In this document: piece by piece, positions 1-64,000 of the stretch
How the letters are laid out: the number at the start of each line of letters is the position of its first letter
Position numbering within the stretch: position 1 is the stretch's first letter
Origin: a virus
Taxonomy: Duplodnaviria; Caudoviricetes
Length of the DNA: 64,000 bases
Virus record (IMG/VR): IMGVR_UViG_3300048060_000061
Coordinates: 1 to 64,000 of that record
Direction: 5' to 3' (one strand)
Translations under genes and position numbers: made by a program
Notes under the pieces: model-generated
What the model was told of the DNA's origin: nothing
Database searches by the model: none
What the model saw: the letters and a program-made list of their open reading frames with translations, nothing else

Positions 1-181
1 GGAATATCCCATCAAACTCTTGTGACGACACTTCATCCACTGTTTCCAACACTGTCTTTGTATTTATCATCCAGCCATCTTGAGTTCTTATAATCATTTT
101 CGTTTCTCCTTTTCGCTAGGTCCTGCTTCTCAAATCTGTATTTATTATACCACGAAGTATATAGTTCTGTCAACCCCCAAT
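1..181. repeat. Near-identical direct repeat of 62187-62366 (5' part of a small minus-strand gene plus its RBS and promoter)
   Basis: Sequences match apart from a 1-nt indel (cctgcttctc vs cctgctctc) and one substitution (gttctgtcaa vs gttttgtcaa). Confidence 0.95.
144..173 (-). promoter_or_regulatory. sigma70-type promoter, conserved motif (copies at 52456-52485 and 62329-62358)
   Basis: Minus strand reads TTGACA-GAACTATATACTTCGTGG-TATAAT (18-nt spacer, TGn extended -10). Confidence 0.8.
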
Positions 182-314
182 CTAACGTTTTTACATTAAA
201 GTTTCTAATAGATACTCCATTTGATATAGACTGATCCTATATTAGACTTTGTACATTGTGAAAATTTTGCTATAATAAACTCGATTAGTGTAGAAGTAAA
301 ACAGAGGTGAGTGG

Positions 315-767
315 ATGATTAACGGTGTACAGGTAAAGAGATTAGAAAAACACGTAGATTCCCGTGGTTATTTTATGGAGCTGTTACGGGAATCCGATCC
401 ATTCTTTAATGGCTTTGGTCAGTGGTCAGAAAGCAAAATGGTTACCGGCACGATCAAAGCTTGGCACCTTCATCAGATACAATCAGACTACTGGCGAGTG
501 CCGATAGGTATAATTCGTGCTGTCCTTTGTGATATGAGGAAAGATAGCTCAACTCAGTTTCAGATATGTAAGTACATTCTTGGTGACGATCAAGAACCGA
601 TTATCATAAAGATCCCGCCAGGCGTGGCGCATGGGTGCAAAGTTATGCAGGGACCTGCATTGCTTACCTATATTACCAGTCATACCTATAACCCGGAGGA
701 TGAGGGACGCATTGCTTTTGATGACACTTTGATAGGCTATGATTGGGAGACTGAGGAGATTAAGTGA
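315..767 (+). CDS. rmlC: dTDP-4-dehydrorhamnose 3,5-epimerase family (cupin)
   Basis: Motifs DSRGYFME, AWHLH, IPPGVAHG, YNPEDE; RBS GAGGTG. Confidence 0.85.
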   Translation: MINGVQVKRLEKHVDSRGYFMELLRESDPFFNGFGQWSESKMVTGTIKAWHLHQIQSDYWRVPIGIIRAVLCDMRKDSSTQFQICKYILGDDQEPIIIKIPPGVAHGCKVMQGPALLTYITSHTYNPEDEGRIAFDDTLIGYDWETEEIK

Positions 768-919
768 CCGAACACCCCAAAAAAACAACTTCACCATATG
801 ATAAACTTTTTGAAAATCATCCCTGGTTGGCTCATTTTCTGGTTACGGTTATCAAGCGAATTTTAGGCATTTTCAATCGGTGGATAGATGATGAGGCTAA
901 ACCACGATTGAAAGAATGA
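764..919 (+). CDS. Small hypothetical protein (51 aa, not in ORF track)
   Basis: GTG start overlapping the rmlC stop, GAGGAG RBS; MTEHPKKTTSPYDKLFENHPWLAHFLVTVIKRILGIFNRW... Confidence 0.5.
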   Translation: MTEHPKKTTSPYDKLFENHPWLAHFLVTVIKRILGIFNRWIDDEAKPRLKE

Positions 920-922
920 TTA

Positions 923-1032
923 TTGACATAGTATAGCCTTGGCTTTATACTATCTATCAATTGATTATGTCCGCAAGTCCATTATCAACTAGCCCCGCTC
1001 TGCTCGGCGGCAGTTGCATAATGGACTTTTTT
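923..1032 (+). promoter_or_regulatory. Portal-operon promoter plus long leader hairpin with U-tract
   Basis: TTGACA(923)-17-TATACT(946); hairpin AAGTCCATTAT-CAACT...AGTTG-C-ATAATGGACTT (975-1028) with T run ending just before ATG 1034. Confidence 0.65.
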
Positions 1033-1033
1033 A

Positions 1034-2605
1034 ATGTCTGATCAAGTTGCCATAATCCAAAACGGACAGGTTGAATACGCAACCATAAAACAGACGAATA
1101 GTAACGGTGATTTAGCGGATTTGTCAATTCAAAGACGCGCTTTACCTGTTGGCGATCAACAAAGTGTGGCCAGTGTTTTTCCTAGTTCTATCCATTTCGG
1201 ACACCACCTTCACCATGATGAGAGCTTGCTTCCTGCCTGGTGGTCTCAATCGCGTGATGTCGCTTTGCGTCATTTTTGGATGCGTTCGAATAATGATATT
1301 TTGCAAGGCGCTATTTCCTCAATGGTCAAAAAATTCAAGGCAATGAACTGGGTTATCGAGGGGCCGCAGAGGGTTGTTAATAGATACCAAAAGCTGTTGA
1401 CTACATCAGAATTTTGGAAGGGTTGGAGTTATCTTCTGGGCAAAATGTTGACTGATTACCTAACTCAAGACAAGGGTGGTTTTTGGGAGATTATAGGTTC
1501 GGGTAACCTTAATGGACCAATCGAGGGACCTGTCCTGGGCCTGGCTCATTTAGATGCAACTTTGTGTCAGCTAACCGGTGATATAGAATTTCCTGTTATT
1601 TTTAATAATCCGAAAACAGAAACAGCACATAGGTTACATACTACTCGCGTTGCGCATTTTGTGGATATGCCATCGCCGGCAGAGGGCATGAACGATACAG
1701 GTTTTTGTGCGGTTAGTCGGGTCGTTGGTAGCAGTGAAATCCTGCTAAAAGTCAACCGATATAAAAATGAAAAGTTAGACGATCTTCCAGAAGCCGGGTT
1801 ATTACTTTTCAACAATGTTTTGCCTGATAAATGGGATGACGCCAAAGGTGATTTTAATAGAGAAACACGTCGGCTGGGCCAAGAACATTGGCGAAATATT
1901 ATGACCCTATTTGGTCTCGATCCTGCCCAGGCTGCAACTGCGGATTTCATTTCATTCGCAGACCTACCCGACGCATTCAACGAACTCGAAACAACAAATA
2001 TTTATTTGAATATTATAGCGTTAAGTTTTGGCGTTGACACCAGGGAATTTTGGCCGATTACAAGCGGAGCGTTAGGTAGTGCTACGGAAAGTGAGGTGAT
2101 GCACCAAAAGGCGCGTGGCAAGGGTGTCGGTGAAATTATCTCAATGGTGGAGCGGATTATTAATTGGAAAGTTTTACCGCCATCAGCTACTTTCGGTTTT
2201 GATTTTAAAGACGACCAGGAAGATCTCTTGGCCGCTGACATTGACGAAAAAAAGACGAGCACCATTATGTCTATGTGGCAAGACGACGGATTGGGGCCGG
2301 TCAACCGTTTTGAAATTAGACAGATGTTGGCTGATAATACAAGTTATTTCAAGGATGATTTTCTTGAATTTGATGCGACATTAGAAGAAACAGCAAGTGA
2401 TACTGAGGTAGCGAAATGGTATGGGCCTCTTTGTCAGATAGACTATAAGGGCGATATTAAGCGATTACCTCGACGTACCAGGATCAAGCCATTAATGAAT
2501 GATGCGGTTGAATTGGCGGCTGAGAACTATAGAAAAGGGATGTTAACAGCCTCGACGGTAGCGGAGTTCGCCTTGGGCGAATTGATAGGGGAAAGGTTGG
2601 AATGA
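1034..2605 (+). CDS. Phage portal protein
   Basis: 523 aa at the start of the head module; portal-like segments (IALSFGVD, FGFDFKD, EIRQML). Confidence 0.75.
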   Translation: MSDQVAIIQNGQVEYATIKQTNSNGDLADLSIQRRALPVGDQQSVASVFPSSIHFGHHLHHDESLLPAWWSQSRDVALRHFWMRSNNDILQGAISSMVKKFKAMNWVIEGPQRVVNRYQKLLTTSEFWKGWSYLLGKMLTDYLTQDKGGFWEIIGSGNLNGPIEGPVLGLAHLDATLCQLTGDIEFPVIFNNPKTETAHRLHTTRVAHFVDMPSPAEGMNDTGFCAVSRVVGSSEILLKVNRYKNEKLDDLPEAGLLLFNNVLPDKWDDAKGDFNRETRRLGQEHWRNIMTLFGLDPAQAATADFISFADLPDAFNELETTNIYLNIIALSFGVDTREFWPITSGALGSATESEVMHQKARGKGVGEIISMVERIINWKVLPPSATFGFDFKDDQEDLLAADIDEKKTSTIMSMWQDDGLGPVNRFEIRQMLADNTSYFKDDFLEFDATLEETASDTEVAKWYGPLCQIDYKGDIKRLPRRTRIKPLMNDAVELAAENYRKGMLTASTVAEFALGELIGERLE

Positions 2606-3015
2606 CAGATAGTTTAGAAATTTTAAGACAAGCAAATCAAGAGAATGAAGACAACAGAAAAAAAGCTATTCATAATTTTGACTGTGATTTATCTGAATTA
2701 CAACCTTATGATAATACTGCTTTCCTTGCGATGATAAAGCGTATAAATTTACTAATTGCCAATGCTTTTAAAATACCAAAGGAGTAATCAAGAGATGGGA
2801 GAAATAAAGACAAAAGAAGCCAAAACAAATGGTAGCTATGGATCATCATCCAAAGTCAGACAGTTTCAATATAAACCATATCCTGATATCACGGTCTATG
2901 AATTGGCGTTATTGTTACCAGTATTCTCAATAGCAATGAACGGCGGCAATATTATAGATTTCATTGAAAGTTTACCAGATGAAGCCAAGCGGCATTTTAG
3001 AGATTTGATAGACTG

Positions 3016-3642
3016 ATGTTTGATTGGAGAAGCAGAGTAAGATTTCTAAGGGACAATCCTGGTTTTAATAATGCTGGTGCGTTTAATGTAGTTATTAAGG
3101 CGAAAGAAAACGCCAATTGGATAGCATCGATTTATCATTTATCACCAGATGAAAATCAAGGTCAAAGCTTAATTCATATTGAAGTTCTCTGTAAACAAAA
3201 TGAACGTCAAAAATTCCGGGCAGTCTTGTGGGGTAGCGAGGAAATGACCCCCGAACAATTAAATCAAATCGGTGCCATTTTTGCAGATAAACCGGATTAT
3301 GAAATCAAAAACCATCCAATCGCTGAGGGACAACGAATTTGGCTTGAAATAAGCGGAGGGGACCGGATTGTTAATCTAAATGCAATGCCGGATAGACCGG
3401 ATAGACCGGCAAGTGACGGGAGTATAGGTAATGCCCGTCATCATCATTCATATTTAGTATTGTTTCAGGAAGCAAATAAGGGGTTACCCAATCCTAATCC
3501 AGAGCCGCCAATACCTGATCCTGAACCTACTGATCCTGACCCAGAGCCGCCAACGGAGGAAGCGGTGATATTAATAGATAAAGAATGGATTGATAGTCTT
3601 GGACCGGGGAGCGATGGGTTTATTAGAATTTACAGAAGGTAA
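3016..3642 (+). CDS. Hypothetical protein with Pro/Asp/Glu-rich linker
   Basis: PNPNPEPPIPDPEPTDPDPEPP linker after a HHHSYLVLFQ-ending domain. Confidence 0.5.
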   Translation: MFDWRSRVRFLRDNPGFNNAGAFNVVIKAKENANWIASIYHLSPDENQGQSLIHIEVLCKQNERQKFRAVLWGSEEMTPEQLNQIGAIFADKPDYEIKNHPIAEGQRIWLEISGGDRIVNLNAMPDRPDRPASDGSIGNARHHHSYLVLFQEANKGLPNPNPEPPIPDPEPTDPDPEPPTEEAVILIDKEWIDSLGPGSDGFIRIYRR

Positions 3643-4255
3643 AGCAAAGCCTGTCAATACCATCGCCGGCAGTGGCGGTATCGTAACTTTCCGTCGCAAC
3701 CTTCGAGCCAGTGTCCGCGGTCTATGGACAGGAGCATTAACTAAAGCACAGGCACTCAGGACATTTCGGGCAGCAATAGAACGTGGAATTGACCAAGCCT
3801 GGAATGAAGGCGCTCAGGAGTGCGGTATTCAACCGAACGAGTTGACAGTAGACGAGTTGACAGCGCGGGATGAGTTTATCTTTGAACAGAATGATTTAGC
3901 TCCGAATTTTATTGATGTTGTGGCAGCGAATTCGAAGGCGAATGGAGGGCAGCTTCAGCCGCTTATGCAGAGGAATGAGATGTGGGTTAATCAGTATGAA
4001 AGCGCAAAGCAGCAAAGTACAGCATTGGCGTGTAAGAACGAAAAAAGAAAATGGATTCTTGGTCCAGTTGAGAAATCATGTAGGACGTGTCCCCGTTTGG
4101 CTGGACAAGTTCGAAGGCTTAGTTTTTGGAATAACAATGTCCTCCCCAGGAATGCTCCAAATTCTAAAATTGAATGCGGTGGCTACAATTGCCAATGCCG
4201 TTTAATTAAGACAAATGAACCTATTACAAGAGGCCCATTACCTAAACTTCCTTAG
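3614..4255 (+). CDS. Minor head protein (SPP1 gp7 / Mu gpF-like)
   Basis: Follows portal; CRTC and CGGYNCQC motifs typical of the family. Confidence 0.7.
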   Translation: MGLLEFTEGKAKPVNTIAGSGGIVTFRRNLRASVRGLWTGALTKAQALRTFRAAIERGIDQAWNEGAQECGIQPNELTVDELTARDEFIFEQNDLAPNFIDVVAANSKANGGQLQPLMQRNEMWVNQYESAKQQSTALACKNEKRKWILGPVEKSCRTCPRLAGQVRRLSFWNNNVLPRNAPNSKIECGGYNCQCRLIKTNEPITRGPLPKLP

Positions 4256-4770
4256 GTAATGGGCAAGGAATTTTACCAATCTCAATGTATGATGCTGAAA
4301 TCCTTGAAGAAATGGTAAGCAACGAAATAATAATTAATATGCTTCCAAAGAAACGATTTCCAATTAAATTGAAAGTAAAAACAGATGGTAGGGGCAAGCC
4401 TGCTTTCAGAAATTTAGAAACCGAAATTGATTGTAAATTACCACGGTTACCCAAGCAAAACAAGAACGTGCGAGACATGAACAGATGAGATTATTTTGAA
4501 TGTTTAACATAATAGGAGAGACCTATGGGTAATATAACAAAGCAAGAGGTGTGCAAGACTTGTAAATTTTGGACTAAGAGAGACGGAGAACTGAACTTAA
4601 ATTTTGGCAAATGTATCCACCCTGGCACACACAGCTGGGTACGTGGTCAATCCTTTGAGCCACCGGATTATTTTGGATGCATTAATTGGTTTGGCAATAA
4701 TAAATTATTTATTGAACCTTCAGATGAAAAGGTACAAAGTGTAACTGAATAGGAGAAACCTATAAGCAAT

Positions 4771-5313
4771 ATGAATACTAATGAATTAGCCCAAAAAGTT
4801 CGAGATAGGGATTATTATGGTGTCCCTGGTGAAATAGCAGAGAAGTATATTAAAACGCTTCAGGACCATATTAAATACGTTGCTAAGGCAGGATATAAAT
4901 TAGATGTTCCTGAAGAATTGATACTTATCCATGATAATAGCAAATGGTCCGAAACTGAATTTCCCGGCTATGCTATGCATTTCCAAGGCGGCGGCGCTCC
5001 TGATTTATTCTCTAAAGCCTGGCTAAATCATATCCATAAAAATCCTCACCATTGGCAACATTGGATTTTTCCAGATAGCTATACGCCAAAAGGAAGCAAA
5101 GTCGAAAATGGCATAGTAGAAATGCCTTACCATTATGTCCTGGAAATGATCGCTGATTGGATGGGCGCCTCAAAGGCTTATACCGGAATCGAAGATATGA
5201 CTGATTGGCTTATCAATAATCTTCCAAAAATTAGAGTTCATTCAAAGACAGATGAGGCGTTGAGAAAAACTTTAGATTTTTTGGGTTATGCCGATATTGT
5301 TTGGGTTGAATAA
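4771..5313 (+). CDS. HD-like phosphohydrolase (DUF5662-like)
   Basis: HDNSK, HIHKNPHHWQHW, EMIADW motifs. Confidence 0.65.
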   Translation: MNTNELAQKVRDRDYYGVPGEIAEKYIKTLQDHIKYVAKAGYKLDVPEELILIHDNSKWSETEFPGYAMHFQGGGAPDLFSKAWLNHIHKNPHHWQHWIFPDSYTPKGSKVENGIVEMPYHYVLEMIADWMGASKAYTGIEDMTDWLINNLPKIRVHSKTDEALRKTLDFLGYADIVWVE

Positions 5314-5885
<572 letters not shown>

Positions 5886-5886
<1 letters not shown>

Positions 5887-6059
5887 TGAAATTGTTAACA
5901 AGCAAGAAAGTTCAAGCAGCATTAGCAGGTATTATTATAGTCGTCGTCACCAGTTTCATTCCAGAGATTGATGAAGCTGAATTGACCAAGATCGTCGCGC
6001 TGATTATCGCCTATATATTTGGACAAGGATTAGCCGATTTTGGAAAAGAGGCCAAATAA
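5886..6059 (+). CDS. Holin-like small membrane protein (57 aa, not in ORF track)
   Basis: MKLLTSKKVQAALAGIIIVVVTSF...IVALIIAYIFGQGLADFGKEAK: two TM helices and charged ends; stop/start coupled to neighbours. Confidence 0.6.
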
Positions 6060-6398
6060 ATGGGAATACCACAAATATCACCAGAGCGTGAGGTAGCTCA
6101 TGCTACCTATCCGGCAGAACTCAGGACAGTTGGTGATCATACTGTCCTGGATGTTGCTCCTGGCGGCGATTGGATAGCCAAGCCGCCAGGGGTCAACGTG
6201 TCTGAAGTCGCGACACATATTCAGATGCAAGCATTGGTACAAAATATTCGTTATCGTATAGATGGGAGTGGGGCCGATGCTGATACTGGTTTTCAATTAG
6301 CAGCCGGTGCAATCTCCCTTATTCCGGTGCCAAATTCAGGTATCAGTGTTTTTGAAGAAGCGGCCGGCGCTATTATTCAGTATCAATTTGTAAGGTGA
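6060..6398 (+). CDS. Putative virion accessory protein
   Basis: Beta-rich 112 aa in the head module (NIRYRIDGS motif). Confidence 0.4.
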   Translation: MGIPQISPEREVAHATYPAELRTVGDHTVLDVAPGGDWIAKPPGVNVSEVATHIQMQALVQNIRYRIDGSGADADTGFQLAAGAISLIPVPNSGISVFEEAAGAIIQYQFVR

Positions 6399-6412
6399 TC
6401 TAAGGTGATCTT

Positions 6413-7000
6413 ATGAACTGGGAACATGGTGCTCAAACTGCGCGGTGTACAGAAGATGGTGAACTCTGGACTACTGTTACAGAGCGAGAAGATGATGTAT
6501 TTTCACAATACTCAGAGGTTGGAGTAGGTGCGTCAAAATATGTGATTATGGTTGATAAAGATCATGCGTCATTTCCTCACATATTACAAGAACAGCCAAT
6601 CAATAGGATTGATGTTACTTCTCTATATATTGCGCTTGACGCTGCGGTTAACACGAATGGAGTTCTAAGGATCGGAGTAGTAAGGCGGATTGACGGGACT
6701 GATGCCGATATCTGGTATGTAATGGGAATTCCGTTCTTGGCAACTACAAACCAATTTATTGTATCGCTGCGGGGTGTTCCATCTCAGGTAAAATTTGATT
6801 TGAACGGTACGCAACTGTTACATGGCATTACGAACAGCGAAGAAACTAATGTTGCCGCAGTTAATACGCTAACGACATTAGATAGTCCATTAGGTGTAAA
6901 TACCGTAATTCCAGACGTAGGGGACGTAATTGCAAAGTTAGAGCATGTATCTGGTGGCAGTTTCAATATTGGAATGTTCATTTTTTATCACGGGCATTAG
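6413..7000 (+). CDS. Putative virion accessory protein
   Basis: Beta-rich 195 aa, AAGGTG RBS, head-module position. Confidence 0.4.
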   Translation: MNWEHGAQTARCTEDGELWTTVTEREDDVFSQYSEVGVGASKYVIMVDKDHASFPHILQEQPINRIDVTSLYIALDAAVNTNGVLRIGVVRRIDGTDADIWYVMGIPFLATTNQFIVSLRGVPSQVKFDLNGTQLLHGITNSEETNVAAVNTLTTLDSPLGVNTVIPDVGDVIAKLEHVSGGSFNIGMFIFYHGH

Positions 7001-7007
7001 GTGATTT

Positions 7008-7829
7008 ATGTCTATTTGGCAACATAGCAGCGGACTGGCTCAAATAAAATCTGGGGAAACACTTAACGATTTCTTTGCAGAAGCGGCATTGGGAAATGTC
7101 AGTGATACAGTGACAGTTAACAAGTTTGGCCGTAATACCGAAATTGATTCAGGTGTTACAGCTGATATTTGGGATGGGGGAAATACTGGGGATGTATCAT
7201 TAGTCTGGGTAGCTCCTACTCAAGCTCGCACTCACACAATTGCCAGCGATAGCGCCAGTGATACAGATGGGGGAGCGGGAGCAAGGCGGCTAAGGGTTTT
7301 TGGGTTAACAAGCTGGGACACAGCAGAAATCAGCGAAGAAATTATAATGAATACTGGCAGCCCTCCAGTTACCGTTAATTCTTATGTGATTATTCATAGG
7401 ATGAAGGTTTTAACAAAAGGAGCAACTAGTGTAAATGTAGGAACTATAACGGCTACTGCTACAGGAGATGCAACTATTACTGCTCAAATTTCACCTGGGC
7501 AAGGTCAAACCCAAATGGCTATTTATGGCGTCCCGTCAATTCAAACCGCATTAATAGGTCGGTTTTATGGCAATGTAAATAAATCTGGAGGGGCGGCTGG
7601 ATTGATTGATGTTAATTTGCAAGTCAATCCAGAGCCGCAAGATGAATTGCTTAATTTTCTTGTAAAGCACACCTTTGGGCTTCAAACGGTTGGGACATCG
7701 GCTTTAACTATCAATTATTATGTTCCAAAAGTTTTCCCAGGTCCAATAATTATCAAGGTTCAGGCCCTAAGTGGAACTGACAATATGGATTTATCCGCTG
7801 GCTTTGACGGGATAATAGTAGACAATTAA
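7008..7829 (+). CDS. Putative head decoration/fibre protein
   Basis: Gly/Thr/Ala-rich beta protein with VNKFGRN motif in the head module. Confidence 0.45.
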   Translation: MSIWQHSSGLAQIKSGETLNDFFAEAALGNVSDTVTVNKFGRNTEIDSGVTADIWDGGNTGDVSLVWVAPTQARTHTIASDSASDTDGGAGARRLRVFGLTSWDTAEISEEIIMNTGSPPVTVNSYVIIHRMKVLTKGATSVNVGTITATATGDATITAQISPGQGQTQMAIYGVPSIQTALIGRFYGNVNKSGGAAGLIDVNLQVNPEPQDELLNFLVKHTFGLQTVGTSALTINYYVPKVFPGPIIIKVQALSGTDNMDLSAGFDGIIVDN

Positions 7830-7840
7830 TAGGTAATATT

Positions 7841-10663
7841 ATGACTGAAAATTTCGAAAGACTTGAGACCGGACAGCTTGAATTAATGCACCAGCAAACA
7901 CATGATAAGGTTGACGGCGGTGAAGATTGTCTTCCGGTTCGTAATCAGCATGACAACCTGGCTGCCGAACTTATCAGGCGCGGCGTCACTCATGATACTG
8001 CTATTGTTTGTCCTGAACCGGTGACCAATGCACCAAATTATCAACGTGGTTTTACCGATGACATTTGTATTAATTGTGCTTTTGGACAGTTATTTTTTCA
8101 CTGTAATCTGTACAATTTTCAGTACGTAAAGGATTTTGTTTGCGATAGTTTTAGATACTTCGAAGTATTGGAATTGGAGCCGCCACACGGCTTTTTAATG
8201 GCTCAGGAAAAGCAAACTGCTCTGGCCAGTGTCGAAAAACGAGATATTACCAAGCCAGTCCTGATTATCTCAAATGGTGAAGTTTTTGGTATTGCAGAAT
8301 TTGAGCAACCAGCCCAAATGAGTATCAAGGATTTTGATAGCGAGGAATGGCAGAGCCAGCACAGAATTACCCAGCGCGAGCGTCGGCAATGGTGGCCTGA
8401 TGAGAAAGTGTTTTATGTTTATCCGATCAAAAAGTGGCTTCCATACGACGGCATAAAACTCTACAAGAACGGTCATGTAGTTGATGAACCTAAATTGTCA
8501 GCCAGGCAGTGGCGGATTGTCAGCAAAAGCAAAGATTTACCGAAGCAAATTATCCTCGATCCCTCGGCCGTATCAATTACGGAGCAACAAGAATTTATTA
8601 TTCATGATGGTGTAGATAGTTACAAATTGAATGATGTTTTATCAGCTACCTATGAAACTGAAGTCAGGGCCGCCAAAACTGCCCAAGAGATAATTCCTAT
8701 CTATTCCTTGGCGCTAGTTCGCAATCCGCGCATGCGTGTATCAAAAAAAAATATAATCGCAGAGGCGACGACTAAAGAAATAAGAGACAAAGTGGAAGAC
8801 AAACAAGAGGATGACGATATGCCATTTAGGATTGCATTGAGAGATGAGGAATACTGTGTCATTAATACCGATACAAACGAATCGTTAGGCTGCCATGAAA
8901 CTGAGGCAGAAGCAGAAGCTCAATTGGCGGCACTCAGGATAAATGTTGAGGCTGAGGAGGACGAGAGTGCAGTTCACAGCGACAGAGACAAGCCAAAACG
9001 AAAGCCTAGATCAAGACATCCGAAGAAAGATTTTTCAGATAGTACTATTGAAGAAATTATTGAAACTAAAAATCAACCAACTTTTGATTTAGAAGAAACC
9101 GAAATTAAACAATTTGACGATTCCGAATGGGATGGCAGCGCCGCCCGATGGGATACTGCTGAGGCTTTTTGCAATGATAGCTTGATAGACGTAAATCCAA
9201 GTGGCGAAGAAAAAATCAAAGAGCTTTGTAAACTTCCTTTCCGTAATCCCGGCGCCACCAATCCCAATCTGGCAGCCCTTCGAGCTATTGCTGGTGGACG
9301 TGGGATAACAGCAGTTAAGAAGCCGGCTGATGTTTCGGAAAGCGAATGGAACACCAAAATGAAAACGGCAGCAAACCGACTTATAGGCTGGTGGCCTGAC
9401 GCATTTGATCAACCGGCTCCTGAAAGCATTTTTAGAATTGCAGGCAAGACACGACCAAAGGAGAAAAAGGGATTCGTAGACAACCTGCGTGGAATGTACA
9501 AAAGCATAGCTGAATTTTTAAATATCATTGACAATGAACAAGAAGAAGATACTAAACTGTTTGTTGAAGAAACCGGTATAGCTCAAAAGATAGTCGATGG
9601 TGAGCTATGGCATTTTACCTGGTCAACAAACGCTTTTGAGGATAGAGACGGTGAAATCTTCAGTACCAAGGGCCTTGAAGAATATGTAAACGCCAACGAA
9701 AAAAATAAAGATCGCGGTCATTTCAACCTATGGCATATCAATGAGGAAGATGGTAATTTTAACAGCGATTTTGCTAAAAAGGAATGGCAGGGTGTTGTAG
9801 GTCGTATTCTCATTGAAGCAGGCCCGTATCTACGGAATGAAAAAGGTCGGGCTGCCCGAAAATTTTTTAAGAAATTCTACGCAAGACATCCTCAGATTGC
9901 TCCAGAGGGTTGGGGATGTTCGCCGGAATATAAATACCTGCCAGAGGAGCGGGCCACAGGAATTTATAAAAATATCTGGATTACCAGAACCAGTACGCTT
10001 CCCAAGATGGCGGCGGCTAATATCTGGACAGATACGCAACAAATGAAAATAAAGCGAGGTACAATAATGGCTTTATCAGAAGATCAACGTAAAGCGGCTG
10101 TCGAAATGTTCGGAAGCGAATTCGTGGACACAATGATTAGAGATGCTCAGACCCGATCAACCGAACTCGAAAAGGCCGGTGTTGCCCATAAAGGGACGGC
10201 GGAAGTAGAAACAGAGGTGGAAACAGTAGAGACAGAAATAGTACAATCCGAAACGGAAGTAACACAAGAGACAAACCAAGAAGCGGCGGCAGAAGTAGAA
10301 GAAAAGCAACCAACACAGCCTCCTGATGAAGTCACTATGACTCAAGATCAATTTGAATCGTTGGCTAATATGGTAGCTGGACGTTTCCAGGTCAACAATG
10401 AGTCACTAGTTGAGGCGATGGGTACTATAGCCCAAAGCCTTAGCGAGGTAGGTGACCGGGTAGCGACATTAGAATCGAAAGGGAACGCTAAAGAAAAAGC
10501 AGAGACACCGACATATACATTTGAATTAAAGAGAGCGAGCGAGGATCAAGAAACCGTAGTCACAGATGATGACGCCTTGAAGGGCAAAACGCCGGTAGAA
10601 ATCAGTGAGGCCCCAAAGAGCCAAACTGAAATCACACCGGATGCTTTTTTCACGAAGAAGTAA
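7841..10663 (+). CDS. Multidomain prohead protease/scaffold protein
   Basis: Directly upstream of capsid; STNAFEDRDGE...LWH protease-like motif; acidic C-terminal scaffold region. Confidence 0.65.
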   Translation: MTENFERLETGQLELMHQQTHDKVDGGEDCLPVRNQHDNLAAELIRRGVTHDTAIVCPEPVTNAPNYQRGFTDDICINCAFGQLFFHCNLYNFQYVKDFVCDSFRYFEVLELEPPHGFLMAQEKQTALASVEKRDITKPVLIISNGEVFGIAEFEQPAQMSIKDFDSEEWQSQHRITQRERRQWWPDEKVFYVYPIKKWLPYDGIKLYKNGHVVDEPKLSARQWRIVSKSKDLPKQIILDPSAVSITEQQEFIIHDGVDSYKLNDVLSATYETEVRAAKTAQEIIPIYSLALVRNPRMRVSKKNIIAEATTKEIRDKVEDKQEDDDMPFRIALRDEEYCVINTDTNESLGCHETEAEAEAQLAALRINVEAEEDESAVHSDRDKPKRKPRSRHPKKDFSDSTIEEIIETKNQPTFDLEETEIKQFDDSEWDGSAARWDTAEAFCNDSLIDVNPSGEEKIKELCKLPFRNPGATNPNLAALRAIAGGRGITAVKKPADVSESEWNTKMKTAANRLIGWWPDAFDQPAPESIFRIAGKTRPKEKKGFVDNLRGMYKSIAEFLNIIDNEQEEDTKLFVEETGIAQKIVDGELWHFTWSTNAFEDRDGEIFSTKGLEEYVNANEKNKDRGHFNLWHINEEDGNFNSDFAKKEWQGVVGRILIEAGPYLRNEKGRAARKFFKKFYARHPQIAPEGWGCSPEYKYLPEERATGIYKNIWITRTSTLPKMAAANIWTDTQQMKIKRGTIMALSEDQRKAAVEMFGSEFVDTMIRDAQTRSTELEKAGVAHKGTAEVETEVETVETEIVQSETEVTQETNQEAAAEVEEKQPTQPPDEVTMTQDQFESLANMVAGRFQVNNESLVEAMGTIAQSLSEVGDRVATLESKGNAKEKAETPTYTFELKRASEDQETVVTDDDALKGKTPVEISEAPKSQTEITPDAFFTKK

Positions 10664-10675
10664 GGAGTCATCATC

Positions 10676-12190
10676 ATGTCTGAATTAAAACAGAATGTGT
10701 TTACGCAAGATTTAATCAAAACTATGTCTGCTGTGCAGGCACAAGAGTTAGCCAAAGCGCTAGGTCCACTTATTACAGGTGAGCGGCAAATAGCAAATCC
10801 AGCCGCGAATCTTCCGCACGGGATGGGACACTATCAGAATTATAAGGCTTCCGGCAACCCGGCAAGTGATGCGTATCTTTATGTCAATGGCGGCCTGTTT
10901 GGTCGTTGTGACAGTAGTCCAACACTCATTAACGCTCTTGTTGGCCCGATTGGTTTCGAAGCAGTTCTTGATTGGGTAGGTACAAATACCGAACACGAAT
11001 TTGTTGAGGCCGTAACTGGTGTTCCTGTAAGCGGTTCTGAATCGACTACACCCTGCGGCGACTGTCCAACGGTTGACCTGCAAGCCTGTGAACAGTTATA
11101 CTGTTTCGGTCGTTTCTGTCGGCAAACCCAGGAATTACAGTTCGACAGGATCGGGTTGCATGGCAATGGCCAAGTGCCAACCAAAATTCTATTCGGAAAC
11201 ATCGTTGATGCATCTGGTAATGTTCTGGCCCGTCAAGGTGATGCTGTTGAAAATATCTGGTGGGCTCAGTCTCGCCTGGCCGGCTATCACCTGGCATTGA
11301 AAAATTCTCAGTTGTTGTGGAATGGCGACCCGTGCAATAACAGTGGGTCATACCAAGAGTATAAAGGATTCCAGAACATTATAAACACCGGTAAATTCGA
11401 TGCTAAAACAGAGATTCCTTGTTCAGCGATGGACAGTTTTTTGATGAATATGAATTTCGCGAACTTTACCAGTGACGGCGCTAATGCTATACGTCGGTGG
11501 TTCAAACGGATGGTTGATCAGTTTGAGTTCCGCGCATCTCGCGCTGGCTTTGATTGGAATAGCGCCGAAATGCATATCGTGATGCACCCGAACATGTGGG
11601 ACTGCGTTGCGCGTGTTTACGCCTGCGCTGGAATTGATCTGTGTTCAATCTCTGCGAATAATAACCGCTTTACGGCCAACGCCGATCAAGCCCAAACGCG
11701 GCACGAAGAATTCATAACGCGCCGGGCGTTGCCGATTGGTGGCCGTTTTTATCCGGTTGTACTTGACAGTGAAATTCCCGACACAACTGGACAGGCTAAC
11801 GGTGTCTGTTCAGACATTTATTTTATCACTACCCGGATTTCAGGGCAGACTGTCACCTGGGGTCAGTACCAAGACTTCAACCAGACTTTCGGGTCAGTCC
11901 ATCGTGATTTGGTTAGTTTGTTTGGCTCCGATCACATCCATATTACGGACAATGGTCGCTTTGCGATGGTGTTTGATAATTCGCGTGGCTGCTTCGATGT
12001 CCAAATCTTGACCAAACCAAGGGTTATTTCATCTATGCCCTGGTTAAGCGGACGTATCCAAAATGTGTGCTGTGACATCTTACAGCAACCGTTCCCTGAT
12101 ACCAGCGGGACGAGTGGGGTCTACGAAGTTGACGGAGGCAGAAGTACGACTCCGATCCCCACACTTTATTCCGATTGTATAAACTGTTAG
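10676..12190 (+). CDS. Major capsid protein
   Basis: 504 aa after scaffold, strong RBS TAAGGAG, LLWNGD...YKGFQ and IVMHP segments typical of HK97-fold capsids. Confidence 0.75.
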   Translation: MSELKQNVFTQDLIKTMSAVQAQELAKALGPLITGERQIANPAANLPHGMGHYQNYKASGNPASDAYLYVNGGLFGRCDSSPTLINALVGPIGFEAVLDWVGTNTEHEFVEAVTGVPVSGSESTTPCGDCPTVDLQACEQLYCFGRFCRQTQELQFDRIGLHGNGQVPTKILFGNIVDASGNVLARQGDAVENIWWAQSRLAGYHLALKNSQLLWNGDPCNNSGSYQEYKGFQNIINTGKFDAKTEIPCSAMDSFLMNMNFANFTSDGANAIRRWFKRMVDQFEFRASRAGFDWNSAEMHIVMHPNMWDCVARVYACAGIDLCSISANNNRFTANADQAQTRHEEFITRRALPIGGRFYPVVLDSEIPDTTGQANGVCSDIYFITTRISGQTVTWGQYQDFNQTFGSVHRDLVSLFGSDHIHITDNGRFAMVFDNSRGCFDVQILTKPRVISSMPWLSGRIQNVCCDILQQPFPDTSGTSGVYEVDGGRSTTPIPTLYSDCINC

Positions 12191-12302
12191 GTGTAATATA
12201 ACACAAAATAGTGTAGGGCAATTTCAAAGTGTCGGAATTGCTTAAATAGGTATCCTCTGGTATAATGATAATAGTAAATCTTATATCAGAGGATATTTTT
12301 TT

Positions 12303-13250
12303 ATGAGCAAAGAAGTTTATATTTATGGATTGTATGATCCAGAAAGTAGGGAGTTAAGATATATAGGTAAGACAGTTAACCTTAATAACCGATTGTGGTA
12401 TCATCTTAGAGATGCCAAAGGAGGTCAAAGAACACACAAGGCAGCGTGGATAAGAAAATTATTGCGTCAAGGATTAGAGCCTATTATATCACCAATTTGG
12501 GAGACAACAGAAGAAGGATGGCAGGAAGATGAAAAAGCCTGTATTGCTCAGGCGTTAAGCGAAGGGGCTAATCTGACAAATTTAACAAAGGGTGGCGACG
12601 GGATTATAGGTTATAGCCATTCTGACGAGACTAAAGAAAAGATCAGAAAATACAATCTTGATTCTGGTAGAATCCCTCCTAATTGGAAAGGGCGAAAACA
12701 ATCACCTGAACATATCGCCAAGCGGGTTGAGACACGCCGAAAAAACGATACTTATGCACATACTGCTGAGACTAAAGAAAAAATAAGTGCCAATCGCAAG
12801 GGTAAGGCAATGGGCAATACTAATACTTTGGGTATGAAACATACTGATAAGTGGAAGAAGGCTCAAAGTAAAAGATCGTCAGGTGAGAATAATGCATTTT
12901 ATGGCAAGAAACATTCTGATGAAACTAAGAGAAAAATCAGTGCTGCTAAAAAGGGGACCAAGGCTTCAGAAGAAACCAAGGCAAAGTTAAGCGCAGCGCA
13001 GCAAAAGCGCATACGAGATAAGCAGGCAAAACATATAGCCCAAATCGCTATCCCTTACGATGAACTGATTACCATGTCGGATGATCCGCAGATAAACGAG
13101 ATACGCCGTCTATATGTGGAAGGAATGACCAAAAAAGAGATAACTGAGCATCTTGGTTATAAGAGTTATGGCGGCGGTAGGTTTTATACGAAGATGAGTA
13201 AAGCGATAAAGAGTATACCTATTACAGGGAAGGGGAATGATGAAACTTAA
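12303..13250 (+). CDS. GIY-YIG homing endonuclease with NUMOD3 repeats
   Basis: VYIYGL...RYIGKT, NLTKGGDG, repeated HSDETKEKI/HTAETKEKI/HSDETKRKI. Confidence 0.9.
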   Translation: MSKEVYIYGLYDPESRELRYIGKTVNLNNRLWYHLRDAKGGQRTHKAAWIRKLLRQGLEPIISPIWETTEEGWQEDEKACIAQALSEGANLTNLTKGGDGIIGYSHSDETKEKIRKYNLDSGRIPPNWKGRKQSPEHIAKRVETRRKNDTYAHTAETKEKISANRKGKAMGNTNTLGMKHTDKWKKAQSKRSSGENNAFYGKKHSDETKRKISAAKKGTKASEETKAKLSAAQQKRIRDKQAKHIAQIAIPYDELITMSDDPQINEIRRLYVEGMTKKEITEHLGYKSYGGGRFYTKMSKAIKSIPITGKGNDET

Positions 13251-13809
13251 AACGCAAAAACAGATAAAAACTAAAGATGATATTTTTGAATTAGGCATTA
13301 TTGATTTCAACCGACTTAATGGGGTTTTTCAAAATCCAAATGATGCCTTGAATACTATATTTAGCTGGTACGAATTAGGTGCAATTGTATCGATAATTGA
13401 TTGCTCTGATATCTGGGGGGAAGTCAAGACACGTAATGACTTTCCAGGATGGAAACATGTTGGAACCCATGTAGAAGTGGGAAAAAAATATTGGGACTTT
13501 TTTTGGGCAAATTTTGAAGGTTTAGAGAATACATGGCTACAATTTTCTGATAGTCCAGACTTTCAAGGGGCTATTGAAGGAAAAACGTTTTGGGGTGATA
13601 TAGGTCAAGTTTCTGCAAGCGCTTTTGCTATATCTCAAAAGCAAATGGATAAAGGTTCATTATGGATAACTATAATAGATAATGGCAATACACATGTATT
13701 GATTGAATCACTGGTTAATATAGTAGATATATTTGGTAATATGTGTTTTGGAGAAGATAAGCCCATACGGTATTCATATCAATTATCTATGTTCGGAGAT
13801 ATAGAATGA
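13237..13809 (+). CDS. Hypothetical protein
   Basis: 190-aa ORF coupled to both neighbours; no recognised motif. Confidence 0.5.
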   Translation: MMKLKTQKQIKTKDDIFELGIIDFNRLNGVFQNPNDALNTIFSWYELGAIVSIIDCSDIWGEVKTRNDFPGWKHVGTHVEVGKKYWDFFWANFEGLENTWLQFSDSPDFQGAIEGKTFWGDIGQVSASAFAISQKQMDKGSLWITIIDNGNTHVLIESLVNIVDIFGNMCFGEDKPIRYSYQLSMFGDIE

Positions 13810-14639
13810 CCCCTTACTATGACCACAACGGGATCGCCATCTATTTGGGAGATTGCCTGGAGATTATGCCTCAGTTGGGCTTGGTAGATATGGTTTTTAC
13901 TGATCCACCTTATGGTCATAATAATAACAATAATGGTGATTTAATATCTCGCCGGGAAGCTGCTTTAGGTACAGGGGATTATATAGCGGAAAGAGATGAT
14001 AGGCCGATTAAAAATGATGGTATTGAAGCTAATAAACTATTCAAGGATTTTCTGAATGGGGCAAAAAAGCTATTAAAACCTGGCGCTTGTTGTTGTTGTG
14101 GTGGTGGTGGTGGCCCTGATCCGCAATTTGCAAGATGGTCTTTATGGATAGATGAAATGTTAGAATTCAAGCAAATGATAGTTTGGGATAAAGGACCTAT
14201 AGGAATGGGCTGGCATTATCGCCGTAGCTATGAGACTGTTTTGGTAGGACAAAAACCAGGAGCAAAATGCTATTGGTTTGATAATAGTAAAACCATAGAA
14301 AATATTATTCGACCAGGAAACGGTATAGCCAAGATTATACCTAATAAAGAGCAACATCCTACCCAAAAGCCTGTGGAATTAGCCTCTTATTTTATCAGGC
14401 TTCATACACAAAAAGGAATGATTGTCCTTGATCCGTTTATGGGTTCCGGCACAACCCTAGTTGCCGCCCAAAACGAAGGCCGCCGAGCAGTCGGTATAGA
14501 ACTCTCCGAAGAATATGTAAAAATGGCTATAGACCGCCTTCGCCAACCCAGCTTCTTCTCAATCCCCAACAGTCCCAAGGTGAAAGCAGCGATAGAACAG
14601 CCAACCCTCTTTGACACCGACCAAGGCGGTGACGAATGA
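13806..14639 (+). CDS. DNA N6-adenine/N4-cytosine methyltransferase (beta class)
   Basis: GDCLE, TDPPY, HPTQKP, DPFMGSGTT, GIELS in beta-class order. Confidence 0.9.
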   Translation: MTPYYDHNGIAIYLGDCLEIMPQLGLVDMVFTDPPYGHNNNNNGDLISRREAALGTGDYIAERDDRPIKNDGIEANKLFKDFLNGAKKLLKPGACCCCGGGGGPDPQFARWSLWIDEMLEFKQMIVWDKGPIGMGWHYRRSYETVLVGQKPGAKCYWFDNSKTIENIIRPGNGIAKIIPNKEQHPTQKPVELASYFIRLHTQKGMIVLDPFMGSGTTLVAAQNEGRRAVGIELSEEYVKMAIDRLRQPSFFSIPNSPKVKAAIEQPTLFDTDQGGDE

Positions 14640-14696
14640 ACGATCTTCCTTTAAATAATATTGAAGTATGTTTTGTTGACTGGTTTGTAAAATTCA

Positions 14697-15137
14697 TTGA
14701 AAACACTTAGAATATTATTTAAAAGAAAGGGCAGAGGCTCTACTATGGCAAAAAGACCATTTTTTCTTTACGATGATGATTTTATTACACAGCAAGATTT
14801 GCAAGACAGACTGTCAGACCTCGAAAATTCTCTTTGCCATAAAATGAATGAACTTCGTGACAGATTTTTTATAAAAATCACTTCCCTAGAAGAAGAAAAC
14901 AAAATATTCAAGAAGCGTATTCATAGCCTTGAAAATATTATCGAACCTGATGAAACAGATGTCTATAACATCAACAGACGACTTGAATTATTAGCGCAAA
15001 AAATTGCAAACTTGGAGAGTAAGCAGAATAAACGATGGCAGAGAATGTCTTCCAAACCTGATGTAATCGTTCTTTTCGTAATTGCAGCCATTATAATATT
15101 AGGAAGGATAGCTTTTCTTTGGCTTGGGATATCATAG
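14697..15137 (+). CDS. Coiled-coil protein with C-terminal TM anchor
   Basis: Heptad pattern followed by VIVLFVIAAIIILG. Confidence 0.5.
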   Translation: MKTLRILFKRKGRGSTMAKRPFFLYDDDFITQQDLQDRLSDLENSLCHKMNELRDRFFIKITSLEEENKIFKKRIHSLENIIEPDETDVYNINRRLELLAQKIANLESKQNKRWQRMSSKPDVIVLFVIAAIIILGRIAFLWLGIS

Positions 15138-15786
15138 GATTTGTAATCAAAATGGAAATAAGTATTAAGTCAGAAAAGTTCAGAGGTGACGAATGAAAAT
15201 AAAACCCCGGCCCGAAAAGAATTTCACAGATTTTGATGATTGGTTAAAATCGCACAGAAAAAGAGATGAAAATGTAATAAAAGGCGAAAAAATACGTGAA
15301 GAAATACGTGAAGAAATCAAAGATAAACTCTCTCGACATTTTGGAGAGACGGAAGATCAAACTTGGTGTAAGTGTGACACTTGCACCTTAATAAGACTAA
15401 AAGCAGAAGGTGAAGGTACAATTAACAGCTTGGCACTTATTGGACTTCAGTTTTTACTTGGTCAGAATTTTAATGGAGCGGCGGCACTATATTATCACAC
15501 ATTCTATAAGGAAAGACAAGGTGATATAGACCAAGGTGGTGACGAATGACCCCTTTCGAAATATGGCAACAATCAGAGTGCGATATTCTTGGCATCACGA
15601 TAGACGAACATAACAAAATGATCGAAATAGCCAGTCAGATGGAGGCCGTAGGTTTCCCTGATGCGTATGACAAAATGAAATCTGCAACGAATGTGTTTTC
15701 ACCAAATAAATCTGTAAAGCAAGCCGGCCACGCCTGCTCTGCGAGGCAAAAAATACGGCAGACGTAACGCCTCCTAACTAGATATA

Positions 15787-15822
15787 GGGGCGGCCCATAT
15801 TAACTTGGCCGCCCCGCTTTTA
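15787..15822. terminator. Intrinsic terminator between converging units
   Basis: GGGGCGGCC...GGCCGCCCC hairpin followed by TTTT. Confidence 0.7.
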
Positions 15823-15854
15823 TTTGACACATAATTATTTTGCAGTACACTAAT

Positions 15855-15979
15855 CGGTCCACCCCCACGCCTGTGGGGAAAACTGGTAAAGCTAAGATGT
15901 CAGGTGGTCTAACAACGGTCCACCCCCACGCTTGTGGGGAAAACGAAAGCTGCCATCTGTTCGGTCCACTCCCATACGC
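15855..15979 (-). CRISPR. Mini-array 1 (type I-E-like repeat) downstream of tnpB
   Basis: Two 29-nt repeats GTTTTCCCCACA(A/G)GCGTGGGGGTGGACCG (15855-15883, 15916-15944), a 32-nt spacer, and a half-repeat (15962-15979) with a 17-nt spacer. Confidence 0.9.
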
Positions 15980-16070
15980 TATAATATTAAATTGTGAAGG
16001 TTTCGCTGTCAACCGAGCCAATGCAAGAAGGTTATCGACAGCGCAGTCACCCGCGAACCTACGGGCGATT
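15962..16070 (-). ncRNA. omegaRNA/tracr-like scaffold copy 1, overlapping the tnpB stop codon
   Basis: Homologous to 17804-17924 and 23670-23790 with compensatory stem changes; overlap with the tnpB 3' end is typical of omegaRNA. Confidence 0.8.
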
Positions 16071-17333
16071 ATAATCAGGATTTACGAAAAGTCGTATCCC
16101 CTCGTTTCTCAGGTTAATAGCTGCGTTCAGATCACGTTCATTCTGTTGTCCGCAGCCTTCGCAAGTCCATATCCTGTCACTCAAAGTTAGGTCAAGTTTT
16201 TTTTCTCCACATCCTGAACACAACTTAGATGAGGGGAACCACTGATCTACTATACCAATAGTACCATTATAAAAATCAGCTTTATATTCAAATTGCCGTT
16301 TCATTTCGTAAAAGCCAGCATCAGAAATAGCTTTGGCTAATTTATGGTTTTTTAGCATCCCGCCAACATTTAAGTCTTCGAGAATGATAAGGCCATAATT
16401 CTTTGTGACGTTTGCTGTCAATTGATGTTGAGCGTTGCGCCGTAGATTTTTAATCCTGGTATGTAGATTTTTAATTTTGTGCTCAGTTCGTAGCATCTGG
16501 TTAGACTGATTTTTCGGACGTTTGCCTTTTTTCACTGTGCCATCTTCATTGTAGCATCCTGGATTATTAGACCGGCGTTGTCGGTCTAATTTCCGTTGCA
16601 ATCGCCTTAACTGAGCCTGTGCTTTATAATATGCTTTAGGATTTTCAATAGTTTCGCTATCGCTAGTAACGGCAAGATATTTAATCCCCAAGTCGACTCC
16701 TACGATTTCAGAACTTGGAATAATATCAGGCTTTTCAAACTTAACCTGAATTGAGGCCCAAAACCATTGACCGTCATAAGAGAAGGTAGCGTTCATTATC
16801 TTGCCCTGAAAACGCAATTCTTCGCACATTCTGATATAACCAACTTTGGTATTATAGCGAATATGTTGACCGTCTAATTTCAGACAGATATTAGTAGCCC
16901 GGAAGCTATTATGGTTTCGTTTGCTGCGCCAATTTAACCAGCCTGATTGACGGTAATCCTTGCGAGGTTTGTCATTATGACTATTGATTTTGACCTTACC
17001 CTTACGAATGTCAAAGTATCGTTGCAATCCCTTTTGCAAGTCACCAAAAGCCTCTTGAGTAGCACTGGCAGTTTTATCCTTCACCCAATCTGGTTTAATT
17101 TTATTGTACAGGGCTTTGAGGCTCTTTTGCTCGGTCACTTTATCATTAACAGTAATTGATGTGAATTTGTAATTTTCACCAGTTTCACGATAGGTTATTC
17201 GGTTTAGATCATACTCAAAATCGAGTATCTCTTTGCCGAAATTCCAGGCATTACGGGCGGCTGCAAAGGCCCTCATTAGGTGTTGCTTTTGCTTTTCGGT
17301 TGGTCTAAGTCTAATTTTGTGTGATCTTATCAT
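16059..17333 (-). CDS. tnpB: TnpB-family RNA-guided nuclease, CRISPR-flanked, no transposase partner
   Basis: N-terminal HKIRLRPT...ARNAWN; RuvC I GVDLG, RuvC II LEDL, Zn finger CSGC/CEGC, Ruv[13 protein letters not shown]. Confidence 0.92.
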
Positions 17334-17369
17334 TTTATTAGAATGTAAAGTAATTTCAGTCGGTTTATT

Positions 17370-17803
17370 CGGTCCACTCCTACGCTTGTAAGAAAAACGG
17401 ACAAACTTGTGTTTTAAGAAAAGGGCGGTCCACCCTCACGCTTGTGGGGAAAACCGTTACGCCTATTGCTACCACAGATGCCACTCCGGTCCACCCCCAC
17501 GCTTGTGGGGAAAACCCAAACACAGCGCAAGCTGCCACAAGTTGATCCGGTCCACCCCCACGCCTGTGGGGAAAACAAACATTATGACGGTCCACCCCCA
17601 CGCTTGTGGGGAAAACTCATCACAACGTTTGCAATCGGTCATATCGCACCGGTCCACCCCCACGCTTGTGGGGAAAACGTTGCCCTGAGATTTGTTGTTT
17701 TGAATAGGCGTACGGTCCACCCCCACGCTTGTGGGGAAAACTCATCACAACGTTTGCAATCGGTCATATCGCACCGGTCCACCCCCACGCTTGTGGGGAA
17801 AAC
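17370..17803 (-). CRISPR. Mini-array 2 (8 repeats, 7 spacers) upstream of tnpB
   Basis: Repeats start at 17370 (degenerate), 17426, 17487, 17548, 17588, 17650, 17713, 17775; spacers 27, 32, 32, 11, 33, 34, 33 nt. Confidence 0.97.
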
Positions 17804-17924
17804 ACTACTAACGTGTAACATTCACCCACACGCTATAATATTAAATTGTGAAGGTTTGACAGACAACCAAGCCAACGCTCTAGGGTTCACGTCTGTCCAG
17901 TCACCGGCGGACCTGCCGGCGATT
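17804..17924 (-). ncRNA. Scaffold copy 2 / array leader
   Basis: Hairpin CGCCGGC-AGGTCC-GCCGGTG, stem GACAGAC..AACC/GGTT..GTCTGTC, anti-repeat ACCTTCAC. Confidence 0.8.
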
Positions 17925-18063
17925 TGTTTTCTAATTCCAATCGGTTTAACTCAGCAACGACCAGCCGGTGAACTATTAACACCTGCGGTTCCTTGGTGAG
18001 TTTTTTGATTTGTCTGATTACTTCTAGGGTATCAACCCATAATTTTGTTGATTCTCGATCCAT
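17887..18063 (-). CDS. Small ribbon-helix-helix-like regulator (58 aa, not in ORF track)
   Basis: MDRESTKLWVDTLEVIRQIKKLTKEPQVLIVHRLVVAELNRLELE...: strand-helix-helix pattern; follows promoter at 18095-18122. Confidence 0.6.
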   Translation of the reverse strand: MDRESTKLWVDTLEVIRQIKKLTKEPQVLIVHRLVVAELNRLELENKSPAGPPVTGQT

Positions 18064-18094
18064 AAATCATATTTATCACAAACTGTTTTCTGCC

Positions 18095-18122
18095 ATTGTA
18101 CCACTTTTGTACCCTTTGTCAA
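18095..18122 (-). promoter_or_regulatory. Promoter of the RHH-scaffold-array-tnpB unit
   Basis: TTGACA-16-TACAAT with TGn extension; contains GGTACAA twice. Confidence 0.65.
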
Positions 18123-18207
18123 ACTTAGAGATGTTTAAAGAATTAGTACAGGCAGCCTATGTTATGGTATAATATTAGCAGTTATATCTGGTTTCTCCTT
18201 TTATCGG

Positions 18208-18244
18208 AAAGACCGCCCGGTGTTTTAACCGGGCGGTCTTTTTA
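18208..18244. terminator. Bidirectional terminator after Ro60
   Basis: AAAGACCGCCCGG-loop-CCGGGCGGTCTTT. Confidence 0.8.
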
Positions 18245-18288
18245 TATTAATGGTAAGACTATCTCAACTGACATTTTAGCGACGATTA

Positions 18289-19890
18289 CTATTCTATCCT
18301 GTCAGCCTTTACAAAATCGCTTATCACTTGCGGCGTAGATGTATCAAACCCTATAACATCCAGCATACCACTATCTTCAGGGTCAGCAACACTAAATCCA
18401 CTGGGAGTCATCCCCACTACAACAAGCTTGGATGGAATTTCCATTTGATGGCGATATTGTTGCAGCGCTTGTACAGGATGGATATTACCAGCCCAGGTTT
18501 CATTATCCGTATAGACAATAAAAGTATCTATTTCAATTCCGTTTTGTAGCGCATACAACATTGGTAAAGCGCAATCGGTCCGCCCCCACGGAATATCATA
18601 TATCTGTTGGATAACATCATCTAATCGTTGTCGGGCGGATAAAGTGACCGGGATCATTTGATGACTAAAAGCCGTAATTATATGATGTGGTTCCATTCTG
18701 GCTGTAATCATAGCCATTGCTCCAGTAGCTTCGCGAGGTGTAATAGGCATCCCGGCGATAGTATTCCAACTCATTGAAGCCGAAACATCAAGAGCTAGCA
18801 TTGTCCGTTTATTAGTTATTTCGGTATTACCAAATGACAAATAGAAAGCCTCATCTAATGCGTTAATAATTTCAGTAATCGGTGACCAAGATAATCTGCC
18901 TTTCATTCCGTGACCCTGGGCGTAAATTTTTAGAGCTACCAAGATAGCCAAGGGATGAAGTCGCGACTTTTTGATATAGGCTTGATCAGTTAATTTACCG
19001 ATAATAAGGCTTGTTTCGTTCCCCATCGGTTTTAATAATCCCACCCGTGTCATTTTCCCTAAGTTTCGTATTAACGCCGTAAGAGGCATTTTTTGTAGAA
19101 GGGCGCTCCAAATGGCAGGCTCGTTAAGCCATTTGGTCGGGATCATTTCGCGAGTAAGACCTTCATCTAAAATAAGGGAAACTATAGCCAATTTGTTTGT
19201 GGCAACCTTGGCATGCTCAAAGGCGGCAATTAAATCTATATCGCCATATTTTGCTTCTGGGTTACCGACAATCCATTTATATAGGTCATTTCGCATATCT
19301 GCGTCCTTAGAATTATCCGGTATTGGATGGCTGAGGCGTAAAGCATCTCGATGACTCCATCCGTCGCGTTGCTGGTACTTAATTACTTGATAGGCCAGTT
19401 TATCGACAGGCATATAATTGTACCAATTAGCTACAGCCCGGCGTAAGCCTCGTCCCCAACCCCGAAAGCCCTCAACGTATTCAAGGAAATGGAAAAGGTG
19501 AGTACCAATGCGGGCCACTTGCGGAAGTACATCAAAGGCCGCCCGGCGCGTTTCAATATCTCCTATTCCAGCACATATAGCTAACGTAAACAAAGCTGGA
19601 TCGTTCTTGGGCGCTCGACCACCTTTACTGACTTCAACGACTTTAGCAACAACTTGTGGACCGTTATTTTTGATACAGCGTACCACTGCCTGCGCGTTAT
19701 CAATTGTTAATTTTCGTTCATTGGCATAGTAGGTCCCCCCCTCAGATCCCAGGACAAGAAAACGGTCCAGGCGTATCCAGTCATCGACTGCAAAGACATA
19801 CCCCCCGGCCGAATTTTTGACCATTTGTTTATCTGGAATTGCTTGGGTTTGTGGAGTTTGTCTGATTGAAAAATGCTGTCTGTATTTCAT
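18289..19890 (-). CDS. rsr: Ro60 / TROVE-vWA RNA-binding protein
   Basis: NSAGGYVF, RFLVLGSEGGTYY, GWGRGLRRAV, KYQQRDGWSHRD, MPLTALIRNLGKMT, vWA DVSASM, YTDNET, GFD; start placed at ATG 19890 after GGAG RBS. Confidence 0.95.
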   Translation of the reverse strand: MKYRQHFSIRQTPQTQAIPDKQMVKNSAGGYVFAVDDWIRLDRFLVLGSEGGTYYANERKLTIDNAQAVVRCIKNNGPQVVAKVVEVSKGGRAPKNDPALFTLAICAGIGDIETRRAAFDVLPQVARIGTHLFHFLEYVEGFRGWGRGLRRAVANWYNYMPVDKLAYQVIKYQQRDGWSHRDALRLSHPIPDNSKDADMRNDLYKWIVGNPEAKYGDIDLIAAFEHAKVATNKLAIVSLILDEGLTREMIPTKWLNEPAIWSALLQKMPLTALIRNLGKMTRVGLLKPMGNETSLIIGKLTDQAYIKKSRLHPLAILVALKIYAQGHGMKGRLSWSPITEIINALDEAFYLSFGNTEITNKRTMLALDVSASMSWNTIAGMPITPREATGAMAMITARMEPHHIITAFSHQMIPVTLSARQRLDDVIQQIYDIPWGRTDCALPMLYALQNGIEIDTFIVYTDNETWAGNIHPVQALQQYRHQMEIPSKLVVVGMTPSGFSVADPEDSGMLDVIGFDTSTPQVISDFVKADRIE

Positions 19891-19926
19891 AAATATCTCC
19901 TCTGGATAGTAATAAATTTGAACAAC

Positions 19927-19958
19927 AAAAAGAAGCCGGGAAATCCCGGCTTCTTTTT
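19927..19958. terminator. Bidirectional hairpin between Y RNAs and Ro60
   Basis: AAAAAGAAGCCGGG-AAAT-CCCGGCTTCTTTTT. Confidence 0.75.
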
Positions 19959-19964
19959 GTAATA

Positions 19965-20089
19965 TAGGCAAATTATTGAAATTGGGGCTTTTAGTGCTCT
20001 ACCACTGAGCTACCCGCCTTGGTAGGCGGGGCTGGATTTGAACCAACGACCACTCTCTTTCAAGGAGATAACCCAACATCGTCCGGCCC
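19965..20089 (-). ncRNA. yrlA: YrlA-like Y RNA with circularly permuted tRNA-like domain
   Basis: 5' GGGCCGGA and 3' AATTTGCC Ro-binding stem; T arm GTTGG-TTCAAAT-CCAGC, closed acceptor CCCGCC/GGCGGG, D arm GCTC-AGTGGTA-GAGC; adjacent to Ro60. Confidence 0.85.
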
Positions 20090-20110
20090 ATATCGTATTC
20101 TTAAAGAAAC

Positions 20111-20168
20111 CGGGCAAATTTGCTGTTGTGGAATTCTATTTTAAGAATAATCCATAACATCCGGCCCG
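20111..20168 (-). ncRNA. Second, short Y RNA without tRNA-like domain
   Basis: Same termini (GGGCCGGATG...AATTTGCCCG) enclosing only a simple hairpin. Confidence 0.65.
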
Positions 20169-20273
20169 ATAAAATTATTTTAGCATGCTTTGGAAATCTG
20201 TCAAATTTGTAAAATTCTTCCAGGTCAGATAGAATACTATTAAATACTGAACGAAGAAAGCAGAGGCTTTGGT

Positions 20274-21038
20274 ATGAAAGTTCATTCATTGACTATATTG
20301 CACTACGGCGCGGATTATCTATCCTACGCCTTAAGATCAGTTTACCACAACGTAGACCAACTCCACATATTTTACACACCAACCCCCTCACATGGTCACA
20401 GTACAAATACCCCTCCGATAGAAACCAAAGAACAATTACTTCAGGCAGCTTATGCCTATAACCCTGATGAAAAGGTCAGATGGTATGATATGCTTGGAGT
20501 TACGCAAGAGGGCCCTCAGCGCGATCTTGCCTTGCGGACGGTTCAGGCGGCCGGCGCTGAATTGGTTGTGGTTGTAGATTATGATGAAATTTGGGGAAAT
20601 GGTGTTTTGGAGGAAGTATTATATCAAATTTACAATGATGGGACTGCAAGAAATAACTTAGTAAACATGGTACATCTCTGGCGCTCATTTAATTGGTGTT
20701 GCAGAGATGAAGGCTGGCCAGTTCGGATTATTGATTTGCGTCAGAATAATGATAATGTTTTATATATTCCCAAAGAATTTGACATTTATCATTTTGGTTA
20801 TGCTGTAACTAATCAAATCATTAATTATAAGTGGCAAATCCACGGTCATAAAAATGAAATGCGTCCAGGATGGTTAGAAGATGTTTGGGCTATATGGCCG
20901 CCAATAGATAATTGCCATCCGACGAACGGCCGCAACGATGAAGGTAAGGCGTTTTGGTCGCCTGAACCATTCGACAAAACGCAGTTTCCGGAGTTTATGC
21001 GGGAGCATCCATTTTGGGATTTAGAGATGATAAGATGA
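20274..21038 (+). CDS. Glycosyltransferase (GT-A fold)
   Basis: YLSYALRSV, QRDLAL, VVDYDE (DxD), YHFGYA. Confidence 0.75.
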   Translation: MKVHSLTILHYGADYLSYALRSVYHNVDQLHIFYTPTPSHGHSTNTPPIETKEQLLQAAYAYNPDEKVRWYDMLGVTQEGPQRDLALRTVQAAGAELVVVVDYDEIWGNGVLEEVLYQIYNDGTARNNLVNMVHLWRSFNWCCRDEGWPVRIIDLRQNNDNVLYIPKEFDIYHFGYAVTNQIINYKWQIHGHKNEMRPGWLEDVWAIWPPIDNCHPTNGRNDEGKAFWSPEPFDKTQFPEFMREHPFWDLEMIR

Positions 21039-21925
21039 GTGAAATTGTTTTTGCCAAGCCTGTGCATCAGTATGATTCATACAGAGACTTTTGGACTTTG
21101 GTAACTCTATCGGGGTTTTCCACAGTATCAGTGAGTGATATAGACCTGACCAAAGATATTATCTATATCACTGCTCCAATGAATGGAGATTATAAGGAAC
21201 ATTTCTATGGTGATCTTAAACACTATGAGGAAACCGGGGAAATGATTGGTGGAGAACTTCAAAGACGGAAAATATCTGGTCAACAACGTTTGGCTCATTT
21301 AATTGTCTGGAATCTTGAAAGACCAGCCGGCAGTGGCAGCACCGGAAATTATGCTAAAGATTGTTTCAAATGGATGGAAACTAGAATTGCTGACGAAGTT
21401 TGGATTAGCGATCCGATGCTGGCTGATGAGACGCAAACACGCTTCGTTTTGCTTGGCTCTCATCCGGGATTAGGTGAATTATCAGACAAAAAGTCTTATG
21501 ACTTTTGCCATATGAGCTTGGTGAATCCCAGGCGAACGACAATATACAAACACTTTAAAGACAAATTTCGGATAGGCCCCAACTGCTGGCCACCTGAACG
21601 TGATGAAGTACTGGCCAGCAGCAGGTTTGCTTTGAATGTTCATCAAGATAACTATCCATTCTGCGAACCACTTCGCTTCGCGCTTTTTGCAGCCTATGGA
21701 TTGCCGATTATTTCAGAGATTTTGGCAACCGGTCATCCGTATAATGATGTGGTTACTTTTTCTTATCATGATCTGGTAGCCGGCCTTAAAGTTGCTTTGA
21801 ATGATGATTATGATCAGTGGAAAGCACGCGGAGCGGCACTGCATCAAAGGCTATGTTATGATTTTCAGTTTGGCGATATAGTAAGGAAGGCGGTTAGCGA
21901 GAGCGCAGGAATAAGATGGAGATAG
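21035..21925 (+). CDS. Putative glycosyltransferase (GT-B-like C-terminus)
   Basis: ERDEVLASSRFALNVH...EPLRF...PIISE. Confidence 0.65.
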   Translation: MSEIVFAKPVHQYDSYRDFWTLVTLSGFSTVSVSDIDLTKDIIYITAPMNGDYKEHFYGDLKHYEETGEMIGGELQRRKISGQQRLAHLIVWNLERPAGSGSTGNYAKDCFKWMETRIADEVWISDPMLADETQTRFVLLGSHPGLGELSDKKSYDFCHMSLVNPRRTTIYKHFKDKFRIGPNCWPPERDEVLASSRFALNVHQDNYPFCEPLRFALFAAYGLPIISEILATGHPYNDVVTFSYHDLVAGLKVALNDDYDQWKARGAALHQRLCYDFQFGDIVRKAVSESAGIRWR

Positions 21926-22836
21926 AGAAAGTAGCTGATATGAGCATACTAAAACTATGTTATATTGAAAATAATAAAGCATACTTTACTACTCAAAAAT
22001 TATCCCAACAATGGGGAACAAATTGGGATGAAATTGATTATCAACATAACGCAGGGGAACCATATAAACCTATCCTTTATAAACATTTTAACGAAGATGG
22101 GACGCCTAAATGGATAATTGAAAAAGTGTTCTTTTATGGGACGTTTAAGCGGGCTGGTACCGACTTATGGGATAATCCATATTCAGTTGAGATGATAAAT
22201 AAGGGTAGGGTTCCTTGGTTAACTCCTTATAAAGAGCAAGGAATTCCGCCTATAATGGCGGGTATTACTTTGGAAGAATTTATCAAATTTATAAAGATAC
22301 TTTGTCCAAGATGCATGCAAGAAACAAACAATGATTTCGGAGAGGATTGCAATTTATATGTTGAAGTAATGGGCAATACAGAAAGTCTGCGTTTTATGTG
22401 TAATGACTGCGCTATTTGGGCCTGGAATAGATTGGAAGGGTTATTAAAGAAATCGGGAGAATAATGACCAAGAAAGAAATTATCATAACAGAGGAGATAT
22501 ATATTGACGGGAAATTTGCAGGAAAAACAGCCAAATGTATCAGGGATGGGCGCGGCTTTTTGGGTTATATGTTGCCGATATTTGTAGGTATCATTACATA
22601 TATGCAGATTGTAGTTTGGTCATAGGAAAAATGACCAATGGAGAACAAGGAATTGAGTACGGAATTAATACTCAGCAGGAATTTCTCAAAATTAAAGAAA
22701 TTAGAAATTTCCGAACCTGATATAGATGATGTTATATATAATCTAAATTGTTTGATAGGTTATTTCAATGCTATTGAACACTATGGGGCGTCAAATACAG
22801 CTCTATGTGCAAAGCAAATAATAAAGAGTTTGAAAA

Positions 22837-23646
22837 ATGACATCAATTAGCGGCTTTACCTTTGGACATAATTTGATAGACAGCGGCTATCCAATCGTCG
22901 AGGCAATCCGGGCCATACAATCTTACGTTGATGAGATCGTTTTTGTTGATATGCAGTCAACGGATAATACGCGAGAAGTTTTGGATCAATTGGCTGAAGA
23001 CAATGCTTCCAGGGGTTCATATATGGACATTCTTGGTTTACCTCGTCATTATCCTCCTATCAAAATTCTTGAAGGCTTCTGGGGAAACCAAGCCGGTGAG
23101 ACCTTACGCCAGGCCCATTCAAAACACATCGAATGTTCAGGAGATATAATTGTCCACTTTGAAGCAGATGAAGTATTTGATTATGAGCTTATTCAGGGGG
23201 TTATTGAATTGATTGAAAATGGGCAGACTGATATTGCCGTCTATCGGTTGCAGATTGAAACAAACTTTCAGCGATGCCGTTGGTATCCTGAGCCTGTACA
23301 TAGAGTTTTTCCGCGTTTAAGCAACACACGGAAAGAAGGACATACGACAAATCGACATGCGCAAGCGTTTGTCATTGGGCCAGAAAATGGCTATTTGTGG
23401 GACATCACGAATAGCTTTAGGGATAATTGGATAAACCGAGTAAATAAGCAAGCTGAATTACGAAATACTAATCCGCAATATTTAATGACACCGATCCATG
23501 CACTTCATAAAGTTGAGTTGACAGAAGCTGAGGCGCATCAATGGCTTTTTAGTGGACGGCACTGGACTTGGACAGAGACACCATTTAATATCCCTGAGAT
23601 TTTAAGGCCGCTTGTGGGAGTTACTCGATATGAACCAAAAGTATGA
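22837..23646 (+). CDS. Glycosyltransferase family 2
   Basis: YVDEIVFVDMQSTDNTREVL; FEADE. Confidence 0.8.
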   Translation: MTSISGFTFGHNLIDSGYPIVEAIRAIQSYVDEIVFVDMQSTDNTREVLDQLAEDNASRGSYMDILGLPRHYPPIKILEGFWGNQAGETLRQAHSKHIECSGDIIVHFEADEVFDYELIQGVIELIENGQTDIAVYRLQIETNFQRCRWYPEPVHRVFPRLSNTRKEGHTTNRHAQAFVIGPENGYLWDITNSFRDNWINRVNKQAELRNTNPQYLMTPIHALHKVELTEAEAHQWLFSGRHWTWTETPFNIPEILRPLVGVTRYEPKV

Positions 23647-23669
23647 AGGATCAGAAGAAATTAAAAGAA

Positions 23670-23790
23670 AATCGCCCGTAGGTTCGCGGGTGACTGGACA
23701 GACGTGAACCTTCTCGCATTAGCTCGGTTGTCTGTCAAACTTTCACAATTTAATATTTAAGCGTGTGGGTGAATGTTACACGTTAGTAGT
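23670..23790 (+). ncRNA. Scaffold copy 3 (orphan, no adjacent nuclease)
   Basis: CGCCCGT-AGGTTC-GCGGGTG hairpin, GACAGAC/GTCTGTC stem, ACTTTCAC anti-repeat; homologous to copies 1 and 2. Confidence 0.8.
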
Positions 23791-23944
23791 GTTTTCCCCA
23801 CAGGCGTGGGGGTGGACCGCGTTTGTCAAGGACTGCTACCAATTGGGACGTCAGTTTTCCCCACAGGCGTGGGGGTGGACCGACATTGCCGACGTGTACG
23901 GGATTAGTTTTATTGGTTTTCCCCACAGGCGTGGGGGTGGACCG
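23791..23944 (+). CRISPR. Mini-array 3 (3 repeats, 2 spacers)
   Basis: GTTTTCCCCACAGGCGTGGGGGTGGACCG at 23791, 23854, 23916; spacers 34 and 33 nt. Confidence 0.95.
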
Positions 23945-23970
23945 TAATTTTCCAGGATGTTCGTGATTTA

Positions 23971-24886
23971 ATTGTGAAATTATTGGGCGTTGGAGCAAAT
24001 GAAATGCAAAATACCTAAACTTAAAATTATGAGACCTGATTTGTGTAAAAGGATTATTTATGAACGACCACTCCAGAGGAAGTAAATGGGAGAATTAAAA
24101 TGTCGATGAGTACACATGTGATTTTTCTTAGAGATAAAACCGATTTGCAGTATCAAAAGTTCCTCAAGGTACTGTTGGCTTGCAAAGAAGCTGGCATTGA
24201 TCTACCCAAGGAAGTAGATGATTATTTTGGCGGGGACGGACTTGATAATGACCCAGAAGAACCTTTACAAATGTCATTTGAACCTCGCGAGTGGATCAGT
24301 GATATGTCCGAAGGATTTGAAATTGATATTAATGAAATACCACCAGGCGTGAAAACAATACGGTTTTATAATTCATGGTAGATAATGGACAGAGTTACTT
24401 TATAAGGCAAGAATGTAAATGTGAGGAATGTAAAAATAGTTGCGCTTATAAACCTGGTTGGTTTTTGCCGGGAGAAATTGAAAAAGCTGCACAGTATCTA
24501 ATGATGTCTGAGCAAGAATTTTTCGATCAATATTTAGGAGTTGATTGGTATGAAGATTTTAATGACATATTTGTACTTGCTCCAGCTATAACGAGTATGT
24601 ATCCGGGAGAAGAATATCCTGCTAACCCAAAGGGGCAATGCGTTTTTTTTCATAATGGATTATGTAATATTCATTCTGTTAAACCGTATGAATGTATAGA
24701 AAGTTATCATGCGGATACTTATGATATAAGTCAAAAAAGACATTCTTTTGTAGCACAAACATGGATAGATAAACAAGACTATATTTGCACATTATTAGGA
24801 CGCGATCCTGAAAAAGAGGGATATGCTTTTTTTGATGCATTTTTATGGTGATTATTGTGAAATTATTGGGCGTTGGAGCAAATGAA
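23971..24886 (+). repeat. 33-bp direct repeats (23971-24003, 24854-24886) flanking two small genes
   Basis: ATTGTGAAATTATTGGGCGTTGGAGCAAATGAA occurs identically twice. Confidence 0.9.
24375..24851 (+). CDS. YkgJ-like cysteine-cluster (Zn/Fe-S) protein
   Basis: CKCEECKNSC and CVFF..GLCNIHSVKPYEC. Confidence 0.75.
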   Translation: MVDNGQSYFIRQECKCEECKNSCAYKPGWFLPGEIEKAAQYLMMSEQEFFDQYLGVDWYEDFNDIFVLAPAITSMYPGEEYPANPKGQCVFFHNGLCNIHSVKPYECIESYHADTYDISQKRHSFVAQTWIDKQDYICTLLGRDPEKEGYAFFDAFLW

Positions 24887-25668
24887 TGAACATTGACTTT
24901 ATCACGTTTTGCCATCCAGGTGACTACCACCGACTTTACGCCAACACCTGGCTTATAGATATGATAGCCAGCCACGAAATATACTTTGACACAGTTCGCA
25001 TAGTACATCAGAGATGCGCGGGTTTAGATATTCCCAAGCCCCCCATTATCTGCGATTTGAATTGTGGGGCTTTGAATATTATTCCAAGCGAAACACACCC
25101 GAATATCCTAACTGAATTTGGCTATCCTGAAGAAGATCCAATAGCCAGTCGATGGACACATGGACCAACCGGCCCTCATTTCTATGTATATCATAATATA
25201 AATCACTTGATCGGTCTCAAAGTATCCGATGCCGATTACATCGTTTTCTCTGACTCCGACTGTACAATCAAGTCCCATGATCCCGGTCAAAACTGGATCA
25301 GAAAAGGCATTGATATTTTGCAAAGGTATCCAGAAATATTGATAGTCTCCCCCGGCGATGGCGCGACAATGGCAGAGGCCCTTACTGCCGAAGGCTATCG
25401 ACTTACCCAAAATGTTTCGCAACAACTTTTTTTGTGTAGCAGGCAGAGGCTTAAAAATGTAGATTTTAATATTCCTTGGAATTGGGAATTTTTGGCGCCG
25501 GGGGGACCATTTCAAGAATTCTATTATCTTCTGGAGGGGCGGATCTGGCGCTATATGCACAAACACGGGTTGTGGCGTTGTGTTCTACCTGATCATGTGG
25601 CAAGGTATTGGCATTTCAATAAATTGACTGATAATGGATTATTTGAAACTGATTACGAAAAATACTAA
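24886..25668 (+). CDS. Putative glycosyltransferase (GT-A fold)
   Basis: ADYIVFSDSDC DxD motif; cluster context. Confidence 0.65.
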   Translation: MNIDFITFCHPGDYHRLYANTWLIDMIASHEIYFDTVRIVHQRCAGLDIPKPPIICDLNCGALNIIPSETHPNILTEFGYPEEDPIASRWTHGPTGPHFYVYHNINHLIGLKVSDADYIVFSDSDCTIKSHDPGQNWIRKGIDILQRYPEILIVSPGDGATMAEALTAEGYRLTQNVSQQLFLCSRQRLKNVDFNIPWNWEFLAPGGPFQEFYYLLEGRIWRYMHKHGLWRCVLPDHVARYWHFNKLTDNGLFETDYEKY

Positions 25669-25973
25669 TACTACTTTACAAGAAAGAGAGGACGAGAAAA
25701 ATGACCGAATCAGAAGCTAGAGAAACACAAGTATCTCTACAAATGGAAAATCTAAAAGACAGATTGTCTGAATTAGAAAAAAGTATAGCTAGTATGAAAA
25801 CTCGACTTAGTTCTGTTCTTAGAAGTGATATATTTGAAAATGATGAAAAAGCCCCAAAAGATCAAGAAGCTTTAGTTCCCTTGGCTAATGATATAAGATC
25901 ATCAGCCAATCGAATTAACAGGTTAAATGTTGAAGTTATCACACTGTTAAAAGAACTTGAATTATGAAAACAA

Positions 25974-26046
25974 ACTCCCGTAGCTCAGAGGTTAGAGCGG
26001 AGTTCTTATAAAGCTCAGGCCGCTGGTTCAATTCCAGCCGGGAGTA
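25974..26046 (+). tRNA. tRNA-Ile (anticodon TAT)
   Basis: ACTCCCG/CGGGAGT acceptor, GCTC/GAGC D stem, GAGTT-CTTATAA-AGCTC anticodon arm, GCTGG-TTCAATT-CCAGC T arm. Confidence 0.92.
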
Positions 26047-26097
26047 CTGAAGTAAATCGTCCTAATTTTAGGGCAATATCTAAGAGAGGATAGAATT

Positions 26098-27036
26098 ATG
26101 ATTTTTACAATTATAGCTGTAGTACTTTTTGTGATATCTTTGGTCACGGTAATTTTTGCTTTAATCGCTTTAGTTGAAAACGAAAATGATCATGCTGTTA
26201 CATTGGGAGTAGTTTCCCTTATTGCCCTTATAATAGGTGTATGGTTCCAAATGCACCGTATTATCCCAACACAGCATGTAGGTGTTAGTAGGTCTACTTT
26301 TTCTCAAAAATTATACGGATTGCATCAAGCAGGCTTGATAACAAAACCATTCTTTGGATCAGTCTATGAATATCCAGCATCATCAAGTTTCCAGCGATGC
26401 GAGAAATACACGCCCGCCATTAAAGGTAGTTACGGAATTACTATTGACTTATGTTTCTACTACGATACTGGACATGTTGATTGGCTTGCAGAGATAAATA
26501 AAACAGGAAATCTTAAAGATGATAGTATTATGAGTGTTTGGCGGAATAGTGTCGTGGGCAATGTAGCAAAATCTGTTAAAGAATATACGCCGGAGGCGTT
26601 AAGTGATAATAGAGCCGAAGTCGAACAAACTATATTTGAAAATGTTGAACCTTGGTTTACAGAGCGTAATATACCCTTGGTTCGTGTATCGTTCAAAAAT
26701 TGGGAATTCACTTCTCCCCAAGTTGCCGAAAATTTTGACGCAAGCATTGTCAGCCAGCGCAAAATCACGGAACAAATGGCACTATTTGAGGCGGCAAAGA
26801 TTTCTCGTGATCGCGAAAAATACGAAGCGGAAACAGCCAAGCTGGTCGCAGAATGGCAAAGAGTCGCTTTAGATGAACTGGGCCTCGAGGGCCAAACTGC
26901 TATTGACTATCTTTGGATCAAAATGCTCACTGAACAAGGCAAATCGCCTGATGTTTTAATTTTGGGAACATCTAATATTCCAGTGTCTATTCCGCTGAAG
27001 GAATCTGCGGTAAGCAGTGAGATATCTAATAAGTAA
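26098..27036 (+). CDS. SPFH/band-7/prohibitin-domain membrane protein
   Basis: Two N-terminal TM helices, IPTQHVGV, C-terminal coiled coil. Confidence 0.8.
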   Translation: MIFTIIAVVLFVISLVTVIFALIALVENENDHAVTLGVVSLIALIIGVWFQMHRIIPTQHVGVSRSTFSQKLYGLHQAGLITKPFFGSVYEYPASSSFQRCEKYTPAIKGSYGITIDLCFYYDTGHVDWLAEINKTGNLKDDSIMSVWRNSVVGNVAKSVKEYTPEALSDNRAEVEQTIFENVEPWFTERNIPLVRVSFKNWEFTSPQVAENFDASIVSQRKITEQMALFEAAKISRDREKYEAETAKLVAEWQRVALDELGLEGQTAIDYLWIKMLTEQGKSPDVLILGTSNIPVSIPLKESAVSSEISNK

Positions 27037-27107
27037 AATTAGAGCAAAATGATGATTATTGTATATACAATATATTACTATAATACAGAAGCAGCAGGAA
27101 TAAGCGA

Positions 27108-28019
27108 ATGAAAATTCTAATCACCGGTGGCTCTGGTCTGCTTGGCAAGAGCTTGCTCGAAACCAAACCGTCCGATGTCAGCCTTGTTTTGACTTGGTTC
27201 AAAAACATATATGGTATCTCGTTACTTGATACTTGGTATAAATTAGATATCCGCAACAAAGCTGACATCTATGAACTTTTTCATATGGTTCAGCCCGACG
27301 CAGTCATTCATTGTGCGGCTATCGGTTCTGTCGATTATGCCGAAATTAATTACAGTCAAGTTGCGGGCGTAAACGTAAATGGAACTAGCAATATAGTTGA
27401 TGCGGCTAATGATTTTAATGCAAAAGTTGTCTATATTTCGACTAATGCGGTTTTTTCTGGAAATTTGCCGCCATACAATGAACTATCTCCACTTGAACCC
27501 ATAAATGCTTACGGTAAGATCAAATTACGTGCGGAGCAATACGTCCAAGCTGTTGCAAAGAGTTGGCTCATTATCAGGCCGTTTCTACTTTATGGATGGC
27601 CGTACCAAGGGGGGCGTACCAATTGGGGGGATACTATCATTAGAAGATTGAGAAACGGCAAAGATAGTTTTAGAATGGTACATGATTGTACTTGGATGCC
27701 CACGTATGCGCCTGACTGCGGAAAGGTTATTTGGAAATTATTATTCCAAGATGATAATCAGATATTTAATGTAGCCGGCCCGGAGCGAGCTACACTGTAT
27801 GAATTCGCATTAAAGGTCTGTGAGGTTTTCGAATTAGAAAAAAACCTTATCAGACCAGTTGGAAGTGATTATTTTGAAAATTTAAGTAATCCTTTAGGCA
27901 CTACGGCCTGCCGGCCAAAGGATACAACTTATGATTTGATTAAGTTAACAAAGGCTGGTATCCAGATGTTGGACATAAAAACCGGCTTAGAGAAGATGAG
28001 GGATGAGCATGAATTATAA
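27108..28019 (+). CDS. rmlD: dTDP-4-dehydrorhamnose reductase family SDR
   Basis: ITGGSGLLG, VIHCAA, YISTNAVF, YGKIK, PTYAPD. Confidence 0.88.
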   Translation: MKILITGGSGLLGKSLLETKPSDVSLVLTWFKNIYGISLLDTWYKLDIRNKADIYELFHMVQPDAVIHCAAIGSVDYAEINYSQVAGVNVNGTSNIVDAANDFNAKVVYISTNAVFSGNLPPYNELSPLEPINAYGKIKLRAEQYVQAVAKSWLIIRPFLLYGWPYQGGRTNWGDTIIRRLRNGKDSFRMVHDCTWMPTYAPDCGKVIWKLLFQDDNQIFNVAGPERATLYEFALKVCEVFELEKNLIRPVGSDYFENLSNPLGTTACRPKDTTYDLIKLTKAGIQMLDIKTGLEKMRDEHEL

Positions 28020-28890
28020 TCTTAGTGGTTGTGTCTTTATCAAAAACTGTTTCAAAGGCGCTTTTTGTCTGTTTGAATCAATGTATCAATTGCTACCGTT
28101 ATGTGATGAGTTTATCGTAATGGATTTGGGTAGTGACGACGGAACCCTGGAAATCTTGAAAGAGATTGAAAACCATAATCCGAAAGTTCATATAGTACAT
28201 AGTACGTTTTATGAACAAGACGCAGCGATATTTGCGAAGCTAGCCAATGATCTTGTTGGAATGTGCAACTATTCGAATGTGCTCTATTACCAAGCTGATG
28301 AGGTATGGCATGAGGATTTGATAGGGCTGACTAAGGAGAGGTTAGATTATCAGACACAATATTTACAGATAACCGAATGTGATTTTTCTTTCTGGCGTGT
28401 ACAGCTTAAATATAATTTCCAAAAAATCAAATGGTTTCCACATCCTGTTCACCGAATAGCCCCCAAGAATAATTTTAATTTTGTCAATGACGGGATGAAT
28501 ACAGAGCGAACTTTTGGAACTCATATGGTGAGTAATTGGGACCTTGGTCATTTTACTCAGTGGGGAGATAAATACAAAAATAAACCCGTTGCTTTACCTA
28601 CGAATGAAATGATTTTGGATGTATCTCTGACTGGTGGATTCCTTGATAATATTCCAGATCGGCGACGGATGCATCTGCCATTCTGGGGTGAGGGCGATGT
28701 AATGCCGGTTGATGAGAACGGATTATCTATTGACGAATGGTACAAGCAACAATATCACAATCCGATCTGGGATCTTCACCAAACAAAATTCAATGTCCCT
28801 GAAATTATGAAGTTCCACTTGGGTCGAAGAAAATACACACTGCGGCCTATGTTGCTTGAGGCTCTAAAGGTAGGTGAAGGATGGCGTTAG
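28003..28890 (+). CDS. Glycosyltransferase family 2 (paralogue of 22837)
   Basis: LCDEFIVMDLGSDDGTLEIL; YQADE; shared WFPHPVHR / WYPEPVHR. Confidence 0.8.
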   Translation: MSMNYNLSGCVFIKNCFKGAFCLFESMYQLLPLCDEFIVMDLGSDDGTLEILKEIENHNPKVHIVHSTFYEQDAAIFAKLANDLVGMCNYSNVLYYQADEVWHEDLIGLTKERLDYQTQYLQITECDFSFWRVQLKYNFQKIKWFPHPVHRIAPKNNFNFVNDGMNTERTFGTHMVSNWDLGHFTQWGDKYKNKPVALPTNEMILDVSLTGGFLDNIPDRRRMHLPFWGEGDVMPVDENGLSIDEWYKQQYHNPIWDLHQTKFNVPEIMKFHLGRRKYTLRPMLLEALKVGEGWR

Positions 28891-28952
28891 TATTAAAGAA
28901 GTTAAAGCATTTTTTCTTAGGACATCCACGAAACGAATGGAATTTTAAGTAA

Positions 28953-29315
28953 ATGACATTGATACGATTTGTAATAGCAATCTTGGCAACCTATCGCCTG
29001 GCTCGCCTTCTTCCAGAAGATGAAGGGCCATTTTTTATTTTTACCAGAATTCGTTCATATGTATTTACTCAGTACGGTAATGAAGCAGCTTTAAGTAATA
29101 AAGAAGAATTAACTTGTTTGAACAAGCTCCAGTTGAACTTGAGATTTTGGGAAAGCATAAATTCAGGTATGAATTGTCCATATTGTTGCGGTTTGTATGC
29201 AGCAATATTAACCGCTATACTATCTAAAAAACGAAGTAAGATTGGAGATTTATTTTTGCTTATTTTTGCGGTTGCGGGTGGTCAAAGTTTGATTCAGAAG
29301 TTAGGTGGAGAATAG
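28953..29315 (+). CDS. DUF1360-like membrane protein
   Basis: LATYRLARLL..DEGPF and CPYC motifs with TM segments. Confidence 0.7.
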   Translation: MTLIRFVIAILATYRLARLLPEDEGPFFIFTRIRSYVFTQYGNEAALSNKEELTCLNKLQLNLRFWESINSGMNCPYCCGLYAAILTAILSKKRSKIGDLFLLIFAVAGGQSLIQKLGGE

Positions 29316-30228
29316 TGGAAAATATACCAGAAATTTGGTGTGACGGTTGGGCAAAAGAAGATTTACCCAATGAAAGGTATAAAATTACCGTACCGATTAC
29401 TTATATAGACATGATAATTTCTGGTCAATTACTACTAAAAACTGGATGGGCATTTGAATCAGGTGATATTATCAAAGTCAATGACATTGAAGCTATGATA
29501 ACAAATTGCGAGACTGCTTGGGATTTTCCTAATCATACTTGGATATTAACTATTGAATGTGATCAGACGCAACAGTTGAAAGAAATGTTGACTTATTCTA
29601 TAGAACCTGGATATGCTTATGGTAACGAAAATGAAGAATAGGAATTTTACTACAATAGTGGCAAAGAAAAGAACATTAGACGAGATGCTGCAACCGGGAC
29701 AAAAGATCAAGGTGTTCTATAGTGAACGAAATCCTAACAATCAAATTCGGCATATTCGCGCTATAGTAGATAATGAATTTATAGCCTATCGTGTTTGGTC
29801 AAAGCGTAAACGACTTTGGATGTATAATATTCAACATAGATATAACTTTGAATTAGGATACGAGAGAGGAGTTCTATCTTGAGAAATTTTTTACTCTATA
29901 GAATAGAAGATGAAACTAACATTTCTGGAACGGGAATTGTAGCCGAGGATGTAGAATTTCTTAATAAACAATGTGTTTTACGATGGGCTACTCAGCCTGG
30001 TTCTATTGGGATTTACAAAGATATTGACAGTTTATTAGCTATACATGGTCACAACGGAAAAACTGTAATTATTTGGCGTGATTATGAAGCTGCTATGAGG
30101 GCAGCAAGATCAACAGTCAATAATTTTTGGGAATTTGGACTAAAGGCTGATTTTGAACAACAAATTGATGGATTATCAAATGCACTTGATACATTAGAGA
30201 GCCTTGATAAAAAATTGGGAGATTTCAA

Positions 30229-30939
30229 ATGAAAGATTTTGATCTTAATACTATTGAATTCATGGCAGCACGATTTAACCCAATGCTCCCGACCGGTGAT
30301 AAATTTTTGGATAGTCGCTATGATTGGCAGGCAACAGTCAACGGCGTGGCTTGGCCCTATTATCGCTTTTTTTGCCATCTCAGCGGCATGCTGCGGCCGA
30401 AGTTAATTGTTGAACTTGGCGGCTATCAAGGGACCGCAGCGGCGCATTTTGCTAAAGGTTGGTCCGATTCATTAGTGGTTACTATTGACCACCATACCGA
30501 TCCTGGTGACGAAGGGAACAAAATAAAAATGGAGGAGGCTGTAGATCGCTATTCAAATCTAATGTATGTTCAGGGTTGGACCACTCAGAATCTAGCAGAT
30601 AGTCAGGCTGGCAATCACATGTTAGGAGATGCACCAAGCGCGTTTCCGCAGGTACTAAAAGTTGAGCGGAAAATCGACATTCTCTTTATTGATAGCTGGC
30701 ATAATTATGAATATGCCAGAGAAGATTGGGAAACATATAAGATATTACTCAATAATCCTGCGCTTGTAATCTGTGATGATATCCAAGCAGGCGGCGGCCC
30801 AGAAAATCCTATCAGTGGGATGTTGCAATTTTGGAATGAATTACCAGAACCTAAATTTCTGAATAGCAACCTGCATCCTGGAACAAATTTGGGGTTTATA
30901 AAAGTATCAACGACTACCCCCAGTAGACTTGGCGAATAG
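30229..30939 (+). CDS. Class I SAM methyltransferase (Methyltransf_24-like)
   Basis: VELGGYQG, IDILFIDSWHNY, ICDD. Confidence 0.85.
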   Translation: MKDFDLNTIEFMAARFNPMLPTGDKFLDSRYDWQATVNGVAWPYYRFFCHLSGMLRPKLIVELGGYQGTAAAHFAKGWSDSLVVTIDHHTDPGDEGNKIKMEEAVDRYSNLMYVQGWTTQNLADSQAGNHMLGDAPSAFPQVLKVERKIDILFIDSWHNYEYAREDWETYKILLNNPALVICDDIQAGGGPENPISGMLQFWNELPEPKFLNSNLHPGTNLGFIKVSTTTPSRLGE

Positions 30940-31389
30940 GAGTTAAAATATAAATTGGTGTATATTTTTTGGACATACTAAAATCCTGGAAACTAATAGA
31001 GACAAAGGCCCAATTGGTTACTTTGTCTTCAGAAATCGAGTAATTTTGCCCAAAAAAATAATGACCAGAAAAGTCTGGCGTTGTAGAAGGTGTCATAAGC
31101 CTATTATCAAAGAACCTTGGATTAACGCGAAAACATAAAAGGAAATTTAATAATTTATGAAACTAGAAGAAATCGAAGCCTTAAGACAAGAATTAGTTCA
31201 GAAAATAATGGAAATCACCGGATTAACAGCGGATGATTTTGATGTTAATATAAGCTTCTCATCAGATAACGATCTAATAGTAGAGGCCCAAAAATTAGAA
31301 TGGTATAAAATTGAATACGGCGATTCTATCTGGTATACATCTATAAAACCATCTGGTGGCGAAGTTACTGTTTTCGAAGGTGATGACAA

Positions 31390-31926
31390 ATGAACTTGCC
31401 AAAATTAGCCTATCTAATTGATAAAGCAATCTATGATTATCCGCCAGCCAAGATCGTTAATATGTGTCAAAAATATTATCAACCATATTATTATCTGATG
31501 TATCTATTGGCCGGTGAAGTAGAGATAGGTGATATTGTAGAGCTTGGTGTAGCTAAAGGCTATGGAGTTTCATCGTTCGCTTACGGTAATCCCGATGTTA
31601 AAGTTGTGGGACTTGATCTTAACGTTTCTCCAATCATGACGCCGCCAAATGTGAATTTCCACTTACAGTCTGCGCTACCCGTTCCCGATTTTATTGGTGA
31701 TATTGCTATACTTCATATTGATACTGAGCATAGCTACGACAATGCTTGTAACGAATTTGGTCAGTATAAGCCTTACCTGTTACCTGGCGCAGTGGTCCTG
31801 TTTGACGATCTTCATGCAATGGATAACGGAGTATTGAGGTGTTTTTATGAGTTACCTTATACTAAAATCCAAGAGGATAAATTACATCCTGGGAATGGAT
31901 ATGGGGCTTTGATTTATAATGACTGA
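31390..31926 (+). CDS. Class I SAM methyltransferase (Methyltransf_24-like)
   Basis: VELGVAKG, LHIDTEHSY, LFDD. Confidence 0.85.
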   Translation: MNLPKLAYLIDKAIYDYPPAKIVNMCQKYYQPYYYLMYLLAGEVEIGDIVELGVAKGYGVSSFAYGNPDVKVVGLDLNVSPIMTPPNVNFHLQSALPVPDFIGDIAILHIDTEHSYDNACNEFGQYKPYLLPGAVVLFDDLHAMDNGVLRCFYELPYTKIQEDKLHPGNGYGALIYND

Positions 31927-32492
31927 AAAAATCAAAACAATAACAGATAATGAAGTATCAACTTGGCAAGATAAGGCTGAATGGCTGAGAATACATGGCT
32001 ATTTTTTGTCCATTGATGCTCTTGATACCGCTGATATAGATGGAAATAAGTGGATGGCTGCCATAGAAGGCCAAGGGCGGCGATACACTTCGACTATTGA
32101 AGAAGCAGTAGAACAAGTGTACGAGTGGGTTATTTCTGAATATGAGGCTATTATGTCACATCAAAATTTTTTAATATGTGATTTTTGTAATATTCGTGTA
32201 AATGAAACAGAAGCAGATTCTTGGTTATCAGTCAAATATTTAGGTAATGGAACATATATGCCGAACTTTAATAGTATAACACCCTTTTCGCCACCTGGAG
32301 ACTATTGTTCTATTTTATGTCTGAGAAATCATTTAACAAGAGCAGAGAAAGCAGAGAAAGCAGAGAAAAAAGAGGGAGGGTAAAAATTATATTTATACGG
32401 CATTCGATGACTTGCATGCGATAGACAATGGAGTATTGAGGTGTTTTTATGAGTTGCCTTTGGGAGGGTTCGTTTGCTAAAGGAGTTTAAAA

Positions 32493-32660
32493 ATGACTAA
32501 AACACAAATAATGAAATGTACTTGCAAGCATAAGTACCAAGATAGTCAATATAGTTCAGGAAAACGAGTTCATAATTATGGACTCAAGGCACATCAAGGT
32601 TATCCGGGATGGCGTTGTACTGTCTGCTCTGATACAAAGAAAGCGGGAGTTAAAGAATAG
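32493..32660 (+). CDS. Small Zn-binding phage protein (55 aa, not in ORF track)
   Basis: AAGGAG RBS; CTCKHKYQD...GKRVHN...WRCTVC. Confidence 0.65.
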   Translation: MTKTQIMKCTCKHKYQDSQYSSGKRVHNYGLKAHQGYPGWRCTVCSDTKKAGVKE

Positions 32661-32916
32661 ATTACATATATGGAGAAACCATTCATTTTATTTTCAGGAC
32701 AAACTTATTATTCAGTTCCGGGTTGGTATGGATATGTCGGCGATTTCAAAACGTTAGAAGAAGCAATAGAAACTGGGAATTGGATAATAAATGACGATCC
32801 GCTTGCATGGTGGCAAGTGGTAGATTTTGATCAAAAAATTATCGTTGCGGGTAAAGGAGTAGCGCACACAGGACTGTTTGGTGAAATATCAGTAGGGCCT
32901 TTAGGAAAAGAGAAAA

Positions 32917-33501
32917 ATGAATGAACAAACCCTAACCCGTATCGCAAAGCAAGCCGCCCTTGTCGGGCCAATGGTAGATCATTATCCTGATCCAAGCAAC
33001 CCGAAAGTAACGTTCCCTCCATCTCCCTATTATCGTTTTTTGATGTTACTTGCTAAGGAAATAAATTCAAGACTATCAGTGGAGCTCGGGTTATGTGGTG
33101 GTGGTGGCTCACTCCATTTAGCTATGAGTAGTGCCGTAGTAATTGGGGTTGATATAGCATTGGATTATGAGGATAATATAAGATGGATCAAGAGAAATTA
33201 TTCTAATTTCAACTTCTTGCACGGTGACAGCGTGGACGTTGCGTTAATGATTTACAGTAAATTTGGGGAAGTGGATATACTATTTATTGACACGACGCAT
33301 ACATACAGTCGGACTATGGCTGAATATAATGCCTACTTACCATATTTAAGCGATAGTGCAATTGTATGCTTAGACGACCTGTTTAGACCCGGGATGGATA
33401 AAGCATGGGCCGAGATGCCAGATACTAAGGCGCGATTTGATTTCTTGCATCCGTCGGCAAGTCCTACTGATGGCGGATTTGGAGTGATATGGAAGAAATA
33501 A
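32917..33501 (+). CDS. Class I SAM methyltransferase (Methyltransf_24-like)
   Basis: VELGLCGGGGS, VDILFIDTTHTY, CLDD. Confidence 0.85.
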   Translation: MNEQTLTRIAKQAALVGPMVDHYPDPSNPKVTFPPSPYYRFLMLLAKEINSRLSVELGLCGGGGSLHLAMSSAVVIGVDIALDYEDNIRWIKRNYSNFNFLHGDSVDVALMIYSKFGEVDILFIDTTHTYSRTMAEYNAYLPYLSDSAIVCLDDLFRPGMDKAWAEMPDTKARFDFLHPSASPTDGGFGVIWKK

Positions 33502-34010
33502 GCCCAAAAAGGTTTGACTGGTTTTTCGAAAAACATTTCGGTATCGGTATCAGATGGGATAATTGGCTTTATCCTATCCATTTATCTATCGCGTTGCCAT
33601 TCGTGACTTTCACTTTGGGGATCGGGAAGTTTAGAGAAAGCGATGAGGCCCTACCAATAAGCATAACGGACCAACCCTGTGTATGTCCCAAGTGCGATTG
33701 GATCGGGATTGTTTGGGACTGTGAAGGTGATGTAGATGGTGATGGTAGTCTGGGCTGCCCAGAATGTTCAACGGCAGTTGTAATATGAATAATGACTTGT
33801 TTCCATCAGGGTCGGGACTAATATTAGGATGCCAAGCAGCATTAGTAATTATTCCAGTTTCAGCATTATTGATCTGTATCGGTATTTTCATTAGTTGGCT
33901 ACTATGGGCTTAGATTTTGTGTTTCTTGATACTATAGGTCGTCCATACTATTGCAGAAAATGGGGTAATGAATTATGGTTATTTTATTGGCATAAAAAGC
34001 AGGATTGCAG

Positions 34011-34961
34011 ATGAAGTTATTAAGAAAGCAAAGTATACTAAATGGCGAATGTATGAATCTGGCGAACGCCAACTTTTGTGGGGCCGATCTGCGTAACGCC
34101 AACCTTCGTGGGGCCGACCTGAGCGATGCCAAACTAAACAACGCCGACCTGACGAATGCCCACCTGAACAGGGCCAACTTGTTCAAGGCCGACCTGAGCG
34201 GGGCCAAACTGCGTGGGGCCAAACTGTACGATGCCAACCTGTGCAGGGCAAACCTGCGCGAGGCTGGCCTGACATATGTCAAGCTCAATAGGGCTAACTT
34301 GTGCCAGGCCGACCTGTACAGGGTTAACCTGTGTGACGCCGATCTAAGTGGGGCCGACCTGAGTGGGGCCGACCTACGTGACGCCGACCTGCGCAGGGCA
34401 AACCTGAGCGATGTCCAACTGATCAGGGCCAAACTGCACTTGGCCAACCTAATGAACGCCAAGCTGAACGGAGCTGATCTGAGTTGGACCGACCTGCGTT
34501 GGGCCGACCTACACGGAGCCGACCTACACAGGGCCGCCCTGCGCGACGCCAATCTGAATGGAGCCGACCTGCGTAGGGCCAAACTGCGTAGGGCCAACCT
34601 GTACAAGGCCAACCTGTACAAGGCCAACCTGTACAAGGCCGACCTGAGTAATGTCGACCTGCGCGAGGCCAACCTAAGTGGGGCCGACCTGTACAAGGTA
34701 AATCTGAGCGGGGCCAATCTGAACGGGGCCGACCTTAGCTTTGCAACCATCGAAAATTGCAAAGGAATAAAGGTTCTATTAAAGGATCCCCGTCGCAAAG
34801 AAGGTTACATCCTGATTAGATGGTATAAAGATGGGCAAGATTGGTATAATAGCGGTTGCCGATCATTCAAGAAATCTGTTGCCCTCGACCATTGGGGTGG
34901 GAGTAATTATGCCTGCCCCCCACGCGGGCAACTGTACGTCGATGCCATTTTAGGGAACTAA
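34011..34961 (+). CDS. Pentapeptide-repeat protein with conserved C-terminal domain
   Basis: Tandem A(D/N)Lxx repeats followed by YILIRWYKDGQDWYNSGCRSF. Confidence 0.92.
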   Translation: MKLLRKQSILNGECMNLANANFCGADLRNANLRGADLSDAKLNNADLTNAHLNRANLFKADLSGAKLRGAKLYDANLCRANLREAGLTYVKLNRANLCQADLYRVNLCDADLSGADLSGADLRDADLRRANLSDVQLIRAKLHLANLMNAKLNGADLSWTDLRWADLHGADLHRAALRDANLNGADLRRAKLRRANLYKANLYKANLYKADLSNVDLREANLSGADLYKVNLSGANLNGADLSFATIENCKGIKVLLKDPRRKEGYILIRWYKDGQDWYNSGCRSFKKSVALDHWGGSNYACPPRGQLYVDAILGN

Positions 34962-34986
34962 AGAAAATACTATAAAGGACTAACCA

Positions 34987-35517
34987 ATGAATACAGAGCA
35001 AAAGCAAAATCTGAGCAGGGCCAACCTAATGAACGCCAATCTGAACGGAGCTGATCTGAGTTGGACCGACCTGCGCTGGGCCGACCTACACGGGGCCGAC
35101 CTACACGGGGCCGACCTGCGCGAGGCCAACCTGAGTGGGGCCGACCTGCGTTGGGCCAAACTGTATAAGGCCAAACTGTACTGGGCTAACCTGCGCGGGG
35201 CCGACCTGCACGGGGCCGACCTGACCGACGCCAGCTTATGGGGAGCCAACCTGACCGACACCGACCTGACCGACACCGACCTGACCGACACCGACTTTAG
35301 CTTTGCAACAATCGAAAATTGCAAAGGGATAGAGGTTTTATTGCATGATCCCCGCGAGGGGAAAGGTTACATTCTTATTAGATGGTATAAAGATGGGCAA
35401 GATTGGTATAATAGCGGTTGCCGATCATTCAAGAAATCTGTTGCCCTCGACCATTGGGGTGGGAGTAATTATGCCTGCCCCCCACGCGGGCAACTGTATG
35501 TCAATGCCATTTGGTAG
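34987..35517 (+). CDS. Pentapeptide-repeat protein
   Basis: MNTEQKQNL start, A(D/N)Lxx repeats, same C-terminal domain. Confidence 0.92.
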   Translation: MNTEQKQNLSRANLMNANLNGADLSWTDLRWADLHGADLHGADLREANLSGADLRWAKLYKAKLYWANLRGADLHGADLTDASLWGANLTDTDLTDTDLTDTDFSFATIENCKGIEVLLHDPREGKGYILIRWYKDGQDWYNSGCRSFKKSVALDHWGGSNYACPPRGQLYVNAIW

Positions 35518-36062
35518 TTGAAGTAACAGCATGACTGAGGTAATACAAATGTCAATATTTGAAGGTTGGACAACTGATCATTATGCCAATCCGAACGAAG
35601 GAACAATTTCACCCTCACTTTTTTATCGTTTTCTTAGGCTAACAGAATCAATTGCTTATCGGTTTAAAATTTGGGGAGGTATATTAGGACCAAGGAGTAG
35701 CAGGGGGAAATATCCATATCCTTGGAAATTATATGATCCCTGGGAAGAATGGATTTGCCCAAGAATTCTTGATGCAGATGATAATATTCTATTATTTGTA
35801 AAACGAAAGGATATTAATCTATTGAAAGATTTTATTCATAGCATTAACGTGGCAAATCAATCTTGGGAGCTTTGGTATCACGACTGGAATTATGGTAAAA
35901 ATCCTGTTCTATGGTGTCTTAGAACTACACTAATCAAATTAGATGATATGGGAATGATCCGGTTGAAAATTGGACAGAGATATACTTTTAGCAGTCTACT
36001 TGCATTTAATGATTAAGATAAAAATGGCCCTGTTGATAATGGCTATAAGAGGTTTATGATAA

Positions 36063-37934
36063 TTGGATATTAGCATTGTTAGTGGTACTTTTAATAGAAT
36101 AAATTTTCTCCAACAAATGGTATCATCAGTCCGCACTTCTATAGCTCCCCCCGATACGCATGGCCTATCTTATGAGATCGTTTTGGTTGACGGCGGCTCC
36201 ACCGATGGTACTATTGAATGGTGCAAGGCGCAGCCTAATATCAAACTAATCGAACATGGCAAACTATTAGGCGGCGTCAAAGCATTTAATGACGGAGCCT
36301 ATGCAGCCACGGGTAAATACGTCATCATGGGTAATGATGACATAGAATTTGTTGGCGATTCTATCTTCATAGCCTACCTCTATATGGAGCTACATCCAGA
36401 GTGCGGTGGTGGATGTTTTAATCAGGATAGGGAACGAACACATATGGACTGGAATGATCCTAATCGTTGGTATGTATCGGATATGCCGGCTGTTACGAAG
36501 CACAAACAGCAGATACACGTTCCGTATGCTCAAGTCGGAATTTTCCATAAGTGGCTCGGGGACCAGGTAGGCTGGTGGTGTAAAGATGATAATTTTGCCA
36601 GGAATTTAACATCTGCGGATTATAGACAAATAAACGATGGAAGGATAGGGCTACATACCTATGGCGGCGACAATGAATTATCAGCATGCATTATTGATCT
36701 TGGATACAAAATAAGTCCTATCCCTGGTGCAAAAATTACAGATAAAGAAGCTGAGGATGATTTACGAAAAATCAATAATATTGATGGTGGCCACGATCCA
36801 AAAAGCGTGCGGGGTCATCATCCAGATAGCTGGAAATGGGGTAAACGGTGGTTTCGCCGCAACGCTAAATTAGGTTTTCGCGATTTGGCAGGTCCTATTA
36901 TTAAGGATAAAATTATGCTATCTAATCCTAATCCGCCAATAAAAAAAGAGAGGGTATTATACCTTCCATTATTTGAGCAAGGATGGGCAATTCAGAAGGC
37001 ACAAAAGAGCGGCCTTCGAGATGCGCTGGCCAAGATCGCTACGGTTATTGAATATGATTATATGCAACAGTTTGCATCTATCGGTAAGGGTCGAATGATG
37101 CAAGAGCTATATGATATATGCGATCAATTTAAGCCAACAATCTTTCTATCTCAACTTCATAACGCAGATCAGATTAACTCAGGTGACTTGAATAATATTA
37201 AAGCCAGGTGCGATAGTGCTACAAAATTTGCCAACTGGAATGGAGACTATTGGCCAAAGCAACTTCTTAGAGAAGATGGGCTCGACTTGGCAAGATTTTT
37301 TAATCTGGCGACCGTCGTTAATCGAGATATAGTAGAAGAACATCAAAAACGAGGGATAAATACACAGTATTGGCAAATCGGCTGGGAGCCAGAAGGAAGG
37401 GGCTATGAGCCGGAAGTTTATCACGATGTTGTTTTTCTAGCGTCTGGATACTCTCCCTCACGACAAAAATTAGGTCACTTTTTAAGTGATCAAAATTTCA
37501 ACCTTGGGCTTTATGGTTCAGGATGGCCCGAGGGAATGAGTAAAGGCGAAAATCTTTACAATTTCAAAGAAGCATGTAAAATTTACAGAGGAGCGAAGAT
37601 TGCAATAGGTGATAGCCAGTGGCCTGACAGCGGATTTGTTTCCAATCGTATAATGCAAATTTTAGCCGCTGGCGGCTGCGTGCTACTCCACCAATGGTTC
37701 AGGGGGATGGAGTTACTAGGGCTTGAAAATGGCAAAAATTGCGGTATCTGGACACATATCAATGAATTACCTGGCGAGATTTCTTGGTACTTGAATAATG
37801 AAGACGAAAGGCGAAAAATTGCAGCAGCAGGTGAGAAACTTGCATTAGATCGACACAGTTTTGACAGCCGGGTTGTAGAACTGTGGGAGATGTTGAATGT
37901 TAATAATGTTGAAAATGAGATATGGCGATGGTGA
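36063..37934 (+). CDS. Two-domain glycosyltransferase (GT2 + CgeB-like GT-B)
   Basis: ISIV...LVDGGSTDGT...NDDIE; C-terminal SNRIMQILAAGG, RRKIAAAG..HSFDSRV. Confidence 0.85.
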   Translation: MDISIVSGTFNRINFLQQMVSSVRTSIAPPDTHGLSYEIVLVDGGSTDGTIEWCKAQPNIKLIEHGKLLGGVKAFNDGAYAATGKYVIMGNDDIEFVGDSIFIAYLYMELHPECGGGCFNQDRERTHMDWNDPNRWYVSDMPAVTKHKQQIHVPYAQVGIFHKWLGDQVGWWCKDDNFARNLTSADYRQINDGRIGLHTYGGDNELSACIIDLGYKISPIPGAKITDKEAEDDLRKINNIDGGHDPKSVRGHHPDSWKWGKRWFRRNAKLGFRDLAGPIIKDKIMLSNPNPPIKKERVLYLPLFEQGWAIQKAQKSGLRDALAKIATVIEYDYMQQFASIGKGRMMQELYDICDQFKPTIFLSQLHNADQINSGDLNNIKARCDSATKFANWNGDYWPKQLLREDGLDLARFFNLATVVNRDIVEEHQKRGINTQYWQIGWEPEGRGYEPEVYHDVVFLASGYSPSRQKLGHFLSDQNFNLGLYGSGWPEGMSKGENLYNFKEACKIYRGAKIAIGDSQWPDSGFVSNRIMQILAAGGCVLLHQWFRGMELLGLENGKNCGIWTHINELPGEISWYLNNEDERRKIAAAGEKLALDRHSFDSRVVELWEMLNVNNVENEIWRW

Positions 37935-37940
37935 AAATAT

Positions 37941-39476
37941 ATGCCAAAAATAAGTGTGATTACGCCGGTCTATTGTGATACGGTTGAGAAAACCGATTGG
38001 TTACTTGAAACTATACAATCGGTAAGATCGCAATCGACAAAAGACTGGGAACAGATTTTAATTGATGATAAAAGTCCGGTTCATCCTGCTGAAGCAAGAT
38101 TCAAATATGCCGATGACCCACGAATTAGATGGTTTGATAATGCCGAAAATAGTGGGCCAGCAAAAACCAGAAATACAGCAGTCACACTATCTGAGAGCGA
38201 GTGTATAATTGCCTTAGATAGTGATGATTTATTTGCCAGCCCGGATGTATTGGAAGTAATGTATGATGTTTGGTCACAAGATAAAACAAAAATTATATAT
38301 GGTAACCTTCAAATGTATACCCTTGGAGGAAATAATACTTTCCAGCGGGGGAAAACGATAGAATTAGGCCAATATACTTTTGAGCTCTGCATGAACTTGA
38401 ATGGCCTCCTGCCGGTTACAGCTATGCATTCGAAAAGTTGTCATAATGATTCAGGTGGATGGAAACCTGAATTGGTTGAAGGTCTTGAAGATGTCGAAAA
38501 ATGGATTATGGCAGGTAAACGTGGCTACTGCGGGCAAAAAATTGATATGGTAACCCTGATTTATAGGAACCACGAACAGAGCCGGGCTTATAATCTAAAA
38601 TATAAAAGCAGAAAATTCGAAGCTATGCAACAACAAATCAAAGAAATGCATAGTGATATTTTTAGTGGGAGGTTTCCTATGGCATGTTGTGGAAAGGGCG
38701 CTACTGTTGCGCCATCATCAGATCCGATAAGAATGTCTCAACAGGCGGCGCAACAGGGCATGATTATACCGCTTGATGGCTATGATGAAAAAGATTTAGA
38801 GTGGGTTCTGTATGATGGACCCAAAGTGGCCCGCTCCGCCGATGTTTTAATACATGGTCCTGCCCATCTTCCACAAAGATATCCTATAATGGGAAAAGGG
38901 CAAATTTTCCAAATCCATAAACAGCATCATAAGTATTTTGAGGAGAGGCAACGATCAGGTTTCCACATGAATCAGCCTGATCCGCGCACCAGGGAACCTG
39001 AACCTGAACCTGTCATTGTTGAAAGACCTCCTGAAATTACAGAAGTCCCACCCCCAGAACTCAGTACCATATTACGGCTGGATTCTGTTGCGGCGAAAAG
39101 CCACACAGCAGATATACAACAGATGCCTGAAGGTTTTGAACCGCCTAAGCTGGAGCCTATTCCATCCATAATAGAAATCGAAGAAGATCATCTTCCAGAC
39201 TCAGATCAACCAGATTTTGCTCAGGCTGAACAGGATTATTTGGATAGAATGGAAAAAGCTGAAGCGTCCAGGATAGATAGAGAAACCAAGTTCGTATTGT
39301 CTCAATTGGAATTATCTCCCAGGATACACGAACTTTTAGCGAATGATAACATTCGACTTTGGACCGTCGAACGTTTAGCACGTGCGGAGCCTGAAACGTT
39401 AACAGGTTATTCAGGTATAGGAATAAAAACAGCAAATACTATTATTGCCAAAGCACAAAAATTAGTAGGTGAGTAA
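37941..39476 (+). CDS. GT2 glycosyltransferase fused to Pro-rich region and C-terminal helix-hairpin-helix
   Basis: ISVITPVY, IDDKS, GPAKTRN, LDSDD, ED; C-terminal YSGIGIKTANTII. Confidence 0.85.
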   Translation: MPKISVITPVYCDTVEKTDWLLETIQSVRSQSTKDWEQILIDDKSPVHPAEARFKYADDPRIRWFDNAENSGPAKTRNTAVTLSESECIIALDSDDLFASPDVLEVMYDVWSQDKTKIIYGNLQMYTLGGNNTFQRGKTIELGQYTFELCMNLNGLLPVTAMHSKSCHNDSGGWKPELVEGLEDVEKWIMAGKRGYCGQKIDMVTLIYRNHEQSRAYNLKYKSRKFEAMQQQIKEMHSDIFSGRFPMACCGKGATVAPSSDPIRMSQQAAQQGMIIPLDGYDEKDLEWVLYDGPKVARSADVLIHGPAHLPQRYPIMGKGQIFQIHKQHHKYFEERQRSGFHMNQPDPRTREPEPEPVIVERPPEITEVPPPELSTILRLDSVAAKSHTADIQQMPEGFEPPKLEPIPSIIEIEEDHLPDSDQPDFAQAEQDYLDRMEKAEASRIDRETKFVLSQLELSPRIHELLANDNIRLWTVERLARAEPETLTGYSGIGIKTANTIIAKAQKLVGE

Positions 39477-39495
39477 TTGGTATTTCAGAAAAATA

Positions 39496-39534
39496 AAAAG
39501 CCCCCTTCTTCTGGATTGAAGCAGGGGGCTTTTT
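39496..39534. terminator. Bidirectional terminator
   Basis: AAAAGCCCCCT...AGGGGGCTTTTT between converging genes. Confidence 0.8.
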
Positions 39535-39832
39535 GAATATATTATCTGCCAGCCGGACCAGACCAGTAGTTGCCTTGCAGACTACCTACCTTGTTCGTTC
39601 TGATTTCATGACATTCATAGTCTGGGGTGATTTGGTTCATCATTACTTCTTCGCCAATTAATTTCCCGTTTAAAGCATCAGTTATAAATCTTGCTGTTTC
39701 TTGATCTTCTATACCAGATGCTATAACTTTTTCGATTGGCCTATTGTCTATTCTAACAAAGATAAAGATACCAATTTTCATTTTTCACAGCACAGAACAC
39801 AGTTGATTTTTCGAGATATTTTACTGTCTGTT

Positions 39833-40396
39833 TCATAATGATTTCTCCAATCTCTCTATCGCATCGACATACAGTTGCCCGCGTGGGGGGCAGGCATAAT
39901 CACTGCCGCCCCAATGGTCGAGGGCATCAAATTTCTTGAACGATCGGCAACCGCTATTATACCAATCTTGCCCATCTTTATACCATCTAATAAGAATGTA
40001 ACCATCCTCGCGACGGGGATCCTTTAATAGAACCTCTATCCCTTTGCAATTTTCGATTGTTGCAAAATTAAGTTTGGCGTCGCGCAGGTTGGCCCCAATC
40101 AGATTGGCGTCGCTCAGGTTGGCCCAGCGCAGGTTGGCCCCGTTCAGGTTGGCCCCGCTCAGGTCGGCCCCGCTCAGGTCGGCCCCGCGCAGGTCGGCCC
40201 CAATCAGCTTGGCCCCGCGCAGGTCGGCTCCAATTAGCTTGGCCCCGCGCAGGTTGGCCTCGCGCAGGTCGGCCCCGCTCAGATTAGTGTTCGTCAAGTT
40301 AGCCCTGCTCAGGTTAGCGTCACGCAGATCGGCGGCGCGCAGGTCGCCGCCGGTCAGGTTGGCCCTACTCAGATTTTGCTTTTGCTCTGTATTCAT
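39833..40396 (-). CDS. Pentapeptide-repeat protein
   Basis: Same N- and C-terminal constant regions as 34987, different repeat tract. Confidence 0.92.
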   Translation of the reverse strand: MNTEQKQNLSRANLTGGDLRAADLRDANLSRANLTNTNLSGADLREANLRGAKLIGADLRGAKLIGADLRGADLSGADLSGANLNGANLRWANLSDANLIGANLRDAKLNFATIENCKGIEVLLKDPRREDGYILIRWYKDGQDWYNSGCRSFKKFDALDHWGGSDYACPPRGQLYVDAIERLEKSL

Positions 40397-40527
40397 TGGT
40401 TAGTCCTTTCTCGCTAGTTAAATTACTCAGTCTTAAATACAAGTATAACCGATTTTAACTAATTTCAATAATTTAAGGTAGTATTCTAATTTGTTCTATC
40501 TATCTCTTGCCTTAAGCCTTTGAAAAA

Positions 40528-40632
40528 TTGATAAACGTTCCATAATTCGCTATAATGTAAGAAACACATAAGCCCGGCGCAAGCCTCGCGTACATCAGGT
40601 TCGGAAACTCACCTTTACGGTGAGTTTTTTTT
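40528..40632 (+). promoter_or_regulatory. Structural-operon promoter + structured leader + terminator, copy A
   Basis: TTGATA-17-TATAAT; AGCCCGGCGCAAGCCTCGC..CATCAGGTTCGG; AAACTCACC-loop-GGTGAGTTTTTTT. Confidence 0.75.
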
Positions 40633-40642
40633 GTGAGAACCT

Positions 40643-41860
40643 ATGGCGAGATCTGATACTGTCACTTTACTTCCTCTTGATCGCTATGCACAGATTATGC
40701 AAATCCCTCTCCCACATTTTAATCAGATGAATGGTAATAAGGCTCCAAAAGTTGGAGCTAATTGTAATAGTTTGTGGGACCAAAACGCCAGAGATGCGTT
40801 AGCCTGGGTAATGGCACAGGCAGAGGAGATGATTGCAGAATATCTCAATTTCTGGCCTAGCCCAAAATTCATTACCGAAGAAGAAATTCAATTCAGTTTG
40901 CCGGGAATTCGGAGTGATTGGTGGCACGCAGAAGTTCCAACTCGGTGGTCTAAAATAGACTGTTTTGGAACTGAACAGTTAACGCTAAAAATGGCTGATG
41001 CTAATGTCATTTATACCAATTCAAATAATAATCCGAATGATCGAGAAAACTTGGCGACTATCTCAAGTACCGGTCTTTATGTTGACGAACTGGGCGCATG
41101 TGATGACAAGTGCGAGGTGGCCGTATTCTTTCGTGAGGCAGATGGGGCAGAAGACTCGGCAGATTGCCGATGGGAGATAAGACCACTCAAGGTGGATATT
41201 GATGGTTCAACTATGTCAATAACCGGTGATAGCGCAATGTTTGTAAAACCCGAGCTTTGGGAATTGACTGAACTTGAATCAGAAGGTTCTGTGGATAGTG
41301 AAGCATGGGAGATTAACTTCGATACCGCTAATCTTGTTTCACAAGTAGATGTCTATTGTAGAACAGTCAACCAGGCAACACCTGTTACCCTGCTCTGGGA
41401 AGGTATATGCGATTGCCCCGGCGTGTGTGAACATTCAACTCAAACAGCTTGCGCGTATAGGACTGATAAACGACGCGGTTTTTTCGTCCCAAGGTCGGCT
41501 ACCTGGAATGGCACAAGAAATATTTTTGCCAGTCCATTACATCGCCATATTGCACCCGAAAGTCTACAAGCAAATTATCGGGCGGGGATGCCTCTTGATA
41601 AATCTTGCAGGATGAACCAGTCAATGGAGCGGGCCATCGTAAAGCTGACAAATGCCCTGCTTCCTGAGCCGCCGTGTTCGTTTTGTGGTGATGTAGCCGT
41701 GAGAATTTGGCAAGACGACCGCAAGGCAGTCGATCCGTTGACTCCTGAAGCGGCCAGCATGCCGTTTGATATCTACAAACGCGGTGCGCTTGAAGCCTGG
41801 CGAATTATTAAATTGTTCGCTAGAGGTAGGGGCGGTAAAATGGGCAGAGGATATCGTTGA
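40643..41860 (+). CDS. Head-tail adaptor / head completion protein
   Basis: QAEEMIAEYLNF and ANYRAG...MERAIVKL adaptor-like motifs; lies between head and tail genes. Confidence 0.55.
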   Translation: MARSDTVTLLPLDRYAQIMQIPLPHFNQMNGNKAPKVGANCNSLWDQNARDALAWVMAQAEEMIAEYLNFWPSPKFITEEEIQFSLPGIRSDWWHAEVPTRWSKIDCFGTEQLTLKMADANVIYTNSNNNPNDRENLATISSTGLYVDELGACDDKCEVAVFFREADGAEDSADCRWEIRPLKVDIDGSTMSITGDSAMFVKPELWELTELESEGSVDSEAWEINFDTANLVSQVDVYCRTVNQATPVTLLWEGICDCPGVCEHSTQTACAYRTDKRRGFFVPRSATWNGTRNIFASPLHRHIAPESLQANYRAGMPLDKSCRMNQSMERAIVKLTNALLPEPPCSFCGDVAVRIWQDDRKAVDPLTPEAASMPFDIYKRGALEAWRIIKLFARGRGGKMGRGYR

Positions 41861-42034
41861 TACAATCTTCGCGTAAGACTGCGGCCCACCTGACGCTCTG
41901 ATTTCTCGCTGTAATTCGGTCTATTATTGCCTGCGGTAATGGAGCGGTTGCCATAAAAACAAAAACTCACCATTGGTTGATGAGTTTTTGACTAGTACTG
42001 GCAAATATATGGCAACAAATCTTTTTGCAATCAG

Positions 42035-42223
42035 CTAAGTATTCTGATCTAAAGCCATCCTAACCAGCATGCAAATGTATGTCGCCATTGGTATAAGGCC
42101 ACGTTCTTTCTGTAGGCGGTCGTACAATTCGGGCGGCATTGTTACCATGTGCCGCACGAACTTTTTTTCCCCCTTGCTTGCTTTGGTCTTTGGCCCTGTT
42201 TTGGATCGTGTATTGCTTTCCAT
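42035..42223 (-). CDS. Ribbon-helix-helix (CopG/Arc-like) protein
   Basis: RHMVTMPPELYDRLQKERGLIPMATYICMLV. Confidence 0.65.
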   Translation of the reverse strand: MESNTRSKTGPKTKASKGEKKFVRHMVTMPPELYDRLQKERGLIPMATYICMLVRMALDQNT

Positions 42224-42281
42224 AATCAGTTCCTTTCATAGTGCGAAAATTCAAATCATCCCAAAATATATTCCACTTTTG

Positions 42282-42719
42282 TCACGTTTTAGGCACGAAC
42301 CCTTTGCAATTTTCTAACCTGGCCTTGTTTAGGTTAGCCTCGTTCAAGTTGGCTCCGTTCAAGTTGGCTCCGTTTAAGTTGGCTCCGCGCAAGTCAGCCT
42401 CACTCAGGTTAGCGTCGGTCAGGTTGGCGTCGCGCAAGTCAGCCCAGCGCAAGTCAGCGCAGGTCAGGTTAGTATTTGTCAGGTTGGCCCCGATCAGGTC
42501 GGCTCTGATCAGTTTGGCATCGGTCAGATCGGCTCCGATCAACTTGGCTCCGATCAGCTTGGCTCCGATTAGTTTGGCGCTGTTCAAGTCGGCATCGCGT
42601 AAGTCGGCCCTGCACAGGTTGGCCCCGATTAGCTTGGCCCCGCACAGGATAACCCTGTTCAGATCGGCTCCGTATAGGTCAGCTCCGTATAGGTTGGCGT
42701 CGCGCAGATTTTTCTTCAT
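42282..42719 (-). CDS. Pentapeptide-repeat protein, C-terminal domain truncated
   Basis: Repeats ending ARLENCKG. Confidence 0.9.
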   Translation of the reverse strand: MKKNLRDANLYGADLYGADLNRVILCGAKLIGANLCRADLRDADLNSAKLIGAKLIGAKLIGADLTDAKLIRADLIGANLTNTNLTCADLRWADLRDANLTDANLSEADLRGANLNGANLNGANLNEANLNKARLENCKGFVPKT

Positions 42720-42746
42720 AATGTTTAGTCCTTTATAGTATTTTCT

Positions 42747-43325
42747 TTAGTTCCCTAAAATGGCATCAATGTATTGTTGACCCCGTTCTTTATCTGGGTA
42801 GTTCTTGCTACCCCAATGGTCGAGGGCAACAGATTTCTTGAATGATCGGCAACCGCTATTATACCAATCTTGCCCATCTTTATACCATCTAATCAGGATG
42901 TAACCATCCTCGCGGGGATCCTTTAATAGAACCTTTATTCCTTTGCAATTTTCGATTGTTGCAAAGTTAAAAGTAGCGTCGCGCAGATTGGCGTCGCGCA
43001 GTTTGGCTCCGATTATCTTGGCCCAACGCAGGTCGGCCCCACTCAGGTTAGCTCCGATCAGGTTGGCGTCGCGCAGGTAGGCCCCGTATAGGTTGGCCCC
43101 GCGCAGGTCGACATTACTCAGGTCGGCCCCGCGCAGGTTAGCCCCGCTCAGGTTGGCCCCACTCAGGTTGGCCTCGCGCAGGTCGGCCCCGTGTAGGTCA
43201 GCCCTGTGTAGGTCGGCTCCGTGTAGGTCGGCCCAGCGCAGGTCGGTCCAACTCAGATCAGCTCCGTTCAGATTGGCGTTCATTAGGTTGGCCCTGCTCA
43301 GATTTTGCTTTTGCTCTGTATTCAT
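42747..43325 (-). CDS. Pentapeptide-repeat protein
   Basis: First ~105 nt identical to 34987; shared C-terminal domain. Confidence 0.92.
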   Translation of the reverse strand: MNTEQKQNLSRANLMNANLNGADLSWTDLRWADLHGADLHRADLHGADLREANLSGANLSGANLRGADLSNVDLRGANLYGAYLRDANLIGANLSGADLRWAKIIGAKLRDANLRDATFNFATIENCKGIKVLLKDPREDGYILIRWYKDGQDWYNSGCRSFKKSVALDHWGSKNYPDKERGQQYIDAILGN

Positions 43326-43383
43326 TGGTTAGTCCTTTTCATTATTAGTATTGGATTGACAGATTTCTTCAGAACCGGAGGGC

Positions 43384-43893
43384 TTACGTATAATCTAGTT
43401 CTTTGATCATTTTCTTGACTTTTTCGATTTCTTCAGACGTATGAGCTATGCCTGAATTTAGGAAAATATACCATTCTAACACGCCTTTATTATCCAAATT
43501 GTTGACGTGAACGATAAAGGCATGAGTCAAGTGATGTAGTTTATCTTCATATTCATCAAAATAATGCCCGAAGGCTTTGACCTTATTTTCCAAAAAACAC
43601 AGAACTGCTGTGAGGCGTTGCTTGCCGTCTACCAAGGTTATCGGACCATCAAACGAAGTATCCCAGCCATAGCAGTTGAAATAAATATCACGGCCGCTGC
43701 GTCCACCTTGTAAAATGAATTCAATATAGGCAGATTGCTGGTCCGATGACCATACATGCCCCCGTTGGTACGGAGGATCTAAATCGACTGTAAAACATTC
43801 TGCCCATTCATTAAGCTGTGCTTGAATTCTTTCCCAGTGGATCGTTACAGCGTAACGATCGCTGGGTACTTGTTTAATGTCCTCAAATTTCAT
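43384..43893 (-). CDS. DUF262 (ParB/GmrS-like) domain protein
   Basis: PPYQRGHVW, VDGKQRLT, FLNSG. Confidence 0.85.
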   Translation of the reverse strand: MKFEDIKQVPSDRYAVTIHWERIQAQLNEWAECFTVDLDPPYQRGHVWSSDQQSAYIEFILQGGRSGRDIYFNCYGWDTSFDGPITLVDGKQRLTAVLCFLENKVKAFGHYFDEYEDKLHHLTHAFIVHVNNLDNKGVLEWYIFLNSGIAHTSEEIEKVKKMIKELDYT

Positions 43894-44042
43894 TTTAGTC
43901 ATCTCCTTTTTCGTTAATCTTTCTATCACTCAGTCTTGAATACAAGTATAACCGATTTTACCTATATTGTCAACTAATTTCAATAATTTAAGGTAGTATT
44001 CTAATTTGTTCTATCTATCTCTTGCCTTTTACCTTTGAAAAA

Positions 44043-44147
44043 TTGATAAACGTTCCATAATTCGCTATAATGTAAGAAACATATAAGCCCGGCGCAAGCC
44101 TCGCGTACATCAGGTTCGGAAACTCGCCTTTACGGTGAGTTTTTTTT
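44043..44147 (+). promoter_or_regulatory. Structural-operon promoter/leader/terminator, copy B
   Basis: Near identical to copy A; the A>G change in the terminator stem keeps a G-U pair. Confidence 0.75.
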
Positions 44148-44219
44148 GTTTGAAAATAGTCTGGAAGAGCGCAGACATAGTTAAAAGAAATAGTAGCAAT
44201 AACGCAAAAAGAGGTAATT

Positions 44220-45680
44220 ATGGCGACAATTGTCTATAATTCTGTTAAGAATGCGCTCTGGTTAGTACGCGAATGTACTGGGAACCTGGAATTTCTTGGC
44301 TGCCATGATTTAACAGATCTCACGCGTCCTTTGGGCGAAATAACGAACAGCTACCAGCGCAGTGACAAAAATAAATTTGATATAGTTGCAACCAAACGAG
44401 CCATTCCTGAGCCGGGAACCGCATCAGTAGCGCTATATCGTCAAGTCGTAAATTTACTTGATGAAATCCCTTGTCCATTTAGCCTATTGGTATTCAATTC
44501 GAATTGCGGATCTGATGAAGATCCGACTAACTATGATTTCATTGATGTCCTGGACTCGATCGACAAACTTGAAATCAGCCAGGCTAATGTTGTCAATGCA
44601 ATCGGTGCGGATGGCGCGACTGATGTAGGCGGTGATGTCCTTCAAGAAATCAGTATACAATTTCAAAATTTTTTCACTATGAAGCCTCTCCTTTCTACTG
44701 ATTTGACACTCGCATCATTAGCTGGTCGCATTGTCTCAGATATTTCAGTTTGTGATACTGATCCAGAATGTGGCGATTGCGATACTCCAACTATCGGATG
44801 TCAAACGCTCTGGATTATCACCAACGGGTCACCGGGCTTCTATGGTGATGCTCGTATCTTTAAATCAACAGATGGCGGTACAACCTGGACTGAACAAACC
44901 AACAGTATGACAATAGATAGTGACAACCTGAGTTCGGTTTCCTGTTCTGGAGATGTAGTTGTTGTCACAAACGGAACTACTGCTGAATATCAATTTACAA
45001 ATGATGGTGGTACAACCTGGACGTTAGTCACCACACCAGATCAAGTTATCAGCGATGTGTTCGTTTTATCAGATACGAAGATTTGGTTTGCTGCTGCCGG
45101 TGGGAATATCTATTTCAGCAGCGACAAGGGCGCCTCTATCGTCACTCAGGACGATGGAGTAGCTACTGCTCAAAATCTGAACAGTATCCATTTTGCTGAT
45201 AGCGAAAAAGGTTATGCAGTCGGGGCGGCTAATGCCTTTGTAACCACAATTGACGGCGGAACATCCTGGGCGGCTGGTACTGGTCCGGCAGCGGCTACTG
45301 TACTAAATATTGTCCGTGCCGTTCCAAACTCTAATATCGTTTTTGTTGGCGATGAGAATGGTGTGGTTTACAGGTCGGTTGATAAGGGTGTAACCTGGAC
45401 CACTTCACTACCCGCTATCACAGCATTTGCTGGCGGTATCACTGATATTGCAATCTGTGAATGTAACCGAATTCTGGTAAGCGGTAATGATAGTGATGGC
45501 CTGGGCTCAATTCGGGAAAGTATTGATGGCGGGAATACCTATACGGCAGTCACAACGCCAATTACTGGAGCGGAAAGTATCAATGCCCTGACTTGCTGCG
45601 ACGTCAACACTTATTATGGCAGCGGAGATAATGGAACGATCTTCAAGGTGGCTGGCGCTTCATTCCGTGACACTGATTAA
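44220..45680 (+). CDS. Major tail (tube) protein fused to BNR/YCF48-like beta-propeller
   Basis: ~150-aa N-terminal domain, then Asp-box repeats STDGGTTW, TNDGGTTW, TIDGGTSW, SVDKGVTW; upstream of chaperone and tape measure. Confidence 0.6.
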   Translation: MATIVYNSVKNALWLVRECTGNLEFLGCHDLTDLTRPLGEITNSYQRSDKNKFDIVATKRAIPEPGTASVALYRQVVNLLDEIPCPFSLLVFNSNCGSDEDPTNYDFIDVLDSIDKLEISQANVVNAIGADGATDVGGDVLQEISIQFQNFFTMKPLLSTDLTLASLAGRIVSDISVCDTDPECGDCDTPTIGCQTLWIITNGSPGFYGDARIFKSTDGGTTWTEQTNSMTIDSDNLSSVSCSGDVVVVTNGTTAEYQFTNDGGTTWTLVTTPDQVISDVFVLSDTKIWFAAAGGNIYFSSDKGASIVTQDDGVATAQNLNSIHFADSEKGYAVGAANAFVTTIDGGTSWAAGTGPAAATVLNIVRAVPNSNIVFVGDENGVVYRSVDKGVTWTTSLPAITAFAGGITDIAICECNRILVSGNDSDGLGSIRESIDGGNTYTAVTTPITGAESINALTCCDVNTYYGSGDNGTIFKVAGASFRDTD

Positions 45681-45707
45681 TAATTTTATAAAGTTATAAG
45701 GATATAT

Positions 45708-46109
45708 ATGAAAATAGGTTTAGACTATGGTGGTGTTATTTCATTCTCTCCTGACGGATGGGCCAAAACTATCAAAAAGTCAATAGGAAATGGGCATGAG
45801 ATATTTCTTATCTCGCATGTTAACCCTGGCCTTATTGAACATTTACAAATGAGAACTGACTTTGCAGAAAAAACCGGTGCAGTCAATTTAACTTTCTCTG
45901 ATCTTGAATGGCAGAGTCAAAAAAAACAAGTCGGTCAAAGAAAAGCAGATTTATGCATCCAACATGATATAGAAATTTTCATTGATGACGACTTATTTAT
46001 GGTTCAAGAAGTAGGCAGGATATGTAGCAGGTGTTCATCTCTTTATATTCCACAAAACTTATGGCAAGTTGGACAACGACTTATTGATGGACTGACAGAG
46101 GATTGGTAA
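45708..46109 (+). CDS. HAD-like protein
   Basis: IGLDYGGV, LIS, K...IFIDDD. Confidence 0.6.
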   Translation: MKIGLDYGGVISFSPDGWAKTIKKSIGNGHEIFLISHVNPGLIEHLQMRTDFAEKTGAVNLTFSDLEWQSQKKQVGQRKADLCIQHDIEIFIDDDLFMVQEVGRICSRCSSLYIPQNLWQVGQRLIDGLTEDW

Positions 46110-46113
46110 ACAA

Positions 46114-46853
46114 ATGACAGTAGATTTGATGGCCCTGGCCAAAACAGCAAACGAAACCTATATGGATGTTGATACATCTTTTGGCGAACTTCGTGTTTAT
46201 CATGTACCCGACGCCATGCTTTTATCGATCGGTCCTGACAGACCTGAGCCGGAAATACCTGTAATTAGAATGAGGACAGCTACAGGCTATCAGGATCGAC
46301 AGGCCAAACCGGGGGATGAGCAATACGAAGCCTGGCAGCAAGATAAGACAAATTACGAAACTGAATCGTATCAATTACGAGTAGCAATAGGCGCAGTAAG
46401 CGCCTTAAAGGATATTGATTGGTCAAAATACGATCTAACAAAAGCGCCGCCAATTGATGCTGCTCAAGAAATGTATGATGGTAAATGGCCTGAGCACGAA
46501 CTGCTACGTAAAAAGGCGTGGCTAGATTGGACCATCCTTTTTAAACGCGGTGATCAGACTGCCATTCTTGATGCAATGAATACAATGAATGGCGAGAATG
46601 AACCAACTGATGGAATGGTGGAAGAAGTTAAAAAAAATTCGGTATCGTCCTAAAAACGAAGCCGAAGAAAAAAACAACATCTGATAATAGTTTCTCTATT
46701 GTTTCTCAAAATCCTATGTGGTACAGAGGAGCATCAGCAGCTCTCAAAGCCGGAAAACTCGACATATGGCCATATCTTCCCGCGTGGCATAAGGCATTTA
46801 TTATAGCCGTTGTCGAGGAAGATATTTTGATACATAATATAATCAATGGGTAG
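46114..46853 (+). CDS. Tail assembly chaperone (46114-46653) with predicted -1 frameshift extension to 46853
   Basis: A8 run at 46630-46637 (A AAA AAT); the -1 frame is open 46632-46853, ending just before the next ATG at 46856. Confidence 0.75.
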
Positions 46854-46855
46854 TT

Positions 46856-47347
46856 ATGGTAGCTCAACTAACCAAAAACATAAAGCCAAGGAAGCTAAAA
46901 ATCGACAAGGTGCGGCTTCGAATTCTTAATGGACTACGTAAGGAAGGTCGGATCATTAAGAAAGAATTTGAAAAAACCACGGCTACTTGGAAAGGCGCGA
47001 AGCCAACATTTGAGATTGCTATCGGATTAACTGGGCAAGATGCGATTGTATTAGTAGGCCCGGCTGGTAATCCTGAAGGCGCACAAAAATGGCTATGGTT
47101 GAATGACGGAACTAAGCCTCATGTAATTCAGGCTAAAAATGTACCTAATCTTGTTTTTAGAACTAACTTTAAGCCAAAAACAAAAGTAAAAACATTTTCA
47201 TCAAAATCTGGTAGTATCTCTCCCCCCTGGAGAGCTACACCAAAGGTAAATCATCCTGGCATAGAGGCGCGAGATTGGACTGGTGAGATTGCCAAGAAGC
47301 GTAAGAAACCATTTACGAAAGCAATGATTAAAGCAGCACAGATATGA
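46856..47347 (+). CDS. HK97 gp10-like tail completion/neck protein
   Basis: WLNDGTKPHVI...VNHPGIEAR. Confidence 0.7.
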   Translation: MVAQLTKNIKPRKLKIDKVRLRILNGLRKEGRIIKKEFEKTTATWKGAKPTFEIAIGLTGQDAIVLVGPAGNPEGAQKWLWLNDGTKPHVIQAKNVPNLVFRTNFKPKTKVKTFSSKSGSISPPWRATPKVNHPGIEARDWTGEIAKKRKKPFTKAMIKAAQI

Positions 47348-47599
47348 CACTACTTAAAGATGATGGAACCGTTCCAACTCAACAAAACTCACGTAATATG
47401 AATATTACAGCTTGGCCTACCAGGCGTCTGTCGAACGGCATAGGCATAAGTATCAAAGACGGTTGGAATGTTGGTATAGGTTTTGGTTTAGCTATGGCTA
47501 TTGCTGTGCCACTAATTTTGTTACTTCTTGGCTGTATTATCGGGATCGGGATAGTAGCCCTGGGTGGCTCATTAGGAGCGTTGTTGTAAAGGTGGATAG

Positions 47600-50500
47600 A
47601 TGGCATTAGAACCTTCTGGAATATCACTACAAGCCAAAGGTTTCAAGGATTATGTTAAAAACCTTGATACCATAGAAAAGAAACAACGCGAAGCCTTTGA
47701 TACCGAATTTGAAGGAACCAGTAAATCATTTGCTCAGGTAACCAAAGCAGCTAAAGCCTACGAAAAGGAGCTAGCTGCCGTTGCTGCTGCCGAAAAAAAA
47801 GCACAACAAGAGGCAGAAAAATTAGCTCAGGCTCAGGTAAAAGCTGCCGAAACAGCCCGTACTGCACAGAAAAAACAGGCTAAAGAAGCTGAAAGAAGTA
47901 GACGGGCTGGGCGTACTCAGGTAGGTGAAGGTGTTAGAGCTATTGCGACCGGCGATATATCTGGCGGCTTAAAAAATGTCGTAGGCGGACTTAAAGCTAT
48001 CGGACCGGCGGCAGCGATTGCTACTGGCGGCCTTGCAGCAGTTGCAGCTGGCGCAGTCGTTGTTACTACTGCCGTAGGTGCGATTGGTGTAAGCGTTATT
48101 AATTTAGCTAAAGATACGGATACGGCAACAAGACAAATAGGAGCCGGTCTCGGAATTACAGCGGCGCAAGCAGCAGATAAATATAACAAATCAGTGCAGA
48201 ATATTTTCAAAGATAATCCACAAGCTCAGTTTGGGGAAATTGCGCAAGCAATCACGCTAACTGAGCGTGCGCTTGATGGTCTAACAGATAAACAATTAGA
48301 AAACATAGCAGGTCAGGCGATTAAAATTAGTGATCAGTTTGACCAAGATTTACCAAAAGTTATTGGAGCCTTTGAACAATCAATGGAACAATTAGGACTT
48401 ACTGGTGATCAAGCCGGTGACTTTATAACAGCATCTTTACAGAGACTTCCAGTTGATGATGCGATTGATAGTATTAACGAGTACAGTGGCACATTAGCAG
48501 ACATGGGATTCGCTGGTGATGAGGCATTTTCGCTTTTACTTGGTGGTGCGCAAGGAGCAATTCTAGGAACTGACCGTGCAATTGATGCAATAAACGAATT
48601 TAACATAAGATTTGTAGAGGGCGGTGATGATATAAAAGAAAGTTTTGCTACCCTCGGATTAAATTTTGATGAGTTTAGACAAGCAGCAGAACAAGGAACC
48701 GGAACGGCGGCGGATGCTTTTAAGGCTTTTATTCAACGAGCCGGAGAGGTTGATTTAAGTATTACTTCTAACAGAGCGGCTGTTAACGCGCTTGGTACTC
48801 AGTTTGAACAACTAAGTGCAGATACAATTAAAGCACTTGACCCTGACGCTATTGGCTTTGAAGATGTAGCAGGTGCGGCAGACAAACTTGATGAACGTTT
48901 TGATACATTAGGTGGAGCTTTTCAACAAATAAGAGCTGGTGCATTAGTAGCCTTGGCCCCCATTGGCAAAGTTGTCTTGGACCTTGCCAACTCAATCGTA
49001 CCAAAAATAAAAGCAGCCTTTGAGGCAGTAAGGCCAGCTATAGAAGCCTTTGCCGCCAGAGTTGTACCAGCATTTGAATTTGGCGCCGCTGCCCTCGGCA
49101 GATTAGGAGAAAGTCTCGGATTAGCCCGAGACGGAGCTTCAACATTTGAATCTGTGCTAAATGGAGTTGCCGTTGTAATCGAAGGTGTGGCAGGTGGTAT
49201 TGAAATCTTGGCCAGGGTTACCGAAACGTTCAGACAGATATTTGCATTTGCGCGCGCGGGCGCGGCGGCTTTTGGATCAATTATAAGCGATGTTTTTAGT
49301 ACTGCTATAAAAAGTATCGGCGCGTTAGGGGCGGCTTTTCTAAAACTCGTCAAACTTGATTTCGCCGGGGCAGGCGAAGCGCTAAAAGATTTTGAAATTA
49401 TTGGTATTGATGATGTTAATAAATCTTTAGATAAAGCTGGACAGGCGGCAATTAGTAAATTCAAGGAAATTGCTGTCGATGTAGAAGAAATACCGATCGA
49501 ACCAGTTATTGTACCGGAGGTTGAAATACCGGCAGGTATTGATACGGGATTAGCAAAACCATTTATTGAACAGACCCAGGCTATAAAACTTAGCGAAGAA
49601 GCCCTTGAATCCTATCAAGGTGCATTAAAACAGGCAGAAGATTTACAACGATCTTTCTCCCGTGAAGCTGAAGATAGTGCCTTAAAACTAATTCGCGCCA
49701 ATGAAGATATTGCCCGGTCGCAAGCCAAAGCGGAAAAAGATTTAGGTAGTAAACAGGCCAAGGATAGAGACAAACTTCTTGGTGATCAGATCCGAGAACT
49801 TGATGATTTTGAGAAAGATCGTAAGAAACAAATCGCTAAAGCCGAAGCGGATATTCGGCAAGCTCGAAAAGCGGCAGATGAGAAACGGAAACAAGATCAG
49901 GCGAAACTTCAAAGAGAATTAAAACAGGCGCAGGACAGTTTCAATTTATCTCAATTGCAATCTGAACGACGGTTCAAATTGCAGGAAACGAGGCTGATCG
50001 CAGAAGGCGATATTTTAGCCATACAGCAGCTTAGAGAAGATCAAGCCCTACAACGTCAAGAGGAAAAAGAAAACTTTGACGAGAGCCAAAAAGGGCGCAT
50101 ACAAAGTGCAGAGGAAACGCAGAAAGAGCAAGGCAAGGATTTAGAAAGCCAACTTAGTACGCTTAAGGCAAATCTTGAAGACCAAAAAGCGGAACTTTTA
50201 AGATCTTTTGATGAGCAGATAGAACAACAACGAATAGCACAAGCCGAAGAAAGAACATTACAGCAGCAAAAATTTGCGGAAGATGCCGCAGAACGACAAA
50301 TACAATTAGCCAGAGAAGAAGAAGATCGGCGTATCAGTCAACAAAGGCAGATTGAGGATCTGGGCCGGTCGTTGGCAGAACAAGCCGGGGTGACGGCTGA
50401 AGGGACTGCGGCTATAGCCGGCGAATTGGAAAAAGTCTTTGGTATTGATGGGGTAGCCGACAGTATCATGACCGGCTTTACCGAGAAAACTGAGAACGAA

Positions 50501-50929
50501 TTTACTGATTTGTTTGCGAATTTAGAGAAGACTGCTAGTGAAAGTAGCTTAAAGAAAATATTACAAGAAGTACAAGAAACAGCATTGCCAGGAACATTAA
50601 GGCCATCACCCAGTAGTGGAGGTGGAGGTTTCGGTTCTCGTATAGGCGGCATACCAGAATTTGGGGAGGGCGGTGTTGTCCCTGGCCCTGTCGGATCTCC
50701 CCAAATAATTCAGGCACATGGTGGAGAGACTATTTTTCCTACACAACAAAGATCATTTCAGATGATAGCGCCTGTGATTCCAAGTCAGAGCCTCGAGGTG
50801 CTCATGAGCGGTGGCTTTAATATAACTGGCGACGGGCAATCAAATGAGGCAATCCTACAGGCGGCAACTCAGGAGATGACAGAAAATTTCAGAATAGCAG
50901 TTCGTAGGTTAGCACGGAGAAATAACTAG
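47600..50929 (+). CDS. Tape measure protein
   Basis: 1109 aa Ala/Gly-rich helical protein, DSINEYS...DAINEF, long coiled coil, FGEGGVVPG..AHGGE. Confidence 0.9.
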   Translation: MALEPSGISLQAKGFKDYVKNLDTIEKKQREAFDTEFEGTSKSFAQVTKAAKAYEKELAAVAAAEKKAQQEAEKLAQAQVKAAETARTAQKKQAKEAERSRRAGRTQVGEGVRAIATGDISGGLKNVVGGLKAIGPAAAIATGGLAAVAAGAVVVTTAVGAIGVSVINLAKDTDTATRQIGAGLGITAAQAADKYNKSVQNIFKDNPQAQFGEIAQAITLTERALDGLTDKQLENIAGQAIKISDQFDQDLPKVIGAFEQSMEQLGLTGDQAGDFITASLQRLPVDDAIDSINEYSGTLADMGFAGDEAFSLLLGGAQGAILGTDRAIDAINEFNIRFVEGGDDIKESFATLGLNFDEFRQAAEQGTGTAADAFKAFIQRAGEVDLSITSNRAAVNALGTQFEQLSADTIKALDPDAIGFEDVAGAADKLDERFDTLGGAFQQIRAGALVALAPIGKVVLDLANSIVPKIKAAFEAVRPAIEAFAARVVPAFEFGAAALGRLGESLGLARDGASTFESVLNGVAVVIEGVAGGIEILARVTETFRQIFAFARAGAAAFGSIISDVFSTAIKSIGALGAAFLKLVKLDFAGAGEALKDFEIIGIDDVNKSLDKAGQAAISKFKEIAVDVEEIPIEPVIVPEVEIPAGIDTGLAKPFIEQTQAIKLSEEALESYQGALKQAEDLQRSFSREAEDSALKLIRANEDIARSQAKAEKDLGSKQAKDRDKLLGDQIRELDDFEKDRKKQIAKAEADIRQARKAADEKRKQDQAKLQRELKQAQDSFNLSQLQSERRFKLQETRLIAEGDILAIQQLREDQALQRQEEKENFDESQKGRIQSAEETQKEQGKDLESQLSTLKANLEDQKAELLRSFDEQIEQQRIAQAEERTLQQQKFAEDAAERQIQLAREEEDRRISQQRQIEDLGRSLAEQAGVTAEGTAAIAGELEKVFGIDGVADSIMTGFTEKTENEFTDLFANLEKTASESSLKKILQEVQETALPGTLRPSPSSGGGGFGSRIGGIPEFGEGGVVPGPVGSPQIIQAHGGETIFPTQQRSFQMIAPVIPSQSLEVLMSGGFNITGDGQSNEAILQAATQEMTENFRIAVRRLARRNN

Positions 50930-51024
50930 TGGATGAACTAATAATAGTAATAGTAATTATGATATTCATTCCTATTTTGATTATTGTTGGTCATGTTTTC
51001 CTGGGAAGAAATAGGGGGTAACTG

Positions 51025-51408
51025 ATGGCTAGTGGGGGGACGTATCGAATTGAATCAACGGCAATAAATAAGGAATTTTCAGCGCCGCCTACGACATCCT
51101 GGGACGAACAGCCAATTGGAGCAGGCTTAAACGGAATCTCGGTAAATTCAGGCTATAAATTACACGAATGGAGTTTTGAAAATATGCTTGGATCAGACTA
51201 TGAAGATCTTGCGTCATTGTTTGACAGCCAGCAATCTAACAATAGTCAATTATCGACATTGGAGACCGATCCGTATGAGGCCGATAAAAGCTGTGATAAG
51301 TATGGTACGAAAGAATATTCCGATTTTGTGATTTTGAATATTGCGCCTCGAACCAGGGGACTGCCATTATATCAAAGCGTAACTGTTCAGTTCGAAATTT
51401 TTGCATAA
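51025..51408 (+). CDS. Putative distal tail protein
   Basis: Small beta protein directly after tape measure. Confidence 0.5.
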   Translation: MASGGTYRIESTAINKEFSAPPTTSWDEQPIGAGLNGISVNSGYKLHEWSFENMLGSDYEDLASLFDSQQSNNSQLSTLETDPYEADKSCDKYGTKEYSDFVILNIAPRTRGLPLYQSVTVQFEIFA

Positions 51409-51522
51409 AAAAAAGAGCGGGCTTTTTTTCTCACTCTTATCCTTGTCTTACCCAACCTAGCTAAAACTCACCGTATCGGACCTAAATTGTAAATATGCTT
51501 CACGATTCATTGCCATAACTTG

Positions 51523-51714
51523 TTAACCTCTTTGCCTTTCTAGGATTTGATAACGCCGTTCGCGAATACTGCTGGTAATTGCCGTATGGCAGATTTCACA
51601 TAACGTTACAAGATCATTATTAACATTTTCTTTGGGTATTCTTCCGTAAGCTGATGGCTTATGATGTATTTGCAAGCCATCTTTACTACCACATGTCTTG
51701 CATTCGTATCGGTC
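51523..51714 (-). pseudogene. HNH endonuclease remnant
   Basis: Frame reads DRYECKTCGSKDGLQIHH...DLVTLCEICH; upstream in-frame stop and no ATG. Confidence 0.65.
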
Positions 51715-52455
51715 TATCTGCCCACCATCCGAACTTTTTGACTTGTTTGAGCCATTGTTTCTTGGTCATTACCAAACCATATGTAACCAATTCATACCGA
51801 ATGTCGGCCCTGATCGGCTGTGGTATAGTACCTAAGACAAATTATTTTTTTCATCATTTCAGTTTTCCTTTGGCGTCTTCTCAGGCTTCTATGAATAATG
51901 TATTAATTTCTTTGATTCTATCAAGATAGTTTTTGGTCATAGAAATACCATGCTCATCCTCTCCAAGACCATTTTCAACTAAATCTGAAGCGAACGATTG
52001 AATAGCTACCCGGACGGTCATAGCTTGACCAGTCGTTAATAATGTTCCGTTTACTATGATTTTTGGTTCATCAATTGAAAAAGTAGGCTTATTCATTTTA
52101 TTACCTTTGTTGTTTTCTGGTCAGTATGCCGTCTTATTTTGTTTACACACACCATCCGCAATGCCCAAAACTCAGTTTTACTTCTAGCATCCTGACTATC
52201 TTTTCGTATTCTTCTTCAGATATATTGTATTTTTCTAAAATGAACTGAGTAGATGGCTTGCCTTCGAAAATCATATTACCACACCCGTACATCCCGGGAT
52301 TGTTATCATGTTGATTTCCAAATTCCCTGCTATCGCCTTTCACTTGATTTATGATAAATTTAGATGTGCTACATAATGTATCGGGTACTTCTAATTCTAC
52401 TTTCATTTTCTAAGTCCTTTCATTTTCTAAGTCAGTCAATCCTTAACTCCCCTTT

Positions 52456-52485
52456 ACTATACCACGAAGTATATGGTTCTGTCAA
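52456..52485 (-). promoter_or_regulatory. Conserved promoter motif, copy 2
   Basis: TTGACA-GAACCATATACTTCGTGG-TATAGT. Confidence 0.75.
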
Positions 52486-52548
52486 CCCCCAATCTAATAT
52501 GTGCTGCGCAAGCACTTACGAGTTTCCATTACCGATACCATACAAAAA

Positions 52549-52621
52549 TACCCCCGGCAGGACTCGAACCTGCATCTTCTGGGCCTAAACCAGATGCCTC
52601 TACCAATTGCGCTACGGGGGC
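52549..52621 (-). tRNA. tRNA-Leu (TAG) with short variable loop
   Basis: GCCCCCG/CGGGGGT, TCTGG-TTTAGGC-CCAGA, V loop AGAT, GCAGG-TTCGAGT-CCTGC. Confidence 0.85.
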
Positions 52622-52627
52622 ATAAAG

Positions 52628-52711
52628 CGGAAGGGGCGGGACTCGAACCCGCAGACGTTTTACCGCTTACCTCATTAGCAGTGAGGCTCCTTACCATTCG
52701 GACACCCTTCC
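52628..52711 (-). tRNA. tRNA-Ser (GCT)
   Basis: GGAAGGG/CCCTTCC, CCTCA-CTGCTAA-TGAGG, long V arm, G73. Confidence 0.9.
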
Positions 52712-52718
52712 AAAATAG

Positions 52719-52806
52719 CGGATGGAGTGGGACTTGAACCCACACGGCTTTTACACCCAACTGTTTTCAAGACAGTGGCCCGTAGACCCACTTGGCTTAT
52801 CCATCC
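52719..52806 (-). tRNA. tRNA-Ser (TGA)
   Basis: GGATGGA/TCCATCC, ACTGT-CTTGAAA-ACAGT, long V arm, G73. Confidence 0.9.
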
Positions 52807-52809
52807 AAA

Positions 52810-52894
52810 AGGGGAATGATGGAATTGAACCATCTGCTAACCACCTGTCATATTTAAGCAAGTGTTTTACAGACACCCGACAGGAACATTCCCC
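52810..52894 (-). tRNA. tRNA-Tyr(GTA)-like RNA lacking a canonical D arm
   Basis: GGGGAAT/ATTCCCC acceptor, GGGTGT-CTGTAAA-ACACTT, GATGG-TTCAATT-CCATC; only 9 nt between acceptor and anticodon stems. Confidence 0.7.
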
Positions 52895-52898
52895 ATAA

Positions 52899-52973
52899 TG
52901 GCCCCTCCCGGATTCGAACCGGGACTGTCTGCATTTTAAGTGCAGTGCCTCATACCAATTGCGCTAAGGGGCC
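52899..52973 (-). tRNA. tRNA-Leu (TAA) with short variable loop
   Basis: GGCCCCT/AGGGGCC, CTGCA-CTTAAAA-TGCAG, V loop ACAGT, CCCGG-TTCGAAT-CCGGG. Confidence 0.85.
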
Positions 52974-53106
52974 AAATTATCTTACCTGAAAGTCTACTTA
53001 AATCGTCTCAACTTCAAACCTACCGTTTCTATTTTCATTTACTTCCCTTTTATCACTAGCCATCATTTGCGATTAAAGTGTACGGTATAGGTATACCAGT
53101 TTTCCA

Positions 53107-53143
53107 TCGAACCGGGACTGTCTGCATTTTAAGTGCAGTGCCT
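53107..53143 (-). repeat. Exact 37-nt copy of tRNA-Leu(TAA) segment 52914-52950
   Basis: TCGAACCGGGACTGTCTGCATTTTAAGTGCAGTGCCT occurs at both positions. Confidence 0.95.
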
Positions 53144-53152
53144 GTTCTTTTT

Positions 53153-53426
53153 ACTTACTCACAAACGCCCGTGGGGAAACCATGCAACACCGGGCCTGAT
53201 TTCGGTTTAAAATCACTGATCCTCCAAACGCCCGTGGGGAAACCGACCTCCACAACCCACGATAACCGTTGAACCCACTGATCCTCCAAACGCCCGTGGG
53301 GAAACCGAATTGATCCTTATCAAAACAAACATCCCTGATCCTCCAAACGCCCGTGGGGAAACCTGTGAAGTGGGTTCGCGCATGTTCAACCGCGAACCTG
53401 ATCCTCCAAACGCCCGTGGGGAAACC
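53153..53426 (-). CRISPR. Mini-array 4 (5 repeats, 4 spacers) downstream of the C2c9/Cas12n-like gene
   Basis: 29-nt GGTTTCCCCACGGGCGTTTGGAGGATCAG at 53398, 53335, 53278, 53216 and degenerate 53153; spacers 34, 28, 33, 34 nt. Confidence 0.95.
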
Positions 53427-53526
53427 CCTGAAAAGAGCAAATAAAAAGGTAATTCGCTCACTGTTAATATCAGCCGAATAATCTTGGCTGCACGTAACTA
53501 GTGTCTTGGTTGAGCAGTCCCAACCG
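53427..53526 (-). ncRNA. Predicted omega/tracr-like RNA overlapping the 3' end of the nuclease gene
   Basis: Hairpin GGTTGGG-ACTG-CTCAACC, stems CACT.GTTA/TAAC.AGTG and CAGCC/GGCTG, then CCTTT..TGCTC complementary to repeat GGGCG..GGAGG. Confidence 0.55.
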
Positions 53527-54849
53527 TGCAGACTTTTCCTCTAGCCTGCGTTCAAATTGCCCGGTTCGTGCTAATAAAATTACCTTAACATCTTTATAAG
53601 GCGTAAATAACCGTATCTCAGGATCATTCAGCCTGGCCAAGATATTCCGAGCAGCATTTGTATCCGCTTGCAATACCTTCCCGTCGAAACAGTAAAACCT
53701 ATCCCCATTACGATGCCCCAATAGGATACCGTGCCGGGAATCAGTTTGCGAGGTATATGCAGCATTAACTGTTTTAATCGTAGAACCTCTACGATTAGAT
53801 ACCGATTCTATTGCCTCAGCTATAGCACCCTTCGTCCAACCAGCAAGACGGCGGTTTTGATTCTTGCCGTATGACTTGCCATTTATCGGGTTCGTTAAAT
53901 CTTCGGTGACTATAATGTCGGCCTTGTCAACTACTGAATGAGCCGCCTTGAAAATCTTGTCTCTTACATTGGCTGTATGTATACGCTTGCGCTCATCCAG
54001 CTTTTTACGCCCCAAGTTGTTTTTTAGAATATTATCACACTTATGGGGCTTCGCTTCCGCTATTGCCTTTAGCTTGTTTCTACGTTGATACTTGGTTTTA
54101 AGATAGTCTGATTCCTTACTTAACAATTCTCCTAGTCCTTCACCGTGGTGTTTCCCATCTGAATCTACAAAGACCTCAGTATAACCTTTATCAATTCCTA
54201 TAGTCCCATCACCACTGGGTCGAGTAACGCAAACCTTTTCCTCATCAATAGCATAATGTACTTCAATACGTCCATTACGTAGGATCAACCGAAGTGTTCC
54301 CGATGGAGTATTGTTGCTATTCAAAGGGATAGCTATGCGCTTCCCAGATTCCAAGCTCATTACCTTAAGCCAAATCTTACCACCCTTTTCAAAAGTCGTA
54401 TAGCATTGGGAATCCAGTACAATCTGATTATCAACCTTGGTTTTACCGTGCTTAAAATATTTACGCATCATACGACGCAAATAACTATCTTTCAACCAAT
54501 TGTCATATTTAAGCAGAGTATAAAGGCGTTTACGCTCGTCATTATCATCAGTCCTTTGGCGTATTGCCTTTCGCACTTTGACTTTGGCAGCTTCACGGTA
54601 AGTAACTATATCTGCGAAAGTATCTCTTAAGGTTTCATTCCGAAGACGGGCGGCAATATTAAAGTGCCTACCTTCGGCGGTCCATTGATTTCTTATTTGA
54701 CGGTGTGTTAATTCTACACCTTGGACTGAACCAAAGCGTTGCCAGACTTCAGCCCGTAGTTTGCCCAATCGACTAGCCATTTCAGTTAATTGAGCTAACT
54801 TTCCTTCATTAAGATTTTGGCTGTAGATAATCCGAGTAACTTTACTCAT
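53470..54849 (-). CDS. cas12n: C2c9/Cas12n (type V-U4)-like TnpB-lineage RNA-guided nuclease
   Basis: N-terminus KVTRIIYS..LNEGK...EVWQRFGS as I recall for the C2c9 clade; RuvC GIDKGY, TEDL, ADTNAARN; degenerate Zn finger; adjacent array. Confidence 0.7.
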   Translation of the reverse strand: MSKVTRIIYSQNLNEGKLAQLTEMASRLGKLRAEVWQRFGSVQGVELTHRQIRNQWTAEGRHFNIAARLRNETLRDTFADIVTYREAAKVKVRKAIRQRTDDNDERKRLYTLLKYDNWLKDSYLRRMMRKYFKHGKTKVDNQIVLDSQCYTTFEKGGKIWLKVMSLESGKRIAIPLNSNNTPSGTLRLILRNGRIEVHYAIDEEKVCVTRPSGDGTIGIDKGYTEVFVDSDGKHHGEGLGELLSKESDYLKTKYQRRNKLKAIAEAKPHKCDNILKNNLGRKKLDERKRIHTANVRDKIFKAAHSVVDKADIIVTEDLTNPINGKSYGKNQNRRLAGWTKGAIAEAIESVSNRRGSTIKTVNAAYTSQTDSRHGILLGHRNGDRFYCFDGKVLQADTNAARNILARLNDPEIRLFTPYKDVKVILLARTGQFERRLEEKSARLGLLNQDTSYVQPRLFG

Positions 54850-54856
54850 CAGATAC

Positions 54857-55048
54857 TTATACTACCTTGTCTTTCTTTTTTACCGTAGGTGGATTGACCT
54901 GAATATCACCGCTAATTCCCAACAGAATCAGAGCTTCAACATATGATTGCCAGCGAATAAAGCCAGATTTTTTAGCAATATCTATAAGTTTTTCTTTGAA
55001 ATCTTTTTCAATCCACATTTGGAGGTTGATTTGATTTTCACGGGTCAT
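54857..55048 (-). CDS. Ribbon-helix-helix-like regulator
   Basis: INLQMWIEKDFKEKLIDIAKKSGFIRWQSYVEALI; GAGGAG RBS; promoter TTGACA-17-TATATT at 55100-55072. Confidence 0.6.
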   Translation of the reverse strand: MTRENQINLQMWIEKDFKEKLIDIAKKSGFIRWQSYVEALILLGISGDIQVNPPTVKKKDKVV

Positions 55049-55133
55049 ATTTTTGCTCCTCAATCATATTCAATATACACCTCCTATACAGAATTGTCAA
55101 CTCTGGAATAGATATACTATAATTAAGCAAGAA

Positions 55134-55243
55134 TTGATAACTCTTGCTTAATTAGTTATAATGTAGACAAGCAAATATAGCCCGGCGCAAGCCTCGCACA
55201 CATCAGGTCCGGAAACTCACCTTCACGGTGAGTTTTTGTTTTT
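55134..55243 (+). promoter_or_regulatory. Structural-operon promoter/leader/terminator, copy C
   Basis: TTGATA-17-TATAAT with a different spacer but the same leader (AGCCCGGCGCAAGCCTCGC..CATCAGGTCCGG) and terminator. Confidence 0.75.
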
Positions 55244-55720
55244 ATGGCAACCGCTCCACTACCACAGGCAATAATAGATAGGATTACAGCGAGAAATCAG
55301 AGCGTCAGGTGGGCCGCAGTCTTACGCGAAGTAAGAGAATTTCGTGCCTACTGCTGCAATATTGATAGCGACGACATTATGAACGTCTCAAAAGAGCCGG
55401 TCGTCATTTTAACTCTGAGTCCAAATCCAATCTGCTTGGGTAGCGCAATGGCCTGGGATTTCACAGGCTCCTATGCTCCCGGCAGTACGGTAACTGGACG
55501 CGATATAAATTTTGGCGATACCAATACAGACAGCGGCGTATCTGGCAATCACACTTATGCAAGTGCAGGAACTTTCACAGTGACCGCTACGGTTACTGAG
55601 GGCGGAGGGACAACGCAAACAGTAACCGAAGAAGTAAATGTTATTGACTGTAGTGATTCACTTTTATTAAATAATATCTATGCCTCGACCGATGGGTCAG
55701 GTGTTTTTTATTGGGAGTGA
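55244..55720 (+). CDS. PKD (Ig-like) domain tail protein
   Basis: INFGD...HTYASAGTFTVTATV. Confidence 0.75.
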   Translation: MATAPLPQAIIDRITARNQSVRWAAVLREVREFRAYCCNIDSDDIMNVSKEPVVILTLSPNPICLGSAMAWDFTGSYAPGSTVTGRDINFGDTNTDSGVSGNHTYASAGTFTVTATVTEGGGTTQTVTEEVNVIDCSDSLLLNNIYASTDGSGVFYWE

Positions 55721-55904
55721 TCAGTGAACATAGATGTAACCGAAAAAGACAAAACGAAGGCTATTAACCTGAACCTATCCAATCTATCCGATAGGGTTTA
55801 TGTTGACGAAAAAATATGGATAGCCACGACCTATGGTGAGATTAAAATAGGCATAGTAGATGGTCCGATTTACAAATTAGTAGGCAAGAAGTTGGTAGAA
55901 AATA

Positions 55905-56264
55905 ATGACCTGGACTGCACGAAATAACGGTCTAACCGGCACGGCATTAAACGTTAATTACATAGTGCAGCATCCTTCATCCAGACATCGAAATAATACC
56001 AGCCACGAACTTTTAATTACTACAGATGACGGATTATACCATTCGACTAATGGCGGCCGCTCCTGGGCAAAAATTACGTTACCTGATCCGACTGGTGGCG
56101 GCGCAACGGTCGATGAACTAACGTTTCATTGGGTAGATTATGATCCTACAGATAGCAACATTATTTATGCGCTGGGAATAAAAGTGAGTGCAGATCAACA
56201 GTGGCTTTATAAGTCAAGTGACGGTTTAGCAAGCTGGATTAGTAGATTGGTGGCGACGGCATAA
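55905..56264 (+). CDS. BNR/Asp-box tail tip protein
   Basis: STNGGRSW, SSDGLASW. Confidence 0.65.
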   Translation: MTWTARNNGLTGTALNVNYIVQHPSSRHRNNTSHELLITTDDGLYHSTNGGRSWAKITLPDPTGGGATVDELTFHWVDYDPTDSNIIYALGIKVSADQQWLYKSSDGLASWISRLVATA

Positions 56265-57547
56265 TGGCAACACTAGAAAATATTACCCATGAAAGCGGAC
56301 CTCCTGTTTCAGCACATTGGAACACTGTCACTGATCCTGGTGGTAGATTGTCAATTACGAACGCAGCAGCACTAAATGGAACTACGAATGGGTTACAGTG
56401 TGATTTTTCTACAACCAATAATGCTGATGTAATTGAACCATATACACCACCAGGTAGCGACGAGTTACGGTTAAGGTTTTTTTTTGATCCTAATAGTGCT
56501 GGCACACCTACAGTTACGTCCAGGAATTTGATACAAGTAACGCTAAGTGAGGATGGTACTGTATTTGGCGATCTTTTGGGTAGAATTCGCGTAACCAAAA
56601 TTATTACAACAGGCGAATCCAGAACTTTCTTTATACATGGCACTGATGCTAATCCTAGCGGTATTACAAGCGCGACAACTTTTGACATAACTGACGAATC
56701 ACATTGCTTTGAGATAAGGGTTAAACGGGCTTCGTCAGCAGTGGCGAATGATGGAGAGGTGGAATTTTTTGTTGATGAAGTTTCTAAGGTTAATCTTGCT
56801 TCTATTGATAATTTCGACCTGTTTCCGACAATTGATAATATTTGGGTACGGCATAATGTATTAGAAGCTGCAATGGCTGGAACTGATGTATATTCTGATG
56901 AATATCTTCTAACCGATGTCGAAGGAACTGGTTTATGCGTAGCCGTTCCAGCTTTGGGCCTCGCTGCAATGACTAAACCAGCGGATATAGACGCTGCCGG
57001 TGAGTTTGTCTATTTAGCATTATTAGATAGTGGAACCCCAATCCTCACCAAAATTTCAACAGTCCTGGATGCTGACGGCACAACCGTTTTTGATCCCGGT
57101 GCAGGTGATAATATTGGTGTAGAATGTGGGCGTTTTTCATCTGATACCGTTTGGGTAGCTGGCAATTTTGACGGTACAAATGTGGTTGAAAAATCAGAAG
57201 ATGGGGGCAGCAGTTTTACGGTGAAAGACGATGGGACTATTGGCGATGTGCGCTCATTTGTTATGGGACCTGATAGTGATGAAAGGATATTAGTTTTCGA
57301 TGAAACGAATGGCGATATTCTGGAGACCAGAGACGACGGCGCAAGTTGGGATAGTATCAATGCGAGTGTGACTCCAGAAATTAATGCCATCGCCCGGCTT
57401 GGGGAGAATGTACAGGAAAGCGTTTTCGGGAATGATGGGGCGGCGAATGATAGCGTAAATTATAGCGTAAATAGCGGTGACGATTTGGAAGATTTTCAGA
57501 CAGGTGTATATCCGAACGCCAACGCAACACGGGTAATTGTTAACTAA
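56264..57547 (+). CDS. Tail tip protein (beta-sandwich plus Asp-box propeller)
   Basis: SEDGGSSF, TRDDGASW; tail-module position. Confidence 0.6.
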   Translation: MATLENITHESGPPVSAHWNTVTDPGGRLSITNAAALNGTTNGLQCDFSTTNNADVIEPYTPPGSDELRLRFFFDPNSAGTPTVTSRNLIQVTLSEDGTVFGDLLGRIRVTKIITTGESRTFFIHGTDANPSGITSATTFDITDESHCFEIRVKRASSAVANDGEVEFFVDEVSKVNLASIDNFDLFPTIDNIWVRHNVLEAAMAGTDVYSDEYLLTDVEGTGLCVAVPALGLAAMTKPADIDAAGEFVYLALLDSGTPILTKISTVLDADGTTVFDPGAGDNIGVECGRFSSDTVWVAGNFDGTNVVEKSEDGGSSFTVKDDGTIGDVRSFVMGPDSDERILVFDETNGDILETRDDGASWDSINASVTPEINAIARLGENVQESVFGNDGAANDSVNYSVNSGDDLEDFQTGVYPNANATRVIVN

Positions 57548-58659
57548 TGGCAATTGAAAACAGCACAAGTCTAATCGTGCAATCAATTGAAGGCGATGGA
57601 GACCGGGGCGGCTGGCAGGCCACCGCGTCTTTCGCTAATGATCAAGATGAAGCCGCATATGGCCGGCGCACTGATCTTTATTGGACTCCAGAAGGTGATG
57701 GCGTTTGGGCCGATGAGCCAATCCTGGCAATGACCGGCAGTATCTTGCCTCAGTCAGTTAGATTTGACATCAGACAATCAGGGACACCGCTGACGATTGT
57801 TACTACCGACGCCTTTATGACAAGCGCTGGTCTACAAGGAATTTATTTTACTGATGTGGATCCGCCAACAAATCCTCACCAGTATACAGATCTTCGACTT
57901 GGTACTACTGTCAAGCACATAATAGAGCAACATACCAACATTTCATCTACAGCTAATGTTCAAAATACCGATGGAACTGATAGCGGAAATCCTATCGGGG
58001 GGTGGGTTGATACATCCAATATTGATGTGATTTTCACAACCAAAATTGATGTCATCACAGTTCGTCAAGCTAATGCATTATGGCAAGCCATTAAGGATAT
58101 TGGTCGTAATGAATTCTATGTAGCCTATATGTCGAAAGATGATAAATTCAACTATGAACCACATCCAGTATTCAAATCCGTACTTGATCCATTTACGTTG
58201 GCCATAGATGACACCATGATAGTTGGGCAACCTGAGATACAATTCCGTGATCGGGTTGACATGGATCAGGTAGTTTTGGCGGCCCTGACAGATGATGGAG
58301 AGATACTAAGAGCGGAATTTCCAACGGATATTACAGCCCAAGGCCGGCGCAAAAATATTACTAATTTGCGATGTAACGATCAGAACAGACTTGATAACCT
58401 GGCACAACGGGCATTTAGCTTTGAAAGCCGATTATACAATCTCAGGATACAATTGCCCGGCGCGAGTGGATTATATTTTGAATTATTTGATCGTGTTTCT
58501 TTTACCTATTCGGGCACGGCAAGGAACGGTGTTTCTTTATCATTTTCGGCAGAACCATTTTTCATTAACAAGATCAGAGTAAATCGTGTCGGTAATTTTG
58601 GAGCGATAACAGATCTTGAATTAGAACAAGAAAATTTAGTAGGAGCGATCTATGCCTGA
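57547..58659 (+). CDS. Baseplate hub / Tal-like protein
   Basis: LWQAIKDIG and FELFDRVSF...INKIRV hub-like pattern. Confidence 0.55.
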   Translation: MAIENSTSLIVQSIEGDGDRGGWQATASFANDQDEAAYGRRTDLYWTPEGDGVWADEPILAMTGSILPQSVRFDIRQSGTPLTIVTTDAFMTSAGLQGIYFTDVDPPTNPHQYTDLRLGTTVKHIIEQHTNISSTANVQNTDGTDSGNPIGGWVDTSNIDVIFTTKIDVITVRQANALWQAIKDIGRNEFYVAYMSKDDKFNYEPHPVFKSVLDPFTLAIDDTMIVGQPEIQFRDRVDMDQVVLAALTDDGEILRAEFPTDITAQGRRKNITNLRCNDQNRLDNLAQRAFSFESRLYNLRIQLPGASGLYFELFDRVSFTYSGTARNGVSLSFSAEPFFINKIRVNRVGNFGAITDLELEQENLVGAIYA

Positions 58660-60616
58660 TGAAGCATTAATTACACAGATGGAAAATATATTAGCTGATG
58701 TAATAACTCTTGGTGGGCAAAATGAACGATCCAGTGTCGTACCAAATTTAACTGTTCAGGATGCTAATCCTACAGGGTTAAGTGGGTTTGTAATTATTTC
58801 TGATGATCGAGATGGTGATAACATTGTAGCCAAAAAGGTTGGAAGTGTTATCTATACTGACAATGATTTAGTCAATGTCCTTTTCCCGAAAGGTGGTGAG
58901 GCTATCGCTTTTCAGCAGGGATCACAATCTGCTAATAGTGGTATCTGGGAAATTGTACCAAGTACAACAACTGACATTTTTTATGACAAGGGAAATGTTG
59001 GAATAGGTAAATCGGTTGCGCCTGATGCGGCACTTGAAATTTTAGATGCAAGCCAGGCACAATTAAGACTGACATTTGAAGAAGACGTAAAATTTGTTGA
59101 TTTCACCCTGGATACGAACCATGATCTAACTATTACTCCCAGCTCAAATGGTCAAATTATCCTACAGCCTACAACGGATTCAGTAGATTTTTTCCAAGTA
59201 TTAGATGCAGATGGGGGAGATCCGGTTTTTAATGTCGATGTTGTTAATGAGAGAGTAGCGATTGGATCAGCTGCGCCAAACAGGGCATTATTGGTAGAGA
59301 AAGATACTACCGCCGTTACCGTCAGCGCCGTTCCGCTGATAACTACAAGAAACATAAATACTAGTGGAAATTCGTTAGCTGGCTATGAGATGGCGGCTGA
59401 CAATGGAGCTATAACAGGTCAATTCTTCGCCGATGGAAACGATTTATTCGGGTTTGGCACGGATAGCATATATTTCCGTGTGTTTACAAATCACCCCCTT
59501 GTATTTGGCACAAATAATACGGCACGCGCCATATTTGAAGCAGATGGCGATTTTGGACTAGGTACTTTAACTGTACCTCATGGGGGTGTTGGTGCGGCAA
59601 AATTTGCTATTGACGGGGCAAATAACAGTTTAGCTGGTCCCCACATTCAGATTACTACAGATGCTGATGATTTTCCGATATTACAACATTTTAATTGGGG
59701 ACATGATAATATTGGTTTTGCATTTGACCTTTATTTTGATGGGCAATTTAGGAGCGCCGATGCTGGTACGAACTGCCTGATGAGAAAGTTAAATGATGTT
59801 TTTCTCATAGCATACGATTCGGGAATTGCTCAGGGAAACGCTGTGGTACTTAATACCGCTCTGAGTATTGATCTTGCTACAGGTGCTATAAGCGTTCAAG
59901 ATGAGATAAACCATCTTGGCGATACGGATACTAAATTAGTTTTTGGCACTGATTCCCTAGAAGCTACTATAGGTAATCTGTCAATGTTGAAATTGACGGA
60001 AACGGCACAGGATTTGGTAGAAATTGGTGATGTAGCTGGAACTGGCGATGTTGATGTCAGCGTTAATGATGAGCAAATATTTTTACGTGGCAGTGACGGT
60101 ACATTAGGGATAGGGATAGCCTCTGGTTCGTTAGAGGCGAACACAATAGTCGAGATTGAAGAAGGTGGTGTCAAAATTGCCGGCGGTGGGTTTGGCGATT
60201 TTGTTAATGCTAGCAATTATGAAATTTTCTTTACCTCGAATGGTTGGTTTGGCAGAAATACTTGGAATGTGCAGGATATTGATTTTGGCGGTTGGTGGAT
60301 TGACCTGTTAAATAATGTTACTGATACTGTAGACAGATTTAGTATTAAATATCGCGCTCAAAGTGCAGCGGCTGGCACATTTACAACACATTTATCTATG
60401 AATAAAGATGGACTACTTGGAATAAATGGAATAACATCACCATCAACCGAACTTGACATAGGCGCTGGCGCTATGGAATTTGAAGAAATGACAGCGCCGG
60501 GAGCAGGGGCAGTAAATACGGCGCGGTTATTTGCACAAGACAATGGAGCGGGAAAAACTCAATTAGCAGTTCGTTTCAACACAGGAGCAATTCAGATTTT
60601 AGCTACGGAGCCATAA
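58652..60616 (+). CDS. Tail fibre / receptor-binding protein
   Basis: Repeated GNVGIG / VAIG / FGLGT / LGIN fibre motifs. Confidence 0.75.
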   Translation: MPDEALITQMENILADVITLGGQNERSSVVPNLTVQDANPTGLSGFVIISDDRDGDNIVAKKVGSVIYTDNDLVNVLFPKGGEAIAFQQGSQSANSGIWEIVPSTTTDIFYDKGNVGIGKSVAPDAALEILDASQAQLRLTFEEDVKFVDFTLDTNHDLTITPSSNGQIILQPTTDSVDFFQVLDADGGDPVFNVDVVNERVAIGSAAPNRALLVEKDTTAVTVSAVPLITTRNINTSGNSLAGYEMAADNGAITGQFFADGNDLFGFGTDSIYFRVFTNHPLVFGTNNTARAIFEADGDFGLGTLTVPHGGVGAAKFAIDGANNSLAGPHIQITTDADDFPILQHFNWGHDNIGFAFDLYFDGQFRSADAGTNCLMRKLNDVFLIAYDSGIAQGNAVVLNTALSIDLATGAISVQDEINHLGDTDTKLVFGTDSLEATIGNLSMLKLTETAQDLVEIGDVAGTGDVDVSVNDEQIFLRGSDGTLGIGIASGSLEANTIVEIEEGGVKIAGGGFGDFVNASNYEIFFTSNGWFGRNTWNVQDIDFGGWWIDLLNNVTDTVDRFSIKYRAQSAAAGTFTTHLSMNKDGLLGINGITSPSTELDIGAGAMEFEEMTAPGAGAVNTARLFAQDNGAGKTQLAVRFNTGAIQILATEP

Positions 60617-61327
60617 TATGAATCCGAGAGTTTATCAAGCGGCAGATGATCGCTGGTTAGTTTTTCATAATGAAATAAAATCAGATTATTTCACTTTAGA
60701 AAGTGAGGCGCAAGACATGGCAACAAAACTAACGTGGGCTGGGCAGGCTCAAGCGCAGGCCACTACATTAGCTCAAATAGGTGATCAATTGGCAAATCTG
60801 GAAACGGTTTATTTTGACCGGGGATATGATGGGGGGGGCTCTAACCCGATTACCAATGACGATGTGGTATCGTTAAATATCACGGCGGCTGATTTGGCGG
60901 CATTAATTACACTAATCCAGCAATTAAATAATTTCCTTGGCAATTCTGCCGTGACAACAGGCGATTATGACGCTACTTTGAATACAGTCAGGACTGATGT
61001 TTAATGGAGGAGAACCAACAAACACAAACTGGTTTAACATTTTCCGAAATTCGGAGCGCACTTCAAAATATATTTTCAGAAGTTATCAGTGGTCAGGCGC
61101 TGCAAATCGCCGCACTGAATAAACAAATCGAAGTATACCTTCAAACTATTCAAGATATGACCATAAAAGAAAAAGGTCTTATAGATCATATCCAAGATCT
61201 TCAAGTTGAAATTTTTGAACTTCAACGAATGGATGCTATAGTTGAGGAAACTGAGGAGCTATCTCCAGGACTGGCAGAGATAGCAGGGCGGGGGAGTGCC
61301 ATACTAGATGAAAATGCAAAAGAAAGA

Positions 61328-61353
61328 GCCGCCTCAGTTTGAGGCGGCCTTTT
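61328..61353 (+). terminator. Terminator ending the tail operon
   Basis: GCCGCCTCA-GTT-TGAGGCGGC-CTTTT. Confidence 0.7.
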
Positions 61354-61995
61354 AAGAGGAAAAGTGAGCTTTGCAAGCGTATTCACTTGTAACTTGCAAG
61401 ATATTGTAATTCTACCGCTCCATCCTCCCACGATCTTACCGCCTTGGTCTCTATGTGAGTAGCCCATCCAAGGACTACTCTAGCTGTCCATCCAGACGGA
61501 CACGTGTTAATGATCAACCGGGGTCGTTCGTTAGGTTTACCCACAATGGCCTCTTTGCCAGAAGATGTAAGTTTTATTCCCTGTTGATTTAGAAAGGCTA
61601 ATGCCTTTCTATTTGAAAGCATTTTTCTGGTAGTAGGACCATACCTATTCTCGCCTGGACAGTCTGGCCTATCCGCCATTCTTGTTTCCAGCACGAACAC
61701 GCGCTTGCTCTTGTCTCTTTCTTCATATTCTGCATACAGTGTTTCAAAATTTCCATTCACCGTGATTCTGCCTAATCCTTGCTTAAACATTAAACTCTCC
61801 TTTCTTGCTAGGTCCTGCTGAATTTCGTTTGTTTATCCTGGCTATTATCGAAGCCGCCAGTCCTGAGTATCTATGTTCCGGTTTATTTTACCCGTCAGTT
61901 TTTCAGGCGTTTGGGATTTTAGTATAGCGGTCCTCACGTCCGCTTGGTGATTTAATCTCACCCCTTAGCCCCCCGTAAGGGGCTAAAGGTTGGGG

Positions 61996-62283
61996 TTAAA
62001 TTATCTGATACCAACCGTTACCGGTTCTACTAAGACGGCTATCACTATAGCGAGCTTCTGTATTTAAGATTGCTCTGATTTGATTTAGTCCGATAGTGTT
62101 TTTGTTTATTCGACGAGTATTACTATCAACTTTCTCTTTAACGTCTGCACCATCTTCTATTAACTGTTGTGCGACATGCTTACAATGGAATATCCCATCA
62201 AACTCTTGTGACGACACTTCATCCACTGTTTCCAACACTGTCTTTGTATTTATCATCCAGCCATCTTGAGTTCTTATAATCAT
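61996..62283 (-). CDS. Small hypothetical protein (duplicated 5' end at <1-97)
   Basis: AAGGAG RBS and conserved promoter upstream. Confidence 0.7.
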   Translation of the reverse strand: MIIRTQDGWMINTKTVLETVDEVSSQEFDGIFHCKHVAQQLIEDGADVKEKVDSNTRRINKNTIGLNQIRAILNTEARYSDSRLSRTGNGWYQII

Positions 62284-62366
62284 TTTCGTTTCTCCTTTTC
62301 GCTAGGTCCTGCTCTCAAATCTGTATTTATTATACCACGAAGTATATAGTTTTGTCAACCCCCAAT
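62187..62366. repeat. Second copy of the 1-181 repeat (includes promoter 62329-62358)
   Basis: Direct comparison shows two differences. Confidence 0.95.
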
Positions 62367-62437
62367 ATGCTAAAAAGGAGCAGTATTCTATACATATTTT
62401 TTTAGCGTGTATTTTTAAGGTAGGGGTATTACTTAAG

Positions 62438-63331
62438 TTATCTTTTCCACGCCGTATTGAAAAATGTAGCAAGGTCTTTCAAATCGCACTTCGGTAATTC
62501 ATAGCACGGTGCTTTTCTTGATCCACGTCCAGCAAAAAAACCATCTTGGTGGCGAAACCAAAGTGTTAATTCTTTAGCAACCGGCGAAGAAGATAAGACC
62601 AAATCGACTAATTTTCCAAGATGAGGTTCTTTCCATTCGGGAGCCCGTGAAGCTCCCATTGGGTAAGAGATTCCTTCTGGCGTCTTAATAGGCTCCCCTT
62701 CAAATACAACTATACGAGCCCCCTTATCATATGCGGAGAAGGTAACAGAGGGTGTTCCCCCACGAATTGCCCAAATTAACTTGTCATCTGATTTCCAGAT
62801 AACTTTCTCGTCTAACTCTGCTTTTGTTTCTACTTTATGCTTTAACCAAGCTGCCGCCCGATCAAGCAAATCAAAACCGACCGCTACCATTTCCATATCG
62901 GTTAGGCGTTGACCAGTTAGTAAATTTTTTTGCAACCCTCCCCCCCAGAGGATAGAGTGAATCCCAACTGGTTCGGTTCGTGCTAAATCTCCCTGCCAAA
63001 TAACTTTGATCAGGGGAGAAAGATAGGAAACATCAATACCTAAGTATAAAAGATATTCCCAAAGCATTTTTGCTGCACAAGTATTGGTACTTTGCGATCC
63101 TTCAAGATGGTGGTGGTCAAAGCGCCATGTTTCAGGGCGGTATACTCCCCCCATATCACCGACTGATATAGCCGCTTCCAAAACATCCTGATCAATCCGA
63201 CTAAGAGACATCAAATTGATTTCGGCATCTTTGAAGGTCGGAACCACTTGACTTGCAAATCGTTTGACAAGCCAAAGGTAACAAATGGCATCAAAGTCTG
63301 GACTCTGATGGGTTACTATATGTTCTCTCAT
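62438..63331 (-). CDS. DHH-superfamily (MYG1-like) phosphoesterase
   Basis: IVTHQSPDFDA, GD.GG, FDHH motifs. Confidence 0.7.
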   Translation of the reverse strand: MREHIVTHQSPDFDAICYLWLVKRFASQVVPTFKDAEINLMSLSRIDQDVLEAAISVGDMGGVYRPETWRFDHHHLEGSQSTNTCAAKMLWEYLLYLGIDVSYLSPLIKVIWQGDLARTEPVGIHSILWGGGLQKNLLTGQRLTDMEMVAVGFDLLDRAAAWLKHKVETKAELDEKVIWKSDDKLIWAIRGGTPSVTFSAYDKGARIVVFEGEPIKTPEGISYPMGASRAPEWKEPHLGKLVDLVLSSSPVAKELTLWFRHQDGFFAGRGSRKAPCYELPKCDLKDLATFFNTAWKR

Positions 63332-63568
63332 TTTAGCTTTCCTTTATCTGTATTTTGTGGTGGCGGGTCGTAAATTTCCTCACCATATGTATCATCATAG
63401 TGCGAGAAAGTCCAACCTGCCTTTTCCATCTTACTAGCCGCTTTGCTGGCTAATGAATGATTAAGGTCTAGAGCGGATTGTCCGTATAGATAGACAGCAA
63501 CTTGCCACGCATCCATTGGGTATTGAGGAATTTCTTCAATAGTCTTTAATTGTATCATTTGTATCCTG

Positions 63569-64000
63569 TTATTCAAGGTAATCTTTGTCATCGTCCTCAT
63601 CATCATCCCAGGCCCCGTAATCGCCAGGGTGGGCTTGCCTTGTAGGCAACGGCAGTATCGGTTCAGGCTTGTGTCCAGTCCATTCGTAGAATTTGGACCG
63701 GGGCCACGGGTCTGTCATCCAAGAGGTATCGGGCTCGACCAGCATCATTGCCTCCTTAACTGTCAGCCACTCGGAACATTCCCACGAATTTGGGTTTCCA
63801 CTGCGAGCAGTCCAATCGAGACGGCCAACAGCGTCTACAGCCTGCGCCAGGTCCAAAGTGTTCCGGACATCCCAAGACACATAATCCAAAACCTTATGAT
63901 ACTCACCTTTGGCCCAAAGCTCCGGAGCCTTAGCGCCTGTCATTCCTTCCGGCTTGCCCGGCAACTCCATACCCTTGGCGGCGTCGTCGAGGCCCAGACG
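63569..64000 (-). CDS. RNase H-like 3'-5' exonuclease, C-terminal part
   Basis: GAKAPELW...VLDYVSWDVRNT (ExoIII-like YxxxD); ORF runs off the window. Confidence 0.6.
   Translation of the reverse strand, partial: RLGLDDAAKGMELPGKPEGMTGAKAPELWAKGEYHKVLDYVSWDVRNTLDLAQAVDAVGRLDWTARSGNPNSWECSEWLTVKEAMMLVEPDTSWMTDPWPRSKFYEWTGHKPEPILPLPTRQAHPGDYGAWDDDEDDDKDYLE

Follow-up and report, generated by a model that had tools for sequence, protein, structure and literature searches.

A phage-borne TnpB whose guide RNA is probably split between an omegaRNA-like scaffold and type I-E-like CRISPR repeats

Several described systems come close to the locus considered here. TranC effectors (Jin et al., Cell 2025;188:6283; LaTranC, PDB 9jfo and 9jfq) use, as outlined in the available accounts (PMC13565253, PMC13639567, bioRxiv 10.64898/2026.03.27.714800), a reRNA that is split into a tracrRNA and a crRNA, and the omegaRNA of ISDra2 TnpB is known to contain a conserved pseudoknot. 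For Cas12r from the Thermus Lalka phages, the Cas1-Cas2 of the host I-E system has been proposed as the source of spacers (bioRxiv 10.64898/2026.04.20.719267), and plasmid type IV-A systems are reported to use host I-E adaptation in trans (as cited in PMC11656645). The origin of the arrays found in TnpB lineages was left open by Altae-Tran et al. 2023, who considered either duplication of an omegaRNA segment or landing of the gene beside an existing array.

The source of our locus is a complete phage genome of 103 kb with terminal repeats, the first 64 kb of which form the window, i.e. the whole stretch of DNA read at first (Table 1). The phage encodes one intact 424-aa TnpB and carries five copies of a structured scaffold of ~105 nt. 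We read the locus, with a probability of roughly two in three, as a nuclease system of the phage that is RNA-guided, derived from TnpB and type V-like (TranC-like), with a naturally split guide. A sequence-only reading of the window had described repeats, scaffolds and a mini-array, all of which were found where it had placed them. The single minus-strand unit that it described does exist, but does not make up the complete system, as more units are present at 23671-23944 and in the part of the genome beyond the window. The proposed unit promoter was borne out, since it matches 11 of the 12 consensus positions in addition to the extended -10 TG and is the top scorer in the region. A terminator had been claimed at the other end; the GC-rich hairpin is indeed there and is likely a two-way terminator common to the converging plus-strand genes, but it is missing from the output of a consensus scan. 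The upstream gene had been named an RHH gene; no Pfam or PHROGs family matches the 58-aa ORF, so the RHH fold is no more than a plausible guess. Small ORFs recur near tnpB in the relatives, and only that of L247 has a match to Arc. An Rfam search of the locus returned no known RNA family.

Table 1. Features of the TnpB locus and of the additional units (window positions unless marked as genome positions).
Feature	Position	Strand	Basis or remark
Sigma-70-type promoter	18095..18122	-	TTGACA, 16-nt spacer, TACAAT, extended -10 TG
58-aa ORF	17887..18063	-	3' end overlaps scaffold hairpin 1
Scaffold U1, array-heading, tracr-like	17816..17923	-	nhmmer E 1.3e-30
Leader-proximal element, conserved, ending ..TAGT directly before repeat 1	17804..17815	-	sequence comparison
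CRISPR array 1: 8 repeats of 29 nt, 7 spacers	17370..17803	-	repeat analysis
tnpB, 424 aa	16059..17333	-	Pfam domains; RuvC triad and CxxC..CxxC zinc finger
Scaffold U2, at tnpB 3' end (native omegaRNA position)	15962..16069	-	E 1.6e-31
17-nt segment, guide position of native omegaRNA	15945..15961	-	no second copy in genome
Mini-array: 2 full repeats, one 32-nt spacer	15855..15944	-	repeat analysis
GC-rich hairpin closing the unit	15786..15818	-	read directly in sequence
Scaffold U3, array-heading	23671..23778	+	E 1.5e-32; chimera of U1 and U2 types
CRISPR array 3: 3 repeats, 2 spacers	23791..23944	+	repeat analysis
Further scaffold+array unit	genome 88274-88672	+	scaffold and repeat search
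Stand-alone single guide	genome 89149-89280		scaffold search

The tnpB product matches HTH_OrfB_IS605, OrfB_IS605 and Cas12f1-like_TNB (PF12323, PF01385, PF07282), and the HTH/WED-REC, split RuvC and zinc-finger (TNB) domains that define a TnpB/OMEGA nuclease are all present. The RuvC triad, previously read as intact, consists of D214, E319 and D401, which align with D191, E278 and D361 of ISDra2; neither the triad nor the zinc finger varies among 31 homologues. By sequence, canonical TnpB is the nearest type, with E 4.6e-39 for ISDra2 compared with 1.9e-23 for LaTranC and ~1e-7 for Cas12f. From IMG/VR and the JGI metagenome collection, only relatives of 37% identity or less were recovered, and the cellular relatives (37–46% identity) belong to multi-copy, IS-like elements. 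The nearness to canonical TnpB and these cellular relatives, together with the persistence of single-guide copies (see below), are what would be seen if the locus were a selfish TnpB element, that is an IS200/IS605-type remnant without tnpA. In such a case the 3' end of the omegaRNA, being similar to an I-E repeat, would have been an accidental substrate for host Cas1-Cas2, leading to non-functional “neo-arrays”, and TnpB would serve only for homing or maintenance of its own locus. We find this improbable, since tnpB (tnpB-A) is single-copy in the genome, in contrast to multi-copy TnpB/OMEGA transposons, and the genome holds no transposase: searches of all 103 kb gave zero matches for Y1 TnpA (PF01797) and serine recombinase (PF00239), in agreement with the earlier observation that tnpA is absent. 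Moreover, the array-heading units apparently have their own promoters (18122-18095 was scored, the others were recognised by eye in the flanks), and both the linkage and the covariation described below speak against it. The cas genes are likewise absent, as had been read, with no Cas1, Cas6e or Cas7e found by searches of the whole phage genome, whereas these genes of the I-E operon are present in candidate host genomes.

The repeats had been assigned to type I-E from their geometry, and this assignment is strengthened by comparison with cellular arrays. The 29-nt repeat is identical at 28 of 29 positions to that of L266 and at 27 of 29 to that of L256, and both of these arrays abut casE-cas1 in genomes of Anaerolineae (Chloroflexota). 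The phage arrays have a 29-nt stem-loop repeat with a ..CCG end, 32–33-nt spacers and a degenerate terminal repeat, as type I-E arrays do, and the typical spacer length is that of the Anaerolineae hosts. In array 1, the spacers measure 33, 34, 33, 11, 32, 32 and 27 nt, spacer 3 being a duplicate of spacer 1, and the last (8th) repeat is the degenerate one. Host I-E leaders end in AGT, AGG or AGA, much as the leader-proximal element does. An Anaerolineae-type host is suggested by repeat identity only.

The scaffold is a structured RNA by comparative evidence: in the alignment, 98.8% of cells pair (28–40% in slid controls), double changes occur at 9 pairs, and stem 2 covaries at 7/7 pairs. Besides hairpin 1, whose loop is AGGTCC, U1 contains stem 2, an inner stem that is conserved and a terminal hairpin; it lacks a pseudoknot strand of its own. 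U2, which is 79% identical to U1 over 100 nt, overlaps the tnpB stop codon and has the organisation of an omegaRNA, since it begins inside the 3' end of the gene, ends with GGACCG followed by 17 nt, and has a fold supported by covariation. Its pseudoknot strand is retained within the 3' half of a repeat (15979-15962), so that the scaffold is followed first by half a repeat, then by 17 nt and finally by the two full repeats of the mini-array. The pseudoknot of the ISDra2 omegaRNA is closed by the guide-adjacent strand, which is the arrangement proposed here. Four of the five scaffolds head CRISPR arrays; single guides are represented by the fifth copy and, in part, by the copy behind tnpB. These single-guide scaffolds (behind tnpB and at genome 89149) have their own guide-proximal GGACCG and then a fixed guide, whereas the remaining three, each heading an array, have lost the GGACCG strand. 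At the site where single-guide copies retain GGACCG, GAACTG or GGGCCG, array-heading copies have GAATG.. instead. The scaffold search recovered all five copies in the units of this genome and none at other genome sites, and the scaffold is confined to loci of close homologues, being absent from 160 distant-TnpB loci and 120 host loci. A scaffold pattern search in IMG/VR gave chance matches only, and other IMG/VR contigs with arrays of similar repeats had neither scaffold nor TnpB in the stretches examined. The ancestry of the scaffold is not traceable, because cellular TnpB relatives of 40–46% identity carry an unrelated downstream RNA.

The complementarities on which the idea of a split guide was originally based, namely loop AGGTCC (or AGGTTC) with GGACC and scaffold ACCTTCAC with repeat GTGGGGGT, are real and hold across the units. 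The pseudoknot helix is paired at 5/5 positions in all 11 units, and the 8-nt anti-repeat at 8/8 in 10 of them, so that 13/13 possible pairs form in 10 of 11. The relative L376 has two scaffold/array types, and both trans helices are altered compensatorily between them: in unit 1 the loop is changed to AAGTCT, the anti-repeat to ATCCCCGT and the repeat to ..GCGGGGATAGACTG. The cognate combination gives 13 pairs (12 Watson-Crick), compared with 10–12 (5–8 Watson-Crick) for the non-cognate ones, and the anti-repeat has no partner in cis within the unit 1 scaffold. These two cognate scaffold/repeat pairs thus amount to a natural compensatory-mutation design. Independent compensatory events in the pseudoknot (L376 unit 1, U1/U4 and a cis case behind tnpB in L009) are few because the commonest loop variant, GGTTC, pairs with GGACC and GAACC alike through wobble. 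The trans pairs and the strand missing from array-heading scaffolds constitute, computationally, the kind of split guide that characterises TranC and type V-U systems.

These observations also bear on whether the arrays are ordinary phage mini-arrays, read by the host I-E Cascade-Cas3 after Cas6e processing and aimed at competing phages, with the scaffold as a leftover or a promoter/leader module and TnpB working on single guides only. That viruses carry mini-arrays to exploit host CRISPR is well established (PMC11656645), and the near identity of the repeats to those of the host, the intact Cas6e hairpin and 8-nt handle, the I-E-like spacer lengths and the lack of cas genes in the phage would all be in accordance with such a use. 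It does not, however, account for the retention of a full structured scaffold, including its compensatory changes, ahead of arrays distant from tnpB, for the specific loss of the pseudoknot strand in array-heading copies, or for the joint change of loop, anti-repeat and repeat in L376 unit 1, where the repeat hairpin is moreover weakened for Cas6e. We therefore regard it as unlikely as the sole function, while the arrays may serve both Cascade and TnpB.

A survey of homologue neighbourhoods had been put forward as a check on the link between scaffold and array, and every close locus with readable DNA retains it. The close homologues are 59–82% identical in TnpB and represent six lineages; the scaffold-array-tnpB linkage is found in 7/7 informative loci, giving the effector-array adjacency of TranC and type V-U, while array-like repeats occur in only 2 of 160 control loci with distant TnpB. 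A scaffold or its remnant precedes all four arrays of the present phage, as well as every array in L009, L010, L245, L246, L247 and L376. These loci look phage-like wherever flanking genes are readable, and the six diverged lineages have the same linkage although their spacers differ, which speaks against accidental neo-arrays. Chance insertion of a TnpB into a phage array was rejected, being contradicted by the conserved linkage and by the scaffold copies distant from the gene. The linkage and the scaffold-repeat covariation are equally left unexplained if the repeat RNAs act mainly as decoys, i.e. as RNA anti-CRISPRs, binding up host Cas6e and Cascade subunits and so blunting host I-E immunity against the phage. 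The ~18 host-type repeats of the four arrays, under what seem to be strong promoters, could serve to titrate Cas6e, and viral single repeat units are known in such a role (PMC11656645), but decoys need neither unique spacers of I-E length nor a TnpB scaffold, and we consider this reading highly improbable.

As linkage, covariation, I-E repeat origin and trans pairing all hold, the split-omegaRNA reading is well supported in silico. The scaffold had been proposed to act as a tracr-like RNA, and the covariation, the trans pairings and the loss of the pseudoknot strand only in array-heading copies all point, computationally, in that direction. In the mechanism we favour, a single TnpB would be served by five scaffold copies, some acting as single guides and others as split ones. 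The 3' part of the repeat would supply the segment that array-heading scaffolds lost: its GGACC would pair with the hairpin 1 loop and so complete the pseudoknot, its GTGGGGGT could pair with ACCTTCAC of the scaffold, and the spacer after the repeat would occupy the TnpB guide position. TnpB would then load the crRNA and cleave DNA. As genes for adaptation and Cas6 are missing from the phage, spacer acquisition would most likely be the work of the host I-E Cas1-Cas2. Host Cas6e may cut the pre-crRNA, and by analogy with E. coli I-E such a cut would leave an 8-nt handle, GUGGACCG, almost exactly the strand missing from array-heading scaffolds. The role of the system is likely conflict with other mobile elements. 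One point against the reading is that the repeats are so near to those of the host that its Cascade could read these arrays as well. A more far-reaching version, which we put forward as tentative, is that of a class 2 TnpB living off class 1: host Cas1-Cas2 would write, Cas6e would cut, and standard I-E crRNAs would dock on the free scaffold solely through pairing of their 8-nt 5' handle with the hairpin 1 loop. As crRNAs from host arrays have the same handle as those of the phage, they might be loaded too, so that the phage nuclease would be steered by host immune memory, and type V arrays could then arise also by capture of class 1 arrays.

The description of the locus as a new system was overstated, since a split omegaRNA is the published principle of TranC and the borrowing of host I-E adaptation has already been proposed for Cas12r. 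As far as the cited TranC accounts go, the likeness extends to a TnpB-sized effector near IS605/IS607 TnpB beside a CRISPR array without cas1 or cas2, to the split between tracr-like scaffold and crRNA with single-guide and array-guide forms together, and to carriage by phages in some cases (CauTranC9). TranC repeats, by the same accounts, are 32–38 nt and of “unknown subtype”, whereas those studied here are 29 nt and near-identical to the host I-E repeat; the arrays here are also several and dispersed, each with a scaffold copy, and the main one is upstream of the gene. LaTranC, the sole TranC compared among ~24 published clades, matches over the RuvC half only, indicating that the present protein is not of its clade. 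ISDra2 TnpB (PDB 8exa, 8bf8, 8h1j) is the closest natural solved relative, with equal size, the same domain set and a scaffold that begins within the 3' end of the ORF, but our locus has no tnpA and no transposon ends, and its scaffold is present in several copies, most of them away from the gene, with CRISPR repeat-spacer units in the guide position.

Cas12r is likewise a phage TnpB-derived effector without adaptation genes, with 32–33 bp spacers and short arrays whose 29-bp repeats have elements in common with the host I-E repeat. It differs in its length (564 aa), in using crRNA alone (no tracr found), in its downstream array and in belonging to a thermophile-specific TnpB branch; the present system, with a 424-aa TnpB, a separate scaffold heading each array and the main array upstream, does not have this organisation, and its repeat is almost identical to that of the host where that of Cas12r is merely similar. 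Cas12f (type V-F) is also a miniature TnpB-derived effector with a tracrRNA carrying an anti-repeat, and some of its loci lack adaptation genes, but the sequence relation is distant (E ~1e-7 to AsCas12f) and its repeats are longer, unrelated and without identity to class 1. Cas12f works as a dimer. Viral mini-arrays (PMC11656645) share the host-identical repeats, the absence of cas genes from the virus and a likely purpose in competition between viruses; in our phage, by contrast, the guide scaffold of a nuclease encoded by the virus itself is joined to each array, with covariation between scaffold and repeat. Type IV-A, as far as it is covered in the source cited above, is similar as a mobile-element effector without adaptation module that depends, by way of compatible repeats, on the Cas1-Cas2 of a co-resident I-E system, but there class 1 borrows from class 1, while here a class 2 effector (TnpB) would borrow class 1 arrays.

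With regard to the two origins left open for arrays in TnpB lineages, the clade would be a concrete example of the capture route, with an array that is unmistakably of the host I-E type grafted onto an omegaRNA at what, by analogy, is the expected Cas6e cut point, and a scaffold that co-evolved with the repeat. It would also illustrate the takeover of class 1 arrays by a class 2 effector dependent on class 1 adaptation and perhaps on class 1 processing. If the far-reaching version above proved true, the locus would directly demonstrate that class 1 capture, and not omegaRNA duplication alone, can give rise to type V arrays. The 424-aa nuclease, the short trans scaffold and the 29-nt repeats are of practical appeal.

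The 34 phage spacers had only self-matches in their own genome and ~370 loci, as did the fixed guides and trailing segments; the spacers of array 1 had zero matches in INPHARED, and three spacers and the tRNA-like guide, used as exact 20-mers, zero in IMG/VR. Among 301 Anaerolineae genomes, the tRNA-like guide likewise had zero matches when 3 or fewer mismatches were allowed. Conversely, 1474 host spacers compared with the phage and its relatives gave only chance matches of 14–19 nt, with no host spacer matching the phage. No protospacer came out of any of these searches, which thus yield neither a TAM nor a target class. In contigs of four sediment DNA runs, the same repeats flank numerous other spacers, which are not assignable to phage or host arrays, so no inference on acquisition polarity can be drawn from them. 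Finally, the viral TnpB lineages L012, L374 and L375, as well as a second nuclease of the same phage, also adjoin I-E-like repeats, and for this reason the association may be general among phages whose hosts bear I-E systems.

Close homologues of the phage TnpB form a family in metagenomes; those with readable DNA lie on contigs that are phage-like at each locus with legible neighbouring genes (identities of 67% for L009, 70% for L010/L011, 80% for L245, 64% for L246, 59% for L247 and 75% for L376). When these neighbourhoods were surveyed for the scaffold-array linkage seen in this phage, it was present at every locus, upstream and/or downstream of tnpB. The spacers all differ between the loci, and tnpA was found in none of them. 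Among distant TnpB relatives (29-37% identity), array-like repeats were found at 2 of 160 loci, one of them a false positive. The best relatives in 301 Anaerolineae genomes (40-46% identical) are IS-like elements in several copies, with RNA downstream that is unrelated to the scaffold. Other viral TnpB lineages, 34-47% identical, also adjoin I-E-like or I-E-derived repeat arrays (L012:4300-4800, L374:2800-3000 and 4310-4420, L375:4320-4460), with scaffolds of unrelated sequence.

The minus-strand order given by the sequence-only reading (promoter, small ORF, scaffold, array, tnpB, scaffold, mini-array, hairpin) agrees with the locus as we read it, and so does the intact RuvC triad, of which D214/E319/D401 align with D191/E278/D361 of ISDra2 TnpB. 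The RHH label of the 58-aa ORF found no support in Pfam or PHROGs. The source virus record (103,196 bp, direct terminal repeats, rated complete), of which the window is the first 64 kb, contains no Y1 transposase, serine recombinase, Cas1, Cas6e or Cas7e, in line with the reported lack of tnpA and cas genes. The single unit described is real, yet it belongs to a larger multi-unit system, as a profile search of the whole record gave exactly five scaffold copies. Array 1 carries an exact 92-nt duplication of repeat-spacer-repeat (17587-17803), which makes spacer 1 identical to spacer 3, and has a 27-nt spacer beside the 11-nt one; its present form reflects recombination or deletion besides acquisition.

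Features of the TnpB-array system and neighbouring genes (window positions unless marked genome)
Feature	Position	Strand	Remarks
Strong promoter	18122-18095	-	11/12 consensus positions plus extended -10
58-aa ORF	18063..17887	-	no family match (Pfam, PHROGs)
Scaffold (U1), ~105 nt	17923-17816	-	followed by 12-nt leader element
Array 1, eight 29-nt repeats	17803-17370	-	last repeat degenerate; one spacer just 11 nt
tnpB, 424 aa	17333..16059	-	three TnpB Pfam domains
Second scaffold copy	16069-15962	-	overlaps tnpB stop codon; 3' end is repeat 3' half, then 17 nt
Mini-array, two full repeats	15944-15855	-	GC-rich hairpin then ends unit
Third scaffold copy	23671-23778	+	heads array of three repeats
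Fourth scaffold copy (U4)	genome 88274-88381	+	heads array of five repeats
Fifth scaffold copy, stand-alone	genome 89149-89251	+	profile match; scaffold and guide 89149-89280 (L372:1150-1281), outside the window
Second TnpB-like gene, 459 aa	53470..54849	-	region 53107-55063; gene together with its own array 53150-54849
Ro60/TROVE RNA-binding protein gene	18289-19971	-	Pfam TROVE and vWA_Ro60; upstream of TnpB unit

According to comparative sequence analysis, the scaffold is a structured RNA. An alignment of thirteen copies, from the phage and five related contigs, supports hairpin 1, stem 2 (7 bp) and a conserved inner stem, with pairing cells at 98.8% compared with 28-40% when the partners are slid. 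Two-sided changes occur at nine pairs, stem 2 covaries at 7/7 pairs, and no shuffle reaches the observed pairing or covariation values; RNAalifold and single-sequence folds give the same structure. In array-heading scaffolds (17809-17835, minus strand), the leader element offers an alternative partner for the terminal hairpin's 3' strand, giving a hairpin flagged as terminator-like, after which comes the U-rich start of repeat 1. This alternative hairpin is retained through base changes in L010 and L247, and may serve as a switch or set free a discrete tracr-like RNA.

Both complementarities proposed between scaffold and repeat were recovered by computation. Five bases of the hairpin-1 loop can pair with the five that precede the repeat's final G in 11/11 scaffold-array units, and in 10 of the 11 a helix can form between ACCTTCAC, the 8-nt segment past stem 2, and GTGGGGGT of the repeat. 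The homologue contig L376 (3456-4040) carries two consecutive units on two different I-E repeat families: unit 1 has the loop AAGTCT, the anti-repeat ATCCCCGT and repeats ending in GCGGGGATAGACTG, while unit 2 has the usual loop AGGTTC, the anti-repeat ATCTTCAC and repeats ending in GTGGGGGTGAACCG. The unit 1 scaffold forms 13 pairs with its own repeat (12 Watson-Crick) and 11-12 with other repeats (7-8 Watson-Crick), and canonical scaffolds form just 10 with the unit 1 repeat (5-7 Watson-Crick). Judged from these pairings, each scaffold suits the repeat of its own unit best, which makes L376 the decisive case for co-variation. Nothing within the unit 1 scaffold can pair with its anti-repeat, so this helix has to be made with a repeat. 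The loop variant GGTCC of U1 and U4 fits only GGACC, which is the repeat of the source phage, and the native copy behind tnpB of L009 has a changed loop (AGCCC) together with a changed guide-proximal strand (GGGCCG). Array-heading copies have GAATG.. where single-guide copies retain GGACCG, GAACTG or GGGCCG, and because of this replacement they would be unable to close the pseudoknot alone. The fifth copy keeps the pseudoknot strand; as its scaffold runs directly into GGACCG and a ~30-nt guide, it is a natural single guide. This guide resembles the T-arm and acceptor 3' strand of a tRNA, with no match among the phage's own tRNAs, in 301 Anaerolineae genomes at up to 3 mismatches, or as an exact 20-mer in IMG/VR.

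The omegaRNA of ISDra2 has a conserved pseudoknot which helps position the guide, and in TranC (transposon-CRISPR intermediate) effectors the reRNA is split into tracrRNA and crRNA. We propose that the scaffold would act as a tracr-like RNA, with the pseudoknot strand provided by the repeat 3' part, which in at least some units would also pair with the anti-repeat, and with the spacer occupying the guide position. Type I-E Cas6e cleaves past the repeat hairpin. In one version of the model, host Cas6e would do so here, giving a crRNA whose handle, GUGGACCG, is the piece missing from array-heading scaffolds, and docking would occur by the pseudoknot alone. In the other, a longer 5' tag would be retained and pair with the anti-repeat, as is needed for L376 unit 1. 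All computational tests applied support, in silico, the split-omegaRNA reading, in which crRNAs would load TnpB through a tracr-like scaffold.

The repeat core was scanned against 185,579 species genomes and gave at least 120 matches, of which 80 were listed, most of them from Chloroflexota (Anaerolineae, Caldilineales, Aggregatilineales). The best arrays among the matches listed are those of L266 (28/29 identical; 45 repeats, in an Anaerolinea thermophila MAG) and L256 (27/29 identical), and both directly abut casE and cas1. Spacer length agrees between the phage clade (32-35 nt, mode 33) and host arrays (mode 32-33), and the last bases of host leaders ahead of repeat 1 tend to be AGT, AGG or AGA, as in the phage leader element. 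By their sequence, the phage repeats are host type I-E repeats; as no host spacer matches the phage, the host is assigned from repeat identity alone. Four observations lead us to infer uptake of spacers via host I-E Cas1-Cas2: the identity of the repeats, the length of the spacers, the degenerate repeat at the distal end and the missing adaptation genes. The system probably serves in conflicts with other mobile elements; no array-spacer target was found in the phage's own genome, in ~370 loci, in INPHARED (array 1) or in IMG/VR (three spacers, exact 20-mers).

A TnpB with a split guide and an array, without cas1/2, follows the same principle as TranC, which comprises ~24 putative clades, a phage one among them; the classification covers this idea with its type V-U* groups. 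Borrowing of host I-E adaptation by a phage type V system has already been proposed for Cas12r from Thermus phages, which is larger, lacks a tracr and has a repeat that merely resembles an I-E repeat (bioRxiv 10.64898/2026.04.20.719267). In sequence the phage TnpB matches ISDra2 TnpB (E 4.6e-39) more strongly than LaTranC (1.9e-23), the TranC protein compared, or Cas12f (~1e-7). Our literature search found neither this clade nor any TranC or TnpB with near-identical class 1 repeats. The feature that sets the present system apart is its I-E graft.

The second TnpB-like nuclease has no meaningful similarity to the first (BLASTP). Directly downstream lies a five-repeat array, whose repeats are I-E-like in the 5' half and remodelled in the 3' half; past its last, truncated repeat is a ~35-nt partial copy of a phage tRNA-Leu (53141-53107 vs 52946-52912). 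This suggests that one phage carries two independent TnpB lineages, both joined to I-E-derived repeats, and linkage to I-E-type repeats may be common among phage TnpBs.

The Ro60/TROVE gene is unusual phage cargo, and inside it 18 nt (18573-18590) are 17/18 identical to the repeat 3' half and flank, which is borderline for chance. On the plus strand, a homing endonuclease, a DNA methyltransferase and a hemolysin-like small protein (12303-15137), ordinary phage accessory genes, converge on the hairpin that ends the TnpB unit.

Follow-up and report, generated by a model that had tools for sequence, protein, structure and literature searches.

Related systems

In ISDra2 TnpB, the scaffold's 5' part is base-paired with the nucleotides immediately upstream of the guide (PMC10097598). 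TranC systems have been described as transposon-CRISPR intermediates, and phage examples exist, such as CauTranC9 (Jin et al., Cell 2025, doi 10.1016/j.cell.2025.09.004; via PMC13565253, bioRxiv 10.64898/2026.03.27.714800). Cas12r of Thermus Lalka phages is an effector of 564 aa that uses crRNA alone, with no tracrRNA; its arrays are short, with 29-bp repeats similar to those of the host type I-E system and 32–33-nt spacers, adaptation genes are missing, and adaptation by the host I-E system has been proposed (bioRxiv 10.64898/2026.04.20.719267). In Cas12f (type V-F), according to PMC10097598, the guide RNA includes a long tracrRNA that is base-paired to the repeat at two sites, of which one resembles a pseudoknot.

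Here we describe a phage locus in which a TnpB-like gene, type I-E repeats and a structured scaffold occur together; our best reading is that it is a TranC-like TnpB-CRISPR intermediate. The window analysed is a stretch of 64,000 nucleotides of viral DNA (IMGVR_UViG_3300048060_000061:1-64000), with positions counted from its first letter. It contains the following features:

15855–15944, minus strand: CRISPR array 1 (two 29-nt repeats, one 32-nt spacer)
15945–15961, minus strand: unique 17-nt segment between the fused half-repeat of scaffold copy 1 and the first full repeat
15962–16071, minus strand: scaffold copy 1 (fused, omegaRNA-like; 104 bits with covariance model R1)
16059–17333, minus strand: gene for a TnpB-like RNA-guided nuclease of 424 aa (Pfam HTH_OrfB_IS605, OrfB_IS605, Cas12f1-like TNB)
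17370–17803, minus strand: CRISPR array 2 (eight repeats)
17804–17925, minus strand: scaffold copy 2 (array-linked; 95 bits with the model)
18095–18122, minus strand: promoter-like site, TTGACA, 16 nt, TG-n-TACAAT (11 of 12 matches; a consensus match only)
23669–23790, plus strand: scaffold copy 3 (array-linked; 101 bits with the model)
23791–23944, plus strand: CRISPR array 3 (three identical 29-nt repeats, spacers of 34 and 33 nt)

The TnpB-like gene

The catalytic RuvC residues of the TnpB-like protein (D214, E319 and D401) and its four zinc-finger cysteines are unchanged in 26 relatives. The closest solved structure is that of ISDra2 TnpB (PDB 8H1J, 8EXA; E ~5e-39); the protein is thus closer to ISDra2 TnpB than to LaTranC (PDB 9JFO; E 2e-23), the only solved TranC member. 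Cas12f is likewise a miniature effector with a TNB domain, but it belongs to another protein clade (E 1e-6 to 1e-8, versus 1e-39 for TnpB). To our knowledge, Cas12f repeats are not of type I-E, and we know of no fused guide form at the 3' end of a Cas12f gene.

The likeness to ISDra2 TnpB covers the size and domains of the protein as well as a ~100-nt scaffold overlapping the gene at its 3' end and carrying a guide at its own. Scaffold copy 1 overlaps the 3' end of tnpB on the same strand, in a gene with intact RuvC and zinc-finger regions. The scaffold begins ~10 nt ahead of the stop of the TnpB-like gene, here and at four related loci (L015, L165, L168 and L313), and the stop codon UAG falls in stem 1 (in copy 1, at the junction of stem 1 and its loop). 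Unlike the omegaRNAs of IS200/IS605 elements, the locus shows no sign of mobility: no transposase was found among the genes scanned beside tnpB or among the genes called at the relatives' loci, nothing places the gene in a mobile IS200/IS605 or IS607 element, and tnpB of this family is present in a single copy in the phage. The locus also differs from those omegaRNAs in having five scaffolds per gene, in the type I-E half-repeat at the scaffold's end, and in that most copies head arrays.

Effector and arrays are stably linked among close relatives: the scaffold and arrays are present at all eight loci whose TnpB is 51–100% identical, versus a CRISPR array at about one in 81 loci of more distant TnpB relatives. 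The scaffold was found at none of 80 loci with TnpBs of 31–38% identity, and it matches the omegaRNA regions of those TnpBs neither in sequence nor by model.

The arrays and the type I-E repeat

The phage repeat is genuinely of type I-E. It is 29 nt long, with a CCCC...GGGG hairpin and an ACCG 3' end, and at a bacterial locus (L177) the same repeat adjoins cse2, cas7e, cas5e, cas6e, cas1 and cas2; bacterial arrays of this repeat family reach 101 repeats. The phage arrays resemble type I-E arrays in repeat sequence and length, in spacers of 32–33 nt (32–35 nt over all arrays), in a degenerate repeat at the scaffold-distal end and in the AGT at the leader-repeat junction (bacterial leaders of the family end in AGT, AGA or AGG at the repeat). 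In array 2 the repeats degenerate toward tnpB (the old end), one spacer occurs twice and another is truncated to 11 nt. Neither a protospacer nor a TAM was found. The bacterial I-E arrays of this family are without the structured element, and the phage is without I-E cas genes: neither cas6e nor cas1 was found in the complete phage genome.

The scaffold was found at none of 120 bacterial loci and in none of 24 viral contigs carrying this repeat, and it is therefore not a generic leader of the repeat family. The preliminary description of this DNA had argued that an ordinary leader, being a DNA element, would not be expected to co-vary in this way. The stems do co-vary and the element is no generic leader, but it also occupies the leader position, and the last ~20 nt ahead of repeat 1 are conserved in sequence and not in fold, so that a DNA-level leader role probably coexists with an RNA role.

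As in TranC, a TnpB-like effector, a fused right-end-RNA form, CRISPR arrays and a putative tracrRNA-like scaffold occur here without adaptation genes. TranC repeats are reported as 32–38 bp with no subtype assigned, whereas the repeats here are 29-nt bona fide I-E repeats; a further difference from TranC is that each array here comes with a scaffold copy in leader position. Like Cas12r, the effector is phage-encoded and TnpB-derived, with short arrays of 29-bp I-E-like repeats and no adaptation genes; by the published description, Cas12r is set apart from the 424-aa effector and the co-varying ~100-nt scaffold found here at every array. Assignment to the Cas12r branch (~564 aa, crRNA only) was considered and rejected on the protein length of 424 aa and the conserved scaffold of each array. 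No Lalka record is among the best 25 of 394 phage records matched by tblastn.

Scaffold copies and their two forms

Three scaffold copies, each ~100 nt, lie inside the window, and five are present in the complete 103-kb phage genome. The preliminary description had placed three copies; all three are borne out at the positions listed above, and an array follows each. Copies 4 and 5, which it did not include, lie outside the window at 88272–88393 (plus strand; heading a five-repeat array) and 89138–89245 (plus strand; without an array), in genome coordinates.

The copies take two forms. In Form A (copies 1 and 5) the scaffold continues as a 3' half-repeat with GGACCG at its end, and a single guide comes next. 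Copy 1, for example, is made up of stem 1, stem 2, an anti-repeat, an AU-rich linker and a terminal half-repeat with the handle GUGGACCG. Such fused single-guide forms are found in five or six lineages (copies 1 and 5; L015, L016 and L165 downstream; L314 upstream), and unique sequence directly follows the GGACCG-type end in copies 1 and 5 and in four or five relatives. The fused copies thus have the arrangement of an omegaRNA, a structured scaffold with a variable guide directly 3'. The 17-nt segment after copy 1 has the length of a TnpB guide, falls short of that of a type I-E spacer, and has no second occurrence anywhere in the phage genome.

In Form B (copies 2, 3 and 4) the scaffold heads a CRISPR array and its own half-repeat has lost the handle. 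Copy 2 has stems 1 and 2, the anti-repeat, the AU-rich linker, a handle-less half-repeat and the conserved ~20-nt box touching repeat 1. Copy 3 lies ~6 kb away from tnpB on the opposite strand and mixes types, with stem 1 as in copy 1 and stem 2 as in copy 2. The half-repeat handle is decayed in all array-linked copies, and stems 1 and 2 remain under selection.

The promoter-like site ~170 nt upstream of copy 2 is a candidate driver that could transcribe scaffold 2, array 2 and tnpB. A second promoter-like site lies within the scaffold (TTGACA, 17 nt, TAATAT in copy 1) and could start array transcripts below the stems. At one array (L168 upstream) the anti-repeat and leader portion stands alone, with stems 1 and 2 absent. 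The site within the scaffold and the L168 array count against the reading we prefer below.

Covariation of the stems

The stem, loop and anti-repeat letters quoted in the preliminary description are all present in the sequence. Copies 1 and 3 share the stem-1 arms CGCCCGU/GCGGGUG, and copy 2 has CGCCGGC/GCCGGUG, a difference of one C-G to G-C swap and one change from U.G to C-G. For stem 2, copies 2 and 3 agree on GACAGAC/GUCUGUC and copy 1 has CGCUGUC/GACAGCG, with both sides changed in four of seven pairs and pairing kept throughout; the inner AACC/GGUU helix of stem 2 does not vary among the three window copies. The stem-1 loop of copy 2 reads AGGUCC, against AGGUUC in the other two; in the anti-repeat it is copy 3 that differs, with ACUUUCAC where copies 1 and 2 have ACCUUCAC. 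Within this phage genome alone, the stem-2 difference amounts to one old split between two scaffold lineages, and the independent events come from relatives.

The larger set comprises 18 scaffold copies (16 complete) from eight phage genomes or contigs. In a MAFFT alignment of 13 copies, 98.9% of the cells pair (86% in shuffles, 28–43% with partners slid) and ten pairs show double-sided change, a number that none of 500 shuffles equals. When all 18 copies are aligned to the model, 98.3% of the cells pair and 12 pairs show double-sided change (0 of 500 shuffles as high); over both alignments, controls with slid partners pair at 25–43%. Stem 2 co-varies at all seven pairs in the 18-copy set, and occurs in ~11 distinct versions among 16 copies, each pairing with its own 3' arm. 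G.U pairs make up ~37 of 361 cells (~10%) and are frequent solely on the tnpB-sense strand, which argues for an RNA made from that strand, as the other strand, or DNA, would have A.C mismatches. The earlier proposal of a selected RNA structure, which a larger alignment could have overturned, is thus supported: covariation is strong in both stems (98–99% pairing, 0 of 500 shuffles), G.U pairs lie on one strand only, and the element is linked to a TnpB-like gene. A comparison of the scaffolds with Rfam 15 gave no family match at E ≤ 1.

In the proposed fold, drawn for an RNA of the tnpB-sense strand, an 8-bp stem 1 closes the loop AGGUYC; stem 2 would comprise the 7-bp co-varying outer helix, the inner AACC/GGUU helix and a GC clamp, followed on its 3' side by AAAC and then the anti-repeat CYUUCAC.

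Predicted pairing of the scaffold with the repeat

The anti-repeat and its cognate repeat are predicted to form a duplex of 8–9 bp (-9 to -13 kcal/mol), which 0.5–1% of shuffles equal. At L314, where the repeat has GCG in place of GUG, both anti-repeats have a matching GCG in place of CAC, and the repeat's own 5' arm has no compensating change. The stem-1 loop could pair with the handle over 4–5 bp in every unit; the loop variant GGUCC is seen only together with GGACC, and in L016 GCCC is accompanied by GGGC. This putative pseudoknot rests on two or three informative changes, since the loop is near-invariant and its two U can pair with A or G. Together, the 8–9 bp and 4–5 bp complementarities and the one compensated change (L314) may reflect an anti-repeat of the TranC or type V kind in a putative separate scaffold RNA. 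As in ISDra2, pairing is possible between the nucleotides next to the guide and the scaffold's 5' part. The repeat retains its own Cas6e-type hairpin, which would compete with pairing in trans, and Cas6e cleavage would remove the partner of the anti-repeat.

Proposed mechanism and alternatives

We consider it about 70% probable that the element is an omegaRNA-derived scaffold of the phage TnpB-like nuclease, serving either as a fused single-guide form or as a tracrRNA-like array head, with spacers acquired through the host. The scaffold would derive from the nuclease's own omegaRNA (right-end RNA). Form A would be a natural single-guide omegaRNA, in which the half-repeat pairs with the anti-repeat and the guide-adjacent GGACC forms a pseudoknot with the stem-1 loop, as in ISDra2 TnpB. 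The Form B scaffold, once transcribed, may play the part of a tracrRNA: each repeat has GUGGGGGU and GGACC in its 3' half, and the scaffold's anti-repeat and loop would pair with these in trans, placing the following spacer at the guide position of TnpB, which would be loaded with this RNA and cut DNA. New spacers would be inserted by the Cas1-Cas2 of a host type I-E system, as we infer because the repeats are true I-E repeats and the box ahead of repeat 1 ends like bacterial I-E leaders. By analogy with what was proposed for Cas12r of Thermus phages, spacer acquisition is thus probably borrowed from the host. The phage may deploy the system against rival mobile DNA. The locus would then be a natural example of an already described half-way stage between transposon guide RNA and CRISPR, here with borrowed type I-E repeats.

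It is conceivable, though we think it unlikely, that the scaffold is an adaptor making TnpB programmable both by the phage arrays (filled by host I-E Cas1-Cas2) and by transcripts of host I-E arrays, since the complement of its loop and anti-repeat lies in the 3' half of an I-E repeat that is widespread in bacteria. If so, the phage would take over the immune memory of its host to fight rival elements.

The reading with an array-heading scaffold has to be weighed against one in which crRNA alone suffices, the repeat hairpin and handle being enough for TnpB and stems 1 and 2 serving the fused guides or the first unit in cis. The repeat hairpin does mirror the terminal hairpin of the scaffold, every array has its own scaffold in cis where a single copy in trans would suffice, and the related Cas12r of Lalka phages uses crRNA alone with 29-bp I-E-like repeats; that this Thermus-phage effector needs no tracrRNA also speaks against our preferred reading. 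But GGACC would be left without a partner, although its pseudoknot position is conserved in guide RNAs of TnpB and Cas12; the L314 anti-repeats follow the change in its repeat; and the cis half-repeat handle has decayed in array-linked copies while stems 1 and 2 are selected. We regard this reading as rather improbable.

Quite improbable, too, is that these are ordinary phage-borne I-E mini-arrays read by host Cas6e and Cascade, with the element only a leader and its proximity to TnpB an accident of insertion. The genuine I-E repeat, with its ACCG handle and intact Cas6e-type hairpin, and the 32–35-nt spacers would suit such arrays, as would the leader-proximal box conserved as sequence alone and the viral contigs that carry the same repeat without a scaffold. 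Such arrays, however, would not account for stem covariation with G.U pairs, for the absence of the element at 120 bacterial loci with the same repeat, for an array-free fused single-guide form and an overlapped tnpB stop in five lineages, for a 17-nt segment after copy 1 that is too short for Cascade, or for a link to the TnpB clade that persists to 51% protein identity.

It is highly improbable that the hairpins are IS200/IS605-type DNA ends recognised by TnpA and the copies ends or solo ends: the nuclease has IS605 OrfB domains, the copies flank tnpB in direct orientation and IS605 ends do have subterminal hairpins, but no tnpA was found among genes scanned near tnpB or called at the relatives' loci, G.T (a mismatch in DNA) would occupy ~10% of cells, the element terminates in half of a CRISPR repeat and heads arrays, and tnpB is single-copy within the phage.

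The fused guide of copy 5 resembles part of a tRNA, and so does one spacer of a relative; this recalls Cas12r, whose conflict involves tRNA attachment sites.

Locus organization

The complete phage genome is 103,196 bp long and has terminal repeats; its first 64 kb are the window. The element that recurs in it is best read as the guide-RNA scaffold of a phage TnpB, derived from an omegaRNA, with co-varying stems, and merged with type I-E CRISPR arrays. The tnpB module runs on the minus strand from 18.1 to 15.8 kb, and the genome carries five scaffold copies (each with a stem 1, a stem 2 and an anti-repeat).

Features of the locus (window coordinates)
18122-18095, minus strand: promoter-like site (consensus match only)
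17925-17804, minus strand: scaffold copy 2, heading array 2
17803-17370, minus strand: CRISPR array 2, eight repeats
17333-16059, minus strand: TnpB-like gene, 424 a.a.
16071-15962, minus strand: scaffold copy 1, at the 3' end of the TnpB-like gene
between copy 1 and the two-repeat array, minus strand: unique segment of 17 nt
15944-15855, minus strand: CRISPR array 1, two repeats
23669-23790, plus strand: scaffold copy 3, heading a three-repeat array
23791-23819, plus strand: readable example of the 29-nt repeat
outside the window: scaffold copy 4, with a five-repeat array
outside the window: scaffold copy 5, without an array

In array 2 (window 17587-17803, minus strand) the same 33-nt spacer is found twice, as an exactly repeated 92-nt unit, and another spacer is shortened to 11 nt; recombination between its repeats has thus remodelled this array. 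Immediately beyond array 3, the three-repeat array of copy 3, two small genes lie between the copies of an exact direct repeat of 33 nt (window 23971-24003 and 24854-24886, plus strand), and one of the two encodes a CxxCxxCC zinc or iron domain.

Scaffold structure and covariation

The preliminary description, made from the sequence alone, had reported compensatory changes among the three scaffold copies of the window. All the letters it quoted are correct: two changes separate the copies in stem 1 (a C-G to G-C swap, and U.G replaced by C-G), and in stem 2 they differ at four of seven pairs, every one compensated. Folding of each copy predicts the same two hairpins. A larger alignment had been proposed as a check, and pairing and covariation are strong in both the 13-copy and the 18-copy sets. 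When 13 copies are simply aligned with MAFFT, 98.9% of cells pair (86% when shuffled, 28-43% with slid partners), both sides have changed in 10 pairs, and the outer part of stem 2 co-varies at all of its seven pairs. The covariance model built from this alignment matches exactly the three window copies and 15 copies elsewhere; among these 18, 98.3% of cells pair and 12 pairs are doubly changed (0 of 500 shuffles were as high). The 18-copy alignment was fitted to the model; the 13-copy alignment is independent of it.

About eleven sequence versions of stem 2 occur, one resembling none of the rest, and every version pairs. G.U pairs account for roughly 10% of the paired cells, as expected of an RNA transcribed from the tnpB-sense strand but not of a hairpin in DNA. 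The scaffolds matched no Rfam family. A terminator-like hairpin in the 3' part of the array-linked copies was considered and rejected, a conserved fold being unsupported there.

The array-linked copies are closer to array-linked copies of other phages than to the copy located at the gene's 3' end in the same phage, so the two scaffold versions in this genome are old paralogues that have both been kept. Recombination between scaffold copies evidently happens: in one relative (L167:8426-8610 and 10353-10470) the scaffold is partly duplicated, with stem 2 and the anti-repeat each present twice, and stem 1 is missing from the copy at the gene's 3' end. In another relative an array is headed by an anti-repeat, linker and leader box alone, stems 1 and 2 being absent (L168:1335-1390); downstream of the gene this relative has a complete scaffold.

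The nuclease and its scaffold

The 424-a.a. nuclease has three TnpB Pfam domains, and its closest solved relative is ISDra2 TnpB. Across 26 relatives the RuvC D/E/D residues and the zinc finger do not vary. Cas12 hacker / Cas12p was set aside as its identity because of its size, 500-700 a.a. Metagenomic relatives are many (50-82% identity); we looked up eight of them, with six contigs readable, and the same scaffold element adjoins the nuclease gene in each of the six. Scaffold and arrays are both present in all eight loci counted (this phage included) with a nuclease at least 51% identical. In 80 loci with TnpBs of 31-38% identity, taken from among the matches listed in one metagenome scan and used as an outgroup only, the scaffold is found in none and arrays in almost none. 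The scaffold was also absent from 120 bacterial loci and 24 viral contigs that carry the same repeat. On this distribution, the scaffold is tied to TnpB and not to the repeat. The covariation and this tie together support the earlier reading of the element as a selected RNA structure instead of an ordinary CRISPR leader.

In five lineages the element starts about 10 nt upstream of the tnpB stop codon, which lies within stem 1 and accounts for the U.G pair there. A protein scan of IMG/VR found no relatives beyond this genome, and 68 matches of the stem-2 apical motif in IMG/VR were all chance on inspection. Among named phages (tblastn, best 25 of 394 phage records), the best matches are at most 37% identical. 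There is a second, different TnpB-like gene in the window at about 53100-55100 (minus strand; TNB domain match at 53641-53823, open frame of 463 a.a.), where R1, our covariance model of the scaffold, has no match.

The repeat and the leader end

The repeat pattern is found in more than 120 bacterial loci, with arrays of up to 101 repeats; for example, in a bacterial locus (L177) the repeat directly follows cse2, cas7e, cas5e, cas6e, cas1 and an I-E type cas2. By these contexts the phage repeat is assigned to type I-E. Neither cas6e nor cas1 was found in the phage genome. In array-linked copies a box of ~20 nt, conserved in sequence without a conserved fold, adjoins the first repeat and ends in AGT, an ending shared by many leaders of this repeat family in bacteria. 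Array 2 has its degenerate repeat at the end far from the scaffold, which places the scaffold at the leader end, the entry point of new spacers.

Pairing with the repeat

On the 3' side of stem 2, AAAC is followed by the anti-repeat; an AU-rich linker comes next in some copies, and the last element duplicates the 3' half of the repeat. The half-repeat of copies 1 and 5, like that of several relatives, retains its GGACCG-type end and continues into unique sequence, together forming a predicted natural single guide; in the array-linked copies the half-repeat handle has decayed. In all array-linked units the anti-repeat and its cognate repeat can form a duplex of 8-9 bp (-9 to -13 kcal/mol), and shuffled anti-repeats do equally well in just 0.5-1% of trials. 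In one relative's locus (L314) the repeat has GCG where others have GUG, and both anti-repeats have GCG where others have CAC; the GUG to GCG change is left uncompensated in the repeat's own 5' arm. The stem-1 loop is complementary, in every unit, to the five nucleotides preceding the final G of the repeat. Loops with the C variant occur only together with GGACC, and a GCCC loop together with GGGC. The anti-repeat and loop complementarities are suggestive of pairing with the repeat. The loop-handle complementarity matches the pseudoknot that ISDra2 omegaRNA forms between nucleotides -5 to -3 and -103 to -105 (PMC10097598); a pseudoknot here is likewise suggested, by few informative changes.

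Spacers and targets

No protospacers were found among all loci examined, nor in IMG/VR (exact scans with three leader-proximal spacers), and no spacer of the repeat-carrying bacterial and viral loci matches the phage. Allowing up to 2 mismatches, neither the fused nor the terminal guides recur elsewhere in the phage. Logan contigs from four sediment metagenomes contain the locus, and the same repeats also flank many further spacers there, which are not assignable to this phage. The guide of copy 5 (genome 89246-89290, plus strand, outside the window) resembles a tRNA gene in its 3' part (T arm and acceptor strand), and a relative's spacer (L165:850-884) resembles a tRNA 5' part, reminiscent of the conflict over tRNA attachment sites reported in Cas12r phages. 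The copy 5 guide is absent from five candidate host genomes and 401 same-phylum genomes, and neither sequence matches the phage's five tRNAs or the 405 bacterial genomes searched.

Relation to known systems

The locus belongs to a known kind, the transposon-to-CRISPR intermediates, and is a new variant among them. TranC effectors are TnpB-like and work with a fused right-end RNA as well as with tracrRNA plus crRNA (PMC13565253; bioRxiv 10.64898/2026.03.27.714800), and such dual use of fused and array-linked guides is how the phage locus appears to work. The TranC repeats reported, however, are 32-38 bp and not classed as type I-E, whereas the phage repeat is 29 nt and type I-E, and the phage nuclease resembles ISDra2 TnpB more closely than it does the solved member LaTranC. 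Cas12r of Thermus Lalka phages shares 29-bp I-E-like repeats, and host I-E adaptation has been proposed for it, but it has 564 a.a. and needs no tracrRNA (bioRxiv 10.64898/2026.04.20.719267), in contrast to 424 a.a. and a scaffold here. The scaffold might act in trans, in cis or in the fused form alone, and the arrays would be read either by TnpB or by host Cascade.

With TranC and Cas12r, the passage from transposon guide RNA to CRISPR RNA is by now an experimental question. Here one genome with one unexpanded 424-a.a. TnpB holds fused single-guide and array forms of the same scaffold, in two long-lived lineages with co-varying stems. Its array was apparently adopted from another CRISPR class and not grown from omegaRNA, which bears on the choice, left open where forty further TnpB-derived CRISPR-linked branches were described, between duplication of an omegaRNA segment and insertion near a pre-existing array (PMC10691335). 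If active, the system would combine a nuclease of very small size, a short scaffold and guides in the well-understood type I-E format, and would be an example of a phage exploiting host adaptation machinery.

Other phage genes

Two pentapeptide-repeat protein genes adjoin scaffold copy 5 (genome 89385-90648, minus strand), and it is only in genes of this kind that the phage resembles the bacterial loci examined at the DNA level. A GIY-YIG/NUMOD3 homing-endonuclease gene lies at window 12303-13250 (plus strand). The phage also seems to carry a Ro60-Y RNA pair: a gene for a Ro60/TROVE and vWA protein of 560 a.a. (window 19971-18289, minus strand) has directly upstream a YrlA-like Y RNA match (19963-20089, minus strand; E 2e-8, under the Rfam gathering score).

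Follow-up and report, generated by a model that had tools for sequence, protein, structure and literature searches.

One-piece and array-heading forms of a putative TnpB guide RNA scaffold among type I-E CRISPR repeats of a Chloroflexi phage

The 3' end of the phage gene tnpB-1 is overlapped by a structured element that runs through half of a CRISPR repeat and a 17-nt segment into a short array of complete type I-E repeats. According to the explanation that accounts best for this stretch, and that can be given with moderate confidence, it is the 3' end of the tnpB-1 guide RNA gene and belongs to a phage system half-way between a transposon nuclease and type V CRISPR. Five lines of observation carry this reading: the anatomy of the scaffold copies, their conserved fold, the identity of the repeats with those of type I-E, an intact nuclease active site, and searches of the phage in which no Cas6e, Cas1e or transposase was found. 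Transcription, a pseudoknot, refolding of the tails of the array-heading copies and the use of either RNA form by TnpB are presumed in the model.

The phage and the tnpB-1 unit

The DNA analysed here (the window) is a stretch of 64 kb and forms part of a complete phage record of 103,196 bp, which has terminal repeats and a G+C content of 42%. The host of the phage is Chloroflexi. On the minus strand of the window, the tnpB-1 unit runs in the order promoter, 58-aa ORF, scaffold copy c2, tail, array 2, tnpB-1, scaffold copy c1, 17-mer, two repeats and hairpin (Table 1). The closing G+C-rich hairpin is likely to be a two-way terminator; it was read directly from the DNA and was not among the elements given by a consensus promoter/terminator scan. 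The 58-aa ORF, called an 'RHH gene' in an earlier reading made from the sequence alone (hereafter the sequence-only reading), had no match in a Pfam search, and its final 28 nt ahead of the scaffold are also found upstream of c5.

Table 1. Positions of the features of the tnpB-1 unit and of the scaffold copies and arrays (window coordinates unless the phage record is named)
Feature	Position	Strand	Description
G+C-rich hairpin (GGGGCGGCC...GGCCGCCCC)	15787-15815		ends the minus-strand unit; read directly
Mini-array 1	15855-15944	minus	repeat 15944 to 15916, 32-nt spacer 15884-15915, repeat 15883 to 15855
17-mer AACAGATGGCAGCTTTC	15961 to 15945	minus	candidate c1 guide or shortened spacer
Half-repeat GCGTATGGGAGTGGACCG	15979 to 15962	minus	3' arm of hairpin 3 and putative pseudoknot strand GGACC (15967-15963)
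Scaffold c1, 109 nt	15962-16070	minus	hairpins 1-3 and tail TGGACCG; 117.6 bits to covariance model R1
c1 hairpin 1	16068-16047	minus	loop AGGTTC at 16060-16055
c1 hairpin 2	16043-16004	minus	
c1 hairpin 3	16000-15969	minus	
tnpB-1, 424 aa	16059-17333	minus	RNA-guided nuclease; Pfam HTH_OrfB_IS605, OrfB_IS605, Cas12f1-like_TNB
Degenerate eighth repeat R8 of array 2, GTTTTTCTTACAAGCGTAGGAGTGGACCG	17370-17398	minus	preceded by a 27-nt spacer
Array 2	17426-17803	minus	seven full repeats; spacers of 33, 34, 33, 11, 32 and 32 nt
Scaffold c2	17819-17924	minus	type B tail GCGTGTGGGTGAATGTTACACGTTAGTAGT at 17804-17833
58-aa ORF	17887-18063	minus	crosses hairpin 1 of c2; stop codon in hairpin 2
Consensus promoter	18122-18095	minus	strong; 11/12 hexamer positions match
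Scaffold c3	23670-23775	plus	type B tail at 23761-23790
Array 3	23791-23944	plus	three repeats; spacers of 34 and 33 nt
Scaffold c4	88273-88378 (phage record)		heads a five-repeat array at 88394-88672
Scaffold c5	89148-89250 (phage record)		93% identical to c1; fused, without array

Several other elements were recorded in the phage. Upstream of the unit lie a GIY-YIG/NUMOD3 homing-endonuclease-like gene (12303-13250) and an N6/N4 DNA methyltransferase gene (13806-14639). A gene for a Ro60/TROVE protein occupies 18289-19971 on the minus strand, and a Y RNA-like YrlA match was obtained at 19963-20089 (47.5 bits, under the gathering score of 69; E 2.6e-08); gene and match together would amount to a Ro60-Y RNA pair carried by the phage, immediately upstream of the TnpB unit. 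Positions 1-127 and 62187-62313 of the window hold an exact 127-bp repeat, and a 14-nt probe from it also matches near 103136, at the end of the record (about 103070-103196); the phage thus seems to possess its terminal repeat in a third copy, at an internal position. Furthermore, a 65-nt element whose 3' end is a hairpin with a T run is present three times (40571-40635, 44086-44150 and 55179-55243; 89-100% identity), two of the three copies being placed within 183-nt repeats that flank pentapeptide-repeat genes. Genes for pentapeptide-repeat proteins, with a 15-nt period, are found at 39833-43325 of the window and at 89711-89840 of the phage record. Two spacers of a Chloroflexi type I-E array match these pentapeptide repeats (24/26 and 22/24 aligned nt); as a host link such matches are weak at best, because the target is repetitive.

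The TnpB-1 protein

TnpB-1 contains the RuvC triad and the C-terminal zinc finger of TnpB proteins, the motifs having been aligned with a solved TnpB-like chain. Its best solved relative is ISDra2 TnpB (E 4.6e-39). In an alignment with 24 close relatives, which share 54-84% protein identity with it, the RuvC residues D214, E319 and D401 and the four cysteines of the CxxC...CxxC motif are invariant. The relatives recovered by locus searches of viral contigs (with the single protein and with the alignment), metagenome contigs (with the alignment) and 401 Anaerolineae genomes show at most 40% identity, and among cultured phages the best protein identity is 33%, with no DNA match.

Residence in a transposon, that is, an adjoining TnpA and defined ends, was not seen for tnpB-1. 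Instead, the gene sits inside a CRISPR array, with arrays adjoining it on both sides, and neither a Y1 transposase nor a serine recombinase/transposase was found in a search across the complete phage. Since the repeats are of type I-E and neither Cas6e, Cas1e nor a transposase was found in the phage, TnpB-1 is a domesticated TnpB joined to arrays of class 1 origin.

A second TnpB-like gene, encoding 459 aa, is located on the minus strand at 53470-54849 and is accompanied by an array at approx. 53170-53440. The repeat of that array, GGTTTCCCCACGGGCGTTTGGAGGATCAG, keeps the type I-E-like 5' half and has a different 3' tail on the spacer side. Four tRNA genes (52548-52974) come after this second tnpB.

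Two classes of scaffold

A search of the whole record with c1 yielded five scaffold copies in the full phage, of which two are fused and three head arrays. In c1 and c5 (type A), the motif TGGACCG joins the scaffold to an unrelated, unique segment, whereas in c2, c3 and c4 (type B) the scaffold is followed by TGAATG (CGAATA in c4), by TTACACGTTAGTAGT and by the first repeat. In a trimmed alignment, the TGGACCG of type A stands opposite the TGAATG of type B, so that type B resembles a type A scaffold whose last segment has been mutated. The coexistence of fused and array-heading layouts in one genome, as proposed in the sequence-only reading, is borne out by c1 and c5 on the one hand and c2, c3 and c4 on the other, and the two forms are 77-93% identical.

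The stop codon of tnpB-1 (TAG, 16061-16059) lies within the loop of hairpin 1 of c1. Every sequence quoted in the sequence-only reading is present where it had been placed, and direct reading confirmed for c1 the succession of scaffold, half-repeat GCGTATGGGAGTGGACCG, 17-mer and full repeat and, for c2 and c3, that GCGTGTGGGTGAATGTTACACGTTAGTAGT stands directly before the first repeat and that GGACC is absent. Relative to GCGTGGGGGTGGACCG, which is the 3' half of the repeat, the half-repeat contains substitutions and a 2-nt insertion, and its final 7 nt (TGGACCG) are identical. It is not a chance resemblance, as a half-repeat occupies the same scaffold position in the independent copy c5, which ends in GCGTGTGGGTGGACCG, a sequence with one base different from the last 16 nt of the repeat; c5 then continues into a unique stretch (AGTAGTGGTTCGAATCTACTTCTTCAACC...) that is not followed by any repeat. 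The 'AT linker' that had been described between scaffold and half-repeat does exist, but it is the loop of hairpin 3. Similarly, the 17-mer does have the length of a TnpB guide, as had been pointed out, but this is a single case, and spacers of 11 and 27 nt occur as well, so that the length proves nothing. Copy c1 may be the least fit of the five because it has the sole broken pair in hairpin 3 and two extra bases between hairpin 3 and GGACC. Moreover, c1 contains a consensus promoter (TTGACA, 17 nt, TAATAT), from which a transcript could begin at the half-repeat and lack the scaffold.

The scaffold was not recovered elsewhere: an Rfam search of positions 15000-25000 returned no family, RAGATH-18 included, a DNA pattern of the scaffold had no match in IMG/VR, and a covariance model of the five copies detected no scaffold in 165 loci of distant TnpBs (at most 40% identity). 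Searches for targets covered both forms. The 17-mer, the c5 guide and the spacers have no match in the phage itself or in the other loci examined, and IMG/VR contains no exact copy of spacer 1 of array 2. Eight exact matches of the 17-mer were found in IMG/VR, with no common flank and with three of them in one conserved gene family, a number judged to be about chance level.

At the c5 locus (89148-89285 of the phage record) there is no tnpB, no array and no integrase nearby, and the neighbours are pentapeptide-repeat genes. The segment of c5 after GTGGACCG resembles the T arm and the acceptor 3' strand of a tRNA (AGTGG TTCGAAT CTACT TCTTCAA C). Nothing in 401 Anaerolineae genomes or IMG/VR matched this tRNA-like guide, nor did any of the five tRNAs of the phage, and the likeness of the guide to a tRNA is a lead only.

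Fold, covariation and the putative pseudoknot

Each scaffold comprises three hairpins, with 26 pairs of which 99.2% of cells are paired in the five copies; the only unpaired cell is a C-A in hairpin 3 of c1. Compensatory changes are seen in five pairs, one in hairpin 1 and four in hairpin 2, the helix of the latter being wholly swapped between type A and type B. The observed pairing or covariation score was reached by none of 500 shuffles, and in a slid control, in which the pairing partner was moved by 1-3 columns, pairing falls to 30-43%. This shows that the fold is under selection in all five copies; the covariation is that of paralogues of one genome and not wide conservation.

In c1 and c5, GGACC is found at positions -6 to -2 before the guide. 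The sole complement of GGACC in each scaffold is the loop of hairpin 1, which reads GGTCC in c2 and c4 and GGTTC in c1, c3 and c5, and the complement falls in that loop in approx. 1% of shuffled scaffolds. These sequences suggest a pseudoknot between GGACC and the loop of hairpin 1, which would comprise only 5 bp and is represented by only two loop variants. The RNA of ISDra2 TnpB has a pseudoknot between its 5' region and nucleotides -6 to -2, just ahead of the guide; the hairpin that precedes these nucleotides joins a tracr-like half to a crRNA-like half, and the RNA has been called a natural single guide by the authors of the structure (PMC10097598). By analogy, hairpin 3 of the phage scaffold, with its A+T-rich loop, would be the joining hairpin of the ISDra2 plan. 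Sequence and covariation thereby outline a structured RNA that starts at the 3' end of tnpB-1 and ends with the putative pseudoknot strand and a guide. Because GGACC at -6 to -2, its complement in the hairpin 1 loop and the joining hairpin 3 fit the ISDra2 plan, c1 has the appearance of an ordinary TnpB guide RNA gene, of which the half-repeat would be the crRNA-like half. The natural single guide that the sequence-only reading saw in c1 thus has the expected anatomy, namely scaffold, GGACC at -6 to -2 and guide, as in ISDra2 (PMC10097598).

The type I-E repeats

The full 29-nt repeat has 12 matches in the window and none in 100 shuffles. The phage repeats have the length of 29 nt, the hairpin and the ACCG end of the type I-E family, and the spacers of 32-35 nt are of type I-E length, the exceptions being the 11-nt and 27-nt spacers and the 17-mer. 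A 26-nt pattern of the repeat was found in 39 stretches of prokaryote genomes, where the arrays comprise as many as 76 repeats. Nearly all of these stretches belong to Anaerolineae or other Chloroflexota, and in one such genome the array follows Cse2, Cas7e, Cas5e, Cas6e and Cas1e. In particular, the CACAGG variant of the phage repeat is identical at 29/29 positions to 35 repeats of one Chloroflexi genome. Judged by these sequences, the phage repeats are true host type I-E repeats.

Cas6e and Cas1e were looked for in the phage and not detected, so that the arrays have no Cas6e/Cas1e genes of their own there, and they have no host-type leader either, the host type I-E leaders being unlike the scaffold. 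In array 2, a 33-nt spacer is duplicated (17742-17774 is the same as 17617-17649) and another spacer (17577-17587) has only 11 nt; these are signs of internal duplication and deletion.

Tails of the array-heading copies

According to the sequence-only reading, c2 and c3 look 'tracr-only'. This description does not hold, as both arms of hairpin 3 are kept in the type B copies, although a pure tracrRNA would have no use for the full hairpin, and TGAATG aligns with TGGACCG. The tail of type B is conserved, and the three variable positions among the tails are all located in the loop of a tail hairpin. When c2-c4 are folded with their tails, the minimum-energy structure has TTACACGTT of the tail paired to the 3' arm of hairpin 3; the tail hairpin (-10.2 kcal/mol, compared with -6.9 kcal/mol for hairpin 3) is used in all three type B copies. 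This predicted refolding leaves ACCTTCAC single-stranded, and in cofolding predictions the freed ACCTTCAC pairs with GTGGGGGT of the repeat, with a gain of 10.3 kcal/mol for a half-repeat crRNA and 3.5 kcal/mol for the full repeat. The tail hairpin together with the GTAGTGTTTT behind it was flagged as terminator-like in c2 (17835-17809) and c3. By their sequence, c2-c4 look like one-piece RNAs in which the pseudoknot strand has been disabled and a 15-nt tail frozen, and the predicted refolding would be a way for them to act as tracr-like partners.

Proposed mechanism and possible users of the arrays

In the preferred model, c1 and c5 would be one-piece guides, each made of three hairpins, TGGACCG and a guide (in c1 the 17-mer AACAGATGGCAGCTTTC), with GGACC and the hairpin 1 loop forming the pseudoknot. 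Copies c2, c3 and c4 would be versions of this RNA in which mutation has turned the pseudoknot strand into TGAATG. Their fixed 15-nt tail would fold back on the 3' arm of hairpin 3, so that ACCTTCAC is freed and the hairpin 1 loop is left unpaired; both would then be open to base pairing with a repeat of the array that follows the scaffold, namely with its 3' half (GTGGGGG...GGACC). In this way the array-heading copies might serve as tracrRNA-like partners for crRNAs.

The host may be the user of the arrays rather than TnpB. Virus-borne mini-arrays that exploit host Cas proteins are known, and the phage arrays could be mini-arrays that employ the type I-E Cascade and Cas3 of the host, e.g., against competing phages, in which case the scaffold copies would be promoters or leftovers, and the half-repeat and 17-mer of c1 a decayed repeat and a truncated spacer. 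As the repeats are the host's own type I-E repeats, the use of host Cascade stays a live rival, albeit an unlikely one. It would account for true type I-E repeats over their full length, including a 5' half that TnpB would not need, for full-length spacers of 32-35 nt, for a phage without its own Cas6e and Cas1e, and for the promoter-like hexamers within the scaffold. However, each array is headed by a scaffold with compensatory changes that are needless for a promoter, the scaffold is unlike host leaders, and TGGACCG of c1 and c5 is also the native end of a TnpB guide scaffold; moreover, the tail of the second TnpB's repeat (GGTTTCCCCACGGGCGTTTGGAGGATCAG) should not suit a type I-E complex. 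Because that tail is hardly usable by Cascade, arrays of this kind are here more likely to serve TnpB, and both TnpB and host Cascade may use them. It is far less probable that the element of approx. 105 nt is simply a CRISPR leader whose likeness to a TnpB guide RNA is incidental. In favour of a leader, four arrays have the element directly 5' of their first repeat, oriented as type I-E repeats are transcribed, and promoter-like hexamers occur in it; nevertheless, like TnpB guide RNAs, it starts at the stop codon of tnpB, is also present at c5 without any array, has helices that covary, and ends in a half-repeat, which is absent from leaders. The leaders of hosts with the same repeat family are unrelated to it, and the identification of the scaffold as a host-type leader was rejected on this ground.

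A further arrangement, which is rather doubtful, is that TnpB-1 is loaded with crRNAs produced by the class 1 machinery of the host. Cas6e cuts the type I-E repeat after the hairpin and leaves an 8-nt 5' handle (E. coli, Thermus). The handle expected here, GUGGACCG, is exactly the last 8 nt of c5, in which GCGTGTGG is followed by GTGGACCG and the guide. Hairpins 1-3 of an array-heading scaffold, which has no GGACC, could be joined to a Cas6e-cut crRNA by a GGACC:GGTCC pseudoknot, and the handle and scaffold would rebuild the guide in trans. If this is true, a class 2-like nuclease of the phage shares guides, and perhaps spacer uptake, with a class 1 system of its host.

Origin of the fused junction

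The preferred model also includes the capture of arrays. The arrays are built from the host type I-E repeat, whose last 16 nt are almost the same as the natural 3' end of the TnpB guide scaffold, and this homology between scaffold and repeat is probably the route by which arrays were captured through recombination. A 13-nt sequence, GGAGTGGACCGAA, occurs at 17380-17368, at the 3' end of R8 and extended by AA, and again in c1 (15972-15960), in both places with the unusual A of GGAG, and it forms a direct repeat flanking the 1.4-kb tnpB-scaffold cassette. It is likely to be a trace of array capture. The junction of c1 looks recombinant, and its present fusion may be the product of recombination between a guide 3' end and a repeat, an event by which a TnpB could plausibly acquire an array.

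The same direct repeat can be read as no more than a recombination scar, left when the tnpB-scaffold cassette entered an existing type I-E array. The 17-mer would then be a shortened spacer, and the fusion recent and derived, with no need to be a working guide. This reading is unlikely, although several features are in keeping with it: GGAGTGGACCGAA, with its rare A of GGAG, flanks the cassette, deletion of the cassette would leave a continuous array of R8, the 17-mer and the next repeat, array 2 is rearranged in other ways too (the duplicated spacer and those of 11 and 27 nt), and c1 alone has a broken pair and a 2-nt insertion. Even so, such an event is compatible with a working guide, since its product still consists of a scaffold, a pseudoknot strand and 17 nt. 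Moreover, c5 has the same fused layout elsewhere, with a cleaner tail and without an array, and 13 nt is short for recombination, the AA extension being perhaps due to chance (1 in 16).

For the order of descent proposed in the sequence-only reading (fused ancestral, split derived), the evidence inside the genome is mixed. A fused RNA adjacent to the gene is the normal state of TnpB, and c5 is a clean second fused case, but the tail of c1 has GGAGTGGACCGAA in common with R8 across tnpB-1. Two further processes were considered for c1. A simple IS605 or IS607 insertion was discarded since a 9-13-nt duplication is not made by either transposase and the phage has no transposase. Homing of c1 to cassette-free arrays, with the repeat end as TAM, conflicts with arrays that feed the same nuclease, because every repeat-spacer junction would become a self target.

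Relation to known systems

By comparison, TranC and phage Cas12r are the closest known kinds. TranCs, which are transposon-CRISPR intermediates (Jin et al., Cell 2025), reportedly take reRNA as well as tracrRNA-crRNA. According to papers that cite the TranC work (PMC13565253, PMC13639567, bioRxiv 10.64898/2026.03.27.714800), TnpB-sized effectors are found by short CRISPR arrays, the guide is functionally split into a tracr-like RNA and a crRNA while the one-piece form is still present, and some TranCs are phage-borne (CauTranC9). The tnpB-1 unit resembles them in its effector, its short arrays, its one-piece copies and its phage carrier, and its array-heading copies may correspond to the split guide. 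As for the splitting of the guide, c2-c4 have no pseudoknot strand and their predicted fold exposes an anti-repeat, yet hairpin 3 is kept. The phage repeats, 29 nt long, are those of host type I-E, unlike the repeats of the TranC clades, which are given in the citing papers as 32-38 bp and of unknown subtype. Further differences from TranC are the several scaffold-array cassettes far from the gene and the one fused guide without an array. At the protein level, TnpB-1 was compared with LaTranC alone, and the similarity is weak and confined to the RuvC part (E 1.9e-23).

Cas12r of the Thermus Lalka phages (bioRxiv 10.64898/2026.04.20.719267) is likewise a TnpB-like nuclease of phages, with 29-bp repeats that have elements in common with the type I-E repeat of the host. 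Its spacers are 31-33 nt long, of which 18 nt are used, there are no phage adaptation genes, and its authors propose that adaptation is carried out by the type I-E machinery of the host (bioRxiv 10.64898/2026.04.20.719267). In contrast to TnpB-1 (424 aa), Cas12r has 564 aa, needs no tracrRNA and has its array 15 bp after the gene, whereas here a structured scaffold of approx. 105 nt lies ahead of every array. The phage system is set apart from TranC and Cas12r by its host class 1 repeats, its remote scaffold-array cassettes and the joint presence of fused and array-heading versions.

The omega/reRNA of ISDra2 TnpB (Nakagawa et al. 2023, PMC10097598) agrees with the phage scaffold in starting at the 3' end of tnpB and in its plan of a scaffold of approx. 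110 nt, a -6 to -2 pseudoknot, a joining hairpin between tracr- and crRNA-like halves and a guide of approx. 16 nt (PMC10097598). In contrast to ISDra2, there is no transposase and there are no transposon ends here, five scaffolds accompany one gene of the TnpB-1 type, and the crRNA-like half is the 3' half of a type I-E CRISPR repeat. In the tracrRNA:crRNA of Cas12f, the guide-proximal end of the repeat and the 5' part of the tracrRNA form a pseudoknot, as would be the case here, and the 3' end of the tracrRNA is paired with the remainder of the repeat (PMC10097598). The repeats of Cas12f are not palindromic and its tracrRNA is a separate gene, whereas a type I-E hairpin is part of the phage repeat itself and a full last hairpin is still present in the tracr-like RNA. 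A system of another kind is represented by virus-borne CRISPR mini-arrays, which, like the arrays described here, are short, have host-type repeats and are present in viruses without cas genes, but which, unlike them, are not known to stand behind the guide scaffold of a nuclease that the same virus encodes.

Significance

The step from a one-piece guide to a tracrRNA with an array is said to have been described mainly across lineages and by means of engineered splits. Here, a single phage genome holds both forms of the scaffold. Since their differences are confined to the pseudoknot strand and the tail, the minimal changes between the two forms can be read and tested directly. The findings also suggest an alternative to the duplication of transposon ends as a route to arrays, namely the capture of a class 1 array through homology between the 3' end of a guide and a CRISPR repeat. 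If TnpB-1 works with these RNAs, it would be a nuclease of 424 aa with both a natural single-guide and a natural dual-guide format.

What the first reader, a model, noticed from the sequence alone, without database searches (positions are those of the whole stretch)
23670..23944. Orphan scaffold plus array cassette among glycosyltransferase genes
About 6 kb from tnpB and on the opposite strand, scaffold and array occur together without a nuclease. The scaffold is a mosaic: 5' hairpin and inner loop resemble copy 1, while stem 2 and the 3' tail resemble copy 2. It lies in the sense of the long plus-strand unit, so its guides could be expressed at a different time. This suggests trans-acting guide cassettes that spread and recombine.
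Basis: partly seen in the sequence, partly recalled or inferred. Interest (0 to 1): 0.7.

Follow-up and report, generated by a model that had tools for sequence, protein, structure and literature searches.

The report
Satellite guide-RNA cassette of phage TnpB
A 103-kb phage carries, far from its small RNA-guided DNA cutter (TnpB), a spare copy of that cutter's folded guide-RNA scaffold joined to a two-spacer CRISPR array built from its likely host's type I-E repeats. This extends a recently described half-way stage between transposon guides and CRISPR, but whether TnpB, the host's own CRISPR proteins, or both use it is not settled.

Summary
Window 23670-23944 (+) contains a 121-nt structured module followed by three identical 29-nt repeats and two spacers (34 and 33 nt). 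No nuclease gene is adjacent. It lies 6.3 kb from tnpB (16059-17333, -), on the opposite strand, in a sugar-modification gene cluster.

New here:
- The repeat is a true type I-E repeat. It matches 29/29 the array beside a complete I-E cas operon in one Chloroflexi MAG. The phage has no cas genes.
- The 72-nt core of the module is an RNA-like structure: 100% of cells paired and 7 pairs with compensatory changes. It also overlaps the tnpB stop codon here and in two metagenome relatives, and hairpin 1 is read in three frames at the 3' ends of at least 14 of 23 homologs. That is the behaviour of a TnpB omegaRNA.
- The genome holds six copies of the module.
- Nine related phages keep the flanking gene order but lack the cassette, so it is an insertion.
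- The "mosaic" pattern is real but is explained by retained ancestral states. Recombination is not needed.
- No anti-repeat and no protospacers were found.

Best reading (about 0.5): a satellite guide locus for TnpB, close to TranC. Main rival: a host-Cascade mini-array. Other agents of this scan reported the parent system on this same genome. I found it in no other genome of the scan.

The parts
23670..23741 (+). Scaffold core, copy 3. It has hairpin 1 (8 bp; loop AGGTTC at 23680-23685) and the composite stem 2 (8+3+2 bp).
   Evidence: CM R1 scores it at 95.8 bits. RNAalifold and pair counts on the 7 copies show 100% of 147 cells paired and 7 pairs changed on both sides. Only 0-1 of 500 shuffles reach these values, and slid controls pair at most 46%.
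23742..23790 (+). Scaffold tail of the 'array-head' type. It contains an A/T-rich stretch, a half-repeat-like segment, stem 3 (23760-23784) and the junction AGTAGT.
   Evidence: Alignment A2. Stem 3 is predicted with one compensatory pair. The consensus scan lists it as a weak terminator-like site. A sigma-70-like match (TTGTCT, 17-nt spacer, TAATAT) scores only 8/12 and was not listed by the scan.
23791..23819 (+). Repeat 1: a 29-nt type I-E repeat. The hairpin is CCCCAC/GTGGGG and the 8-nt spacer-side tail is GTGGACCG.
   Evidence: It is identical 29/29 to the repeats of Chloroflexi MAG WTGF01000004.1, which sit next to cas3-cse1-cse2-cas7-cas5-cas6e-cas1-cas2.
23820..23853 (+). Spacer 1 (34 nt). 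In this cassette it is the first sequence that follows a complete hairpin-plus-tail unit, which is the cis guide position.
   Evidence: No protospacer was found.
23854..23882 (+). Repeat 2
23883..23915 (+). Spacer 2 (33 nt)
   Evidence: No protospacer was found.
23916..23944 (+). Repeat 3. It is followed by unique sequence, with no terminator before the next ORF.
23647..24885 (+). Lineage-specific insertion between the GT2 gene and the o24886 gene. It holds cassette C plus two small ORFs (24100-24381 and 24375-24851).
   Evidence: In nine related IMG/VR phage loci the GT2 homolog is followed by the o24886 homolog after 32-686 nt. None of them has a scaffold or an I-E-like repeat.
16059..17333 (-). 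tnpB1, the presumed effector. It is 424 aa and the RuvC residues D214, E319 and D401 are invariant in 23 homologs.
   Evidence: Pfam and alignment A1. The closest solved structure is ISDra2 TnpB at E 5e-39, against 2e-23 for LaTranC.
15945..16070 (-). Scaffold copy 1. It overlaps the tnpB1 stop codon (TAG inside the hairpin-1 loop), ends in GTGGACCG, and is followed by 17 nt of unique sequence and then array A (repeats at 15916-15944 and 15855-15883).
17370..17924 (-). Scaffold copy 2 (17804-17924) plus array B (8 repeats, 17370-17803), directly 5' of tnpB1.

Best explanation
Cassette C is a satellite guide-RNA locus of the phage's TnpB1 system. It is a detached copy of the TnpB1 omegaRNA scaffold (hairpin 1 plus stem 2) fused to a short array of host-type I-E repeats. 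It was inserted as a module into a sugar-modification gene cluster and is probably transcribed by read-through with the plus-strand genes.

Shown here:
- The scaffold is a conserved, base-paired element.
- In its 'home' position it overlaps the 3' end of tnpB.
- The single-guide copies end in GTGGACCG and then unique sequence.
- Every I-E repeat ends in the same 8 nt, directly before its spacer.

Inferred:
- TnpB1 binds the scaffold.
- Repeat 1 supplies the terminal hairpin and tail, so spacer 1 sits in the cis guide position.
- Later spacers are released at the I-E hairpins, most simply by host Cas6e. That cut would leave a 5' GUGGACCG-spacer RNA.
- These RNAs then dock on a scaffold-loaded TnpB1, possibly through the 5-nt complementarity between the hairpin-1 loop (GGTTC or GGTCC) and the tail (GGACC).
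- Because the repeats are identical to the host's, the same RNAs would almost certainly also load host Cascade. Dual use is therefore likely.
For: 1. Structure. The scaffold core pairs in 100% of 147 cells, and 7 of 21 pairs changed on both sides. Only 0-1 of 500 shuffles reach these values. Compensatory changes also occur among the array-head copies themselves (c2/E against c3 against L154_up). Selection on the structure therefore persists away from tnpB.

2. omegaRNA position. The core starts 10 nt before the tnpB1 stop codon in the window. It sits at the same place in L154 (71% identical TnpB) and L155 (72%). The C-terminal tails of at least 14 of 23 homologs are translations of hairpin 1 in three different frames, so conservation is at the nucleotide level. 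The only hit among 80 distant viral tnpB loci (18 bits; E 0.11 in that search, 0.0013 when the locus was searched alone) lies 6 nt after the TnpB match of a 35%-identical TnpB.

3. Tail. Copies 1, F and L154b end in GTGGACCG followed by unique sequence. This is the same 8 nt that precedes every spacer.

4. Conserved linkage. The order scaffold-array-tnpB-scaffold recurs in L154, and tnpB-scaffold-repeat recurs in L155.

5. Effector. TnpB1 keeps its catalytic RuvC residues.

6. Second system. A second TnpB-like gene, with no BLASTP similarity to TnpB1, carries its own array. Its repeat keeps only the 5' half of the I-E repeat, and by my manual inspection of the sequence its hairpin does not pair (no fold was run). 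Host Cascade is therefore unlikely to serve that array.

7. Precedent. TranC shows that TnpBs can work with a split omegaRNA and CRISPR arrays, including in phages (bioRxiv 10.64898/2026.03.27.714800; PMC13565253).
Against: - No anti-repeat. The scaffold-repeat duplex energy (-26.1 kcal/mol) is reached by 20% of shuffled repeats. The scaffold end is homologous to the repeat, not complementary to it.
- The loop-tail pairing is only 5 nt. Its apparent covariation (GGTCC or GGTTC with GGACC; GGTTC with GAACC) rests on three states and is not significant. The GAACC tail also occurs in a natural bacterial I-E repeat, so it can be explained by tracking of the host.
- In cassette C the scaffold's own tail has lost GGACCG.
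- Spacers are 33-34 nt, the I-E length. This is far longer than the roughly 16-nt guide of ISDra2-type TnpB.
- The repeat is 29/29 identical to a host I-E repeat. That is what a plain Cascade-hijacking mini-array looks like (PMC11656645).
- No protospacer was found, so neither a TAM/PAM nor the length of the matched part is known.
- There are no expression data.
Confidence: 0.5

Rival explanations
1. The cassette is a plain virus-borne type I-E mini-array. It is transcribed in the infected cell, cut by host Cas6e and loaded into host Cascade/Cas3, which then attack competing phages or other elements. The structured module is only a leader, promoter or mobilisation relic that travels with the arrays, and TnpB1 plays no part.
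For: - The repeat is 29/29 identical to that of a Chloroflexi MAG with a complete I-E operon. It was the only exact match among 65 hits in 185,579 species genomes.
- Repeat length, hairpin, 33-34-nt spacers and the degenerate leader-distal repeats in array B are all typical of I-E.
- The phage encodes no cas genes.
- Two-spacer arrays with host-identical repeats are the known pattern (PMC11656645, PMC6858448).
- No anti-repeat was found.
Against: - It does not explain why a 72-nt element keeps its base pairs through compensatory changes at the head of every array.
- It does not explain why the same element overlaps the tnpB 3' end across the TnpB1 subfamily.
- It does not explain why array-less copies (F, L154b) exist with the tail followed by unique sequence.
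- The host's own leader is unrelated to the module.
- None of the phage spacers matches the nine related phages I hold. None matches GenBank phages or, for the patterns tried, IMG/VR.
Confidence: 0.27
2. The cassette is a decoy or competitor RNA, like Racr or crlRNA. It floods host Cas6e and Cascade with phage-made crRNAs and so dilutes the host spacers directed against the phage.
For: - The repeats are host-identical and lie in a phage without cas genes.
- Four such arrays lie in different transcription units.
- Phage repeat mimics that inhibit CRISPR are documented (PMC10651486; bioRxiv 10.1101/2024.10.29.618823).
Against: - Racrs are solitary repeats or aberrant units. Here the spacers are of canonical length and diverse.
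- It gives no role to the conserved scaffold.
- No host spacer against this phage was found among the 426 tested.
Confidence: 0.08
3. The cassette is an inert remnant: a duplicated piece of the tnpB locus carried into a variable region by illegitimate recombination. It is no longer used.
For: - It sits in a lineage-specific insertion with two small ORFs of unknown function.
- It has only two spacers.
- Its cis tail is altered.
- No targets were found.
Against: - All three repeats are identical to each other and to the host consensus.
- All 21 core base pairs are intact.
- The array-head tail type is conserved in five independent copies, including L154 and L155.
Confidence: 0.1

Closest known systems
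TranC, transposon-CRISPR intermediates (Jin et al., Cell 2025). Known to me through bioRxiv 10.64898/2026.03.27.714800, PMC13565253 and PMC13639567.
   Same: A TnpB-sized nuclease of IS605 descent is linked to CRISPR arrays. There are no adaptation genes. The omegaRNA is reorganised so that a constant scaffold serves several spacers. Some examples are phage-borne.
   Different: - The repeats here are 29 nt and identical to a host class 1 (type I-E) repeat. The preprint reports 32-38-nt repeats of 'unknown subtype' for TranC.
- No tracrRNA anti-repeat is detectable.
- The scaffold is physically joined to the head of each array.
- Scaffold-plus-array cassettes are dispersed away from the nuclease gene.
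- By sequence, the protein is nearer to ISDra2 TnpB than to LaTranC.
Virus-borne CRISPR mini-arrays that exploit host Cas proteins (PMC6858448; review PMC11656645)
   Same: One or two spacers, repeats identical to the host's, and no cas genes in the virus.
   Different: - A conserved omegaRNA-type structured module replaces a host-like leader.
- The arrays are linked to tnpB.
- No spacer matches a related virus among those I could search.
Canonical TnpB-omegaRNA (OMEGA) of the ISDra2 type
   Same: The scaffold overlaps the 3' end of tnpB, is structured, and is followed directly by the guide in copies 1, F and L154b. A pseudoknot near the guide is a conserved feature of the ISDra2 omegaRNA (PMC13639567), and the loop-tail complementarity here would fit it.
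   Different: - There is no tnpA in the genome.
- The scaffold exists in six copies, four of them feeding multi-spacer arrays.
- The last hairpin and tail of the RNA are a type I-E repeat.
RNA anti-CRISPRs (Racr, PMC10651486) and phage crlRNAs (bioRxiv 10.1101/2024.10.29.618823)
   Same: The phage encodes mimics of host CRISPR repeats.
   Different: Here the units are full repeat-spacer-repeat units with canonical spacer length, plus a scaffold.

Membership tests
Type I-E CRISPR array | 29-nt repeat of the I-E family with the Cas6e hairpin and the 8-nt 5'-handle tail | tested here: met
   It is identical 29/29 to the repeats flanking a complete I-E cas operon in WTGF01000004.1. The 25-nt core is shared with 65 array-bearing stretches.
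Type I-E CRISPR array | Spacers of about 32-33 nt at regular spacing | tested here: met
   Spacers are 34 and 33 nt, giving periods of 63 and 62 nt. The host array has periods of 60-62 nt.
Type I-E CRISPR array | cas genes (cas6e, Cascade, cas3, cas1-cas2) in the same genome | tested here: not met
   tblastn of the eight host I-E Cas proteins against the whole 103-kb genome gave no hit better than E 0.4.
Type I-E CRISPR array | A leader of the host type next to the first repeat | tested here: not met
   The host leader (L046 7238-7305) is unrelated to the module. The phage arrays are headed by the structured scaffold instead.
TnpB omegaRNA (OMEGA) | RNA gene overlapping or abutting the 3' end of tnpB | tested here: met
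   This is met for the family: copy 1, L154b and L155, and hairpin 1 translated at the C-termini of at least 14 of 23 homologs. Copy 3 itself is detached, 6.3 kb away.
TnpB omegaRNA (OMEGA) | Conserved secondary structure supported by covariation | tested here: met
   100% of cells paired, 7 pairs changed on both sides, controls far lower.
TnpB omegaRNA (OMEGA) | A guide of about 16 nt directly 3' of the scaffold end | tested here: inconclusive
   This is clear in copies 1, F and L154b. In copy 3 the cis tail is altered, and the first proper tail-plus-spacer unit comes after repeat 1.
TnpB omegaRNA (OMEGA) | Bound by TnpB and guides DNA cleavage | not testable with these tools
   This needs RIP-seq and cleavage assays.
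TranC (transposon-CRISPR intermediate) | TnpB-like nuclease associated with a CRISPR array | tested here: met
   Arrays A and B flank tnpB1, and the same arrangement occurs in L154 and L155. Cassette C is a remote member.
TranC (transposon-CRISPR intermediate) | tracrRNA whose anti-repeat pairs with the repeat | tested here: not met
   The RNAduplex energy of scaffold against repeat is no better than 20% of shuffles. Only a 5-nt loop-tail complementarity exists.
TranC (transposon-CRISPR intermediate) | Placement of the protein in a described TranC clade | not tested
   I have only PDB phmmer results: ISDra2 TnpB E 5e-39, LaTranC E 2e-23. No tree was built against the published clades.
Virus-borne mini-array exploiting host Cas | Repeats identical to the host's and no cas genes in the virus | tested here: met
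Virus-borne mini-array exploiting host Cas | Spacers that target related viruses | tested here: inconclusive
   No match was found in the phage itself, nine related loci, 80 other viral loci, GenBank phages, IMG/VR exact patterns or the candidate host genome. The metagenome collections could not be searched for the spacers.
Racr (RNA anti-CRISPR) | Solitary repeat unit, or a unit without a functional spacer | tested here: not met
   The cassette has three repeats with two spacers of canonical length.

The most novel reading that the evidence does not exclude
One array arms two effectors of different CRISPR classes. Host Cas6e cuts the phage's I-E-type repeats, and the resulting 5'-GUGGACCG-spacer RNAs are used both by host Cascade and, in trans, by phage TnpB1 loaded with a free scaffold. 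The RNAs would dock by a short loop-tail pseudoknot instead of a tracrRNA anti-repeat. Dispersed scaffold-array cassettes such as this one would then let the phage express different guide sets from different transcription units.
Probability: 0.25. Interest if true: 0.85.

Novelty: new variant of a known kind. Interest (0 to 1): 0.6.

Why it matters
If TnpB1 does use these cassettes, three things follow. A transposon-type nuclease can be supplied with guides from loci scattered around a genome. A guide RNA can be split without an anti-repeat. A class 1 (type I-E) repeat can be grafted onto a class 2 ancestor's guide RNA, probably so that the host's own processing enzyme does the cutting. That would be a concrete, testable step in how type V CRISPR systems obtained their arrays. 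It would also show how a phage reuses host immunity parts. If only host Cascade uses the array, the cassette is an ordinary phage mini-array, and the interest shifts to why an omegaRNA scaffold is kept at its head.

Tried and rejected
- Chance or artefact. Rejected, given the repeat statistics and the CM scores.
- ORFs across the array (23765-23947 on the plus strand, 23783-23998 on the minus strand). These are by-products of the repeats.
- Known RNA family. Rfam gave nothing at gathering scores or at permissive E-values on the cassette and on copy 1.
- The module as a copy of the host CRISPR leader. Rejected, because the host leader is unrelated.
- The module as an IS200/IS605 end mobilised by TnpA. 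No Y1 transposase is present in the genome, and there is no matching hairpin at the far end of the cassette. Not excluded for the past.
- A strong internal promoter. Copy 1 has a 10/12 sigma-70 match, but copy 3 has only 8/12, the -35 lies in a covarying stem arm, and the spacing is wrong in copy F. This stays unproven.
- Anti-repeat. None found.
- Recent recombination as the cause of the mosaic. Not needed.
- Protospacers. None found in any collection I could reach.
- Host spacers against the phage. None of the 426 tested matches.
- tnpB1 or the scaffold in bacteria. No close TnpB1 homolog was found in the candidate host or in 401 genomes of its class at E 1e-90.
- The scaffold elsewhere in IMG/VR. 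Three pattern scans found nothing real.
The DNA around the 20-odd close TnpB1 homologs from other metagenomes could therefore not be fetched.

Full report
**What is there.** The window is the first 64 kb of a 103,196-bp IMG/VR virus record with 42% GC. At 23670-23944 on the plus strand there is a 121-nt module. It is followed by three identical 29-nt repeats (23791, 23854, 23916) separated by spacers of 34 and 33 nt. The same repeat occurs 12 times in the window at up to 3 mismatches, against 0 expected. It occurs five more times outside the window. This gives four arrays:
- A: 15855-15944, minus strand
- B: 17370-17803, minus strand
- C: this finding
- E: genome 88394-88672, plus strand

Each array is preceded by the same module. 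The only nearby nuclease gene is tnpB1 (16059-17333, minus strand). It has HTH_OrfB, OrfB_IS605 and Cas12f1-like TNB domains. Its RuvC triad is invariant in 23 close homologs. It lies 6.3 kb away on the other strand.

**The repeat is a type I-E repeat of a likely host.** A scan of one genome per prokaryotic species with the 25-nt repeat core found 65 array-bearing stretches, mostly in Chloroflexota. Only one contig, from a Chloroflexi MAG (WTGF01000004.1), has the repeat identical over all 29 nt. There the array directly follows cas3, cse1, cse2, cas7e, cas5e, cas6e, cas1 and cas2. The phage itself has no relatives of these proteins. In isolation, then, cassette C looks like the well-known phage mini-arrays: one or two spacers, host-identical repeats and no cas genes (PMC11656645 and PMC6858448).

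**The module is a structured RNA of the omegaRNA type, not a CRISPR leader.** I aligned seven copies: four from the genome, two from metagenome contig L154 and one from L155. They fold into hairpin 1 (8 bp) and a composite stem 2 (8+3+2 bp). All 147 pair cells are standard pairs, and 7 pairs show changes on both sides. Only 0-1 of 500 column shuffles reach the observed values, and structures slid by 1-3 columns pair in at most 46% of cells. The compensatory changes also separate the array-head copies from one another, so the structure is still under selection away from tnpB.

A covariance model of the 72-nt core finds six copies in the genome. One of them, F at genome 89148-89219, has no array.

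The home position of the element is the 3' end of tnpB:
- In the window the tnpB1 stop codon lies in the loop of hairpin 1.
- The same junction is seen in L154 and L155, whose TnpBs are 71-72% identical.
- Among 23 homologs of 59-82% identity, at least 14 end in peptides that are translations of hairpin 1 in three different frames. The conservation is therefore in the nucleic acid, not the protein.
- The only hit among 80 distant viral tnpB loci is weak (18 bits). It starts 6 nt after the TnpB match of a 35%-identical TnpB, and its hairpin has different stem letters.

The host array's own leader is unrelated, and Rfam has no family for the element.

**How the scaffold and the repeat fit together.** In copies 1, F and L154b the scaffold ends in GTGGACCG and is followed by unique sequence. 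This is the classical scaffold-guide layout. These are the same 8 nt that end every I-E repeat and precede every spacer. The piece of scaffold before the tail is homologous to the repeat hairpin, with an enlarged A/T-rich loop. It is not complementary to it. Accordingly I found no anti-repeat: 20% of shuffled repeats reach the best scaffold-repeat duplex energy.

In the array-head copies, including copy 3, the cis tail is replaced by a short extra hairpin (stem 3). The first complete hairpin-plus-tail unit is then repeat 1, which puts spacer 1 in the cis guide position.

The only candidate contact for a trans-acting scaffold is 5 nt between the hairpin-1 loop (GGTTC or GGTCC) and the tail (GGACC, or GAACC in L154). 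All observed combinations can pair, but three states are too few to call covariation. The GAACC tail also exists in a bacterial I-E repeat of the same class. A pseudoknot next to the guide is a conserved feature of the ISDra2 omegaRNA (PMC13639567), and ISDra2 TnpB is the closest solved relative of TnpB1. The idea is therefore reasonable but unproven.

**Context of cassette C.** Nine related phage loci from IMG/VR keep the gene order o20274, o21014, GT2, o24886, o27108. The GT2 proteins are 28-65% identical. In these loci the GT2 homolog is followed by the o24886 homolog after 32-686 nt. None has the scaffold or an I-E-like repeat. In the window a 1.24-kb insertion lies between these genes. 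It holds cassette C, a 93-aa ORF and a CxxCxxCC-domain ORF. The neighbours are a GT2 glycosyltransferase, an RmlD/epimerase-like protein and a weak second GT2. There is no terminator between the GT2 stop codon and the scaffold, or after the array, so read-through transcription with the plus-strand genes is the simplest expectation. An internal sigma-70-like site is weak in this copy (8/12).

**The mosaic.** However, the copy-1-like states of hairpin 1 and the inner loop are shared by all three outgroup copies on L154 and L155. They are ancestral. Copies 2 and E have derived changes, and copy 3 is the less derived member of the array-head lineage. No recombination is required, although it is not excluded.

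**Who uses the guides.** For use by TnpB1:
- the maintained scaffold at each array head
- the shared tail
- the conserved linkage in relatives
- an intact catalytic site
- a second TnpB-like gene (53470-54849), with no BLASTP similarity to TnpB1, whose array repeats keep only the 5' half of the I-E repeat; by inspection of the sequence their hairpin does not pair (no fold was run), so they are unlikely to serve Cascade
- the precedent of TranC

For use by host Cascade alone:
- the perfect I-E repeat
- the I-E spacer length
- the missing anti-repeat
- the known biology of phage mini-arrays

The two uses do not exclude each other. RNA with these repeats would be cut by a matching Cas6e in the host cell, and that cut would produce exactly a tail-plus-spacer 5' end.

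No protospacers were found in any collection I could reach, and no host spacer among the 426 tested matches the phage. Neither the PAM/TAM nor the matched length can therefore settle the question. I put TnpB1 use, with or without parallel Cascade use, at about 0.5. Cascade-only use is about 0.27, a decoy role about 0.08 and an inert relic about 0.1.

**Comparison with what is known, and novelty.** The system works most like TranC. It fails the one TranC feature I could test, the anti-repeat. It also differs in three ways: it uses a host class 1 repeat, the scaffold is fused to each array, and cassettes are dispersed. By sequence the cassette alone meets the definition of a virus-borne mini-array. 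I class the finding as a new variant of a known kind.

Other agents of this scan have already described the parent system, array E and the second TnpB on this same genome. My results agree with theirs on the structure. I am more cautious on who uses the guides. A look-up by sequence found the scaffold in no other genome of the scan.

**Limits.**
- The exact 127-bp terminal repeat has a third identical copy at 62187. The record may therefore be a figure-8 assembly path. tnpB1 and cassette C lie on the same side of that copy, so the finding is not affected.

Noticed in passing
window 18289-19971 (-): A Ro60/TROVE plus vWA protein (Pfam E 1e-49 and 4e-68) is encoded directly upstream of the scaffold2-arrayB-tnpB1-scaffold1-arrayA unit, on the same strand. 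The Rfam gathering scan reported no Y RNA. A role in handling these structured RNAs is conceivable.
   Followed up: no
L156 3149-3261 (genome 89148-89260, +): This is the sixth scaffold copy (F). It has no array. It ends in GTGGACCG, then a sequence that looks like a tRNA T-arm plus the acceptor 3' strand, then a GC-rich terminator about 60 nt on. That sequence matches none of the phage's five tRNAs and nothing in the candidate host genome at up to 3 mismatches.
   Followed up: partly
window 53216-53426 (-) and 53470-54849 (-): A second TnpB-like ORF (459 aa; only the Cas12f1-like TNB domain is detected; no BLASTP similarity to TnpB1) is followed at once by a 4-repeat array. Its 29-nt repeat shares the 5' half of the I-E repeat but has a different 3' half and, by inspection, no good hairpin.
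   Followed up: partly
window 1-127, 62187-62313 and genome 103070-103196: The 127-bp 'direct terminal repeat' has a third identical copy inside the record. Two of the copies, plus a site at 52440, are followed by a conserved 54-nt promoter-like stretch. The length equals a common assembler k-mer, so the 103-kb record could be a figure-8 path through two circles rather than one genome.
   Followed up: partly
window 17370-17803 (-): Array B contains one spacer twice (17742-17774 and 17617-17649, part of a 92-nt duplication), one 11-nt 'spacer' (17577-17587) and two degenerate leader-distal repeats. These are signs of unit duplication and deletion rather than fresh acquisition.
   Followed up: no
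window 25974-26047 (+) and 52548-52974 (-): Five phage tRNA genes are present: Ile-TAT lies 2 kb downstream of cassette C, and a cluster of Leu-TAG, Ser-GCT, Ser-TGA and Leu-TAA lies next to the second TnpB locus.
   Followed up: no
window 34068-35334 and 39969-43301: Long runs with 15-nt periodicity (collagen-like or other short peptide repeats) occur in large ORFs, probably tail-fibre-type proteins.
   Followed up: no
L154 2173-2280 (+): In the relative L154 the scaffold at the tnpB 3' end lacks the A/T-rich loop and the 3' arm of the terminal hairpin. It goes straight to GGTGGACCG plus unique sequence. This suggests the terminal hairpin is dispensable for a single-guide RNA, or that this copy has decayed.
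   Followed up: no
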